Assembly (NCBI GenBank): GCA_023213395.1
Contig: CM041465.1
Coordinates: 210,125,741 to 210,189,740, forward strand
DNA from: Cycas panzhihuaensis
Taxonomy: Eukaryota; Plantae; Cycadophyta
Direction: 5' to 3'
Length of the DNA: 64,000 nucleotides
The position numbers were made by a program, and so were the translations under genes. Under the pieces are notes generated by a model that saw only the letters and a list, made by a program, of their open reading frames with translations, did no database searches and had not been told where the DNA came from. Positions 1 through 64,000 of the stretch are shown here, one piece after another; within the stretch, counting starts at the first letter, position 1; the number at the start of each line of letters is the position of its first letter.

Positions 1-150
1 ATGATCAACTCCTTTGTATTCCTATCTTTGTAATAAATTAATACAAAAGTTATATGTACACACTCATTTTTTAATACATTAATAGAAATATGCAAGTTTT
101 AGTGTGATTTATTTTGTTTTTGTTATTTTTGAATGTGTACATTGTTAACA
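1..150 (+). repeat. 3' part of the 5' LTR
   Basis: Direct repeat of 2882-3030, followed by the PBS. Confidence 0.9.
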
Positions 151-152
151 TT

Positions 153-163
153 TGGTATCAAAG
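153..163 (+). promoter_or_regulatory. Primer binding site, tRNA-Met(i)
   Basis: TGGTATCAAAG versus consensus TGGTATCAGAG, 2 nt after the LTR end. Confidence 0.85.
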
Positions 164-706
164 TGAGTTTTGAGAGGCAACCATCCTCCTTCTTAGGATA
201 GCACCTCTCAAACCTTGGGTGTGTATGTTTTATCCATAAGCATAAAGATATTATACTTGCCATATAGTTTTTTTGTTATTTTTTTTTTGCTTACTTTACC
301 TCTTTGGAGTAGTTGATTGTAGAGAATGCCAGGGTTTCATAAATTTCATTTAATTCCACTAAATTAATCAAATGGATCAACATCTAAACTATAGGAAATT
401 CCACTAGGCATCATGTGTCAGTCTAGAATGTAATTTGTTCAACTCTTATTGGTGCATTTTATGATGTTTTCTATTTTCTAAAACTTGAATGAACCTTTCT
501 AGTAAAATTTGCCTAAAGTTTTGGATTTCAAGATTAAATTTCTAAATTTCAATTATTTTTTCCCATCGTTAAGATTTATTTATGAGCGGGATGCATTGTG
601 CACTTAAGTCAACTATCTGGTCATTAGAAGTCATTAATTAGGGTTTCAAACCACTTACCTACATTTTGCCCTAATAATTTCTTCTATTTTATCTAGAGAA
701 ATACAA

Positions 707-981
707 ATGGCAAGTAGAATAAAGGAAGACAAGAAGAATGGGAAGATTATACATAGTCCTCTCAAGCTTAATGCCAATCATAGATGTATTAACTATAATA
801 GCCTAGGACCCCAATACATCTGCACTAATTTTTGGACATTTGTTTGCACAATTTATAGTGGGATTCATTGGGAATTCACATACCATGTGAAATCCATATC
901 CATAGTGAAATCTACCTTACAAGAAGTGAGTTCTCTTTAAGCAAGAGTTTTATGAGAGTGCATAAGAGTTATTTTAGGAAA
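707..981 (+). pseudogene. AGD14: Captured intronless fragment of an ArfGAP AGD14/NIG-like gene (N-terminus, probably with 5' UTR from ~640)
   Basis: MASRIKEDKKNGKIIHSPLKLNANHRCINYNSLGPQYICTNFWTFVCTIYSGIHWEFTYHVKSIS matches the family N-terminus M.NR.KEDE.NE.IIRGLLKL..NRRCINCNSLGPQYVCT.FWTF.CT.CSGIHREFTHRVKS.S. Two zinc-finger Cys are mutated and there is a stop at 938-940. Confidence 0.9.
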
Positions 982-1206
982 ATTTCAGTAGATAACACTG
1001 TACCTATTTGGTATAACATGGCTGCCCAAGTTCTTATGAAAATATTGATTTTCTCTTTCTAGATGAATCTAAATGTTGATGATGAAAAGGGAGGAGAGAT
1101 TATCTTTAGAGGTGTTGATCCAAATAATTTTAAGGGTGAACACACATTTGTGCCTATTATGCGTGAGGGTTATTGGCAATTTGACATAGGAGACGCTCTC
1201 ATTGAT
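973..1206 (+). pseudogene. Captured intronless internal fragment of a phytepsin-type (A1) aspartic protease
   Basis: [77 protein letters not shown] matches F.EISVG.AVPVWYNM..QGL...VFSFWLNR....EGGE.VFGGVDP.HFKG.HTYVPVT.KGYWQFDMGD. Confidence 0.92.
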
Positions 1207-1243
1207 AGATTAGTGTAAATATTCATTCTCTATTATACATTAA

Positions 1244-1911
1244 ATGGCTTTCATTGTAGCTCTCTATGCCATGCCTATGGTTGTTATAGATAATTCTCAA
1301 GTGAATCCATCTTTGAAGAAATTCGATGGCATGAGAATTGGCCATGTATTTAATAGGAAGAAAGAGACTCCTTTTCCCATATTCAAGTCAGTCAGCAAAG
1401 TTAATATGGCTATTGTGGCAAATGTTTCCTATTTTGAGGTGTTGACCATGGCTCTACCAGATCCAATCTTGGGTGTTTCATAAGTATTTAAAGTAGACAC
1501 AAATGATTTAAAGCTTAATCTTGGTGTGGGTGCCTACAAAACAAAAGAACTTCATCCTTATGTGCTGAATGTGGTAACAAAGGTAGAGAAGTTGATATTG
1601 GAAAAAGGAGAAAATAAAGAGTATCTTCCCATTGAATGGTTAGCTACATTCAATAAAGTTACTACATAATTATTACTAGGAGCAAACATCTTGCAATCAA
1701 AGAAAGAAGGGCTACAATAGTGTAAAGCCTTTCAAGAACTAGCTCTCTTCACCTTATTACCACATTAGTCCAAAGATATTTTCCTAGAGATAAAAAGTTC
1801 TATTCTCATCTCCAACTTGGGGGAATCACAAAAACATTTTCAATGATGCTGGGGTTCCTTAGTTAGAGTATAAATACTATGATCTCAAAACCGTTGGGCT
1901 AGATTTTGAAG
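1244..1911 (+). pseudogene. ASP5: Captured intronless fragment of plastid aspartate aminotransferase (transit peptide plus N-terminal part)
   Basis: Reads ...TMALPDPILGVS*VFKVDTNDLKLNLGVGAYKTKELHPYVLNVVTKVEKLILEKGENKEYLPIE...[34 protein letters not shown], with stops and frameshifts. Confidence 0.93.
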
Positions 1912-2696
1912 AATTTTTTAGGGAGGTGAAAGCAAAACATTTATTTGATGTTTAGGAGTTTATGAACTTGTGTAACTTGTTGGGAACACCATAGCTCTAG
2001 ATTTCATTATTTATCAGTATTTTTGGATGGCTATATTAGGACCTAACATATTGTAGTTCCTCCTATATTTATTATACTATTATCATTGTTACTATTTTAG
2101 TAGCATGTTTGAATGATTTATAATTTTGTAGACGTATTTTCTATATTGCATTTTATTTTAGTTTATGCTAGATGTAGATATAATATTTTTAGGTTTGGAG
2201 GCACAAAAAATTTATCATTCTTATTGCCTTTTATCATGCTGTAATAGTTTGGAGGCACAACTAATTTGCTCTCCATATTACCATTAGTAATGGCACTTTT
2301 CCTTCTTATGAAAGATGGCATACTTCCTTTATATATTTATTTTATAGCTAGTGTTTTACCTAATGAGTGTATTAATGGTTGTATTTCTCCTTATATATAG
2401 CAGTACAGATGTTTGACAAAATGTCTAACTTTATGGTATGTATCTAGTTAGGTAGTTCGATATGGTCCTAAGATACGTGCCAGATTGAGATTTACTCCAT
2501 GCTGATGAACCACGTATATGAAGACATTGCCTAGACAACTAGTGGATGTTACAACTAGTCACCCATGTGATCTAATGGATGGTGATATCTTTATAGGATG
2601 TCATCAACTTTTTCCAATGAATTAGATTAATGGTTGAAGAATATAAATTATATTTAATACAATTTTTTATTATAAAAATTAAATATTATGAGGAGA

Positions 2697-3030
2697 TGTT
2701 AGAAGATAATATTTAATTTTAGGTTAGATATTTAATGTCTTAGGTTAAGGGTCCTTTAGTCATTGTTGTGGTTAGTTACAACTTAATGTTATGACTTCTA
2801 TATATGTGAGGTCATTTATTCTCATACTATTTTATAACGTATTTATATATTGATCATATAAGATGTCATGTGTCATCTTACATGATCAACCCCTTTGTAT
2901 TCCTATCTTTGTAATGAATTAATGCAAAAATTATATGTACACACTCACTTTTTAATACATTAATAGAAATATATCATTTTTTGTATGATTCATTTTATTT
3001 TTGTTATTTTTAGTGTGTACATTGTTAACA
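2697..3030 (+). repeat. 3' LTR (334 bp, TGTT...AACA)
   Basis: Follows the purine tract and matches 1-150. Confidence 0.85.
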
Positions 3031-5620
3031 ATGTTTATATATTTTCTAAGGATATTTATCATTGTTTTCCTTGATACATTATAATCTATAGTAGGATATG
3101 GGAGAAACACCTTCAACACCTAAAATTAGTATTATCAACACTAAGTACCAATAAAAATTTGTATAAAGAGATCTGAATGTAGCTTTGAGAGACAAATATT
3201 ACACTACTTAGGGCATATAACATCTCAAGAAGGGATAAAGATTATTTTGACTAAGGTACATACCATTATTGATTAACTAACTCAAAAGAATATCTCAAAG
3301 GTTTAAGGAGTTTTAGGACTTATTAAGTATTATTGAAAATTCATGAAGGGATATGCCAAAAATTCTAGGGCCATTACTAGATCCATGTAAAATGAATAGG
3401 TTCAAGTAGGGGGAAACAACAAATCAAAGTTTTACTAAGATTAAGAAAGTGATTAGTATTTCTCCAGTATTGGTAATACCATTTTTTTACAACTATTCAC
3501 AGTAGAATATGATACCTTAGGGATAGGAGTTAGGAAAACCCTCCTTTATAATGATCAACTAATTATGTCTAAAAGTAGGAAACTAAGCTTATAGGAATAA
3601 GCCAAGAATACATATAACAAAGAAATGTTGGCCATACTTCATGCGCTAGCTAAATGATGACATCACTTGCTTGGAAGTAAGTTCATAGTCAAGATTGATT
3701 ACCAAAGTTTTGAATACTTCTTATCATAATCTAATCTATCTAAATAATAGTAAAATTAGGTTTGTAAAATCTAAGACTATGACTTTGAGATATAATGCAA
3801 AAAGGGCAAAGAAGCTATCATAGTAGATGCTCTCTAAAGGAAATATAGAAAAGGAAAATATGAAACATTAATAGTCGCATAACCCACATGGGTAGAAGAA
3901 CTCCACTAAGCATATGCAAGCAACTTAAAATTTATTAGAAGGATTGAACAATGTAAAGAAGAAACAACCTAGCAAAATTAGAAGACTAATGACAACAACC
4001 TAATGTATAAAGGTAGAATATAAATCCCAAAGGACCCAAAATTTAGGGAAAGGCTGCTAAAGGAATTCCACTAGACTTTGCTAACAAGACATCCTAGGTT
4101 TTCTAAAATATATGAAAGGATAAGAAGATCATTTTTCTGGAAAAGGATGAAATAAGACATCTAAATATTCATAGCAAAGTGTAAGATATATTATAAATAA
4201 AAAATTGAGTACACATAATACCCTAAATTGTTACAACCTATATCAATTCCACAATAGAAATAGAAAGAGATTTCAATGGATTTTATTATAGGCCTACCCA
4301 AGCTAGAGGGGAAGGACACCATATTAACAGTAGTGGATTGCCTCACGAAATATAGTCACTTTGTACCTATGTAATTTGACTTCAATGCTCTTTGAGTAAT
4401 AAAAATATTTATGAAGAATATATGTAAACTTCGTAGGTTTCTTAAGAAGATCATATTTAATAGAGATACTAAATTTACTAGTAACTTGTAGAAATAACTA
4501 TTTAAATTAATAAGAATAGAGCTTGCTATGAGAATTACATACCATCCTCAAACAAATCAAACAAACAAAGGTTGTTAAAAAACGTTTAAAAGCATACTTA
4601 CACTATTTTGCAAGAGACAACTAGACTAAGTAGGTAAAATGGATTCATCTACTAAAATATTGGTAGAATATAACTTATGATGCAATAATCCAGAGATCCC
4701 CATTCATGGCATTATATAGCTACTAACTTCTAATAGAAATTGACTATATCTAAGTAATTACATGAGTACTTGTTGCTTAAGAATTAATCCAACAGTCTTA
4801 TTAGATATTTAAAGAATTAAAGAATAATTATAATAATATAAATGATAGGATGAAATAACAGGCAAATCAACACTTATTTGAGCACTCTTTTGACATTAGA
4901 AATTAGGTATATATACATCTAGAACCCTATAAGTAAGTATCACTACCATAGTAAGAAAATTTTAAACTCAATTTGTGATTTTATGGGCTTTACCAAATCT
5001 AAAGGAGTGTAGAGGAAGTGGCACATACCCTCAACTTATAACGTCAAGGTAGGATTCATAATGTCTTCCATGTTTCTAGTTTAAACAAAAAGTTAGGTCC
5101 TAATATTAGTCTTACCACTAAGTTACCAATCATGAATGGAGGAGGAAAGATTATACTTGAACCTTAAACCATTATTGAAATGCAGTAAAGACAACTTAGA
5201 TCTTGGACAATAATTGAATACTTAATTAAATAGAAAGGCTTACCAAGAAAAGAAGCAATATAAAATTCATAAGATCTTATCAACAACCACCTTGAGCTTT
5301 GTGGAAAAAACTCCTTTCTTAATAAGGGAGGGCATATTATTTTTTTATAATCCAAGAAAATATGAATTCCAAATAGTATTAAAAAGAATTAAAATAAATC
5401 TTAATCTTAGAAGATACCAACTTCACATGGTATTAAATAGGATTAAAATAATATAACAAATTACTATATAAAGGCTTACCCGTTAGGCTTTATGATCATG
5501 AGTTTATTTTGATTTGAAATTTATTCCTTTGGGTACCCTTAAGGACAAGGATGCTCTTTCTATGGTTTTTTATTGTAATTAAAGTAATTTTCTTTCTATT
5601 TTAGTTTTGAGTTCATCACA
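3031..5620 (+). mobile_element. Degenerate Ty3/Gypsy chromovirus: RT C-terminus, RNase H, integrase, chromodomain, 3' LTR (~5335-5620)
   Basis: Remnants of FIIVFLD/IYS..W.KHLQH (RT), YNKEMLAILHAL (RH), [11 protein letters not shown] (INT), IEYLIK*KGLP (chromodomain); PPT AAGGGAGGGC at 5324-5333. Interrupted in RT by the 1-3030 element. Confidence 0.85.
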
Positions 5621-5639
5621 ATAGTTATAATTGGGCAAT

Positions 5640-5875
5640 TCACAACATAATATAAAAGCTACCATCTGAAGCATGCTTAGGTTTCTAACTTTACTTACCC
5701 ATAGAACTAGCCATGCCACAACAAAAGCTTAGGTCAATAGAAGAGGTTAAATAAGAAGCAAAAAAAATTCTTAGAGAATAACTGATAAATGCAAAAGCAA
5801 GTACATAATATATTATTAAAAAGCCAACAAAAATATAGGGAAATATATGACTTACATTGATAAGATCATGATTTC
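5640..5875 (+). mobile_element. Degenerate Gypsy integrase, left part (split by a LINE)
   Basis: Continues after the LINE TSD at 21155 into GPF-type integrase sequence. Confidence 0.55.
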
Positions 5876-7937
5876 TTTTTTTTGATATGGTATAAAATGA
5901 AGGGGTTTAAAAAAGGACCCAACCCTACTATATAATATGCCTCTTAGCTATCAAAACAACTATGAAAAGCTCATGGCCTAGCTATCCTCTACCCTCAAAA
6001 GCCCTACCTAACCCATCCCTACCACGACAAGCCCAATGGTTAGATCTAATCCCCCACATCGGAAATGACTTCTAAATCTTTTTTAACTAGACTCAAAATC
6101 TCTTCTGGGACCTCATCTCTCTATACCCAAGTCCCCTTATGTATTACCCCCCAGTTAGCCAATTTATCAACTACACCATTCCCTTCTCTATAAATGTGTT
6201 TCACCTGAACACTCTCTCTACCCTTAAGGGATTCTTAGGCATCTCTAATCATAGTTGTAACTTTCCAATCAGATTCTACCTCTCCTCTAAGCATATTTAT
6301 CATATTTAATGAATCTCCTTCTATAATCAATATATTAAAGACTTCCTCTAGGGCCATTTCCAGTGCCCTCTACATAGTTACTAACTTTGCCTTATGGTTT
6401 ATTTGCTGCCCATAATACTCTGCAAAAGCCCATATGACTCCCCCTTTCAAGTTATTGCATATACCATCTCTTCCTATCTCCATTGGATTTTCTTTAGTTG
6501 CCCCATCAAAATTAATTTTCACCCAATTATCTAGGGAGGAACCCAGGTGCATTGCCTACTCACTCCCATGATAACTTTAGGCCTCCATATCCTCCAATTC
6601 TCCAATACAATTCCTTTTAACTCTAATTTAAAATTCTCTTATTTGACATTAACTATCTCCACCATCATAACACAGATAATTCCATGGAGCCTAACTTCAT
6701 CCATTTGCTTCTCTTGAAATATTCTTCTATTTCTCTCCTTTTATAAATTCCACATCAACATTGGCAAGGAAATTTGCCAAATATATACCACAATCCTACA
6801 TTTGAAGGGGCTTTTTCAAGACATCACCTGCTCTTTGAGTGTTCTCAGGAACACCCACTCCATGCCAAATTGGACCCAGATAAACTTCCAAATGTTCCTA
6901 AAGTAAGAGCAATGAAGAAGGATATGATCCGTTGAGTCCTCACCCTCCTGATATAACACACATCTATTGACCATCGCGAAGTCCCTCTTCTACAAAGTAT
7001 TCATAGTCAAAATTTTATTCCTCAAGCATAACCACAAAAAGATTGCCACTTTGGGAATCAATCCAATTTTCCATACTCCTTCTAATAAAGGGTTCTTAAG
7101 AGCCGCCCCCTCTTGACAAATAAAAGGACACTCTTTTTTCACCATATAATTCCTAGAAGGGGAGAGGGGCTACATTATAGAATCAACCTCATCTATTTTG
7201 GAATATAACATAAAGCTATCTCTTTTTTAAGGGCTTCTATATAATCCCTTATACCTTGATCCCCCTGCAATTCCTCAAAAGTTCTATAGCTCTTGGTCTG
7301 ATCTTGTCCTACTAAGTAATCTTTGACCTTTACTCCATAAGTTCTCTCACATAGGTCTTGCATAGGACCCATATCTGGCCTCCTTTTCAACTGAATATGA
7401 CTGCACCACATGTCTTCTTAGAAATTTATAGTAGCTCTATCCCCCTAGTTCCATTGCACTCCTGAAACAAGTATCTATCTCGATTGAAGCATACTTCTCC
7501 ATATTAGAGATCTTGATGAAACCACAGTATCATCCTTTAAGATTTTCTTTCCCCAAAGATATTTTTGGGATATAATTCTTTTCCATAGCCCTCCTTCTTT
7601 CTTAGCAAAAGGCCACCCTAATTTTACCACTAGGGCACTATTAAAAGAGGCCAGTCTTCAGATATTCAAACCACCTGTCCATTTGGTGAGGCAACCTTTC
7701 TCCCATGCCACTAGATGGATCTTATCCTTCTCCTCAACTCTAGACCAAAGGAATATTTTCTGAATGGATTTTAGAGTCGATATAACTTTAGACAGGATCC
7801 TAAATATTTACATCATATATATTAGAATACTTTAGAGTAAAGCAGATAATAGTTGGGCCTTGTTCACTTGACTTAGTAGGAAACCCTTCCACCGAGCCAA
7901 CTTCCTCTACATCTGATCTATGATAGGGTTCCAAATC

Positions 7938-8286
7938 AGATGGAGCTTGGGGAGTAGAGTGAGACTTTAGAACAAACGCATTTTGAGTATAATAGTGATT
8001 TTCGATAGTTGGCGGTATTGATAAACACTTGGGAGGTATTCCCATCCCTTAAATAATGAATTCCGGGGAGGCATCGAGTGGCATCACCCTAGCTGCATAT
8101 TAACTAATGTAAATTCAAAATATATTAAAAAATTAACAATAATAAATGAAATACGTACCTCAAGAAAGTGGTGTTAGGTCTAGGCAGCTATTGAGTGGCT
8201 CAAGGTGCCCTAGGGGCCCCTTAAAGGTGGCTTTGAGGGGCCCTAAGTGCACATGTGCACATACCACATTGGGATTATTCCCAACA
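7938..8286 (-). repeat. Copia 3' LTR
   Basis: About 89% identical to 16809-17156 by manual count. Confidence 0.93.
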
Positions 8287-8299
8287 TTCTCCCCCATAA

Positions 8300-11200
8300 G
8301 CCCAATGTGTATGACTCCCAAATTGTCTTTGAATTTCTCAAATTTGATTTTCCCAAAGCCTTCGTAAAAATATCTGCTGTTTGATTTTCTGTGTTGTAAT
8401 AAGTCAACTCTATCTCGTCTACTTGTACAAGTTCCAGAATGAAGTGGCATTGAGTTTTAATATGCTTTGTTCTGCCATGGAATACTGTATTTTTGGCCAT
8501 TTGAATAGCGCTTTGATTGTCACACCAAATTCTAGTGGGACCTTGCTATTTAATTTGAAAATCCTGTAAAAGTCTTCTTAACCATATTGATTCATAGGCT
8601 CTTGACACTGCAACTTTATACTCTGCTTCGGCTGTGGATAAGGAAACAATATTTTGTTTCTTTGTACTCCAAGCTACCGCTGCTGATCCCATACTAAATA
8701 CATAACCTGTGGTAGATTTTTTATCATCGACATCACCAAATTTAATCAATCTGTAACTAGTTAACTGAAATTTAGATGTAGCTTTGTAGTATAACCCAAT
8801 ATCTGGAGTCCCTTTAAGGTATCTAAGGATTCTTTTAGCAGCTTTCCAATGAGATATCTTTGGATCCTGCATAAATCTAGACACAACACTTACCAAATAT
8901 GTTATATTAGGTCGAGTAGAAGTTAAATATATTAGGCTGCCAATCAGTTGTCTATAGAGAGTGGGATCAACCGAAGTCAAGTCATCTGTCTTAGAAAGTT
9001 TGATTCCAATTTCTGCTGGTATTGTCAATGGTTTATAGTTTGTCATTTTGAATCTTTGTAGAAGATCTAATATATATTTACATTGAGAGATAAATATTCC
9101 TTATTTATCTTGCTAAACTTCTAATCCTAGGAAGTAATGCATAAGGCCTAAGTCTGTCATCTCAAATTCCTTACACATAGCATCTTTAAATTGATTTAAA
9201 AGATAGGAGTCATTTCCAGTATAGATTAAATCGTCCACATAGAGTCCTATAATCAATATCGAATTTCTCTTAATTAAGGTGTATAGATTTGGATCTGCTT
9301 GAGATCTTTCAAACCCTTGATCTTTAAGATACTTGTCTATACGGGAATACCAAGCCCTGGGTGCTTGTTTTAGACCATATAGTGCATTCTTTAATTTGTA
9401 CACTTTGTTTTCTTCCCCCCTGGCTTCAAAACCAAGAGGTTGAGTGACATAAATATCTTCTTTGACATAACCATTTAAGAAAGCACTTTTTACATCCATT
9501 TGATAAACTTTCCAACCCATTTGGGCAGCTAAACTTCATATCATGCGAATAGATTCTATCCTACCGATTGGGGCAAATGTTTCTATATAGTCTATGCCTT
9601 CTCTTTAGGCATAACCTTTAGCAACTAAACGAGCTTTATATTTATCAATGGAGCCATCGGAGTGGAACTTAGTCTTATAGACCCATTTGGTTCCAATAGC
9701 TTTCTTCTTTGGTGGTAAATCTACAAGTTCCCAAGTATCATTCTTAATGATAGACTTATATTCCTCTTTCATGGCCTTCTGCCAGCATTCATATTGTTTG
9801 GCCTCATCAAAGGTTTGAGGATCATGAGTTTCGAATAGCTCACTCATTAGGGCAAAGTTGACCTTTTGTGAGCATGTAGATCTTCTATTGTTATCTAATA
9901 TATTTCCTAAGTTATGGTTACGTTGAACCCATTTGGGTAGATGTTGTGATAGAGGTTGAGATGATGTTTCTTCCCTAGTGGGTTCCTGAATATTTCGCCA
10001 CATAGGAGGCACATAATTAGATTTATTTGATGTGTCAAATTTAATGGCAATGTCCTTCTGTTGTTCTTGATTATTTTGGTAGTAGTTTTCTTCTTGAAAT
10101 TTGATGTCCCTACTGACTATAACTTTTCTTGATTTCAGATCATAAATTTGTAGGATTTTGATGATTCACTATATCTAATAAAGATACTTTTGATACTATA
10201 GTCATCCAATTTAGTTCTTCTTTGGTCAGGAACATGGGCATAGGCTAAACATCCAAATTCCCTAAGGTGATGTATACTAGGTTTATAACCGGTCCATGCT
10301 TCTTCTAGAGTTTTCCACCTAAGTGTTTTGGTGGAACATCTATTAAGTAGGTAGACGACTGTATGAACTGTTTCAGCCCAAAAATCATGGCCAAAGTTTT
10401 TATCTTTAAGCATACATCGTGTCATTTCTACGATAGTTCTATTTTTCCTTTCCACTACACCATTTTGTTGTGGGGTGTAAGGGTTGGTAAGTTGTCTCCT
10501 AATCCCATGATGGATACAATAATCCCTGAAAGTATTAGAGGTAAACTCTCCCTCATTATCTGATCTTAGAGAAACGATATGATATCCACTTTGTCGCTCA
10601 ACGAAGGTTTTGAAGTCAACAAAGTGGTCGAAAGCATCAGATTTATATTTTAGAAAGAACACCCATGTCTTTCTTGTAAAGTCATCAATAAATGTGAGAA
10701 AATACTTGGCACCTGCCAATGAGGGAGTAGTCATTAGTCCATAAATATCTGTGTATACTAGTTGAAGTGGGGCAAACACTCAATGGCTAAAATCCAGAAA
10801 GCTTTCTCTATGTTATTTGCCAAGAAGGCATCCCTCACATAACTCTTTATTGACATCAATAGGTGGTAAACCATTAACCATATCTAATCTTTTCATAAGA
10901 GATAAACTATTGTAGTTAAGATGACCAAAATGTCGAAGTCATAAATCACTATCCATAGTAGTTGAGGTTCTAAGGGCATAGGTATCTGAAGGGGTGAGGG
11001 TAAGCTTAAATAAATGATCTTTAGTCATTATACCTCTAGCAACAATAGCTTTATTTTTTCTTTTATTTTTGATGACATATTCACCATTGTTAAAAATCAC
11101 CTTATAATCTTATCCCATCATCTGTCCTACCGATAGTAAGTTTTTCCTTAAAGCAGGGACATATAGAACATCATTCAAGTATCTATATTCATTAATATCA

Positions 11201-12533
11201 GTCAACAAGGCAATGTTACCTTTCCCAATCGATTCACGAGAAGTATTGTCTCCAAACATGATTGACCCCTTTTTATTTTTATCTAAAGTTTGAAATAAAT
11301 TTTCTTTATGGATCATGTGGATTGAGCAACCTGAATTAATATACCAACTATCATCCTCTTCTTCCTTGGCGAAAAAACTAGATAGAAATAACCTATTATT
11401 AATTTTAGATTCTGATGAATTTGATGCATGTCCTCTAAGGGGTGGTCCATGTTTTGAAAAATATTTATCTTCAGTGTGACCATTTTTATGACAATAAGTA
11501 CAATATAATTGATCTCTTTTTTCATAACCGAGGCTTCGACTCCTTGAGTGAGAATGATTAATATTGAAAGATCTCCCACTTTCCTCATAGAATTGATGAG
11601 GGTTGTGTCTTAGTTGGTTATCATGATAGTTTTGAGTTAATCTTAAAGGTTATGAATTCCTATGACAATGCAGACAGCAAGGATGATTCTCAACTTGTCT
11701 TCATTGGTTGGGATTTCTTAGAGCATTAGAATTTCTTGGAGGGTTTTCATATTGTTGGGGTCCTCCTTGTTTATTTTGGTGAGGGGCTCGATATCGTGGA
11801 GGATCTTGTCTAGGTTCGTTTCTAGGATTTCCATCTTTTCTCATTGGAGGAGATTCCTTTTGTTTTGAGGTTCCTACTTGAGGGTTAGATTGAATGCAGG
11901 TCTTTATAGCAAATGCATGTTCTAAAGTTTCATTTGCATTTTGTTGCTCTTCTATAGACATGAGCATAGCACTAAGTTGTTCTACTTTGAGGGAGCTTAC
12001 ATCTTTTGATACGCTAATACTAGTAGCTACCATTTCAAAATGTCTTACAGCTCCTACACATCTAAGGATTCTTTCAGCTACCCTTTGTTTGGTTAGGGTA
12101 TCCCTAAGTGACCTCATTTGGTTAACGATATCTTGGACTTTGGTCATGAATTCAGTTACTGATTCATGAGGCATCATACGTAAATTTTAAACTTACTTCT
12201 TAAGTTTTATAATTTAGAGGAGGCGGCTCCTTCATATATAAGTTGTAAAGTGTCTTAAGCCTCCTTGGACTTAACGAATTCACTGACTCGTAGAAATACA
12301 TGATCTTCTAATGCACAAAAGATAAGAGCTAATGCTTCGTTATCCTTTTTTATATTTTCTTTGTATGTAACTTTTTCTGCATCAGTTAGATTTAGTCCAA
12401 ATTCATTGTAACTGGTTCTCACTATATCCCACATGTCGTTTGCTATGAGGATGGGCCTCATCCTCTTACTCTAGTTAAGAAAATTATTTCCATCAAATTT
12501 TGTGATAATCATGTTCCCAAAACTAGCCGTCAT
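8300..12533 (-). pseudogene. Copia gag-pol (gag/UBN2, protease, GAG-pre-integrase, integrase, RT, RNase H), disrupted
   Basis: Starts MTASFGNMIITKFDGNN; motifs LRKNLLSVGQ, FIDDFTRKTW, TPQQNGVVERKNRT, YKARLVAKG, QMDVKSAFLNG, LYVDDL, STAEAEY, ADIFTKAL; several stops and frameshifts. Confidence 0.95.
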
Positions 12534-15452
12534 TTTGAATGAAATATCAAAATATTAAATCTAAATATTAAAAAAAATATTTAAATTTAAAAATTTTAAA
12601 AAGGTGTAAACATAAAATTTATTTCTAAATATATTCCAAAGTTTTCCCAAAGTTTTGAATAAGTGAACTAGGACCTATAAAGGCTACTAGGCTCTAAGTT
12701 TAAGTTTCTCCTAGGGCAACCTTCGATCGTTAGTCTATCTAGTAGCGCCTGCCCACAGATGGAAAAACAGGGACCCAATATACCGGTACGTGAGCACTAG
12801 GCTCTATATATCTCAGTACACAAGCTACTAAGAAGGCTTTTACACCTCCTTGAATTGTTAGTCCACGTGCGCCAGACTTATGCCTAACGATAGATCTAGT
12901 GATAAAGGTTCTCGAACCAAAGCACTCACCCTCTCCAGGTCTAGCCTTAGTATCCAAACACCATAAAATGAACAGGTTCTACAACTCAGCCTGCCACCGA
13001 TTACATCTGATAGCTAATGGCTGTCCTCATCCAATATGAGTAGGCCGATTGGCGTGTGTAGGGTGGTAACTTCAGGGGTCTTAATTGTTCCCCTTACAAC
13101 GCTGGAAAAATATGGTGGTTCAATTCAAAATTATCTTATTTAATGTGAAAATTAAACTAATTAGCAATGTGGTCTTACTTAGAAAAAAAAGTTCCTTTGA
13201 TATAATAAAAAAAAAACTAGAAAGTAAAATAATATGCTCTAAGCAAGATGAAATAAATAATAAACTTTTGAAATGAATAAAATCTTATTTTTTTCAAAAA
13301 ATATAATACTCTTCAAATGGATGAAATATGCCTTTGAAAATAAAATAAATTAAATGCAATTTTTATAAGTGCAAGAAAAAGATGATATTTTTCAATAATA
13401 ATAAATAAAAAAATAAAAAACTTTTAATAAATGTATACTTTTCAAATAAATGACACACTTGTGATATAAGATTTCAAATACACTTTTGAAGTATAATGAT
13501 AAATAAGAAAACTTTCAATAATTATGCGTTTTAAAGTAAACTTTAAAATATGAATATAACAAGAATCCTTTTCACTTATACAAAGCTGAAATAAACTTGA
13601 AATATAAAGAGTTTTCAACCTTTAATTTCTCAAATGAGTAAACATAAATCTTCAATGCAAGAAAAAATGACTTTCTTTTTTAGTATATAAAAAAAACTTT
13701 ACCTTGAGGAAGATATATACAGCTGAGAAATGAAATATATGTATGTATATTTTTAGTTGCTTTATAAATAATTTCTGTTACTAAACAACTTAAAAATACT
13801 TATATGAAGGTCAAGTAGAAACCTTGAACATATATTATGAACAACCAATGAGAAATAAAATAGAATTTTTTAAAAAAAATTTGAAGGGCAAGCCTATTAG
13901 GATGTACTTGTATGCTCAACTTTGATAGCTTGAAAACTACTAAACAATGTCAAAATAACTTGAGATTGTACCAATATGTAGATTAATAAAATATGAATCT
14001 AATAGAACTGACCATTTTGAAAACGGGTTCCAATAAGTCAAGATTTGAATGATTTAAAGGTACAGACCTCCTTTTGAGGCCTAACAGGAGCAAGAAGCTC
14101 AAAATTGCATAAAATTACTAATAAAACTATAGAAAATGTTGAAAACTGATCAAATATGTTTTGTAAAACTACTAAATATATGCGAAAAATGACAGATTAA
14201 GGTTATTAAGTAGTCCAACTTTAATGGATTTGAAAATAAGTAAAAACACCTTCAAATGTATGAAAAACTATGTCAGTTCGAAGGGGAATGAGTTAGCTTC
14301 CCAACGAAACTGATGAAACTGAATTTGGATGTCAAATAGAAAAGTTATAGTAAAAACAGTAACAAGTACCTTTATGTATAAATGTTAAAAAAAGTTAAAA
14401 ACTACTAAAATGTCAATTTCAACGATTAAAATAATGATTAAAATAAATTCTAAAAAATAAAATAAAATATGGTTAATGAAGTTTGTTGAACGTAGATCAA
14501 TGTAGAATAAATCTAGGTAGAAAATAGTTTTTCGATAATAAAATACAATCAGTTCAAAAAATGATTTTGTAAAAAGTTAGAAAAAGGCTAAAAAATGGGC
14601 TAATTGACTTTAAATCAACTGAAACGGGGTCAAGTCAGCACCAAATTAGTCATATGACCAGTCAAAATTATTCTACAGAAAACTTCTGATCTAATGAAGC
14701 TGGTTTTGTTTGAAACCGGTGAGCCAATGAGGAGTTATGGAAAAAAAAAAAATGCCAATAACCCTATATAAAATTAAAAAATAAAAAATAACAAGTTTTT
14801 AAAAAGTTCGTTAGCCCCTTTGCAATGGCTAACAGTCACGTGGGAATGATCTTATGACCAGGGGATATTATCAGAAGGGGTTATATTCTTTAAGTGGTCG
14901 GATTTCAAATTTTATGTAATAAAATTAAATTTTTGTAACTTTATATAAAAAAACATGTAAAAAACATAATAGTTTGAGAGCAAATGGCTGCCGCCATGTA
15001 TGTACAACCGAGACGCACCTATTCAAATGAAGAATATACCAAAAAGAGATTCAATATGAAGAGTCTATCAAACAAAATAAATATATTATATATATATATG
15101 TATATATAAATAAATAAATAAATAACGGTAAATGAGATAATGCATTGCGTAAATGAAGGGCCTCTCACACTTCCGCTGCGTTGGATTGCCACACACAGAG
15201 ACAACAAACAGCTGCTGAGTCCTCTTATTAAAGTAAAATATATTTAAAAAAAGAGAACGGCTATAAGGAGAAGAATAAAAAATGCTACACAGAGAAGCTG
15301 GAACGGATACTATTGTTGTATTGGCTCAAAATCAATCAAAAAATGCCTGCCGATATTCCAGTCGAAGGACGCGAGTCCGATCTCGCTGCAACTACTCTTG
15401 AGAATCCCGCGGAAGACGTTGAAAACGTTGGAACTGCTCTTGAGAATCCTGC

Positions 15453-15563
15453 GGAAGGCATGGACTTGTGCAAGCAGCTTATATAGCAAAGGACTTGCGG
15501 GAAATTCTGGGTATCCAAGGGATGAATGTGCATATACAGGAAGCAGATCTAGCCACTTCACCA
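15453..15563 (+). pseudogene. MFDR: Captured fragment 1 of mitochondrial NADPH:adrenodoxin (ferredoxin) reductase
   Basis: [37 protein letters not shown] matches GRRGPVQAACTAKELREILGI...+HI.E.DL..+P. Confidence 0.85.
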
Positions 15564-15773
15564 CTTTTTAGGTTTGATAAAAATGACAGGAAGCGATTAT
15601 TCCACTTGATGAATGGACTTCCTACAATATTTGAGGTTGTTGCTAGAGCTTCAAAGAAGCAAGTAAAAGAAAGATCTATTGTGACCAACAATAGTACTAG
15701 CAAAACGAAGTCTGGGGGAAAGGTGCGAGCATCTAAATCTCAACCAAAAATTTCCAAGTTATCATCACCCAAA
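15564..15773 (+). pseudogene. Captured fragment of an Alfin-like PHD protein (end of PAL domain plus linker)
   Basis: [55 protein letters not shown] matches [32 protein letters not shown]+S.V.N. Confidence 0.9.
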
Positions 15774-15980
15774 GATGAGGAGGAAATGAAAAAAAGTAGA
15801 AGTCAGAGGCATGTATATGAGCTATTTTGCAAGATTGCTAGATCAACGTCTTGCCAACAAATCTCAGCTCCTGAACGTGACCTCCACTTTGTTTTCTTCA
15901 GAAAGCCAGAAAATATTTTACACTCTATTGATGAAAGAAGAGTGGCTGAAGTGCGCTTGGAGAAGAATGTTTTGAAAGGA
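15774..15980 (+). pseudogene. MFDR: Captured fragment 2 of adrenodoxin reductase, continuing fragment 1
   Basis: [20 protein letters not shown]...[16 protein letters not shown]...[13 protein letters not shown] matches DEEEMK.SRI.RRVYELLSK...[12 protein letters not shown]. Confidence 0.87.
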
Positions 15981-16794
15981 GAACGGCTGTCGAGGGAGAG
16001 ATGATTTAACTCAATCTCAATGGCTCCCACGGTGAAGGCAATAACAAAGAAAAAAGACAGCCAAGAACGAAGGGGTGGCGAGGTGCGTGGAGAAATTGCA
16101 AACCCGAAAGGGTAGACCTTCGTCTATCAGACTACTGGCGTCCCCCAAATATTTGGGGGCGGGCTAAGATGTGCGTGGAGCCTTTGTTCAGATCTTGGCA
16201 AAATAACTGGCCAAACTTACAGTGATGCACCTACTGCTTAACCAACAGAACGGGGCTTACAACCACCGTTGCCCAATTTGCTTAGAATGACTGTGAAGAG
16301 AATGGCTTCCAGAAAACCAACAAAAATATATGTGCAAATTATAATTTATATAAGATGGGTGTAGGATTAATTATATTTGACAGGTAATGAAGGGGGGAAG
16401 AACGGCTCCATGGTAGACAATGGAAGATAGACAAGCTTTGGTTTATAGAACAGATCTAAAGAAACGCCTTACAGCACAGCCACCAAACAAAAAATGGTCC
16501 TTTGAATATATTGACGAAGATATATTAAATAAATAGCAAAATATATATTTGTATTTAGAAAAAAAACACGAAGAACCTGGTAAACTTGTTTGCAATGCTG
16601 AAGAACCTGGTAAACTGGTTTATAATACTGGCTTCAAAGCATGACAACGTCTTGCACAATGGACGAAACTCCAAACCGTTTTCTCCAATGAGCAGGTGTG
16701 TTTGCTAGGATCTCAACTAGTAGTCATATGCAAGTGTTTTGCTGAATATATGAGAAGCTAAATCGAATATGAGCAAAATATCAACTCCAACCTT

Positions 16795-16806
16795 GCTCTG
16801 ATACCA
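16795..16806 (-). promoter_or_regulatory. PBS, tRNA-Met(i)
   Basis: Reverse complement is a perfect TGGTATCAGAGC. Confidence 0.92.
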
Positions 16807-16808
16807 AA

Positions 16809-17156
16809 TGATGGAGCTGGAGGAGCAAAGCAAGACTTTAAAATGAGAGAATTTTGAGTATAATGGTGATTTCCGATAATTGGCGGTGTTGATAAACACC
16901 TGGGAGGTATTCCTATCTCTTAAATAATGAATTCCGGGGAGGCGTCGAGCGCCATCACCCTAGCTGCACATTAACCAATGTAAATTCAAAATATATTAAA
17001 AATTTAACAATAATAAATGAAATACATACCTCAAGAAAGTGGTGTTAGGTTCAAGCCGTTGTTAAGTGGCTCAAGGTGCCCTAGGGGCCCTTAAAGGTGG
17101 CTTTGAGGGGCCCTAAGCGCACAGGTGCACTTACCACATTGAGAGTATTCCCAACA
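16809..17156 (-). repeat. Copia 5' LTR
   Basis: TG...CA ends, adjacent PBS, matches 7938-8286. Confidence 0.93.
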
Positions 17157-20100
17157 AAATCTTCCTCAACATCTTTCCTATAAATAGGGGCATCCCTAAA
17201 TAAATAGTGGGTAGTTTTCAAATAGGAATATCTAGGATTCTATTGATTTTCCTTTACATCATTTCTTTGATGTTCACAAAAAAGATGCTACTCTTATTCA
17301 AATTTATCTTTTGATTCATAGCTCTCTTGAAATTCTCAAGCCCTACTTTTATAGTCTGAGCTTTACTAAGGGTAGCCTTCCTTAATAGAATATTATCATC
17401 TATGAATTGGTGATGGACGGTATTAGCAATTTTAGAGGTAAGCTTAATCCTCTCTACCACTCCCTTTCTCCTAGCCTCCTCTATCACTCTTCCTAATAAC
17501 TCTACCATAATTATAAATAGATAAGGGGATAGAGGATCTCCTTGTCGAATCCCTCTATGCTTGGGAAAAAACTTGTCGAGGTGCCATTAATTATAACAGA
17601 GTATTAGGGCTTAGAAATATAGTTGACCACCCACTCCCTCCATAAGTCTCTAAAGCCAAATGCTTGGAGACACTCCATTAGATAGTTCCATGACACCCTA
17701 TTATAAGCTTTAGACATATCAATCTTAACTATCATCCCTGGTTTCTTCCTCTGATGGGCAGAGTGGATCATTTCATATATTACTATGATGCCATCCAGGA
17801 TTTGTCTCCCTTTCACGAAACTATCTCGATTAAGAGAAACAATCAAGGGAAGAATAATCTTTAGTCTATTTGCCAATGCTTTTGCTAGGATCTTATATTT
17901 CACATTATAGAGGATAATTGGCCTAAACTCCTCTATCAACTTCGTACCTTCCTTTTTTGAAATCAACATTAGAAAAGTGGCTTGCCACTCTCCCAACATT
18001 TTCTTATTCTCTTAAAACTCACTTAGGGCCTTCATTAAATATTCTTTTATAATATCCCAGTATTCCTGAAAGAAGTATGGAGGAAAGCCATTCGAACTTA
18101 GCGCTTTATCCTTTTTCATCCTGAAAACTGCCCTTTTTACTTCCTGAAGTGAGAACAGTGCCTTTAAAAATATGTTCTACTCATCATCCACCAACTTGGG
18201 GATTAAGTTCATAAACTCTTGCCTGGTCATTATGTCTTGACAACCATGCTCCTCAAATAAGTCCTTAAAATACTTTATCACTATATTCTTAATATCTTTC
18301 CCTTTGTTGGTTTCTTCTCCTTCTCTATTGTACAATTTATTTATTTAGTTACAGGCCATGTGCTTTAAGGTCGTCATGTAGAAGAACTTAGTAGTCCTTT
18401 CCCCCTTCACCAACAAGAGGGCCCTCAACTTCTGTCTCTAGAAAATCTCTTCTTTAATCAGGACTTCCTCAAAATTTCTTAAGAGATCTCTCTCAGCTTG
18501 ATCCAAGATCCGGTATCTTCCCTCTAGTTGGATCCTTGCCTCTATGCTTTTTAGCTCTTTAACTATCTAAAACTTGGCTTTAAAAATATTCCCATGAACC
18601 TTTTTGTTCCACTCTTTCACCTGTCTTTTCATCCAACTTAGTTTTTTCAAAAACCTATACATTATGCACCCCTCAATCAAAATCTTCCATGACTAATTAA
18701 TTAGATCCTTAAGACCTAGATGCTTTGTCCATATTAGTTTGAACCAAAAAGGAGTGTCTATATGTTTCTTAGTAATATCAGAGTCTAACAATAATGGGAA
18801 ATTATATGACACTATCTTAGGAAGCACTTCTAACTTGATGTCATTATGATGGTTGGCCCATACATAATTTATCATCATCCTATCTAGCCTTACCTGTATA
18901 TGGTGATTCCCTAATCTCCTATTTGACTAGGTGTATTTTATCCCCCTAAGATGAATATCCATTAAACCTCTTTTTCGAAGAAAATCTCCTAGGACCATCA
19001 TACTCTTTGTCCACCCCTCTTGTCCCCTTTTTTTCTCTCTAGGGGATACGATAATATTGAAATCTCCAATGACAAGCCATGGACCTTGCCAATCTTTATG
19101 GAGCTCCAAAATCTTGTCCCAAAGGATTTTCTTGCCTTTCACAGATGTAGGAGTATAATATTAATTACCAGCCATTGAAGGTTTGTCTTTCTATAAGTTA
19201 ACCATATGGAAATGAAATGGTCATCCAAAACATAAGCCTCTCCCTGCCATTCCTTTGGGTTCCAGAGAACAACTAACCCCCCTGAACCTTGTCACACATC
19301 ATTGCCATCTCCATTGTCCTCTAAATCTTATTTTTGATAGCTACCTTATTATCAAATGATAATTTAGTTTCTTAAAGTAGGATTATATTTGGTTCCAGTC
19401 TCATACATAAATCTTTCACTACTCTCTGCTTTGAGGGGGCATTTATACCCCTAATAATCGATGAAGCGATCTTCAGTTTTTACTCTTTAACCTCAGGCCC
19501 TCTCCTCCTCCCTCCCTTAGGGTACACTAGCTCCCCTAATCAACTTAGGTTGCTACCTTCCTTTCCCTAACCATATTTAGGGTGGTTCTACCTATCCTTT
19601 TTTCACCTCCTAGATCTGGGCCCCTATGCAAGCCCACTCCCCTCTGCTCCTCCTGTGAGTCTTTCTCTCTAATTTTTCTAGATCTATCTTCCTTCTCCAA
19701 CGCCTCCTAACTTCCTACTATACTAAATGGTTTACCTTAAGGATATTTAACCATATCCTCTAGAGCTCTAGAGGATTCAACCCCCTCCTTTAACTCCTCT
19801 AGCAGTGGCTCTTGATTGCTTTTCTCTCCCCTCTCTTATTGGGAACGTTCCTCACCTTCCTAAAAAAGGGAGTTCTCAACATCCAGATTAATTTCATCCA
19901 CCACACCTTCAATCTCCCTAGGGGTGCAAATATGCCTCTTTATTTCCTGGGTTAGCTCTACCTCCTTCTCTTCTCCCTCTCCCTTCTTTATCTCCCCTGG
20001 ATAATTTTGAGGAACATGGTCATACCGTTTATAAACTGAACGTCTAACATTATCTAGTTTGTAGACTAAACTTTGTTCCTAGCTCCATTCCTCGGTTTCA

Positions 20101-21171
20101 ATTATTACTCAATTCAGAAGAGATTTATCCAATTTAGCTAAAATGCAGAATTTGGCATTTATCAATTTAGTCATGTTCTTTGTTGCTGAGTTAATAGCTA
20201 ATAAAGGTCTTATAGCTTTCACTACCTCCTTAATCACATCTAGATCCTACACTTGAAGAGGAAACCTCATCATCTGGACCCATACAAGGATCTATTTTAT
20301 AGTTGACACCTTCAGGTTAAAATTTAGGTGCCATTTTCCAAGAAAATGGCTTTTTTACCAAAAATCCAAGTTGATTTCAGGAGGATGTTGACCATGTCTT
20401 CTTGATTTGTGAATTTAAATAGAACACCCTTGGGGAGTTCCATAACCTCCACTTGGTTCCTGATCCTCCATCTATTAACTAACCATTTTCTTATGGGGTC
20501 TAAGCTAGGTCTTGGCCCTAAGAATCTACCCACCAAGCTATGCTCCTAATATTTCTTAGTCTGCTTAGTTAATTTCTTCAGGATGAGGATTTTAATAATG
20601 TCATCTTGAATGATAGGGTTTATATCTAAGGGTTATGATTCACCATTCTTTAAGACTTCCAAATAAGATCTCCTAAAAGGGGACTTTTGAGTCTAATTAG
20701 ATATATTTGTTTCTGCCATATTCACCATGAAAAATGTGGCCTAACTATAAAAAACATTAATGAAATCAACCAGACAAAATACCAAATAAGCACCACATCT
20801 CACCTAGAATTAAATTTTCTAGAACTTCAGCTAATAAAGCATTCAATCTATCTGTCCTTACTTCATATTTCTGGCCTTCAACAAACTACTTTTTAGGCCT
20901 TAGCAGGAACCCTAAGGATTGCCCATCTCCTAAGCCTTTCCACTTAGCATCTCCATCTTATGTGTTACCTCCTCGAATCCCCACATTCAAACCTAGATTA
21001 ATCTATTCAGAATGCTAAATGCTATTGCGCCACCCAGATACTAGCCACAGCTTGAGAGTGCTTTGCTCACTGCTAGCCCTTATGCCTTCAAACCCTAGCC
21101 ATCGCTTGTGAGTCCTTCGTGTAATGCTCATCCATAATTCTACAAAACTTCTACGATAAGATCATGATTTC

Positions 21172-21857
21172 CTTATGCATAACCAAGCACAACTATATTT
21201 ACCAAAACAATAATTAACAAGGAGGAAGCTAAAAATACAACTTCTAAGATACAAGCCATTCAAAATAATATAGCAAATAAGGACCAATCCTTTAAACTTA
21301 AACTATCACCATACATGGGTATGCATCTAATCTTTAATATAAACAGTCTTAAGTTATATGAACCTTAAATGTTGGACAAGGTAGAAAAAGAAGTAGCCCT
21401 AATATTGCTTGAAGGACTTATTTTTGAATATACAACCATACTATAAGCAACTTATATCCTCCAAACTAAAGAATGAATAGCATGATAAGGGCAAGTGATA
21501 TTCTATAAAGTAGGTAAGAAAGATTAACTAACATAGTTTGGAAAATGGTATACCAAGGAATAAATAGTAAAAGAATTCATAAAAATTCATCAACAAATGA
21601 ATGCTGGGGTTTATCATTCCTACAAATGGGAAAGATGAGCTAGAACAAAGTCTAGAAAAACTTATAATAAGAGATAAAGTAACTATTGTTAAAGCGATCA
21701 ATGATGAAAGGCTAGATACTAAGTGATATTAATCACTAACTTACATCTAGAAAAAGAAAAATAATCTTGTAACAAACCAAAGGTCACTAGAACAAGAAAG
21801 AATAAAAAGTAAAGAGTCCAAGAGACAAGTATGGGTTTGCCTATAAAAATAACAAAG
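21172..21857 (+). mobile_element. Degenerate Gypsy integrase C-terminus and start of its 3' LTR (~21636); LTR resumes ~27570-27740
   Basis: Remnant of KL..LRY.PFKII..I..N.FKL.L.PYMGMH.IFN..SLKLYEP; purine tract ~21625-21635; CTATAAATAG in the resumed part. Confidence 0.6.
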
Positions 21858-22349
21858 TGTAGGATGCCCTTTCTCTCTTCTAAAATTAACTTCCATTCAT
21901 GATAGTCATATATCTATATACTCTCTGTTTAAAAAATTAACTTCATCTCTTCTAAAACAAACTTCCAATTCATGATAATTATTATATTTGTATACTCTCT
22001 ATTTAAAAAACTGACTTCCATTCATGGCATTTATTACATATATACTTAGGGCTTCCTGACCCATTTATAATAATCATTTTTAGAAGAGATTCAAGGTTGC
22101 CATTTTTAGCTTCTAGTTGGAGACCACAATTGGAGGGTATCTTGCCTTGAAGAGGGGATTTGTTGTAAGATTTAATAATTGTTATTTTCATTTGATACTA
22201 ATTTCACAAGGATTATTTAGTGCATTTGTAGAGATTTACTTTAGATTTGTGCATTCATGGATCTTTATTTTTGTTATAAATTACTTTAAATAACATGTAT
22301 AGGTGTCATTTTGTTGATTTGGGTGTGAGTTCCAATTGGAGTTCCCATA
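21858..22349 (+). repeat. 5' LTR with an internal ~75-bp tandem duplication
   Basis: Matches 27068-27564; the TCTCTTCTAAAA...TTCATGATA unit recurs in both LTRs. Confidence 0.88.
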
Positions 22350-25300
22350 AGTGGTATTAGAGCTTCATTGTTAAGGGTATTGAGTTGGAAAAGAATTTTA
22401 AAAAATCCTAATTTTTAGACATACAGTAACTACCCCTACAACCATTCCATCTACAAACACAATTATTTTTTGTAAGTTGCATACTATTTTTAGCCAAAAA
22501 AGGCACTCTAGAAGCGAATTTCATAATGCAAATAACTAAACTTTTTCCAAGTGTAAAATTAAGATGTAGCAAGACACTAGTAACTAAACAAAATTATGAA
22601 CCATCAGTTAATCACAATAGAGGATATCAATAGAAGAATAGATGACCTAAATGACTACATGATTCAAAGACATAACCAACTATGGAAAGTGGTAACTAAT
22701 AAATTCAAGGAATTTGTAAAGTAATTTATTGGCAAAAATAAGGCCTTGTAAATAAAAGGATTAATAGAAACTCTAAAGCTTGAAGGTAATAATAAGAATA
22801 AAGACTTTTATCATGGAGAAAATTATTACTATGACAATGAAGAAATAGAAAAAAGAGATAAACTTAGACCCAACTATCATCTTAAGAACTCCAAATTCCT
22901 TTCAAAGAAATTTGACCCTGATAAGTCAAGGGATATCCAAAGCTAGATTATCTAGATAAATCTATATTTTCAAATGCAACTAGGATTGGTAAAAGATAAA
23001 ATATTGGTTGTATCCCTTCATTTATGTAGGAAAGTAATCAAATGGTTTTATTGGTGGAACAAGAATTATTGTGGAACAAATCACTATAATAGGGATTTCC
23101 TAAAATCTTTATTAATAAAATAGCACGAGGACACTTGTTGTAAGGATTATTTCTCCTTACTAATATGGTTATAATAAACTAATTATCTAAGCATATAGAA
23201 AAAAATTTTAAAATCTACAAAGGATGATAACATCACAAATTGACCTATACTTATTACTAGAAGTGTATATTGGAGGCCTCAAAAGCACTATCAGATTCTA
23301 GCTTAAAACACTAAATGTAAGATCTATGAGGGAGCTAATTCTTCTAGCATGTAATATAGAAGCTAAATTCTAAGAAGCAAGATAGTATTATGTATGACAA
23401 AATAATCGCTCTAGACCTACATGAAATGGCAATAGATCCAATTGGCAACAACTTGAGAGAAAGGCCAATCCACCTTTAAGAAAACAAAAGGAAGGCAATG
23501 TTGTAGAAAATAGGTTGTCAAAGGTAGAACACCTTTAAAGAGGAACATATGTTAATTACAATGACAAATGGAGTCATGATCATAAATGTCTAGCAAAGAA
23601 AGTCTTTATGCTTAATAATGAAGACATGGATGTGCCAATACAAGAGGAGCAACTATAGGAAGGGCAATCACTAATGGAGGATGAAGCAAAAATAGAGGAG
23701 TTACTAAATGAAATAGATCTTGAGAATGTGTAACTATCAATACAAGCAATCACAAGAATAATAAATATATATCAAACAACACATTTTGAAGGGAGCATTA
23801 TGAATGCCAAAGTATCAATCTTAGTTGATAGTGGCAATACACATAATTTTATTAATAGGTAAATGAGAGTTAAATTGGGACTCCAAGTCAAACCAGTAAA
23901 ACAATTCCAAGCAACAATTACTAATGGTAATAATATACCATGTAGAGGTTTTTGTGATAAGGTATACCTTTAGATCCTTGAATACTTATTAATCACATGC
24001 ATATTTTCCATACTTCTTAGAGGTATCAATATAGTGCTAGTCATACAATGGTTCTAAAACTTAGGAAATATAGTCACTAATTATAGAACATGCTTCATGA
24101 GTTTCTTCCAAAAATGGCACAAATACAAATTGCAAGCATCACCCATATCCCCCTCACAACTAGTCCTATATCACTGCATGGAAAATGTACTTAAGAAAAA
24201 TCTCTTAGTATATCTAATTACCTACTATAAGATCTTAATACAAGATATCCCATATGAAATTCAAGTTATCATAGACTAACATAATAAAATCTTTTAAAAC
24301 ATCCCCAGAGAGCTTACCCTACCTCATGGCAATGAGCATGTAACACATTTAGAACCTAGAGTTGCACCCATAAACATCTAGTCTTACACATATCCATACC
24401 ACTTCAAGAAGGAAATCAAACAAATCACTAAGGATTTACCTTAATAAAGGGCCATCATGTCTAGTTCTAATCCTTTTGCCTTTATAGTTATTCAGATCAA
24501 GAAAAAGAATGGATCATATTAAATGTATGCAGTTGTCATACTCTAAATAAAATAACAATAAAAAATAGATATTTGATACCATATATTAATGATTTATAGA
24601 TGAATTACATGGCACAAGTTCTTCTTTAGGATTGACCTCCGCTTTGGATATTATTAAATTCATATCAAAGATAAGGATGTATACAAGATAACATTTTATA
24701 CGCACAAAGGATAATTTGAATTTTGGGTTATGCCATTAAGGTTAATTTATGCATATGTAACCTTCTAATGCACTATGGATATAATATTTAATCCATTTAT
24801 AAAAAAAATTATCCTAGTATTTTTTGATGGCATTCTAATCTATAATCAAACATAAGAACATTTGTGGGAAGTACTACAGATTCTAGAAAAAAAAAATCTT
24901 TATAAACAAGTCAAAATGAACTTTTGGATAAATATAATTAGAATATTAGGGCCATATCATCACCTAAGACAGAGTCAAGATGGATCCCAAAAAGGTCCAA
25001 GCCATTATAAATTGGACTATACCAATGAATGCCATAGGTTTCATAAGTTTTCTAGGACCCACCAAATTCCTATGGAATTTTATTAACGGATATGCAAGCA
25101 TAGCAATACCCTTGATTGATCTCATAAAGAAGGAAACATTTAGTTAACATAATCTAGTAGAAAAGTCTTTCTAAGGATTAAAGAATACCATGCTCATAAT
25201 CCTCATCGTAGCCATGCCAAACTTCTATGAATTGTTCATCATGGAACGAGATGCATCTAAAGTAAGGTTAGGAATAATTCTTCTTTAAAACCAATGACAC

Positions 25301-27067
25301 ATAACTAATAAAAGTTAGAAACTAAATACACAAGAAAGATTGAAACATATTTATAATAAGCAAATGCTTACAATCATACATGACATCTACCAAGGGTGAC
25401 AATATTTACTAAGTAACAAATTCTTAATCAAGTTAGATCATGATAGCCTTAAGTATTTCCTTAATCAAAGATCCTTATCAAATAAATAATAAAAATAGGT
25501 AAGTTATAATCCTTTGATTATGACATCATCTATAAGAAGGGAAAGGACAATATGGTTGCATATAAATTATCTAAGTTTCTAGAATAATTGGCATACTAGG
25601 CTATCTTAGTGGTTAAACCCACCTAAACATAAGAATTGACACAAGAATACAAGGAAGATTTAACATCACAACAGATACTCCAGAAGATTTAAGAAGGAAT
25701 ATAGATAGATTACAAATTATAGAATGATTTAATATTATATTAAAGGAAGATTTTCATCTTACATACTTCATCACTCAAACAAAAGTTCCTCTAAGAAGGT
25801 CATACAATATTAACGATAAGACAAAGAGGCCTTGATAAAACACATCACCAAATTCATTATATATATATTTAGAAAGGATTGAAGGTAAATATCTACAAGT
25901 TCATTTCTAAATGTGACACTTGTAAAAGAAATAAAAGCAACAACATCAGAATTCTAAGATTATTTCAACCGTTATATGTGCCAGAAAAAAAAAAGGGAAG
26001 AAATATCAATGGATTTTATTACCATCCTGCCTAGATTATGGGTCAAATATTCCATATTTATTGTAGTAGATTGATTGACCAAATATGCATACTTCAATAC
26101 ATACAATCCACAATTAAGACTAGCTAGGTTATTAATTTATTTGTTAAAGAAATCCAGAGACTGCATGGTTTTTCCAAGGTTATAGTAAATAATGATGACC
26201 CAAAATTCACAAGCAGCTTTTGTCAAGAGATGGTCTGATAAATAGGAACCAAGCTCATGATGAACATATCATAACATCTCCTAATAGATGGATAGATGGA
26301 AGTAATAAATAAGTGTTTAGAACACTATTTATGAACTTTTTATCTAATAAGCAACAACACTAACATAAGTGGTTATAACTTGTTGAATGGTGATACAACA
26401 CTACCTATCATGCATTAGTTAAAAATGATATATTTTTAAGCACTTTATACATATAAGCCTCCATCTCTCCTTATATATCCTAGTAACTCTAATATACCCA
26501 TTATACAGGATTAACAATAATAAATTGCTCAAACATTACAAATTTTAAAAGACAATCTAAACTTAGCAAGGAATTGTGTGAAGTAATAAGCTAATTTGCA
26601 CAGATCTAAAAGTTCATTTTAGAGAGAAAATTGGGTATTTTTAAGGCTTCAACCATGTAAATAATCTACCCTACAATATACAAGGAGACAAAAATTATAA
26701 CCATAATTTTACGAGCCTTATAAGATCTTTGAAAGGATAGGAGAAGTAGTTTATAGGCTCGATGTATTGCCATCCAACAAAGTATATAATATGTTCCACA
26801 TTTCCTATCTCAAACCAAAGTTAGGATAAACCATAATAGTACAATAAGAATTTTCAATACTAGATGAAGAAGGGAAGTTAACTGTAGAACATAAAAGCAT
26901 CCTCCATATATAGACGAAACAATTTTGATCTAAGGAGATTCAAGGGTATTTGATCAAATGGAAGAACCTTGATAAAGAACACACTACATGGTAATTCAAA
27001 GAATAGTACCAACAGCATTCTCACATCCTCATGCTTTAAGGGCAAAGCATGTTGTCAGATGGGGACT

Positions 27068-27564
27068 TATAATATGTCCTTTCTCTCTTCTAAAACAAAC
27101 TTCTATTCATGATAGTTATTACATCTATTTACTTTCTATTTAAAAAATTGGTTTTCTCTCTTCTAAAATTGACTTTAAATTTATAATAGTTATTATATCT
27201 ATGTACTCTCTATTTAAAAAACTGATTTCCATTCATGGAATTTGTTACATCTATATATAAAGGTTCTTGTCCCATTTGTAATCATCATTTTTGGAAGAAA
27301 TTCTAATCTACCATTTTTGGCTTCTAGTTGGAGACTACAGCTGGAGAACAACTTACCTCGAAGAGGGGGTTTTCTATAAGATTCAATGATTATTACTTTT
27401 ATTTGATACTATTTGATTTGCAAGGATTATTTAGTGTATTTTAAGAATTTTATTTCTGATTTATGCATTTGTGGATCTTTATTATTGTTATAAATTACTT
27501 TTAAATAACATATCTCTATGTTATTTTGTTAATTTTGGTGTGAGTTTTAGTTGGAGTTTCCACA
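27068..27564 (+). repeat. 3' LTR
   Basis: Matches 21858-22349. Confidence 0.88.
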
Positions 27565-28489
27565 CAAAGTAGGTGGAAATAAGGTTGGTAAAGAGGAACT
27601 TAAGTTAGGTTATAAATATATAAGACATATGTGCCATACTTGCGCCTATAAATAGAAAACTTCACCTTATAATTGAAATCTCTCTCAATAAGCCCTTAGG
27701 CTACCTCCCCTTATAAGTTAGCTTATTTCTTATTTTATCATAATCTGGCCCAATGATTATACCCAATCACTAACTTAAATTTCTTTATTCCTAACTATAT
27801 ATTATAGGTTAGAATTAATCTGTCGCTAGTTGGAATTAGGTTATTGTAGTATGAGTGAGTGATTCTCCTTTAAGTTATGAAAGAGTCACAACTCGCTCTT
27901 AAGAAGAACTAATTTAAATATATTCATTAATCTAAAGTAATACAAAGAGATGCAACCTTTATCTTGATGGTTAGTAATGGTATCAAAATTATATGTAAGA
28001 GAGAATAGAGTGACATTGATGGAGGTCCTAACATTGATCTAATAAGCTTAGAAAGCTTCTCCCAAATGGCTAATGTCTTTATAATATTGTTATTGAGGTT
28101 CATGAATAGGGTTGGAATGAGGTTACAATAGAGGTTGCTATGGGAATTCCCAAGGGAATTCACACCTTGACCATAAATAACATTCACACATAAGATATTT
28201 GCATAGGTAATTAAGTAAATAAAAGTAACTATTGAGAAGAAATTATGACACCCATTATTTTATAACATCAATTAGACAGAATATCAAGTGAAATAATAAC
28301 AACTATACAAATGATGCCAAAACTTATAGTAAATAAGTAGAGTAAAATGTGCCCATTTTGAAGCAAGGCATCCTCCCAAGATCCAATCCTTAAGGCTAAA
28401 AGTATGGCAGATTAAAATTTAAAACTAATGATGAAACCCTAAGCCAGAAAGTATATATATAGGTGGCCAGGTCTATATTAATGGATTTG

Positions 28490-28640
28490 GCCAGAATAAT
28501 TAATTAAAGTCAACCATAGTAATAAGTAAAGTCAACTAGAATGATTAATTAAAGTTAACCAGAATACTGAATAAATTTGACTAGAATATAGCTAAAACGA
28601 TTAATAAAAGCTAATTAGACTATATAATGAAGTTAACTAG
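28490..28640. repeat. Degenerate ~23-bp tandem repeat (CCAGAATAATTAATTAAAGTCAA-like), about 5 copies
   Basis: Recurring AAAGTCAAC/AAAGTTAAC followed by AGAAT. Confidence 0.6.
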
Positions 28641-31600
28641 ACTTTTGGAGTAAGAATGCCATAGTTGTTAGGGTTTATAAGGTTCATGCTTAAAGGGCTT
28701 AGGCGGTGCTACATGTTATGGAGGCTCCCTAGGTAGATGTCCCTCCATTTAATCCATCCTTAGCAGATGATGGCATAATTGTAGAATGGATTTATAATTT
28801 CAAACTAGTGTTTCCACGTAAATTCTTTTGTCTTGAAGATCCTTTTGTGGTATGGGAGATTGAATCAATATTTATCCTTTTTCAAGGGGAGTATTTAAGG
28901 TGAAGATATGCCTAGTTGAAGACCTCACACATAGTTTCAAGCTTTTCTTCTTACAGGGTCAAGTCTTCTCCTTGGGCTTGCCCTTTTGATCCTTTAGCCT
29001 TCTTGATTTTCGATTGGTTCTCTTCTTGTACTTGATCTATTTCCTGTAAGCAAGTTTTTTCTCTTGTACTATTTACATCCCCCATTTTCCCTGCCTAGTT
29101 TAGTCTTTAGAGAGGTTTTTTATTATGTTGGGGTCTTGTTCCCTTCTAAAGCTTGTGTGTTCTTGCATCTTTATTGGGTTGGTGGGAGTCTCAATCTAGT
29201 ATCTTTCCATTCTTGGGGTTACTACCTTTTCCCATTTGGTTGGGCTCCCAATCTTGGGATTTGCAATGAGCTAGGGGTGGAAGTGTGGGGGTTATGGGGT
29301 GGGTGGAGGATGTGGCATTCTCTAGCATCGCTACAGTATTCTAGCTTAGATTGCCTAAATTGGGCCCTTTGGGTTGATGTTAGTCTTCCCTTTAGGGATT
29401 TTTTTAGAGGGGTTGTGAGGTGTTTTCTTTGCTTTTTGTGCGATGTTTATGTTTAGGGTATGGTTTTCTTCAACTTCTTTTTATGATATTTGGTTCTTTT
29501 TGTGGTGGTGCAAGTTGGTTGAGGTGTTTAACATGGCAACAAATCTATTAAAATTGGGTATGGTATACTGGTGGCCAAGTCTGTTGTCACCTCCTATGAA
29601 AGCAAGTCCTCTATATGCTTGGTTAGGGTAGTTCCAAGGCTATGTTGTTCTTTGGTTGCTAACAAAAGCGTCTTAGTCGTTCAATGATTGGGATGTGGGT
29701 GCTTTCATTAGGTTTACATGCCTACTCTGCAATTAAGAGGCTTTTGTGGTTGTACTTGACCATTGCTTCTTCATGATAACTTTGTGGATAATGATGATGA
29801 TCACATCTGGACACCGAGGATTTGGGTTTCTTAGTGGATGGATTGATTATATTTCTCATACTCAAATCGATGATGTGGAGGTCGAGATGCAATTGGATCG
29901 GCATTGCCTCTTATATTTCTGAGTTAGGGCCTCAGATCCGTAGTGTAATTATTATGAAGCTTTTGGTTTGGCATAATCTGCTACAATCTGAAGGCATATC
30001 AAATCGTGAGAACTTTAATGTACAATTCTCAGATCAATGACGTCAAGAAGGTTCTGATCGATTCTACGCCATAATTGGCGAGTTGCCATTTTTATTTCGA
30101 TTAACATTCTTTGATTTAACATTGTAAATTTTGCTCTTCATTAAGAGTATGAATATTGGCTTTGAGTAGCATCTACTTAGGGAGGTGGGAAGTTTCAACA
30201 TTTCACATATAGATTAACTCTTCTATAGGGTTCAAAGTTGGTGGACGTTGGTGTAGAGCATTGGTGGCCAAGTTTATTAATCTTTCTCAGCGAAAGTGAG
30301 TTCCACATAATCTGAATGGGGTAGTCTTGGAACTCACTCTTTAGATGCTAGTAATATCTAATTCAAGTCCTTTGTAACTAGGGTGTAGGTTCTCCCACTA
30401 CTATTGTTTTTGCTCCTGCTTTGCGATTATTATAGTTCTTAGTAAATCCTTTCTTCTTGGCAATTTCAACTATGTTGTGTTTCATTCAAGGGATGATATT
30501 AAGTTGTGAAACTTTGTGATCTTGGGTGAATAGGATTTAACCTCTATTTAACATACTTGAGACCTATTTGGTTACCCATCCTAAGCTTTCTTGGGAGACT
30601 TAATGTTAATTGATGTTGTTTTCCCCAAAATAGATGAGGCCAAGTGTGATCCTTTGATAGCTTTTAGTAGATTAGCTTGTCATTTTCTATGGCATCTTAT
30701 GTTAAAGGGTCAATTCTACTTTACAAAGATTTTACTTATTACAAAAAAAAAAAAAAAAAAAAAGAGCCCATAATATCAATAACAAGTAAAGAAATAACCC
30801 CATAAGTTATTTTTTGCATGGTATTTCTTGAATTTTAAGATCTAATTCAAATCTATAATTTTGAGAGTAATTTTATCTTTGAAAGCTTGTGGAATGGACA
30901 AAGTCAAACAATTTAGTTTTTAAGTTAATTAATAATAGTTAATGAAGAAGCATGTGCATTTGATTTTTGAAAGTGATACTCTATTTTACAAGGTGTTTTT
31001 AAAACTTATTTATTACTTAGTATATTATTCAAAAAAAAATCATCATGAATTTTGTATTTTGTAAAAGTTCAATTATATGCAAGATACAAATTACTTATAA
31101 ATGATAACATGAAGAAGAGTCAATAATAACTAATCCTTAATAGGACCAAATTTCCTACTTTACATTCTCATGGTGGAAGCTAATTAGCATATGACATTAA
31201 TATATTCAATGGGACCTTATATGCCTTTAGTAAGGGCATATTAAATTACTTATAATAGTTGATTGTTGAAGAAGCACTAGGTTCTACTTCTAACATACGA
31301 AGAAGTAATCATTTTCATTTAAGGCTCTTATTGTAGATATTATGTAATGTTCTATTATTGGCCTTCCCTTCTAGATATCTCTTGAGTAGTGATTGAGCAA
31401 TGAGGGCATATGGCATCATTTGTATCCACATCTTAATATTTATTGTTACTTTATACAATTTAATGAACTAGTTCATTATTAGAGAATCAATGGCTTCTAT
31501 GCCAATAATATAAGTCAATGATCATTTTCAATTAAATATGAGGCTATTTTAATAAACATTATGTAATTTTCTTCCATTGCCTCTCTATTTTAGATAATAA

Positions 31601-31863
31601 TCGAATAATGTATTTAATAGTAATAAATGGATTTTATCTTATTCAGAGTTTGATGAGGGGGTCATGATTGTACACATCAATATGGGAATGATGAGTGCTT
31701 GTCTCTTAATCAATAAGAACCCTTAGCATTATTCCTTTTGTGCTTGTTAGTGAGAAAGTTTGAGAGGTTACTTCTCTAGTTATTTATTTAATTTTTCATA
31801 AATGAAATAAGTTTGTAAGATTTATTTACAAATGAAGACAATAGTAAGAAGATCATATTAGGA

Positions 31864-31865
<2 letters not shown>

Positions 31866-31899
<34 letters not shown>
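31866..31899. repeat. (AC)17 microsatellite
   Basis: Read directly from the sequence. Confidence 0.95.
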
Positions 31900-31900
<1 letters not shown>

Positions 31901-33589
31901 AAAAATATGGGAATGATGTAAATAGTTAAGATAATTTTCTATGTCGTCTAAAGCTTGAGACAATATTATACTCTTGTCTACTTGAAGTGGCAAAAAAACT
32001 TAGACATTATAATTTCAAAAAGTGTTTCCAACTAGTAAGAATTATTTTTTCAACGTTTTGTGTGAAATTTCAATTATATTAACTTGGGCCATTGATAAGG
32101 TTTTAAAAGAACTCTAGAAGTTCTATACTAAATAAAAAAGTGTACTTCATTTCGTTTCTTATGGAAAGGTTGGTTTCTTTTACTAAAAGCCATGATTTTT
32201 CCTCTCACCAAAACTTGAGAGGGTTTATTTCCTTATTAAAGGGTGGTGGTAGTTCTTAGTACTTTTTCTTATCAATGATTTTATATAAAACATGAGCATA
32301 TGACACCTAATTACCCTACCAGACTCCACCTAATGTCACATCATTCAACATTCTAATAATCTAAAGCCTAATCCTTGTAATTTATGGATAACCCAAACAT
32401 ATGGATATGGAGATCCCCAACTTAGTTCATTACATCAAATTAATAGAGAAGGTAGGTCAAATGGCTTCCCTTAATAGAGATAAGACATAACTCCACTCAA
32501 TTTACCACATGTCTAGAAAAATGTCTTTGTTCAAAGTTTTATAGGGGCTTGAGTCTATGCTAATTAATTAAAGATTGGGTGGTCTATAGAACAATGCTAT
32601 TAATAGCAATACTTCTGTCTCATAAATAGTTAATGACACTTCTTTGAGAAGTTATCTTCTTTTAATGTTCAAATATATGTTATTAATTTAAATTTTGATA
32701 AGCTCATGTATGTGAATGCCCCTTGTCTATACTTTTATCAAGATACATTGACTTAATTTAATCAACATTCAATCTGATTCAAAGGTTGACATCTTGTAAT
32801 TGAGCATCTATCTATCTAGTGTTGTTGATTCTCGATAGTTCTAATTAAACACCCTTAAACTTTGATGCTGCCAAGAAAAGTTTTACAAAGACACTTTACA
32901 TACATTGTCTAAGATTAAACCAAAAACCTACAACAATAATGAACTCATAAAGAGGGTGCTAAAATACATGTTTTGAATAAAGCACTACATCCTTATTGAA
33001 TAATGTTTTTGGACTTGCCATTTAATCAAAATTAGAGCCCAACCACACACATTTTGAAACGTCATAAAACTGTCATGGCTTCATATTCTGAATGCTTGAA
33101 ATATTTATACATACATCCTAAGTCTTGTATGTGGAAAACACATACGTAGAAGACCTTTTTTTTCTTTTTCCCTTTCACATTGATATTGGTCTTTGCATAT
33201 GTATGTGTACTATTTTATCTTTTATTTTTAAGTAAAGGATTTAAAGGTTTAAAATGATTTCCTTTTAACATGGCATTTTGATGAGTGAGGTGGAATGCTT
33301 GGTTAGTATATGTTAAACTAGAGTTTGATAAGATTTAGGGCATAGGTTCAAATTCACTAGAGTTGAGACCTTTTATATACATATACATACCTATTAATTC
33401 CCTTTTTATTTTATCTTCTTTTAGTTTTTATAAAGAAAGTTTATTAACTTTGTATTTTGATGTTAAAAAAAAATCAATTAAAGCTTATTTTCCATCTTTT
33501 TAGAGTTGCATTTTTTATTTAATTGGGCCACTAGTTTAACTTAAGACACATTCACATTCATAGTTTTATTTTCATACAAATTTAAGTAT

Positions 33590-36292
33590 TACTTCAATGT
33601 TATTCAACGAAAAATCAAGGTTCAAGAAAAATGCAATAAATTTTACGGTTTGGAAATCTGATTTTCGGTTGAGGAGATATAACTGAAAATATAAGTAGTA
33701 CTTTTTATGTAAATATGTTAAAAAATACTAAAGTGTTACTTTCACTGATTAAAATAATTATTAAATCAAATCCAAAAAAATAAAATGAGTAGACAGTGAT
33801 GAAGTTTTCTGAAAATAGATTGCAGCGGAGTAGATCCGGGCAAAAAATGATCTCTTGGTAATAAAGGATAATATGGTAAATAAGGGAATTTGTAATAATG
33901 ACTCAAAATGGCTTTGAAAAAAAAAATAATTGACTATATCTCATTAAAATCAGCTCAAATCGATTCCAAATATGGTAAATAACCAGTCTAAACTATAGCC
34001 CACAAAATTTTAGACTCAACGGGACAGGTTTTGTCAGAAACCGATACCCTAGCGAGAAGATATTGTAGAAAATAGCTAGGTACCTTATGTTTTAAGGGAA
34101 ATTTAAAAAAAAAATAAAAATAAAAAATTTATAAGTTTGAAATTGGGCTCTTTTAACAGAATAGCTAAAGTCACATGGATTGATGTGACCAGGGGCTAAC
34201 ACCTTTAGGGGGGGGCTTAAACTTTATTAAAAGGATTTAAAAAGATTATAAAGAATGATTAAATTTAACAAAACATTATGTTAACAAAGTAAAAAAAAAA
34301 AAAACGTTGAAATACTGGATATGAGTGGTGGCCAAAGAGATAGTACTGTGACAAAAATAAAATAAAATTTCCTATTTAAATTCCAGATCTAAGCTGCAGT
34401 ATGCACACAGAGGGTGTTTGAGTAGGTAAATTCTAATTTTACAAAAAAAATTCAAAAAAATTCAAGGAAAGTAAATGAGAAATTGAAGAAAAACCTGCGA
34501 AATAGAGGTTGAATCGTTTTGGAGGCTGGATCTCTCTCTGCAAGTCACGGAATGAGATAAAAATTGACAAGCAACAAGGTGTCTTGGGCAGCCAGGTGTG
34601 AGTAAAATTTTACGACGATCTGTTATTTGTGCACTGAGAACGAGCCTGCAGACCGAATCGGAGTTAAATAGAGTAACAGTTGATTAAGATGAAAAATTTA
34701 ACTAAACAATTAATGAAATCTCAAACTGTTTCTTTCACTAGCTCACTAACTCAATAAAGATCACAACAAGTGGTCACTTGCAAGGGTTTCAAGTGCTAGA
34801 TTTGCTGCACAAGCTTGCCGAATCAAGGATATCAAGTCACCTAAAAAATAAACTTGAAAAATAAACGTAAAATGAAAAAATATTTTTTTAATCTAATAAA
34901 CGATTAAACACCTTCAGAAACTGACCAGATGTGGGTTCATAGGGTCTACAGAGGTAGATCAATAAAATATCTATTAAAAAAATATAATTTATATATAAAA
35001 AAAAAATGTCAACAGAAGGAGCAATTGGAGGAAAAACTTCAGTAGGTTAGATCTCACCAATGGAGAAACGAAATCTGACAAAACTGGAGGAGTAACTCAA
35101 TATAGTTGATGGAAAGATTCTTATCAAATTTCATGACAAACAGGTGTTTATACGCAAAGAATGAAGCTCTGGTTCCCAGGGAGGTCGTACACCTTTATGG
35201 AGATCGTGCGGCCCAAGAAATGCTTAAAATTAGTTTGAACTTGGTTAGTCTATCTTGTATTAGACTTGCACCTCTATCACAAAAAAAATCTGATGAAAAA
35301 CAAACCAAAACGAGCAAATGAGAGAAGGGGCAGTGGGTTTTTACTACAAAAAAAAGAAGAAGAAGCCAAAGCTTCTGGGAGGGAGATCTCTTCGTCAAAG
35401 TATCAAAAATCAAAACCGCCAAACCTAGTGCGGAGTTGACTCAGAGAGCTTCGAAATGACTGGTAATTTGCTATTGTTTCGTTCTGCGTGAAGACTGCAC
35501 CAGCCTATAAAAACACAAGTTCCTTCCTAAACCTTGAACAAATGATAAATAAACAATAAAATCTTATAAAATATCAAACAAAATCTCAATATAACTTCTC
35601 CAAAAAACCTATTAGGCTGAATATGCAATAATTATTGCATAGATCTAAAAAAATATTGAATAAAAAGACCAAATAGATAAAAATAGTCAAATATTTAACA
35701 AAATATGCAAAATGCATTAATAAAAACTTCGTAAAGTGATGAATAATTTACCGATCATAGTTATGATCCTACACAGATCTATGAAAATATGGGTTATTTT
35801 ATAAATATAAATCAGAAATAATCAAATTTTTAATAAAAAATAATATAAGAAACTACTAATAAGCTTTATAGAAGATGAATATAACCAATATTTGGCTTGC
35901 TGTGAATAGATCTGCTTCATAAATTAATGGATCTTCTTACTTCTCAGAAAAGGACTTCAGTAGGCCAAAATCTGAGCTTTGATACCAAATGAAGGTTTGT
36001 AAAATAGAAACAGAGCAGAGCATATATCAAATAATTAAATCATTGTTGCATAAACATAATAGTCTTTGTATTCAATCCATCTTTGAGAGAGCATTACAAA
36101 TGTCCAAAAGAAGGTAGTGTCAAAAGACACCAGGGTTCCCCAGTAAAGATATAATTTGAGGGAGGAGAGAAACCTCCTCAACCTCCAAAATTTAAAATAT
36201 AATAAAATAATGCTGACATAACTTTAACCTTACCTTACTTATCTTCACATGTGTAAATGGTGGGAGTGGGGTGATGAATATTAACCCTAACA
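33590..36292 (-). mobile_element. Truncated Copia-type element: 5' LTR (35990-36292), PBS-Met (35976-35987), long leader, no gag-pol
   Basis: Minus-strand TGGTATCAAAGC next to a TGTT...CA segment; 33600-34290 is homologous to the leader block 14280-14960 of the complete Copia. Confidence 0.75.
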
Positions 36293-36347
36293 ATATTTAT
36301 CCTTTCAACTCCCTCAATAATTATTATAATAATTAAGACATTTATAC

Positions 36348-39300
36348 TTTTTTTTTTAATTAGGTATAAGAAAGAATGTTTGGTTTTAAAACAAGATCCC
36401 ACAACCTTTTACATAAAAAATCCCATCAGTCCGAATAGCAAAGTGGCCATGACAAATCCATGGAATAGTTGAACCCTCCTAAGCGGGATAACACCCTTGC
36501 CACGACAAGCCCGGTGGTTAATTCTATTGCTTCACTCTATTCCATCCTCTTCAACCCGTTTCTCATCGCTGCCATCTTGACCCTGTGGTTCATTTGGTGA
36601 CTATAGTATTTAATAAAAGCCCATATAATCTCCCCTTTTGAGTCTCTACAGATGCCCCCTCCCCCAACTTCCCCTGGGTTACCTTTCGAAGCCCCGTCGA
36701 AATTTACCTTTACCCAAGGTTCTTTTGGAGGTGTCCAACTTCTTTTCTGTTCCTTCTAGATCCTTGGGGTTATCCCCCACTTTTTTAAGATAAGGTTTTC
36801 CCTCAGTAAAATTCTTCTCTCCTCTCTGGACTTCATGTTTTCCCCCATATCTAAGGCCATTATGCTGGCAATTCTAGTCTCATCCATTTGCTTTCCTTAG
36901 AACACCCTCTTGTTCCTCTTCTTCCATAAATGCCACATTATTAGCAGAAGGGAGGCTCTCCAAATGCTAGTTAAATAGTTGCTCCTAAATGGGCTACTCC
37001 AGGCTAACCACTGATCTGTCAGATTTTTTGACGTGACCCAATATATCTCAAAGAGATCTATAATCGACCTCCACACTCCCTTAGCAAAACTACAATGGAG
37101 GAGAATGTGATATACTAACTCCTCCTCGCTGCAACAAAAGATACACCTGTTTTACATTACAAAACCTCTCTTCTTGAGATTATCCACAGTAAGAATTTTA
37201 TTTTTTAGACATGTTCACCAAAAAACCATAATCTTAGGAATCAGGTCTAATTTCTAGATCCCTTCCAAAAATGGAGACTTTCTATATCCCCTTTCGAGGC
37301 ACAAGAAATGATATCCCTATTTGATTGAATAGTCCCCAAATTATGAATATGACCATACCATAGAATCAACTATCTTTCTCTTCGAGATATAATACCTATT
37401 AATCTCCTTGGTTAAGGCTTCCAACCTTTCCTGGTCCACGTCCTCCCCTTGTAGATCCTCAAAACTTCTCCATCTTCTCTCCATCCCCTCCCCACTCTAG
37501 TAATCCTTTACGAAGGTCCCATATCTTCTTTCGTATAAGGGTTGCAAAGGGGCTAGCTCCTCCTTTCTGCTCAATTCCTCATCTCCACACCATACATCCT
37601 CCCAAAATCTTATGGTTCTCCCATCTCCCAGCTTCCATTGAACTCCAGCCTTTAACATACTTCTAGATTTTAGAATGCTCCTCCAGATGGCAGATCCACT
37701 GGAAGGAAGTCGAATCTCCTTTAAAAATTAACTCCCCTACATATATTTGTGCGACACTATCTTATCCCATGTGCCTCCTTCCATTTGGACCAATCGCAAG
37801 CCGGTCTTAGCCATGAGAGCATCATTAAATAAAGGTAATCGTCTAAGGTTAAGCCCCCCAACCCATTTTGGTTGGCAGACCTTCTCCCATTTTACCAAGT
37901 GAATTATGTCTTTCTCCTCTGATTATGACCAAAGAAATCTCTTTTGGATTGACTCCAACACCGATATCACTCGAGCCGGTACTCTGAATAATGACATCCA
38001 GTATACTAGAATACTTTAAAGTGTTGTAGCTACTAATTGTAGTTTCCCAGCCTGACTGAGAAGAGCTCCTTTCCAACCTATCAATTTCCTTTTAATCTTG
38101 TCTATAATAGGGTCCCATATATCCTTTGTCATTCCTCCCACAAATAATGGCATTCCTAAGTATATGGTCAGCAACTCCCTGATTGCCATCTCTAAGATTC
38201 TATTGATCCTCCTTTGAGTGATCTCTGGAGTGTTGATGAAGAATTCACTACTCTTATTGAAGTTTATCTTTTAATTTGTGGCTGTCTCAAACCTTTCCAA
38301 CCCATCTTTAATGGTTTGGGCTTCCCCGATTGCCACCTTGCCCAAAAATATATTATCATCCACAAATTAATGATGGACCACGTTGTCGATACCTGAAATA
38401 GGCTGTAACCCCTTGATTGCCCCACTTCTCTGGGCCTCTTCCGTAGTCTTGCCCAACATTTTTGCGATGATAATAAACAAGTAAGGGGAAAGTGGGTCCT
38501 CTTGCCTCAATCCTCTAGATCCCTAGAAGAATCTAGAGGACATGCCATTAGCAATAACAGAGAATTAGGGGTTGGAAATGCATAATTTCACCCACTCTCT
38601 CCAGATATCTCCAAATCCAAAAGCTTCTATACATTCCATAAGGCATTCCCATGAGACTCTATCATAAGCTTTCGACATATCAATTTTAATTAGCATGGCA
38701 GACTCCTTTCTTTGGTCGGTTGAGTGGTTTCATGGACAACTATTATTCCATCCAAAATCTGTCTGCTTTGTACAAAACCATCCTAATTCTTAGAAATAAT
38801 CTCCGAGAGGACCTTTTTTAATTTATTAGCTAAGACCTTTGTCAAAATCTTATACTTCATATTACAAAGGATTATGGGTCGAAAATCCTCCATCCTACTT
38901 GCCCCATCCTTCTTAGGTACCAGGACTATAAAAGTTGCTTGCCACTCTCCCAACAGCTTCTGATTCCTTTGGAACTCATGGAAAGCTTCTATCAGATCCC
39001 CTTTGATTATATCCCAAAAATCCTAGAAAAAATTGGGGGGAAAGCCATATGGACCTGGAGCTTTATCCCTTTTCATGCCGAACACAACTTCTCTTATCTC
39101 CTCCATGGTGAAAGGGGCTTCCAACTTCTCATTATGGTCATCCTTAACCAACTTTGGGATTGAGCTCAAAAAGTCCCTCCTAGCATCTCTGTCAATACAT
39201 CCCGACTCTTCAAAAAGCTCTATCAAATATTCTATAGTTGTATCCTTTAAATCTTCCAGACTATTTACTCCCTCCCCATCTTTCTTGTGGAGGTTACTTA

Positions 39301-42200
39301 TTCTATTGCTCGCTCTGTATTTCATCATTGTCATATGAAAGAATTTAGTATTTCTATCTCCCTCGACTAACGAAATGGCCCTAGATTTCTGTCTCTAATG
39401 GGCCCTCTCCCTGCTTAGGGTCTCCTCTAAACTCTTCACCAAATCTCTCCCTACTCTGTCCACATCCTCAGTTATGCCTTCCTCCTAAATTTTAGCTTCT
39501 GTAACTTTCATGTCTCTTAGAATTTGTTCCTTAACTGCAAATATATTTTGAAAAACGTCTTTGTTCCACCTTTTCACTTCCCTCTTGATCCAATCCAACT
39601 TTCTTAATAGTCTGTACATTGCATAACCCTAAACAAGGACTCTCCACCAACCCTCAATCAACTCTCTAAAGTTTGGATGTCTAGCCCATATCATCTTGAA
39701 TTTGAAAGGAGAGCTCATGTGCTTCTTAGAATCAGAGAACACAAATTGAACGGTAGAGTGGTCCGATAATGTTTTCGAAAGCGCTTCTAAATAAAAATCT
39801 TTATATCTTATTGACCATTCATAGTTGAGCATCGCCCTATCTAACTTCACCTCAATATGGTAGCTACCCAATCGTCTTTTGACCAGGTAAAGTTCACTCC
39901 TCTAAGGGGGACATCCACCAACCCACCCTTCTGCATAAAGTTATTGAGATCCTGCATGCTGCTCGTCCAACCCTCTTGGCCTCCTCTCTTTTCTCTTGGC
40001 GACAGGGGAGTGTTCAAGTCCCCCACCACCAACTAGGGGGCCGAGCATCCCCTATAACCCTCCAAAATCCTTTTCCATAAAGATCTTCTTCCTTCTGACC
40101 GATTTGGAGCATAAATATTTGTGGCTAACCATTTCACATTGGTCCTCCTGCTGGTAAGCCATATAGAAATATAACACCCTTCTGTGAAGAATACTTCCCC
40201 AGCCCAGTCTTCTAGGTTCCACAGCACCATCAAGCCCCTTGAACCTTGGTAGCTATCCACAACCCCCATATCAGCTTTTTACCATATTCTTTCTTTAACC
40301 CTATCACTATTAACTTTATCCAGCTTAGTTTCCTGCAAAAAGATCAGATCTGGTCGTTCTCTTAACCTTAATTCCTTCAGCACCCTCTGCTTTGAGGGGG
40401 CATTTGCTTCTTTGATGTTTCAAGAGATCAACTTCATCTCTTTCTCCTTGGTTTCTAGATCTCCCTTGGGTCCTCTCTATGCACTTCTTGACCTTCATCT
40501 CTAAGTCTTAATCTTGGGCCTTCCAGGAAACCGTCCTTTAGAGTCTTCTGATTTCCCTGATCTACTTGGAGTGCCGCTTCCCTCTCTCTAAGGATCTTGA
40601 GTGGGGGCCTACCCACTCTCCTCTTTGACTCTACATCCACCTCCTTTTTCTGCCCAACCTCCCTTAGCTCCTCCAAGGTAACTCTCTCTTCTCTTATTTC
40701 CTCCTCATCCTGATTCCTTGGTGATTCCATTTTCTCGTTCCTATCTTCCTCTCCCTGAGGGGGTCATCCTTCCCTTCCTCCTTCTCTTTCTCCTGGTCTC
40801 TTCACCCTCTTCTTGGTGTCCTCCAGGTCCAGATTGAAATCTACCTTGTCCACCATTGTGTCTTTGATGTTGAGTCTCTCATGTGTTTCCACAACCTCGA
40901 AATTTTCATTATTGGTATTGTTCTCCTCTTGCCTTTCCTCCGCCTTTTTTCTGATCCCTAGGCATTTTGGGGTAAATGTTCCATCCTTTTGCACGGCAAG
41001 CACCTCAAGTTTTCCACTTCATAAATTAAAGGTTAGGTTCTTCTCCCCTCCTCCAAATTAATCCAAACATTTCCTAGAAGTGTTTTGTCAATTCTAGCCA
41101 AAGCATTGAACCTGACATTTACTAGTCTACTTCTATTTCTAGTAGCTGAGTCAACAGCCAAAAGGGGTCCAATTGTTTTTGCCACCCATTTGATAATATC
41201 CATTTTCCATAGCTGGAGGGGGAGGCTGGGCATCTAGATCCATATAGGTGCTTGCTTTACCGCATCAACTAATGGATCAAAATCTCTATGCCACCTTTCC
41301 AGTAGCAAGGCCTTCCTTTTTAGCAACCAGGATGCTTTCAACAAGATATTAACCATGTCTTCTTGTGAGGCGAATTTAAACAATACACATCCTTAGGGAA
41401 AGGCCATTACTTCCACAAGAATCTTCCATCTACTCCTAGCCCAATTCCTTATGATTTCTAGGCCCGGTTTAGGCCTAGAAAATCTAGCAACCAAGCAGTT
41501 CTCCCACAATTTTTCTATCTTTTCTACCAGCTTCTTAGATACTCTCAATGTAATTTGGTCATCTTGAGAAAATAGGGTTACATCGAAAGTTTCATCCTCC
41601 CCTGATTTGAGGACTTCCGAGTAGGATCTACCCCAAGGAGGGTTTGAAGACTGATTTGAGAATATAGGCTCTTTATCCATTTCAAAAAAACTCGATAGAC
41701 ACAGAATACAAAGAGTAGCTCTCCAGGAGCGTAGATCTCGCTCTCATACCTTCGGTTTTTGATGACCTCTAATCATATACCATGCATAACTTTCTCTGTT
41801 TGAGCGCCAGCTTTAGAAAACCCTTAGGGCAACCGTCCCTTTTCGCCTCTTTTCTCCACGGTGCTACAAATATCCACCCTTGGGAACTCCTCCGATCCGA
41901 ATCGATCTAGTCTTCCCACGATTCTATCTCCATCTCGGGTTCTGAGGAACCCTTCTTCCGCTCTGCAGGCTCCAATCTCTCCACCGTCCCTAGCCATTCT
42001 TGAATGAGGAGCCACCTCTCCTTAATCGCTTTGCTTGGAGGTATCGACACCTCTCCATATGGATTCTCCATGTTGCTCTCTAGGCCACCGTCTCCACGGA
42101 AACCCAGGTTCCGTCCTCCCTGGCTCGTCGGTTCGATTGCCATTCACTCTAGCCATTCGCCTCCGTTGTTCGTCCCAGACATTCCATAATTAGCTCATTC
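36348..42200 (-). mobile_element. Second near full-length L1 LINE of the same family; RNase H partly deleted
   Basis: T-run at ~36348-36357; imperfect TSD AATTAAGACATTTATAC (36331) / AATGAAAACATTTATAG (42201). ORF1 LVARFSRPKPGLEIIRNW; ORF2 start MKLIS at 40437; motifs VGDLN, KAPGPYGF, KIDMSKAYDRVSW, VKVNFDGAS. Confidence 0.9.
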
Positions 42201-43049
42201 AATGAAAACATTTATAGTTACTAGAGACATTTACCACATTTATTTTAAAATTAATTGAGTAAAAACTATCCCATAGTAACTTGCAATATCCTCTATGCTA
42301 AAAGAAGAGCCTTTTAAATTTTCATATACAAAAGTCTTTTTTTTTTTAATATTAAACTATTATTATTATCTTATTATCATTATGATTATTATTCGTGTTC
42401 ATATTATTTATTTATGCTTTTGTTTAAAGCCTCTTTTCCATAGTTTGCTTGATCTTATGACAAATGCTGCACAAGGCAACCAAGAATCTAATACATAGCT
42501 ACGCTAGTTTATAAATTGTAACAAACACTGGAAATGACTTCACAACATGAACTAGTACTCATTATTAGATTTATTTTAGCATGCCATATATGACAATGGA
42601 ACCGTATAAATATATATTTTCCATGTTAGAAATTGCATTTCATGATCTGTAATCTAAAGGTATTCCACATTTATGCCTACTAATGACTATTACACTTGTC
42701 ATTATAGCATAATGGCTAGAAACAACTCATATATAATCTATGTTAATATATAACATATATAAATGCACCACGTGATAGTTACAAGTAGATATTATATCAT
42801 AACATACATTAAATGTTATTGGGCCCACGTCAAGATAAAAATAATCAACTTATAATTGATTCAAATACTTATAACAAAGTACATCACATCTATACAATGT
42901 GTGTTATGACTTAAATTGACACCTTAAACATGTATAAACCACTAGAACCAAAAAGCCAAATTCATAACATGCGAATATTGAGTCTAATGAAAGCACATCG
43001 ATACCTACAAATTGATGCAGGTCTACTATAGAAGCACCCAAGTTGAGCT

Positions 43050-46000
43050 AATCGATTACATCCATAGTGGCCAACCATCCTAAAGTTAGGTTCTTGGTTC
43101 AACTATTTATATTTGTCTTGAGAGGAAGTGAAGGCGAGGTTAACTACCTATTCTTCATTATCTTCCTTCTTCAATGAACAACACTTAGAGCATTATAGAG
43201 AACAGATTTCTCATCATACGATTATTAATTCTTCTTCATTTATAACCTAACAATAAATATATGTTTGTGGAACTTATCATTCCTACTATCTTAAATAGCC
43301 TTGAAGAGGGTAGGAAGAATCCATTGTGTAAAAAACATCAATAAATCATATAAGGTTGTTCAAAGTGTTTTATTTATTTTTCTTTTTTGCTTTTTCACTA
43401 ATAAAATAAACACCCCTAAATGTCCATTCACTATTTTTTTTAATATCTATTTATTTTCTATATTTTAATTTATTTGACATACTTCACACACATTTATTTT
43501 TTCTTTCACTTATTCCTCTAATTAATTATTAAACACCATTTTCCATTCACCAAACCCTTTTCACCATTCAAATTTTCATCAAACAAACGTGTTATGAAGA
43601 GAGAAATTTCCTTTTGTTGTAATTAGTGACCATGCTCGTCTTCATTTTCTCTTTTATTTCACTCATATACATCTATTCCTTCTTACAAACTCCACCATAT
43701 TACCGAGTAATTTTCTTTACCTAGATGTTATTAAAATCTAAGAATTTTATTTCTAATTTTTTTTGCTCATTATAGAAATCTTCATTACACCAAGTAATAG
43801 TAATCAACATGCAATTATAGTCAAACAACATTTTTATTAAAATCACATGCCTTTCCTGCATTTCAGTATTGATAAGAGAAACTAATGAATATTTGTTAGA
43901 ACACTTATTGTTCCCATAAACCTTTATACTCAACCCCCACTCTAACAACAAAAGACCTTACATGGAATTGTAAGAAACCCTTTCCATTAGAAAAATCACG
44001 ATAAGTACCCATTTTCAAGATGCTAGCCAACTAGAGGATTAAATTTTGAATCTACCTGCCCACTAACAGACAATAGTTGAACATCTTCTTGATTAAGAAG
44101 CACATGAGCACTAAGATGACAAATGATTAGAGGACAAGTAAATTACTTCTTTTAGCAATTATGAGGCCTCACACCACAACAAACACCCCTCATCTATATT
44201 GTCCATAATTAAACATCCCCAAACATGATAGCCACCCAACGCGTTTCCTCTACTACTAACTCTCATCATTATTTTTGTTCTATAGGATATGCCAATGACT
44301 ATTACCAAATAATGACTCCTTGAAAATAGATTATAATGCTTCACCACTGCAAACAACCATCTCGATAGGTATCCCTAATTTTATGAAAACGCAAGGACAA
44401 ATGACAAAAAACTATGTATTTGGATTGACCTTATAGTTTGCCAAAAATGCTTTCATAGAAGGTTGTATTTTCTTATGGCTCTTCCATGATCCTTTAAACC
44501 AGAGGACACTAAGCGATTCTTCTCACTACCCAACAAATCCATACATGTCATGTGCAAACTCTATAATTCTATTAGTAAATACTTTCAAATCCCATCCACC
44601 CTTACCAAATGGCCTGAAAACACTCGTGACCATGAAAGAAGGCTCCACAACAACAATCACCTAACACACATGCAATTCGCACCTAATTAGAAATAAATGT
44701 GTAATTCCCAAGAATCCCAACTTTTGCATGAGATAGTTTATGGAGAGCCTCTCCTTACAAATTGTATTTAAGCTTATGAAGATTGACCAAAACTATAAAG
44801 ACGATGTAATATACAAGCCCATGACACTAGAGATCATCCTAATCAATTTAAAGGTAGTCACATAATAAAACAATCAAATTGATAGCCTTATCATAACACA
44901 ACTAATGTCTCAACTACAAGACCATGATATAATAAGAGATGGAGTCATTGATATAAATCTTATCCTAAACAACCAAGTACAATATCTCATCCAAATTATC
45001 AAAAGTTTAGTGAGCCAAGCCTCATAATTTTAATTCCACCAACATCCTTAAACACTTATAAATATGGTCAATACTACCACGCCAAATCAATCACCTCCAA
45101 ACCAAACACCATAATACCCACAAAACACCCTATCACATACCTAACTAATACCACCACCTAGTGATGTTTAATCAACACCCTCTTTCCCAAAAAGTTTAAT
45201 TAATTAATCAAACACTATAGGACAAAACTTCATCATAATATTTTCTCAACTAGTATTTCCATCACAATACTACCGAGCACATTGTGAGCGTTATCAAATG
45301 TTTACCCACTTGAAAGGCTAGTGTAAAGCCTACTAAAGCATCCTTCCTTTTCTATAAAGCAAAGGAAATCTAATATTCCCCTCACCCAACAAACCTCTTT
45401 CCTAAGCACTTATCATGCAAATTTTGTCAAGTCACCACCCATGACTATAACAATTATCAAAGCCTCACCAAAGCCTAACTCTTCCTTGGAGGGACCCCTC
45501 AAAGATCTATTTCAAACTCCAAATCCAACCCATCACTAAGAATCTACCATAATTTCTTTTGCAATTACAACATAAACACCATCATGCAACCACCAACCTA
45601 ACAAAACATCTAGATGGTCAACTGGTATCTAGAATTATACTATCCATCCTAACCATGCTTATTATCTAATAATCAAATTGTCCCAACAAACTACCCCAAT
45701 ACCCACTAAACCACTACCAACATACTAATTGATATTAATACCATGATGACCAACATACCAAACTTCACCAACCCATCCAACCACAACATCTCACATGACA
45801 CAATCCCACTAAAGGCTTATACCACATTAGATATCTAACCAAACACCCAAAATAAACTAGTCTTTATCCACATGATAAAAATCCACATTGCCTAATGTCT
45901 ACTCCACCATATGATCCATGTCTAATAAAAGGTCTAAAACCCCAATTAATGAGATAAGAATACTCGAAACTAACCAATTCCACACCCCAATAACTGCACC

Positions 46001-47960
46001 TAATAACCAAATTCCATGAAATTCAACATCAAATTACAAACAAGTAATAACAAATTATTTTATCACAAAAGAGCTATCACTTATCCATATTAATATTAGA
46101 GATGTTATAGATATGTCTACAATAATACCAGAATCTCTTTAGTGCCCTCAAAATAAATTGCTTATCACATTTAATGCACTTGACAAACCACCACAAGATA
46201 ATGCCACACCCTTCAAAATCCACATTTATGTAGAATAATAATCAATCAAATAATACATTGTTAACAATAAATTCGCCTTCACTACCATGCATAATCATAT
46301 TGCCTAACAATAAAATATTACTAAGCTAGCCCCTAATAAACACACCTTTAAAGCATTTGACAACCATAACCATGCACCCCTCAAAATAATCAAGTCATCC
46401 CTAATTACAATCGACCATTAAATTACAATCATAGGAGGGGGTTAAATTACCACTATGACTATTGTAATTTGCTTTGTATTGGGACTATATAATCCTCCCT
46501 TTGAGCTAGAATAATAAGAATTAACTCTACCAAAGTCTTCGAACCAACAAATTTAACAAACACCTAAATCAAACAAGTAGTACCATTTCTCACATATGAA
46601 ACACCCTTAAATAGACACTTAGAAAGCCAACTAATACCAACCACACCCATATAAAACATCCGATTTTAGTTTCATCAACCCCAAATATGTAACTCAACCT
46701 TTACCAATAACATTCCATTTCAATACCCAACCCAATACCCTATAAAACACCACCTAATGTCAGTAATGCATTCCCATCACCAAGATGCCCACAAAATAAC
46801 ATTAACACAAGACAAAACATTACTAAGTCAAATACTAAAAGCGTCCACCTTCCTAGGAAAACCAACATGACACACACATACCTACACTAGTAGCTAATGG
46901 ATTAGAGACATAAGATGCACCATCTATATTAGGGTTACTATCTAAAGAATCACCTATAATAAGCCAACACATCTTAAACATTAATATCGAACCAACCACA
47001 CCACAACCAATGTTACCTAAGCCACAAAATAACCCCAAACTTATTAATATTGAAAGCAAAACTACTCTACCAACCATCAACACTTAACATACCTAAAATG
47101 AAACACCACATAGCCACAACAAGTTCACAATGAATAATTAAGATAATAAAATTGATTTTTTATAAATAAGTCACCCCCACAAACACCACTAATACACAAC
47201 AAAATTAGCAAGAAGAACAATGAGCGATAAATAACCAACCCAAGCTATTAGCAAGATATTTGGTTCTATTACATGAGGAAAAAACCAACCCAAAATTAAC
47301 ATAATCTATTCCCAACACATAAATCTATACCTCTACACAAGTCTATCACACAAATAGATGAATGATCCATTTTCAAACAAATTACCAAAAACCTACACCA
47401 AATAAACAAAATACCAAAAATAATAAAAACCCATCCCTCAAGGTTCTAAGCAAACACCATAAATATACTAGAAGTCCCTCAACTTCACAACATAAAAGAT
47501 AATCCTAAAATTAATCTCCATCTATTATTTTATAGATTTAAGGTATGATGTCCAATTCAGACTTCTAATATGGATATATTTATAGGTCAAGTTGAAGCAA
47601 CTCTAGACCATAAATAGCCATATGGGTAATCATTGATCCTCATAGAAACATCACTCACCAAAATAGATACTATTTAGAGAACACTTGTATCAATAGCTTA
47701 ATTAAATACCAAAGGGCTTTTAAGCCTCTTAAAAGATATCCAACCACCGATCAATCATTTGGTTCTATTATTTTATACTCGAATAGTAGCAACACAACTA
47801 AACTAGATCTTCAATATGACCAACCCACAATTATGACCCTTACTTGTACAAGCAAAATTTTATATGAAAACATTCCAAGTAATATTAATTCAACACATAC
47901 TTTGAAAGTTCAACCAAACAACTAACCAACTAGCTAATCACATGTTAAATTGGCACATAA
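43050..47960 (+). mobile_element. Very old Tat/Ogre-like Gypsy remnant: LTR (to ~43585), gag-like ~44450-44650, aRH-type RNase H ~47560-47950
   Basis: LTR-like segment repeated at ~49720-50260; eroded retrotrans_gag and RNase H remnants; no intact ORFs. Confidence 0.5.
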
Positions 47961-49719
47961 CTTAGCAAGCCCTTCTTAAAAAAGCAATTTACTACTACTA
48001 CAATAAATGGCAAAAATATTATTTACTTTATTATATAATTAGTTTATCTCAATTTCCTTCTACATATGCATTCACGATTATTTCAAATTTCCTCTCTACA
48101 AGTATTTTAAGAACCAAAAGTCTAGTCCCTTAACACATGGTGTCCCATTTAAAAAACATCCTTGTAATCAAAACACCACAAAAACTTTCCTAGAAATAAA
48201 GCCACTGACATCACTACCAACCCATATCTATTTAGTATTCCATCCCAAAATATTCCCAAACTACATTCTTTTTTTTCCTTACCATCCCATATCTTTTCCT
48301 TATCATCAAAACCCTTAATACTCTTCTCCATCACAAGTCCTTTTCATCTTGTATATAATTTTAAGTGCTTTAACCCATCTCCAAGGGTGCTAGTTCCTTG
48401 TTGAGACCTCGTCTTTTAAGAGGTACCCTCTCACCTAAATTCTACAATCCTTTTAAGCAACAACCAACTATTTCATCATCCCCGTTATCAATTTCTATCC
48501 TCCGCTATGGCCTTACCAATAACACTTCTCCATCAACAACTTTCTATCAATATCTCGCTAAGTTACTTTTTCTTAATTCTTTTTCTACCACCCTACTCCA
48601 TCTTCTTACTATGTGTATAAATCATCATTTTATCTCTTTCTTACCATCATGGTACTTATAAACCCTACCATTAGAACCTCACAAATCCCCATTATCATCT
48701 TGCCTCCTTTACACCATCCCGCTTATTATTATTAACATCAACATCTCCCAAATTTTTATTAGCATTTTATTTCTTTTCCACCACCTTACTTGATACAAAA
48801 TTTCAACATCATTTTATTTCTATTCCATTATATTTTCCTAGCTAATAATTCAAGTCATGGACCTTAAGTCTTTTGAAAGTTGTTATGACCTTACATCTAT
48901 AATGAAGGCTACAAAAAGGAACAATATGCAGTTAACGGATCTAAAGGAAACCAAGCATCTATAAAATGATTAGAAAAGTGAAAACAAGACATGTCCATAA
49001 CTACCAAGACTAGTAAAAGTAATAATAAACACACTTATACATAGAGCATGTCCTATTTATATAGCAAAAACTCTCATAAAATTTAAAAAATAAGTTGATA
49101 TGTATTATACTCCCCCACCATATTCTTAGTTAATAGCAATAGCAATAGCTCCTCATTCGACACATTTAATATTTTTTCATAGGTTATTTCTATCATATTC
49201 TATGCCCTTGATTTATATGGGGCATAATGTTATTGTTAGGTGAAGGATCTAATTGTCACACTCCACTACACTAAAACAATGATATATAATAAGAGCAAAA
49301 TGAAGAGAACAAGATTAAGAGCAAACATGAAAGGTGAGAATTATGACCCTCCCTTTCACATTTAGCCTTATATATCAGAGGATGTACATTAAGATTTCTA
49401 AAGGAGTTTTTTGCCTAATGGCATGATTCTGAAATTACACTTAAATATAAATGAAATTATATTTAACTATATGACTTAGCTAACCTAAAGTCACCTTCAT
49501 ATAATTAATCTAATGATTTTGATGCATTAACATCCATCAATTATGGCTCAAATTTATGTCCTGAGCATGCACAAACCATAAAACCTAACAAATTTAAAAA
49601 ACTGTAACTTTAAGTGTTACATTTGATGGCAATGCACTTATATATATAAATCGATATAAGTTTACTATAAAAATATTCAAATTGATCTAGTCAACAATTT
49701 CACTCCTATAGATATCATG

Positions 49720-50270
49720 CAACCATGCAGTCCAACCATCTCAAAACTAAATGACCAATTTAGCTATTTATGCTCTTGTAGATGGCCAATTTAACTATGG
49801 ATACTCCTTCCAAGGGGGGGAGAACAAATGAACAACCCTCTATTTTTCATTATCTTCAATTCTTTAACAAGTAATATTAGGACCATGGTAGAGAACCCAT
49901 TTCTTATCATGTCATGATTAATCCACCTTTATTTATAGCCTAACAATTGATTTTTATTTATGGAATCCATTATCCCTACCATCCTAAATGGCCTTGAGGA
50001 GAGGAAGTGAAAGTCATCATTAAAAAACATCAACTAATCAAGTAAGCTTATCTATATTATTTCATTTCTTGTTATTCTTTCAATAATAAAAGAAATAAGG
50101 ATGCCAATGGTCCTTTTACCATTCTTTTATATACATTTACTTTTTGTACTTATAATTTACTTTATATATAATTACCTATTCTTTTATTCATTCAACCAAT
50201 TAATTATCAAGCATCATTTCCAAACACCAACCCCTTTTCACCGTTAAGAATTTATTAAATAAATTAGTGT
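49720..50270 (+). repeat. Diverged second copy of the LTR-like segment at 43060-43590
   Basis: Collinear shared blocks such as TTTATA.CCTAACAAT, TAAAT.GCCTTGA.GAG and CCTTTTCACC.TT. Confidence 0.65.
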
Positions 50271-51819
50271 TATAAGGAAATAACTTATAATAATTTATTA
50301 AAAATATGCATTACATTTTACATTCTCCTCACTTTGAAAGACATCATCTTAATACTTATAGATTGGACATGTACTATAACCTTCATAACCAACAGAGCAT
50401 AATCTTCATAACCCACATATATTGTTTAACATTGCTAAAATTTAAATTCATTAATTTTCATTTATTTATCTAATAATTTAAATAAGTATTAGATTGAACT
50501 AAAAGAAAAAAAAATCAAGTCAACTATTTACTTGTTTGTTTTGAAATAGTTTAACCAACTATAGAGAAAATCCATCAAATGCTAGAGTTCATATCATTCT
50601 ATCTTTTGGTTCCAAAACATTACTAACTTTATCTTCTAAAAATGATAATTATTTTGTACTTGAGCAATTACTCAAGAATGAATGAATTTATTATTTAATC
50701 TATCAAAAAATAAATCTATTTTAAATAATAATATCCTTACAATGATAGTAACAATATTAAACCTATCTTTAAATTATATTATTTAAACTATCATGCTCAT
50801 ACATGGCTTATAACAACATGCATATTTCAGGTCATGTCATTCCTTTATGACATCACATGAACTCCAAAGTGAGATCATCGATTCAATCATCTCTATGTTA
50901 TAAACACTTTGATTATTAAAACAAACTTTAAGTATCTCAACCAAAAATAAGTCCAATGCAATAGTTTTCTAAAAGCTTAACTTTCTAAAATTAATAAGAA
51001 GTATTCTACATATTCACAGAAGTGTTATATCAGAAGGAGATGGTATGTGAGTTTAAATTAGTCAAGAAATAATATAAAACACAAGTGACAACTTGTTGGG
51101 CAACATAAATCTCTCACTTTTAATATGTACTCAAACTTGATAATTATGTTTATTATATTCTATGTTTAAAAGAATAACTATTTGCTTCAAATATATAAAT
51201 TATTATATTAAATATTGTTTAAATACGCTAAGTGATCATATCCATGTTCTTTTCTTAATAGAACTAATTACCAATTTAATTAATATCAATGGGATTAAAT
51301 ATATATCCTAATATGACATTAGAAGGCCAACTTGGCATTAATGCTTTTTTGATGTGAAGCCAGTAAGACAATGAGTAGATATGATACCTTTTAGTATTAG
51401 AAGTAGGAGTGTGTGATGTGCACCTATTCATTCACCAAGTCACTCTTCAATGAATAATGCAAGCACAAAGGACATCGATATGATGCAAAACATAATACTA
51501 TTAAGATAGGGAACTGCATCTGGTCCTCTCACAACTAGACGCAGACCCCGTAGTACACTGAAAGTCAACGGCTAAATTAGGCTTACACCAAGATTTACAA
51601 TTATAAACCTGCACTTTTCTCTTTCTACCTACTGTTACATCATCCTTTCCTTTTTGCCCTTACATACTCATAATTTCCAATGATCTCAACCATGATAAGT
51701 TACAACTGACACAACGGTTAATTCACCGATGTGTTCAAAAGGGATTATTAACATATCGTAACCTTAGATTACAATTTGTTCATAATTGTATTCTATAATC
51801 AGCTGGTACTTGCGGCTGG

Positions 51820-52110
51820 CTGCAATCTGTTCACAACCTTAACCTGAACTGCAATTTATTTGCAGTCCTAGCGTGAACCACGATCTGCTCGTAATTCCGG
51901 CCCGAACTACAATCTGCTCGCAATCCGGCCCAAACTGCAATCTACTCATGATCTCGACCCGAATTGTAATCCGTTCACAATCCCGATCTGAACAACGATC
52001 TGCTCGCGATCCCAACCTGAACTGCAATCCATTCGTAATTCCAATCTGAACCATGATCTACTCGCAATTTTGACCTGGACTACAATCCGTTCATAATTGA
52101 ACCACGATCT
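51820..52110. repeat. ~29-bp tandem repeat, about 10 copies (GAACTGCAATCTGCTCGCAATCCGGCCC-like)
   Basis: Periodic GAAC..(C/T)(A/G)ATC.G.TC motif. Confidence 0.85.
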
Positions 52111-52499
52111 GATCGTATTCCAAAAATCAAAGCCCTTTAAAAAATTATGTCATTTCTGCTGCCACACCTCCCCTGTCATAAATTCAACAAGTATCCTTAC
52201 TTTTCCACAAAAAAATTTCCTATTCCTCTCCCCACCCTTCAAAAAATTAATAATTATCCAATTGTTTATATTTTATTCAACTCTCCATGCAACCGGTTCA
52301 TTGTTTGACGAATATAATTCGTGTCCGGTCTATAACAGTCGGCGGAATTCAAATTCCCTGTGACCAACAATGGTCTACAAGGATCCCAACATCTCATAAT
52401 GCATCCAACTGTGCCAATGTCAGTTTTTCTCCTTTGTGTAGCTTTGAAATTTCCTCCTTTGCTTCATCGTGTAGCTTTTCCATTCTCAACAAGTCTTAG

Positions 52500-54727
52500 C
52501 GCAGGTGATAAATTCTCGACTAAAACTTATTCACATTTTTTGCATCCTCCTCAGTCTCCAATATCCATGCGCCTAATTTAAGAATAACTTCGTGTAACCC
52601 TGGAGGAATAAACGACTTTTAAATGCTTGCACTTTCGATGGAATCCCATTAATATCTTTGACCCACAGCAGAATAAATTCCTTCAAAAACTCTAGCTGGG
52701 CTTCTGTGGCTACCGATTTATCTTCTAAGTTTTGAATTCTTTGCATATCTGGCAATGATCTTCTATCCCTTTGTTCCAACTTTGTTACGAGCTGCCTTGT
52801 CACTCTAGCCATAAAGGAAGTCCTCTATTGGGAGACATCCTGTGGGTCATAATGCAAAAGATCAAGGCCCTCCTTCAAGTATTCCTCTGATTGATTGAAT
52901 TCCACTTCCGGTGCTTGATTGTTCAATGCCTCCAAGATTTCTTGTTGTCTCTTTTTAGATGCTAGCTTTCTCCTTTTTTGTTTTTCCTCTTCCTTGTACT
53001 TCAAAGGCTTAGCCGTTCTTGACTTTTTCTATTTTTGTTCCGCTTCCTTTTTCCTTGTGACAGGTTCCTCTCCTAGTTTCCGCTTCCCCTCTCTTATTTC
53101 TATCTTCAAATTCTTCTTTTCTCTTCGACTCTAGTCTTGCCCTCCTATTGGGTTTCGCGACATTTCCTCTATCCACGGTTTTTCCTCCACTTTTTCTTCT
53201 AATTTTGGACACGATTGGAGAGTACTAACCTACCACTATGAATGAAGCCAATCACTAACTTGTTTCTGTAACTCTACTAATTATGAGGTACCTCGTCCGT
53301 GATCCCTTGAATACAACTCTGTCCATTTGGCCAGAAGAGGCTGTTCTTCTTCAACCACTGATAATTGAATTCCCGAACATTGTGAAAATAGCAACCCTTG
53401 AAATAAGGTAAGATAGAAGAATAAAATAGATTGAGTAGCACCTTGTATTGCTTCCCAAGGAGAGAGGATGGGTACTTTAGTACCAGGGTTGTATGTAGTG
53501 GGTTGAGGGGACAACAATTCTAAAACAACTAAAGTGACCCTTAGGAAAGGAAAGGGAATGGAGATCTAATATCAAACAATATGTATTTGCGAATATGGAA
53601 CTAGAAAGAAACTAGGGAAATGAGGAGGAAATCTAAGTAAATGATACTTGAAAGTCATCTTTACGATACCTAAATTTTACAACCTTTCTTAAATATATAA
53701 GTGGTTTTGGCTGCTCCTCTATATGATCAATTCTAGAAGCATTCTTTTGTAGTAGCCATTCTAGAAGCATTCCTCCTATGAAAACCATTTCTTGATAACT
53801 CTCTTACATGTAAGTCATTTTGAATCCATTCCTCAAAAGCATTCTACAACGCATGATGTGTTTTGGCACATAGAAAAGACTTAAATTGGATTCGAAATGG
53901 GGAATGAGACTGAATCTCTTCTTATGCATGCTATATTAGACTATGTAGGAGTTGAATCTATTTGTGCTTGGGACGTAATTGCCAAACACAAACGAGCATG
54001 ACTAAAATCCCACAAATGGGAAAGAGATGGAGAAAAACTAAGAAAATGTGTTTTTTCTATTAAAAACTTAGAAAATGAATGTTTAGAAAATCCTTGTATG
54101 TTACACGATGGAAAATAAATCCTCAATGACTTAGAATTTAAAATCACATTATTTTATGGGAAGTCAATGGTCAAGGTTAAGAGCCTTAACACTCAAAGTG
54201 GTGATGCACAAATATTAAAAAAACCTCTTACTAAAAAGTTAAAATGGTGAAGCCAATCATTAAAAGTTGTGCATAAGAGGTGATTTCTTATTTGACGGTT
54301 AAAAGGCAATCTTCTCATCAAAGACTCCTTCTAAGACAAGATTTCTCCTATATAAGCATATAATGAGCAAGGCAAACTAGGATGCCATCACTGGAACAAG
54401 GAGATATTGTTGGAACAAGGAGTAGAAATTGAGCACAAACGTAGCATTGATATTTCATTCTCCATCAATTTCTCCATTGTGGAAAGTATAATTGAAGTCT
54501 ACAGAAGGAGAATAGAGTTACTAAATTATATATCTCCTACCTTCTGAAGTTAATATCAGAAAGTACAAGTTGTTATCTTCCTTCTTCATTATGAAATTAG
54601 TTTAGAGCTACCAAACCAGATTTGTTCCATTTGTGCAACTCAAGAACAATGAATAACAATCATAAAGAATGGGATTTCATCAATTCATTTTACTATGGTA
54701 CATTGTAAAGAATATTTAGTTCCTACA
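52500..54727. mobile_element. LTR retroelement 3' remnant: disrupted charged/coiled-coil extra ORF on the minus strand (~52573-53500) and an LTR-like segment ~54210-54727
   Basis: K/E/R-rich ORF pieces at 52573-52812 and 53009-53212; adjacent tandem array; segment ends TTCCTACA. Boundaries uncertain. Confidence 0.45.
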
Positions 54728-54950
54728 AACTTACATGCAATAAGCAAGGTAAGGCTCTTCATCCCATGTTTCTGCTAATGGAGAATCCAACTCAGGGAAT
54801 TTTAATTTTGGGCTTATAACTTGATAATAGATGTTTTACTACTGAATATATACTCCTGGGTCTAGATAACTCTATTAATCTAATGCAATTTAAAATAAGA
54901 CTTGAAAAAGCTAAGAGCTAATAATGTGAGTACAAATCCAGCATTTCCAA

Positions 54951-55175
54951 TTAAATGCCAGAAAGTGGGTTTGCCGAATTTGCTGCTGGCACACCCCGAC
55001 CGCTGCCATGAGCACTGGCAATTTCTGCTTCTGCTGGGCCATTGCATGTGACTGCAGCACCATGGGTAATTTCATCTTGATGTACAAGCTTATCTATTTG
55101 TTGAAACTGCCAGGGCCAACGTGTATTATAGAGAAACTGCCGAAGATCAAACCGATTATCCTCTGGAGAGTAACT
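54951..55175 (-). CDS. QNS1: Glutamine-dependent NAD+ synthetase, last exon
   Basis: Acceptor TTACAG, then [31 protein letters not shown]...SANPLSGI* (75 codons, phase 0). Not in the ORF track because it lacks a start codon. Confidence 0.95.
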
Positions 55176-55585
55176 CTGTAACCAAATGCAGGTTCCCAGA
55201 TGATCAGTAAGATTTCCGTTTTACTTCAGCGCTCATATCAAATCCTTCTTTACCATGGCAAGTCCAATGCCAACCATACAATAATGCATATTTACATACC
55301 CACTAAATAGACTAATAAATTCATACACACACTAAGACTGCTTTGCCAAACCCTTTCCTCTACCTTTTTCTTTGTTAAAACCCCTTCATTATCTTTTCAA
55401 AAGAAACTAGTTATGCAGCCAGAATCAGCTTGCAGCTCCAAAGGTGGCCTTGCAGCAAAAGGCTAAAGCTTGCTGCTGTTGAATGAACAAAAACTCACTG
55501 CTGCTGCTGCTGGTTTTATGGTCACTTACCTTAAAATGTCTAAAACTAGATCATTTTCTACAGAAGGAGAGTTTTATATGCATAC

Positions 55586-55714
55586 CTCAGCATGGTAAGA
55601 AGGTGTCAAGGTTGTCATTTTATGCCGATTCATAGAGTAGAATCGGAAAAAATCTTTGACTTTCATTGCAATTTCTGCAGGAGTTAAACGCCCACACCAT
55701 CTGTGACAGAGGTA
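55586..55714 (-). CDS. QNS1: Glutamine-dependent NAD+ synthetase, penultimate exon
   Basis: TTGCAG | [43 protein letters not shown] | GTATG; splices in frame to the last exon giving [15 protein letters not shown]. Confidence 0.95.
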
Positions 55715-58249
55715 CTGCAAGGAACCAACCAAATACAACACCAATGAGGCCCATACAGAGATGGAATAAACAATCCAATTTTCCTTGTCCATTCTCCCTA
55801 TACTTAGATCTTGCTCTCACTTTCTCTGCTCCCTTCTCATTTAATTGTTAGCATCAAAATCATATTCTGCTAAGTTTTCAGATGTTAAAACACTTATCAA
55901 TACTTTGTCTTATTCATTATGAAGTCAATGGGAACAAAATAATTGAAGAAAATGGAGATGGCAACAATAGATTTCTCACCATTCTTCAAGGCATCTAAGC
56001 CTTATTATTCAATTTTAAAGGAATAAAGCCAGAGTGTGCATAATACCAAGCATCTTAAATTGAAAACATAAAGTAAAACCAGAAAATCTTAAATTCTATT
56101 TTTTGGCCATAAAACAAATAAAAATTTGAATAATCAATCTGCTTCATTGTTGCTCCTTCCTTTTGCATACATGGAAAATTTGTGCAAAGTCCAAGAAGCT
56201 AGTATGGTACAGACAATCAAAGTTGAGAACCATAAGCTATTAGAAAGTTTCAGGTCTAGTCGGTTCCAATCATCGCCTAACTGCCAGAGGGAAGAATCAA
56301 TTTCCTTATGCCCTCCTACATTGAAGTGCCCAGCCATGTGGCACTTAATTCACAGAAAAGCACCTCTGGCTTTATGTCGTGTCACAGCGGCCCATTTATG
56401 GGTTCAGCCTGGAGCACAGAATGGCAACATGTGCATGGCTGCCTAAGATGGTCGCCAGTCTGGCTTATTTGTCAACACATGTAATAGGTCCCATACAGAT
56501 ACCCAAAGAAGCCCATTAACCATCTTATTGATGGTCAATGGGAGTAAGGAGTGTGCATCAGTTCCAAAGGCAGCAAGGTTTGGAATGAAAGCATCAAAGC
56601 ATGTTTGGAGCAGCATGCATGCAAAGTTCCATATTGTTGCATTTTTGACACAAGCTCATGTTTATAGAAGAAAAAGCCTATAAGAGCTTTGTGGGCATTT
56701 GGATGTGCATATAAATGCTTGCTCTCTAAAAACACGAGAAGTTTGTTGATTGCAGGTTCTAGGAGATTCTGGAGAAAGCAACTGCAGCATTGAGAAGCTT
56801 TGTAGAAAACTAATAACGATTAAGTATAGTTTCCCAAGGAGATTATGTTTCAGATGTGGAGGCTCTCTATCCTGTTGAGCAGTATTGTCATTAACTCATA
56901 CTATGCATCAAGATAGGCTCTGGGGAAGCATCCTAGATTTTTGTGACATGCATGGGCCTTGTAGAATTCAATTTTATTTTGCCAATAACCTCATGAATCA
57001 GTTACCACACAGTTGGCATTAAGCAACTTCAACATCACTGTATGTGTGGTAGGGGTAGCAGGTGTGTCCAGGACTTTCCCCTTAGTTACCAGGTGGAAGT
57101 CTGGAGCACACCTGCTACCCTGAGCACACCTTAGTTCCCATGTGTGTTGCAGATATTGCTATGATCGACAGGACATATAAAGGGAAGTATGTTAGCAAGT
57201 ATCTTGAAGACTTCAACCTTAGTTCTCCCTTAACAAATATGTTGGACAGATTTAGTGGTTCTCTACAGCATAAGTATATGAACTGAATTTGATTTTCTAG
57301 AAGTAAAACATAGCTTTTCATTGTGCTCCGGTTTAATTATGAACGTCTTAACTAATAAATGCTTTGCATGTGTGGCATATATTACACGTAAGAGCCTTAC
57401 ATAGTGGAAAAAAATAATTCCCACTACATCACCTGGTGAGTTGCTGAAATTTCAAGTACATACATATATGTTCATGAAGAAAAAGTTTTCAGACTGGTAA
57501 CATGTATAAAAATGTAATACTTCTAGTCGATAACCATAGGAACTTAGATATGCTGGGCAGAATGTGAGAAAAAGCTGGGTGATATGGAAGCCACCAGTTG
57601 CTTGTATGTACGTTAGGGACTTCGCAATTTCTTCAAAGAATGTTTCATTCCCAGGAAAGTAAATGTGGAGGTTGATCCAGTCAAGCAATTGTCCTTTAAA
57701 TGAAAGAAGAAACATCCATATTGGAACATATCAACTCTGTCATAAGGGGAATACTGGGTCATAATGGCCTCTGAAAATTATTGCAAAATTATGGTGGCAA
57801 GCCACTCAGATGCCTCCAATATAATCAATTCAGTACATTCCGTTGAACTTGAGATGTTATCAGATTTCCACTTCCAAACAAAACACAAATCAGAGAAAGA
57901 AATCTGGCAGAGAAGATTGACAACTGGTATCGTATAAAAAGGAAGAAATGGAGCAGTGCAAAGACGTTTCACTGCAAAAGCGAAATATGCAATTAAGCAC
58001 AAATGGTTTGAATGCAAAAAGAAAGAAATAAATACTTCTGCAGAAAGGGCAGGATGCATGCAAAGAAAAAAAGGAAAGAATAATCATGAAAAGATGGTAT
58101 CGTGGTATCGTTTTCTGACTGAATCGTTAATGCATTTCCCTTACAATATCCAGTTTGAGCAATGGATAAATACATGAATTTTTTGGCCACAATCTGCATT
58201 GACTTGTCAATGCATTCCCTTTTCTGATATACCCATAGGGAAATGTATA

Positions 58250-58660
58250 AATGCCTAGTGCTAAAATATCCAATTTGAAAACATTATGTCCAAGTGCCTG
58301 AGAAATGGTGTATGGCCCATTGTGCAGAAGCTTTTCTTCTGGATTACTTAGTTCTTGCCTTTGCTTTGCAAATATATCCAAATCATAACTCCATATGAGA
58401 AGAGAGACAAACTAGTTCTTGTTATTCATTTTCATTGGCTTCTGAATTTTTCAAGCAGAATTTGCTAACTTACATTTGAAGTTCACTGAAATTGCAGGTG
58501 ACAAAGTCAAGTTCACGGGTAGCTTCTGGTACAAGTAAATTTGACTTGCGGGCACCATACTCAGAATGGAAACATATTATTTCCCTCAAAAAGATGGAAA
58601 AACGCAGGTGGAGAACATGCTACTTGAAAAGGCTTCTGCCATTTTACCTATGAAGATGTG
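58250..58660 (-). mobile_element. Intronic Gypsy integrase fragment (GPY motif)
   Basis: KLLHNGPYTISQALGHNVFKLDI. Confidence 0.6.
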
Positions 58661-60592
58661 GGTACATAATAGGAAAGAAGAAGAACAGCACTTTATCTAC
58701 AGAACAGTTCGGTCTATGAACAGCAATAGACTGGTTTATTTATGTGTGGAACAGTGCTTTTTACACACTAATACCAAGTTTTTACAGACTGGTTTATTTC
58801 TATTGATTTGAAGAACATAATATTTTGTAAATTTTCTCAATCTCTAATATCTGCCCTAGATTTTGTTACAAACCACAACAATTAACAATGAAAAAGACTT
58901 ATGCTGCTAAAAATTACAAGCACACAAAATCAAAATTTTAAGTCATGTAACTTCTAAACCAACAAGTTTGTGGATATCAACAATGCATTACAAAATTCAG
59001 CTAGAAACAAGAGAAGATACATTGTACATGTGTTTACTTTCACGAAAGAACAGACACAGGGTAAAAGACAGACAGAAAATCTCAGTAAGTGTCTAATGGG
59101 GAACAAGAAGGAAACCGGCCACCAGTGGAAGCCCAATTCAAGAGATTAATTCAGAAATTTGACATGCATCAGAGTTCTCTGATCAAAGATGCGTGCATAC
59201 CAAGTTGACAAGAAGGAATGCCAAGGAAAGCTCAATAAAGATGAGCGATAGCCCATGTAATGCATATGAACAGATTACATACCATATGAGAGTTGAAATA
59301 TTCATAACCTATGGACTGGAAGACTCTTCCACACTGTTTGCTTGGGAGGTGAGGCAGAAGCCTGATCTGGGGATGTGGTAGTAGGGGGTTTATACCATTT
59401 CCTAACCCAAACACATGATTCTGGTTGCCCACATCCTTTGGATACAAATGAGATTTGAAAATTATGAACAGGATTTGGTCCGGCCAATACTCTTATGTAT
59501 GCCGCATAAGACCCCCTGCTGCCCCCCGTCCCCCCCCCCCAACTAGGAACCTTCCTAATTCGAGCCCTTACTTGCTGCAAAAATTTGGAGAGGACATTCC
59601 CTCTCTACTGGAAGAAAATCAACACAACTAAGCTATTCACAAAATCTTAGCTTTTATACGCATGTCTATTGACTATGTTTTCTCACTACACTCGTGAGAT
59701 AGGTACACTTGTCAAGGTAACACAAGTAGTCTAGTCTAGGATACAGTCAACATATTCATCCACATAGATCACACAGATTTATTAACAATTCCACATAATC
59801 ATGTCACAGTTTACACACAGCAATACAGTAATCAGCACATATTCAGCATCCAATCTTCATAAAACACATAGAATCAACATTTCCACGTAACTCTTCTTTT
59901 ATTAAGCAATAAGTCTTTGTACACAAGGTGCTGGAATGCATTCCCTATGCATTGCAACCACATACACTGCTACTATCACATGCGTACCCGGAAGGTACCC
60001 ATCATTATACACTGCTTTAGGCTGCTGTCATACATACTCGCTCTCGTACCATTGAGTGTCTGAATACTTGGCTCTCACCCTAGCCGAATGATCCTTGTGA
60101 AGTCTCTCTAATACGCCTCCTTGGTGTCCTTTGGCTGAAGGGTTATGACTCCCTATCACAACTGTATCTTTTTAGTCATAAGCGTACCTTTTGTTAACCA
60201 TTAGTTAACCTTCTTAATTGTTGTCTCTAACCATTCGTACGTCCGTACGTACGTCTGACGACATCCTAGGTATCCATCTGTCCGATTCTATCGTGCGTAC
60301 CTTTTCTGTTTGCTCGTGTACTGCCAAAGGTACATATACTGTGTTGCATACCTTCTCAGGTACGCACCTGTCATACATAACCAAAATGTTGTTTTTTCCA
60401 CTTTTCTGCCTCCTACGTACCTCCGTATGGTCCGTACCTGCACATCCAAGGTTACACAGCCTATCTTTGGTCTCCTCATAGCCCAACGTGTCAAATTATG
60501 TCCCAACATCTATCTCAAGTCAACATGATGGGTTTGAGCATCCTTGCTAAAAAAAAATTCAAAATTTTGGGGTATTCCTCCCCCTCTCTGTT

Positions 60593-61693
60593 TCAGGGCT
60601 GCTCCTGCTGCCTCTGTTCTGCCGACGAATCTTTCGTGGCCAAAATTTCTTCGTTTATTTGGGTAAGTGTGGTGATTATTGCATCCTTTTCTTTGATTTT
60701 TTCTTGAAGGGCAACTATCTCTGCTTTGTACCCTTCTTCCATTTCTTTAATCAACTGGATAATCTGGCATGATTTATCATCTGATGGAGGTGGCGTTGAT
60801 GTTTCTCCCGTTTCCATTATGGGAGGAAATTCTGTCCATTCTTCCAATGAAGGCTCCTCTTCTTTCTCCTCTTCAGGTTCTCCTTCATCTTTCTTCCTTT
60901 TGCTGCTTTTCTGGATTGTTTGTTTGGCACGATGAGGAATGGGTGTCCTGGGGGTTTGTTGTAACCATTTGAGAACTTTGGTCATTTGCTTTTGAATCCT
61001 TTTTCTCAATTCTTGATCCTGAGTAGTGTCTGGAAACTCAGTCACCCATTGTTTTATAAGTGGCTCTCTTGGAGACATAGTTGTTTTTGTTAGCTGCACA
61101 CCTGGACATTGATAAAATAGGATGGCTGACAACAGGGAAGGGTGACGAAAAGGGTGTGTCATTATTTCTTGGATTTGCTGCCTCATGTTAACTGCTAAAA
61201 ATTCCGACCAATCCAGCTTTTCTCCATCCCGGATCTTTGGTAATACCGACATCATTCCTCCTGGAATCTATGTGTACTTCCTTTTTGATAAAAATCTAGA
61301 ATTGATGACTTTGGCAATCCATTGCAACCTGGCATCCTATATATCCACCACCCGAATTCCTCCGGAAGTAAGCTGCATGTGTTCTTGGCAAAATTCCCTC
61401 AACCAAATCTCACAGTCTACTTCTGACCTTTTAGTGGCCGTGGGAACTTCTCCTTTATTTGGAAGTCCCGTTATCAGATGAATTATTTCTGCATCTAGTT
61501 TGATTTTCTTCATATCCTTTTTTAGCTCCAACAAGATGTTCTCCATAATCTCTTGGTCACAATAGATGGGGTTATAGTATATATACTCTCCCCAACCAGC
61601 CTGCTTGACTTTAGTCTGAAATTGGGAAGGTAATGCCTCCAGGTCTTTCCTCAGCTTGGGCAGGAAGGTCTCTTGGCAACCTGCTGTTCTCAT
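60593..61693 (-). pseudogene. Extra 3' ORF of the retroelement (366 codons, two in-frame TAG stops)
   Basis: ORFs 61337-61693 and 60593-61255 share a frame; stops at 61337-61339 and 61268-61270; IHLITGLPNKGE motif, acidic stretch, C-terminal coiled coil. Confidence 0.75.
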
Positions 61694-61999
61694 GACGACA
61701 GGCTATGGAATTCCAGAAATAGAACTGAAAATAACCAAGGAGTACCAGTACGAACCCTACGTACGTACCTTTTTCAGAATGGTCATTGTTTTCTTGAAGC
61801 ATTCATACAAACTTGCGCTGAATTTTGTCCTTCTGTCTTGTCAGATCACAAGGGTTCCTCTTGGCTATTTGCTGTTGAGAATTCAAGCCGAATGATCCTC
61901 CATTTTCCGTTGCGTACCGTGTGGGAATGCTTGCAGGTACGTATTATATGTCTGTCTTATTCGATTCTTTTTGTTTTATGCATACTTGATTGCATACTT

Positions 62000-62270
62000 T
62001 TTAGGTATGTATAGTGTAATTTGGCTAACTTATTCACTTTTTTAACTGTGCGTACCTCGTAGCATACTTTTCTGGTACGTATAGTGTTCTCTGGCTTATT
62101 TTACACAGTGTATACCTAGTAACGTACTTTTTTGGTATGTATAGTGTATTTTGACTTATTTTACACAGTGTGTACTTGGTAACGTACTTTTTTGGTACGT
62201 ATAGTGTATTTTGACTTATTTTACACAGTGTGTTCCTGGTAACGTACTTTTTCTGGTATGTATAGTATAT
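62000..62270. repeat. 60-bp tandem repeat, about 4 copies
   Basis: TTACACAGTG recurs at exactly 62101, 62161 and 62221. Confidence 0.9.
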
Positions 62271-62880
62271 TTCTATGAAAAAAAATCTGATTTCTTAGCA
62301 AGATTCTTCATTCTTGGCTTTTATTGTTATGGTATATATCCTTCTTTTCTTATTGCTTATACATATGATATAGGTTACGGTTGTTTTTTCTGTTTTTTTA
62401 TTTTTTTTGTATTTTATGTTACATACCGAACTGAATCACGTTCTGGTATCAAGGCAATTCGATTTGCCTCAACTTCATGCAAAACGCTATAGTACAACCA
62501 GTTGATTCGACTGATACTTCCTTCTATTCGATGTAGGGTTTCAATCGGCTACCATTTACTTGGGTTGGTAGCAATGGTCCATCGATTTCCCTTAGTTGTA
62601 TAGACCCATTTTCAAAAATTTGTTCGGCAATATAAGGTCCTAACCATCTCATCTTGAGCTTCCCGGGGTGCATCCTGAACTTGCTGTCGTAGAGCAGAAC
62701 TTGATCACCTTCTTTGAATTGTGGCTTGCGTAGATGTCGGTCGTGCCATGCCTTTTGTTGTCTTTTCTCTATGTTTCGCAACCATTTCGCCATATACCTC
62801 TTTTCTTCCAGTCTCACCAATTCTTCCAATCTTCATCGTAAAGATTGGAAGTCGTCCAATCGACATTGCATAGCGGTTCT

Positions 62881-63696
62881 TGTTGGCATTGAAATTGACT
62901 CAATGGCTGTGTGAGGACCAGAGGTAGGTCAGAGAACCCGAGTTGTGCAGGTACGGACCGTACGGAGGTACGCACGAGGCAAAAGCGTAAAAAGCGAGCA
63001 TTCTAGGTACGTGTATGGCGGTGCGTGCAGGCACGCATGGCGAGGACGCGTGCGGCGGCGGAGCGGAACCAAACGGCGGTGACGCATGACTCGAGGGACG
63101 GTGAAGACACAGGAGGTGCAGGGACGTGCGTCACGTCACGAACCCAAAGGAAAGAATTAATTAAGGTTAAACAAAGGATTAAGTGAAGAGGTACGCATAA
63201 AGCGAAGAGGTACGCATGATCGAAGAATGCGGTTATGACAGACGGTCATAACCCTTCACCAAAAGGTACCAACAGAAGTACTTAAGGAGGTACGAATGGT
63301 TCACCTGGTTAGGGTGAGAGTCGGATATCATGGGTGCATACGCAAATACAGAGACGATCGCATGACGGTAGATTGGAGCATGGATATGTGATAAGTACCA
63401 TCTGGTACGCATATGTACAAAAGGATCGTATCTTTCTTTGGAATGCTCGAGAATGCATTCCAGCCCTTGTGTAACTGAACTGTTGAATTAATAAAAGAAA
63501 GAGTTACGTGGAAATTGGTGTATTCTTGGTGTGTGATGATGATTTCAAGTATGTATTGATTTACATCTTGTGTACCATTACGTGGATTTTATATGGAATG
63601 TATGTGGAATGTATATGAATAACCATGTTGATGTGTCCTAAAACGAGACTATAGCACTGTGTAACCTTGACAAGTGAGCAAAGGGTATCTCGTAAG
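62881..63696 (+). mobile_element. LTR of a related element inserted in opposite orientation into the integrase
   Basis: Starts TGTTGG; collinear with the reverse complement of 59690-60508 (TGTGCAGGTACGGACC.TACGGAGGTACG; GAGTTACGTGGAAAT). Confidence 0.85.
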
Positions 63697-64000
63697 TGTA
63701 ACAAGTTACCCCAGCAGTCAACATTGGTTCCGTTGCCTACGTCCATTGAGGAGGGACAGGGCCTAGGGGTTTCAAAGGGAAAAGAATGTATAAAGGCGGA
63801 GGACCACAGGTCGCTAGCGTGATGGCGGGTCAGAACTAAGCCACCGTGACGGGGACTTTCCAATGCCACCTAAAAGGCCTTCAAGGTCGGAAGAGCCCCA
63901 GAAGGATACTTCACCTAAGGAAAAGGAGACGAGTAGACAAAGGGCACTGAGATGGTCAAAAGAAGCAAAACTCAGAAGGGCGAGGAGGTTAAGTTCGCAA
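63697..64000. mobile_element. Probable third nested LTR, running off the window
   Basis: Homology to the sister LTR stops abruptly at TGTAAC; the following sequence is GC/CpG-rich. Confidence 0.5.

Follow-up and report, generated by a model that had tools for sequence, protein, structure and literature searches.

This locus raises the question of how pieces of two unrelated plant genes came to share one open frame inside a retrotransposon, and whether that frame does anything for the cell. The window, i.e., the whole 64,000-nucleotide stretch of Cycas panzhihuaensis DNA analyzed here, contains on its forward strand an open reading frame of 186 codons plus stop (15444-16004; stop-free over 15444-16001 and bounded by the TGA triplets 15441-15443 and 16002-16004), which reads in order as MFDR (adrenodoxin reductase), Alfin-like, and MFDR again. 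Alfin-like proteins are chromatin readers (H3K4me3), and MFDR is a mitochondrial reductase. Capture of host mRNAs by LTR retrotransposons is known, and the described cases are in sense and usually replace element genes. The initial annotation had described the frame as an in-frame MFDR-Alfin-MFDR sandwich, antisense within a Copia leader. Both halves of that description proved to be real: the stop-free frame matches both parents, and the LTRs, primer-binding site (PBS), target-site duplication (TSD) and gag-pol of the surrounding element place it in the leader.

The host element is a minus-strand Copia, complete but dead, that spans 7938-17156 and is flanked on both sides by the TSD GATTT in minus-strand reading (7933-7937 at its 3' side and 17157-17161 at its 5' side; 5 matching bases at both LTR ends). 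The 3' LTR (7938-8286) starts with TGTTGG and is 88.5% identical over 356 nt to 16804-17156, which includes the 5' LTR (16809-17156), and the pair has thus diverged by 11.5% (K = 0.125). The PBS, TGGTATCAGAGC, is of the tRNA-iMet type (16795-16806, minus strand). The gag-pol region (8243-12461, minus strand) is broken into several frames, retains the gag, IN and RT domains (Retrotran_gag_2, rve, and RVT_2), and has its gag start near 12461, so that the chimeric frame lies between PBS and gag and runs antisense to gag-pol. A native leader module on the minus strand (14343-14969) has its counterpart at 33675-34301 in a second PBS-bearing leader (64% identity over 657 nt, E 5e-51); both copies have the same orientation and a similar spacing from a PBS-like site, the second of which is located at 35976-35987. 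No identifiable cargo was found in the second leader over 34302-35975.

Within the frame, the first MFDR piece (MFDR-N, GRHG...DLATSPL, 15453-15566) matches residues 212-247 of the 487-residue plant MFDR P0009. The Alfin-like piece (15567-15773), comprising the end of the Alfin domain and the linker, corresponds to residues 112-178 of 255 in the Alfin-like protein P0001 (pairwise E 1e-32), and matches the AL7 structure 5xvj (E 1e-4) as well as Pfam PF12165 (E 1.6e-4, profile positions 102-126 of 127 only). At the nucleotide level, 15567-15787 aligns without gaps to positions 803-1023 of the conifer-type Alfin-like cDNA L001 (80% identity, E 3e-55). The second MFDR piece (MFDR-C, 15785-16001) consists of the exon EEMK...LKG followed by about 8 codons that resemble the next exon; 15765-15977 matches P0009 residues 247-317 (51%, E 4e-15) and 15777-16001 matches the MFDR protein P0005 (51%, E 2e-21). 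An MFDR alignment past 16001 was sought and not found. Bovine adrenodoxin reductase (PDB 1cjc) aligns with both flanks, and the representative library contained 49 MFDR-type matches. Most of the enzyme is missing from the MFDR pieces, and the Alfin-like piece has no PHD finger, i.e., it does not show a complete Alfin domain with a C-terminal PHD.

The two joints of the Alfin-like piece differ. MFDR is collinear across the insert, with P0009 reading DLA(K)TP-A-DEEE and the chimera DLATSP-L-[Alfin]-DEEE, and the loss therefore amounts to zero or one codon, in agreement with the earlier observation that MFDR resumes almost exactly where it had stopped. At the return joint between the Alfin-like piece and MFDR-C (GATGAGGAGGA, 15774-15784), 8-11 nt are common to both parents, which share P-x-D-E-E at this position: the chimera reads GATGAGGA(G)GA, Alfin-like cDNAs read GATGAGGA[A/T]GA, and MFDR proteins have DEEE. 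The return microhomology that had been proposed for this (S/T)P.DEE region is thus credible. No microhomology is visible at the joint of MFDR-N with the Alfin-like piece.

Both parents appear to have contributed spliced RNA. The Alfin introns at DR|KRLF and GKV|R, which the initial annotation had pointed out, are present in the genomic Alfin-like contigs L007, L012, L013, L043, L046, and L048, and the Alfin-like piece of the chimera runs uninterrupted across both sites; the intron retention that had been named as a contrary sign is therefore absent. The MFDR pieces are continuous across at least two intron sites, ILG|I (within MFDR-N) and DE|EE, to which predictions that retain an intron or skip an exon point (P0032 and P0052 for ILG|I, P0015 for DE|EE); many genomic MFDR fragments end at LKG. 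Since the pieces of both parents cross intron sites without a break, the cargo derives from spliced mRNAs.

The Alfin insert lies at most 6 nt from the inferred MFDR exon junction DE|EE and both joints preserve the frame, as would be expected if a host transcript had already contained the sandwich and been captured as a whole, for instance one from an MFDR paralogue or pseudogene into which Alfin sequence had been inserted or a fragment exonised. This origin is nevertheless highly improbable. The MFDR-Alfin-MFDR architecture is absent among 5.8 billion clustered proteins (102-325 aa), where the three matches were plain Alfin-likes, and no relatives of the chimera were found in metagenome or viral contigs; piecewise protein searches returned one weak MFDR fragment and no match for the Alfin-like piece. 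Moreover, the 3' end of the Alfin-like piece has no usable splice donor and for MFDR exon b only a cryptic one could serve, and exonisation of an Alfin fragment in the DE|EE intron was discarded because the required donors are absent. A circular-RNA origin of the MFDR part likewise found no support, as there is no second MFDR-C end adjoining MFDR-N.

The chimera belongs to a longer antisense block of retro-copied host RNAs, a cargo of approximately 1.36 kb with approximate edges at 15207 and 16566, all on the forward strand. From PBS to gag, this cargo consists of a stretch that resembles the 3' end of an mRNA and has a short run of A, a piece without parent match, an RNase MRP RNA-like copy, MFDR with its Alfin insert, and a further piece without parent match. 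The 3'-end-like stretch (16408-16566) has a stop at 16534-16536, AATAAA at 16528-16533 and, 25 nt further, an A8 run at 16559-16566. The MRP-like copy (16068-16272) is 64 nt away from the chimera in the same orientation, and it aligns with the whole RF00030 model (1-266), including GGGGCUUA and AGUGAUGCA. Its score of 27.8 bits (E 3e-5) lies below the gathering score of 50, which is consistent with a decayed copy, and nothing else in the window matches Rfam at E <= 0.01, the further scans having spanned 1-12560 and 17500-64000. A USE-like element, CTCCCACGGTG, is found at 16024-16034, upstream of the 5' end of MRP by 34 nt, and would, if real, point to capture of the MRP piece at the DNA level or by read-through. 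The remaining pieces (15232-15483, 16005-16112, and 16242-16758) gave no Pfam or PDB matches, leaving about 500 nt without a parent.

Several short repeats mark the cargo. The 9-mer AGAACGGCT occurs three times on the forward strand, at 15254-15262, at 15980-15988 in the end of MFDR-C, and at 16399-16407. The flank of its first copy (15207-15297) is weakly similar over about 90 nt to 15938-16037, with a score above those of 500 shuffles and second in rank among 2,127 real windows, the first rank being a spurious purine-rich match; this likeness is suggestive only. A 42-nt tandem duplication (15384-15464, 32/39 identical) spans the joint of the 5' parentless piece with MFDR-N, and a 30-nt tandem duplication (16570-16629, 26/30 identical) is located at the PBS-proximal cargo edge. 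The idea that the AT-rich leader derives from an earlier copy of the cargo by hypermutation was dropped, as its score equaled the shuffle mean.

From the identities of the Alfin-like and MFDR pieces, their spliced state, their single orientation and their TSD-bounded position, we infer that the block was built by reverse transcriptase hopping between RNAs. The reading we prefer, with a probability of roughly 0.6, is that of a serial template-switch mosaic in the leader of the minus-strand Copia, in which the Alfin-like piece represents an out-and-back excursion, and which is now a neutral fossil. A reverse transcriptase would have copied host RNAs in a single run or a small number of them, jumping from template to template; it would have left the MFDR mRNA at GATGAGGA, which is also present in Alfin-like mRNA, used spliced Alfin-like mRNA as its template for about 207 nt, and then re-entered MFDR at the next codon. 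Microsimilarity-guided template switching by the reverse transcriptase of LTR elements, including the formation of multi-gene chimeras, is established (PMC5131818; for Bs1, PMC13317346). Read in this manner, the fossil would record at least five successive template choices, all antisense and near the PBS, among them one excursion that returned to its point of departure within one codon and one structured small RNA copied from end to end.

The enzyme need not have been that of the Copia. LINEs are abundant in this DNA, and the Copia itself is nested in one (RVT_1 at 17604-17999, zf-RVT at 6816-6974); a LINE reverse transcriptase could have generated a chimeric retrocopy by target priming at a genomic nick, with insertion by chance in opposite orientation into the already integrated leader. 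The AATAAA, 25-nt spacing and A8 at the 3' (PBS-proximal) end of the cargo resemble the end of such a product, and small nuclear RNA/mRNA chimeras made by LINEs, tripartite ones included, are known (PMC2104539). The U6/L1-type and Magnaporthe tripartite chimeras share with this cargo the serial jumps of reverse transcriptase, a structured small RNA copied to its 5' end together with mRNAs, and a single orientation (PMC2104539). However, those chimeras possess a poly(A) tract and a TSD and carry the small RNA at the 5' end, whereas here MRP is internal, the A-run is just 8 nt, no direct repeat of at least 10 nt was found at the cargo flanks, and the location is a Copia leader. A TSD and poly(A) of the chimera's own had been listed from the outset as signs against its origin within the element; neither a flanking repeat of that length nor a longer A-run was found. 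Together with a mosaic of at least five parts, these features make the LINE route unlikely.

The missing TSD around the cargo, the clean Alfin insertion with no MFDR sequence lost, and the presence of microhomology at one joint and not at the other would also suit repair. Filler DNA at chromosome breaks is established in plants and yeast, and fragments of host-RNA cDNA may have been end-joined as filler into a double-strand break in the Copia leader, with the Alfin fragment filling a break in MFDR cDNA. We consider this slightly less likely still than a LINE product, given that the identified pieces are all in one orientation and in the order of a single continuous polymerase run, that the MRP-like RNA was copied from end to end, and that the position near the PBS would be a coincidence.

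Where a template-switching reverse transcriptase did its work is a more tentative matter. One possible setting, which we would not put ahead of its alternatives, is the Copia particle itself, during plus-strand DNA synthesis just past the PBS; hopping at that stage would by itself place the copied host RNAs close to the PBS and in antisense. The earlier remark that antisense orientation is hard to obtain from simple co-packaging overlooks a simple candidate route, the copying of host RNA at the plus-strand stage. Captured genes in LTR elements are mostly in sense (PMC7264820), which counts against the reading preferred here. The idea that plus-strand synthesis after the PBS provides a second, orientation-reversing route of gene capture can be tested. 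An extension of it, in which the copying of co-packaged host RNAs behind the PBS is a regular feature of this Copia lineage, its members carry interchangeable antisense cargos, and the RNA of the active element acts as an antisense or RNAi trigger, seems improbable. If true, the RNA of the active Copia would have held hundreds of perfect-antisense bases against an H3K4me3 reader, a mitochondrial reductase, and RNase MRP RNA, while the Alfin sandwich and the three AGAACGGCT sites would mark where a nascent strand, tethered to its home template, kept coming back to it.

As to function, the cargo block is most probably a neutrally decaying fossil, neither a gene nor a silencing device. Under neutral decay the chimeric frame would survive with P = 0.28 at 6% decay, so that its openness provides no evidence of selection, as the initial annotation had already cautioned. 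The Alfin-like piece has a dN/dS of 0.23 at a dS of 0.66 relative to the nearest cDNA, from another gymnosperm lineage; the ratio is uninformative on selection because what it chiefly captures is how far the species have diverged. Positions at which the parents are invariant have been altered (GRRGP to GRHGL, FGFD to FRFD, VVTG to VVAR), and nothing suggests that the chimera works as a gene. The open frame, the surviving 27-nt exact match to a conifer Alfin-like cDNA, and the accepted idea that TE-borne gene fragments feed siRNA pools (PMC2773423) could be taken to favor a functional cargo, acting either through antisense silencing of Alfin-like, MFDR, and MRP by small RNAs or through a selected protein encoded by the 186 codons. 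Such a role is very unlikely: the LTRs are old and gag-pol is broken, the cargo is just 80% identical to the nearest cDNA, the PHD finger and most of the enzyme are missing, and no RNA run containing the stretch was found. The suggestion that the element RNA silences a chromatin reader is accordingly unsupported. For annotation, the locus illustrates that an open frame of 186 codons with two good domain matches can be pure debris.

Among known systems, maize Bs1 offers a close comparison in composition. The cargo of Bs1 is in sense, and most of its pol is missing. This LTR retroelement has transduced three pieces of host genes, which together form a hybrid ORF (Elrouby and Bureau 2001, 2010; PMC13317346); the same authors report that the ORF is expressed within the element as both RNA and protein (in PMC13317346). 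In both elements, several unlinked host genes have contributed intron-free sequence to one open frame, whereas the cargo of the present Copia is antisense, has been added to the leader with gag-pol kept, has a non-coding RNA among its pieces, and gives no sign of expression. The cases of Tan et al. 2016 (PMC5131818) resemble it in their partial host mRNAs between LTR-element sequences, their multi-gene chimeras, and the short sequences shared at fusion points. In those cases the retrocopy replaces part of an element ORF, and the model of minus-strand synthesis yields sense cargo (PMC5131818), whereas the present Copia loses nothing and has its cargo antisense and near the PBS.

Pack-MULEs and Helitrons, too, are mobile elements with mosaics of unlinked gene fragments that are sometimes joined in frame. 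What they capture is genomic DNA, introns included, and their termini are TIRs or Helitron ends, in contrast to the spliced pieces found here; such ends are absent, no long inverted repeats flank the cargo block, and capture by either type was rejected. Finally, the additional ORFs of Grande, RIRE2, and Retand are, like the chimera, open frames antisense to gag-pol in LTR elements, but they are conserved from copy to copy, lie after pol and before the 3' LTR, and are related to no host gene (PMC7264820), whereas the chimera sits in the leader and is built from two host mRNAs. A small LTR element at 2-3031 of the same window carries its cargo in sense, which indicates that antisense orientation is not a rule of this genome.

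The plus-strand stretch 15444-16001 forms a single open frame of 186 codons with a TGA on either side (15441-15443 and 16002-16004), and its three parts were assigned with independent tools. The first part (MFDR-N, 15453-15566, +) aligns with residues 212-247 of P0009, a plant adrenodoxin reductase (MFDR) of 487 amino acids, and with the bovine adrenodoxin reductase structure 1cjc from residue 195. The second part (15567 to approximately 15784, +) covers the terminal portion of the Alfin domain together with the subsequent linker, and was matched to Pfam PF12165 (E 1.6e-4), to AL7 in the PDB (5xvj, E 1e-4), to the Alfin-like protein P0001 in pairwise comparison (E 1e-32), and, at the DNA level, to the Alfin-like cDNA L001 over a gap-free 221 nt (80% identity, E 3e-55); the cluster of P0001 includes proteins from Pinus, Picea, and Ginkgo. 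MFDR resumes in the third part (MFDR-C, approximately 15774-16001, +), which matches residues 247-317 of P0009 (51%, E 4e-15) and, up to the final codon of the frame, P0005 (51% over 75 residues, E 2e-21), with 49 MFDR-type matches in the representative library. The MFDR part is nearest to a subset of fragment matches (P0005, P0008, and P0020) and not to the majority type represented by P0009. These affinities, and the mere quarter or so of sampled words present in the best-matching 5-Gb DNA runs, are in keeping with a gymnosperm genome of large size. DLAKTP-A-DEEE in P0009 corresponds to DLATSP-L-(Alfin)-DEEE in the window, and the in-frame MFDR/Alfin/MFDR sandwich proposed in the initial annotation was thus recovered, with both parents matched and MFDR collinear on either side of the insert. 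Judged from this alignment, the insertion would have cost MFDR one codon at most, and none if CTT at 15564-15566 represents the MFDR codon. The frame could also derive from a chimeric transcript that existed before capture, but a clustered-protein search found no protein of such architecture.

At the return joint, Alfin-like cDNAs read AA(A/G) GAT GAG GA(A/T) GA and MFDR proteins DEEE(M/L)K, and the 8-11 nt at 15774-15784 can be assigned to either parent, in agreement with the microhomology predicted for this joint. The SSPK that precedes it stems from Alfin (PPPK in the Alfin-like locus L004, PLSK in L001). Inspection of the MFDR-N/Alfin joint (15563-15567) revealed no visible common sequence. 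The in-frame state of the chimera requires no selection, because at the return joint the common bases encode identical residues in both parents, and the MFDR-N/Alfin joint would be in frame by chance in one of three cases.

Scanning metagenome contigs with P0001 yielded 59 plant loci, six of which were cDNA-like and many genomic. In six genomic loci (L007, L012, L013, L043, L046, and L048) the gene is interrupted after FDKNDR and after SGKV by introns whose lengths range from roughly 100 to roughly 1900 nt, which substantiates the two intron positions named in the initial annotation, and the chimera is uninterrupted at both sites (the second reads GGKVRAS). As the Alfin piece is unbroken over two real intron sites, it is spliced, and the mRNA origin suggested for this part holds. 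The MFDR intron sites were read from predicted proteins only. Proteins P0004-P0052 are short ORFs called on public plant genomic contigs and constitute an indirect MFDR exon map, intron positions being exposed because each ORF continues past the exon end for a few intronic codons until a stop is reached. For example, an intron is retained after REILG in P0032 and P0052, and between TPADE and EEMK in P0015; moreover, the exon KVYL...LG is skipped in P0037, and dozens of short genomic MFDR fragments diverge directly after LK(G). The window is unbroken at the sites deduced between ILG and I and between DE and EE, and probably also crosses the site after LKG, as suggested by its alignment to P0005, which is seemingly spliced there.

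The chimeric frame lies antisense within a minus-strand Copia element (7938-17156), of which the LTRs (7938-8286 and 16809-17156, -) are 88.5% identical (corrected distance K = 0.125) and both flanks carry a perfect target-site duplication (TSD), GATTT. The primer-binding site (PBS) TGGTATCAGAGC (16795-16806, -) is two bases off the LTR end, and the gag, integrase, and RVT_2 sequences (12461 to 8243, -) are broken over several frames. Copia inserted in a LINE, splitting it into 6370-7630 and 17254-20536 (-); RVT_1 and endonuclease-like ORFs now flank it on one side, whereas zf-RVT and RNase H-like ORFs are found at the opposite side. The leader, from PBS to gag, measures about 4.3 kb and includes a native module of approximately 630 nt (14343-14969) that recurs in the same orientation at 33675-34301 (-; 64% identity, E 5e-51). 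A second PBS-like site, TGGTATCAAAGC (35976-35987, -), has this module at a similar distance as in the first Copia, and the PBS-to-module sequences of the two elements are unrelated to each other; neither identifiable cargo in this interval of the second element nor an LTR pair for it within the window was found.

Besides the chimera, the cargo (approximately 15207-16566, +) contains an apparent copy of a non-coding RNA. On the same strand and 64 bases past the stop of the frame, 16068-16272 (+) matches the RNase MRP RNA model over its whole length (positions 1-266, 27.8 bits, E 3e-5), including the conserved stretches GGGGCUUA and AGUGAUGCA. The 64-kb window yielded no other Rfam match at E <= 0.01. 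The score falls short of the Rfam gathering threshold, as a decayed copy would be expected to do. A USE-like CTCCCACGGTG at 16024-16034, 34 nt ahead of the MRP-like 5' end, could be a chance occurrence or a remnant of the MRP gene promoter. The PBS-proximal piece (16408-16566) carries a stop codon and AATAAA near its end, with an A8 run 25 nt after the latter, and looks like an mRNA 3' end, of which Pfam and PDB searches did not identify the parent. The A-run would suit a chimeric retrocopy made by a LINE that landed in the Copia leader, but no TSD in the form of a direct repeat of 10 nt or more was found around the cargo, and the small RNA is internal. All identified pieces share one orientation, and in the direction from PBS to gag each cargo RNA runs 3' to 5', an order that would be the exact product of a polymerase copying RNA in one run.

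The cargo is more probably than otherwise (roughly 60%) a mosaic generated by template switching of reverse transcriptase and borne by Copia; a further alternative is that cDNA served as filler when a break was repaired. Template switching guided by microsimilarity is established for the reverse transcriptase of LTR elements, multi-gene chimeras included (PMC5131818; Bs1 in PMC13317346). In those cases the cargo is in sense orientation and replaces element ORFs, whereas the Copia cargo is antisense, near the PBS, and additive; according to a review, transduced genes are usually in gag-pol sense (PMC7264820). Within the template-switch reading, host RNAs may have been copied during plus-strand extension from the PBS, as RNA copied at this stage would be complementary to the sense strand of the element and the antisense cargo would be placed close to the PBS, although this detail is put forward tentatively and is rather doubtful. 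Elsewhere in the window, a short LTR element (2-3031, +; approximately 3 kb), which has PBS-like TGGTATCAAAGT at 153-164 and LTRs that measure about 150 nt and are 90% identical, has interior ORFs resembling pieces of ArfGAP, aspartic protease, and aminotransferase. As judged against its PBS, these ORFs have sense orientation; antisense cargo is therefore not universal here.

Three plus-strand copies of the 9-mer AGAACGGCT (at 15254, 15980, and 16399) are spread over 1.2 kb of the cargo, with an expectation of 0.13 for the whole 64-kb window and a count that was reached in 0 of 100 shuffles, and the three sites also resemble one another more loosely over about 20 nt. The 9-mer may stem from either MFDR or the native leader. 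Copy 2 is located within the final codons of MFDR-C, and the flank of copy 1 (15207-15297) displays a weak likeness to the MFDR-C end, which beat 500 of 500 shuffles and ranked second among real windows, below a spurious match. Tandem duplications of 42 nt (15384-15464, 82% identical) and 30 nt (16570-16629, 87% identical) were also detected. The former spans the joint between an unassigned piece and MFDR-N and is therefore younger than this joint; its two copies differ no less than the LTRs do, which, given the small numbers, weakly suggests that the cargo is as old as the Copia insertion. A nascent strand that repeatedly left and re-found one place on its template could account for the clean insertion of Alfin, the recurrent 9-mer, and the short back-duplications.

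Nothing indicates a functional role of the chimera. The Copia host is old and broken, parent-invariant residues are altered (GRRGP to GRHGL, FGFD to FRFD, and VVTG to VVAR), and the PHD finger, which reads H3K4me3, is missing from the Alfin piece. The view that the open frame is no significant sign of selection was confirmed by neutral simulation, in which the frame remained open in 28% after 6% substitution. The dN/dS of 0.23 (dS 0.66) mostly reflects divergence between gymnosperm lineages, and the stretch was present in none of the RNA sequencing runs searched. Over 27 nt the cargo is still identical to a conifer cDNA, so that small-RNA cross-talk may have been possible while the cargo was young. 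The chimera is a real and well-preserved case of a known process, unusual in that the cargo is antisense, PBS-near, and additive and includes a non-coding RNA and an exact out-and-back insertion; its interest is mechanistic. The window further contains an LTR pair at 21909-22203 and 27120-27414 (+; 80% identical, 5.2 kb apart), accompanied by PBS-like TGGTATTAGAGC at 22352-22363 (+), and a tandem array at 51825-52097 with a period of 29 nt and an inter-copy identity of about 70%.
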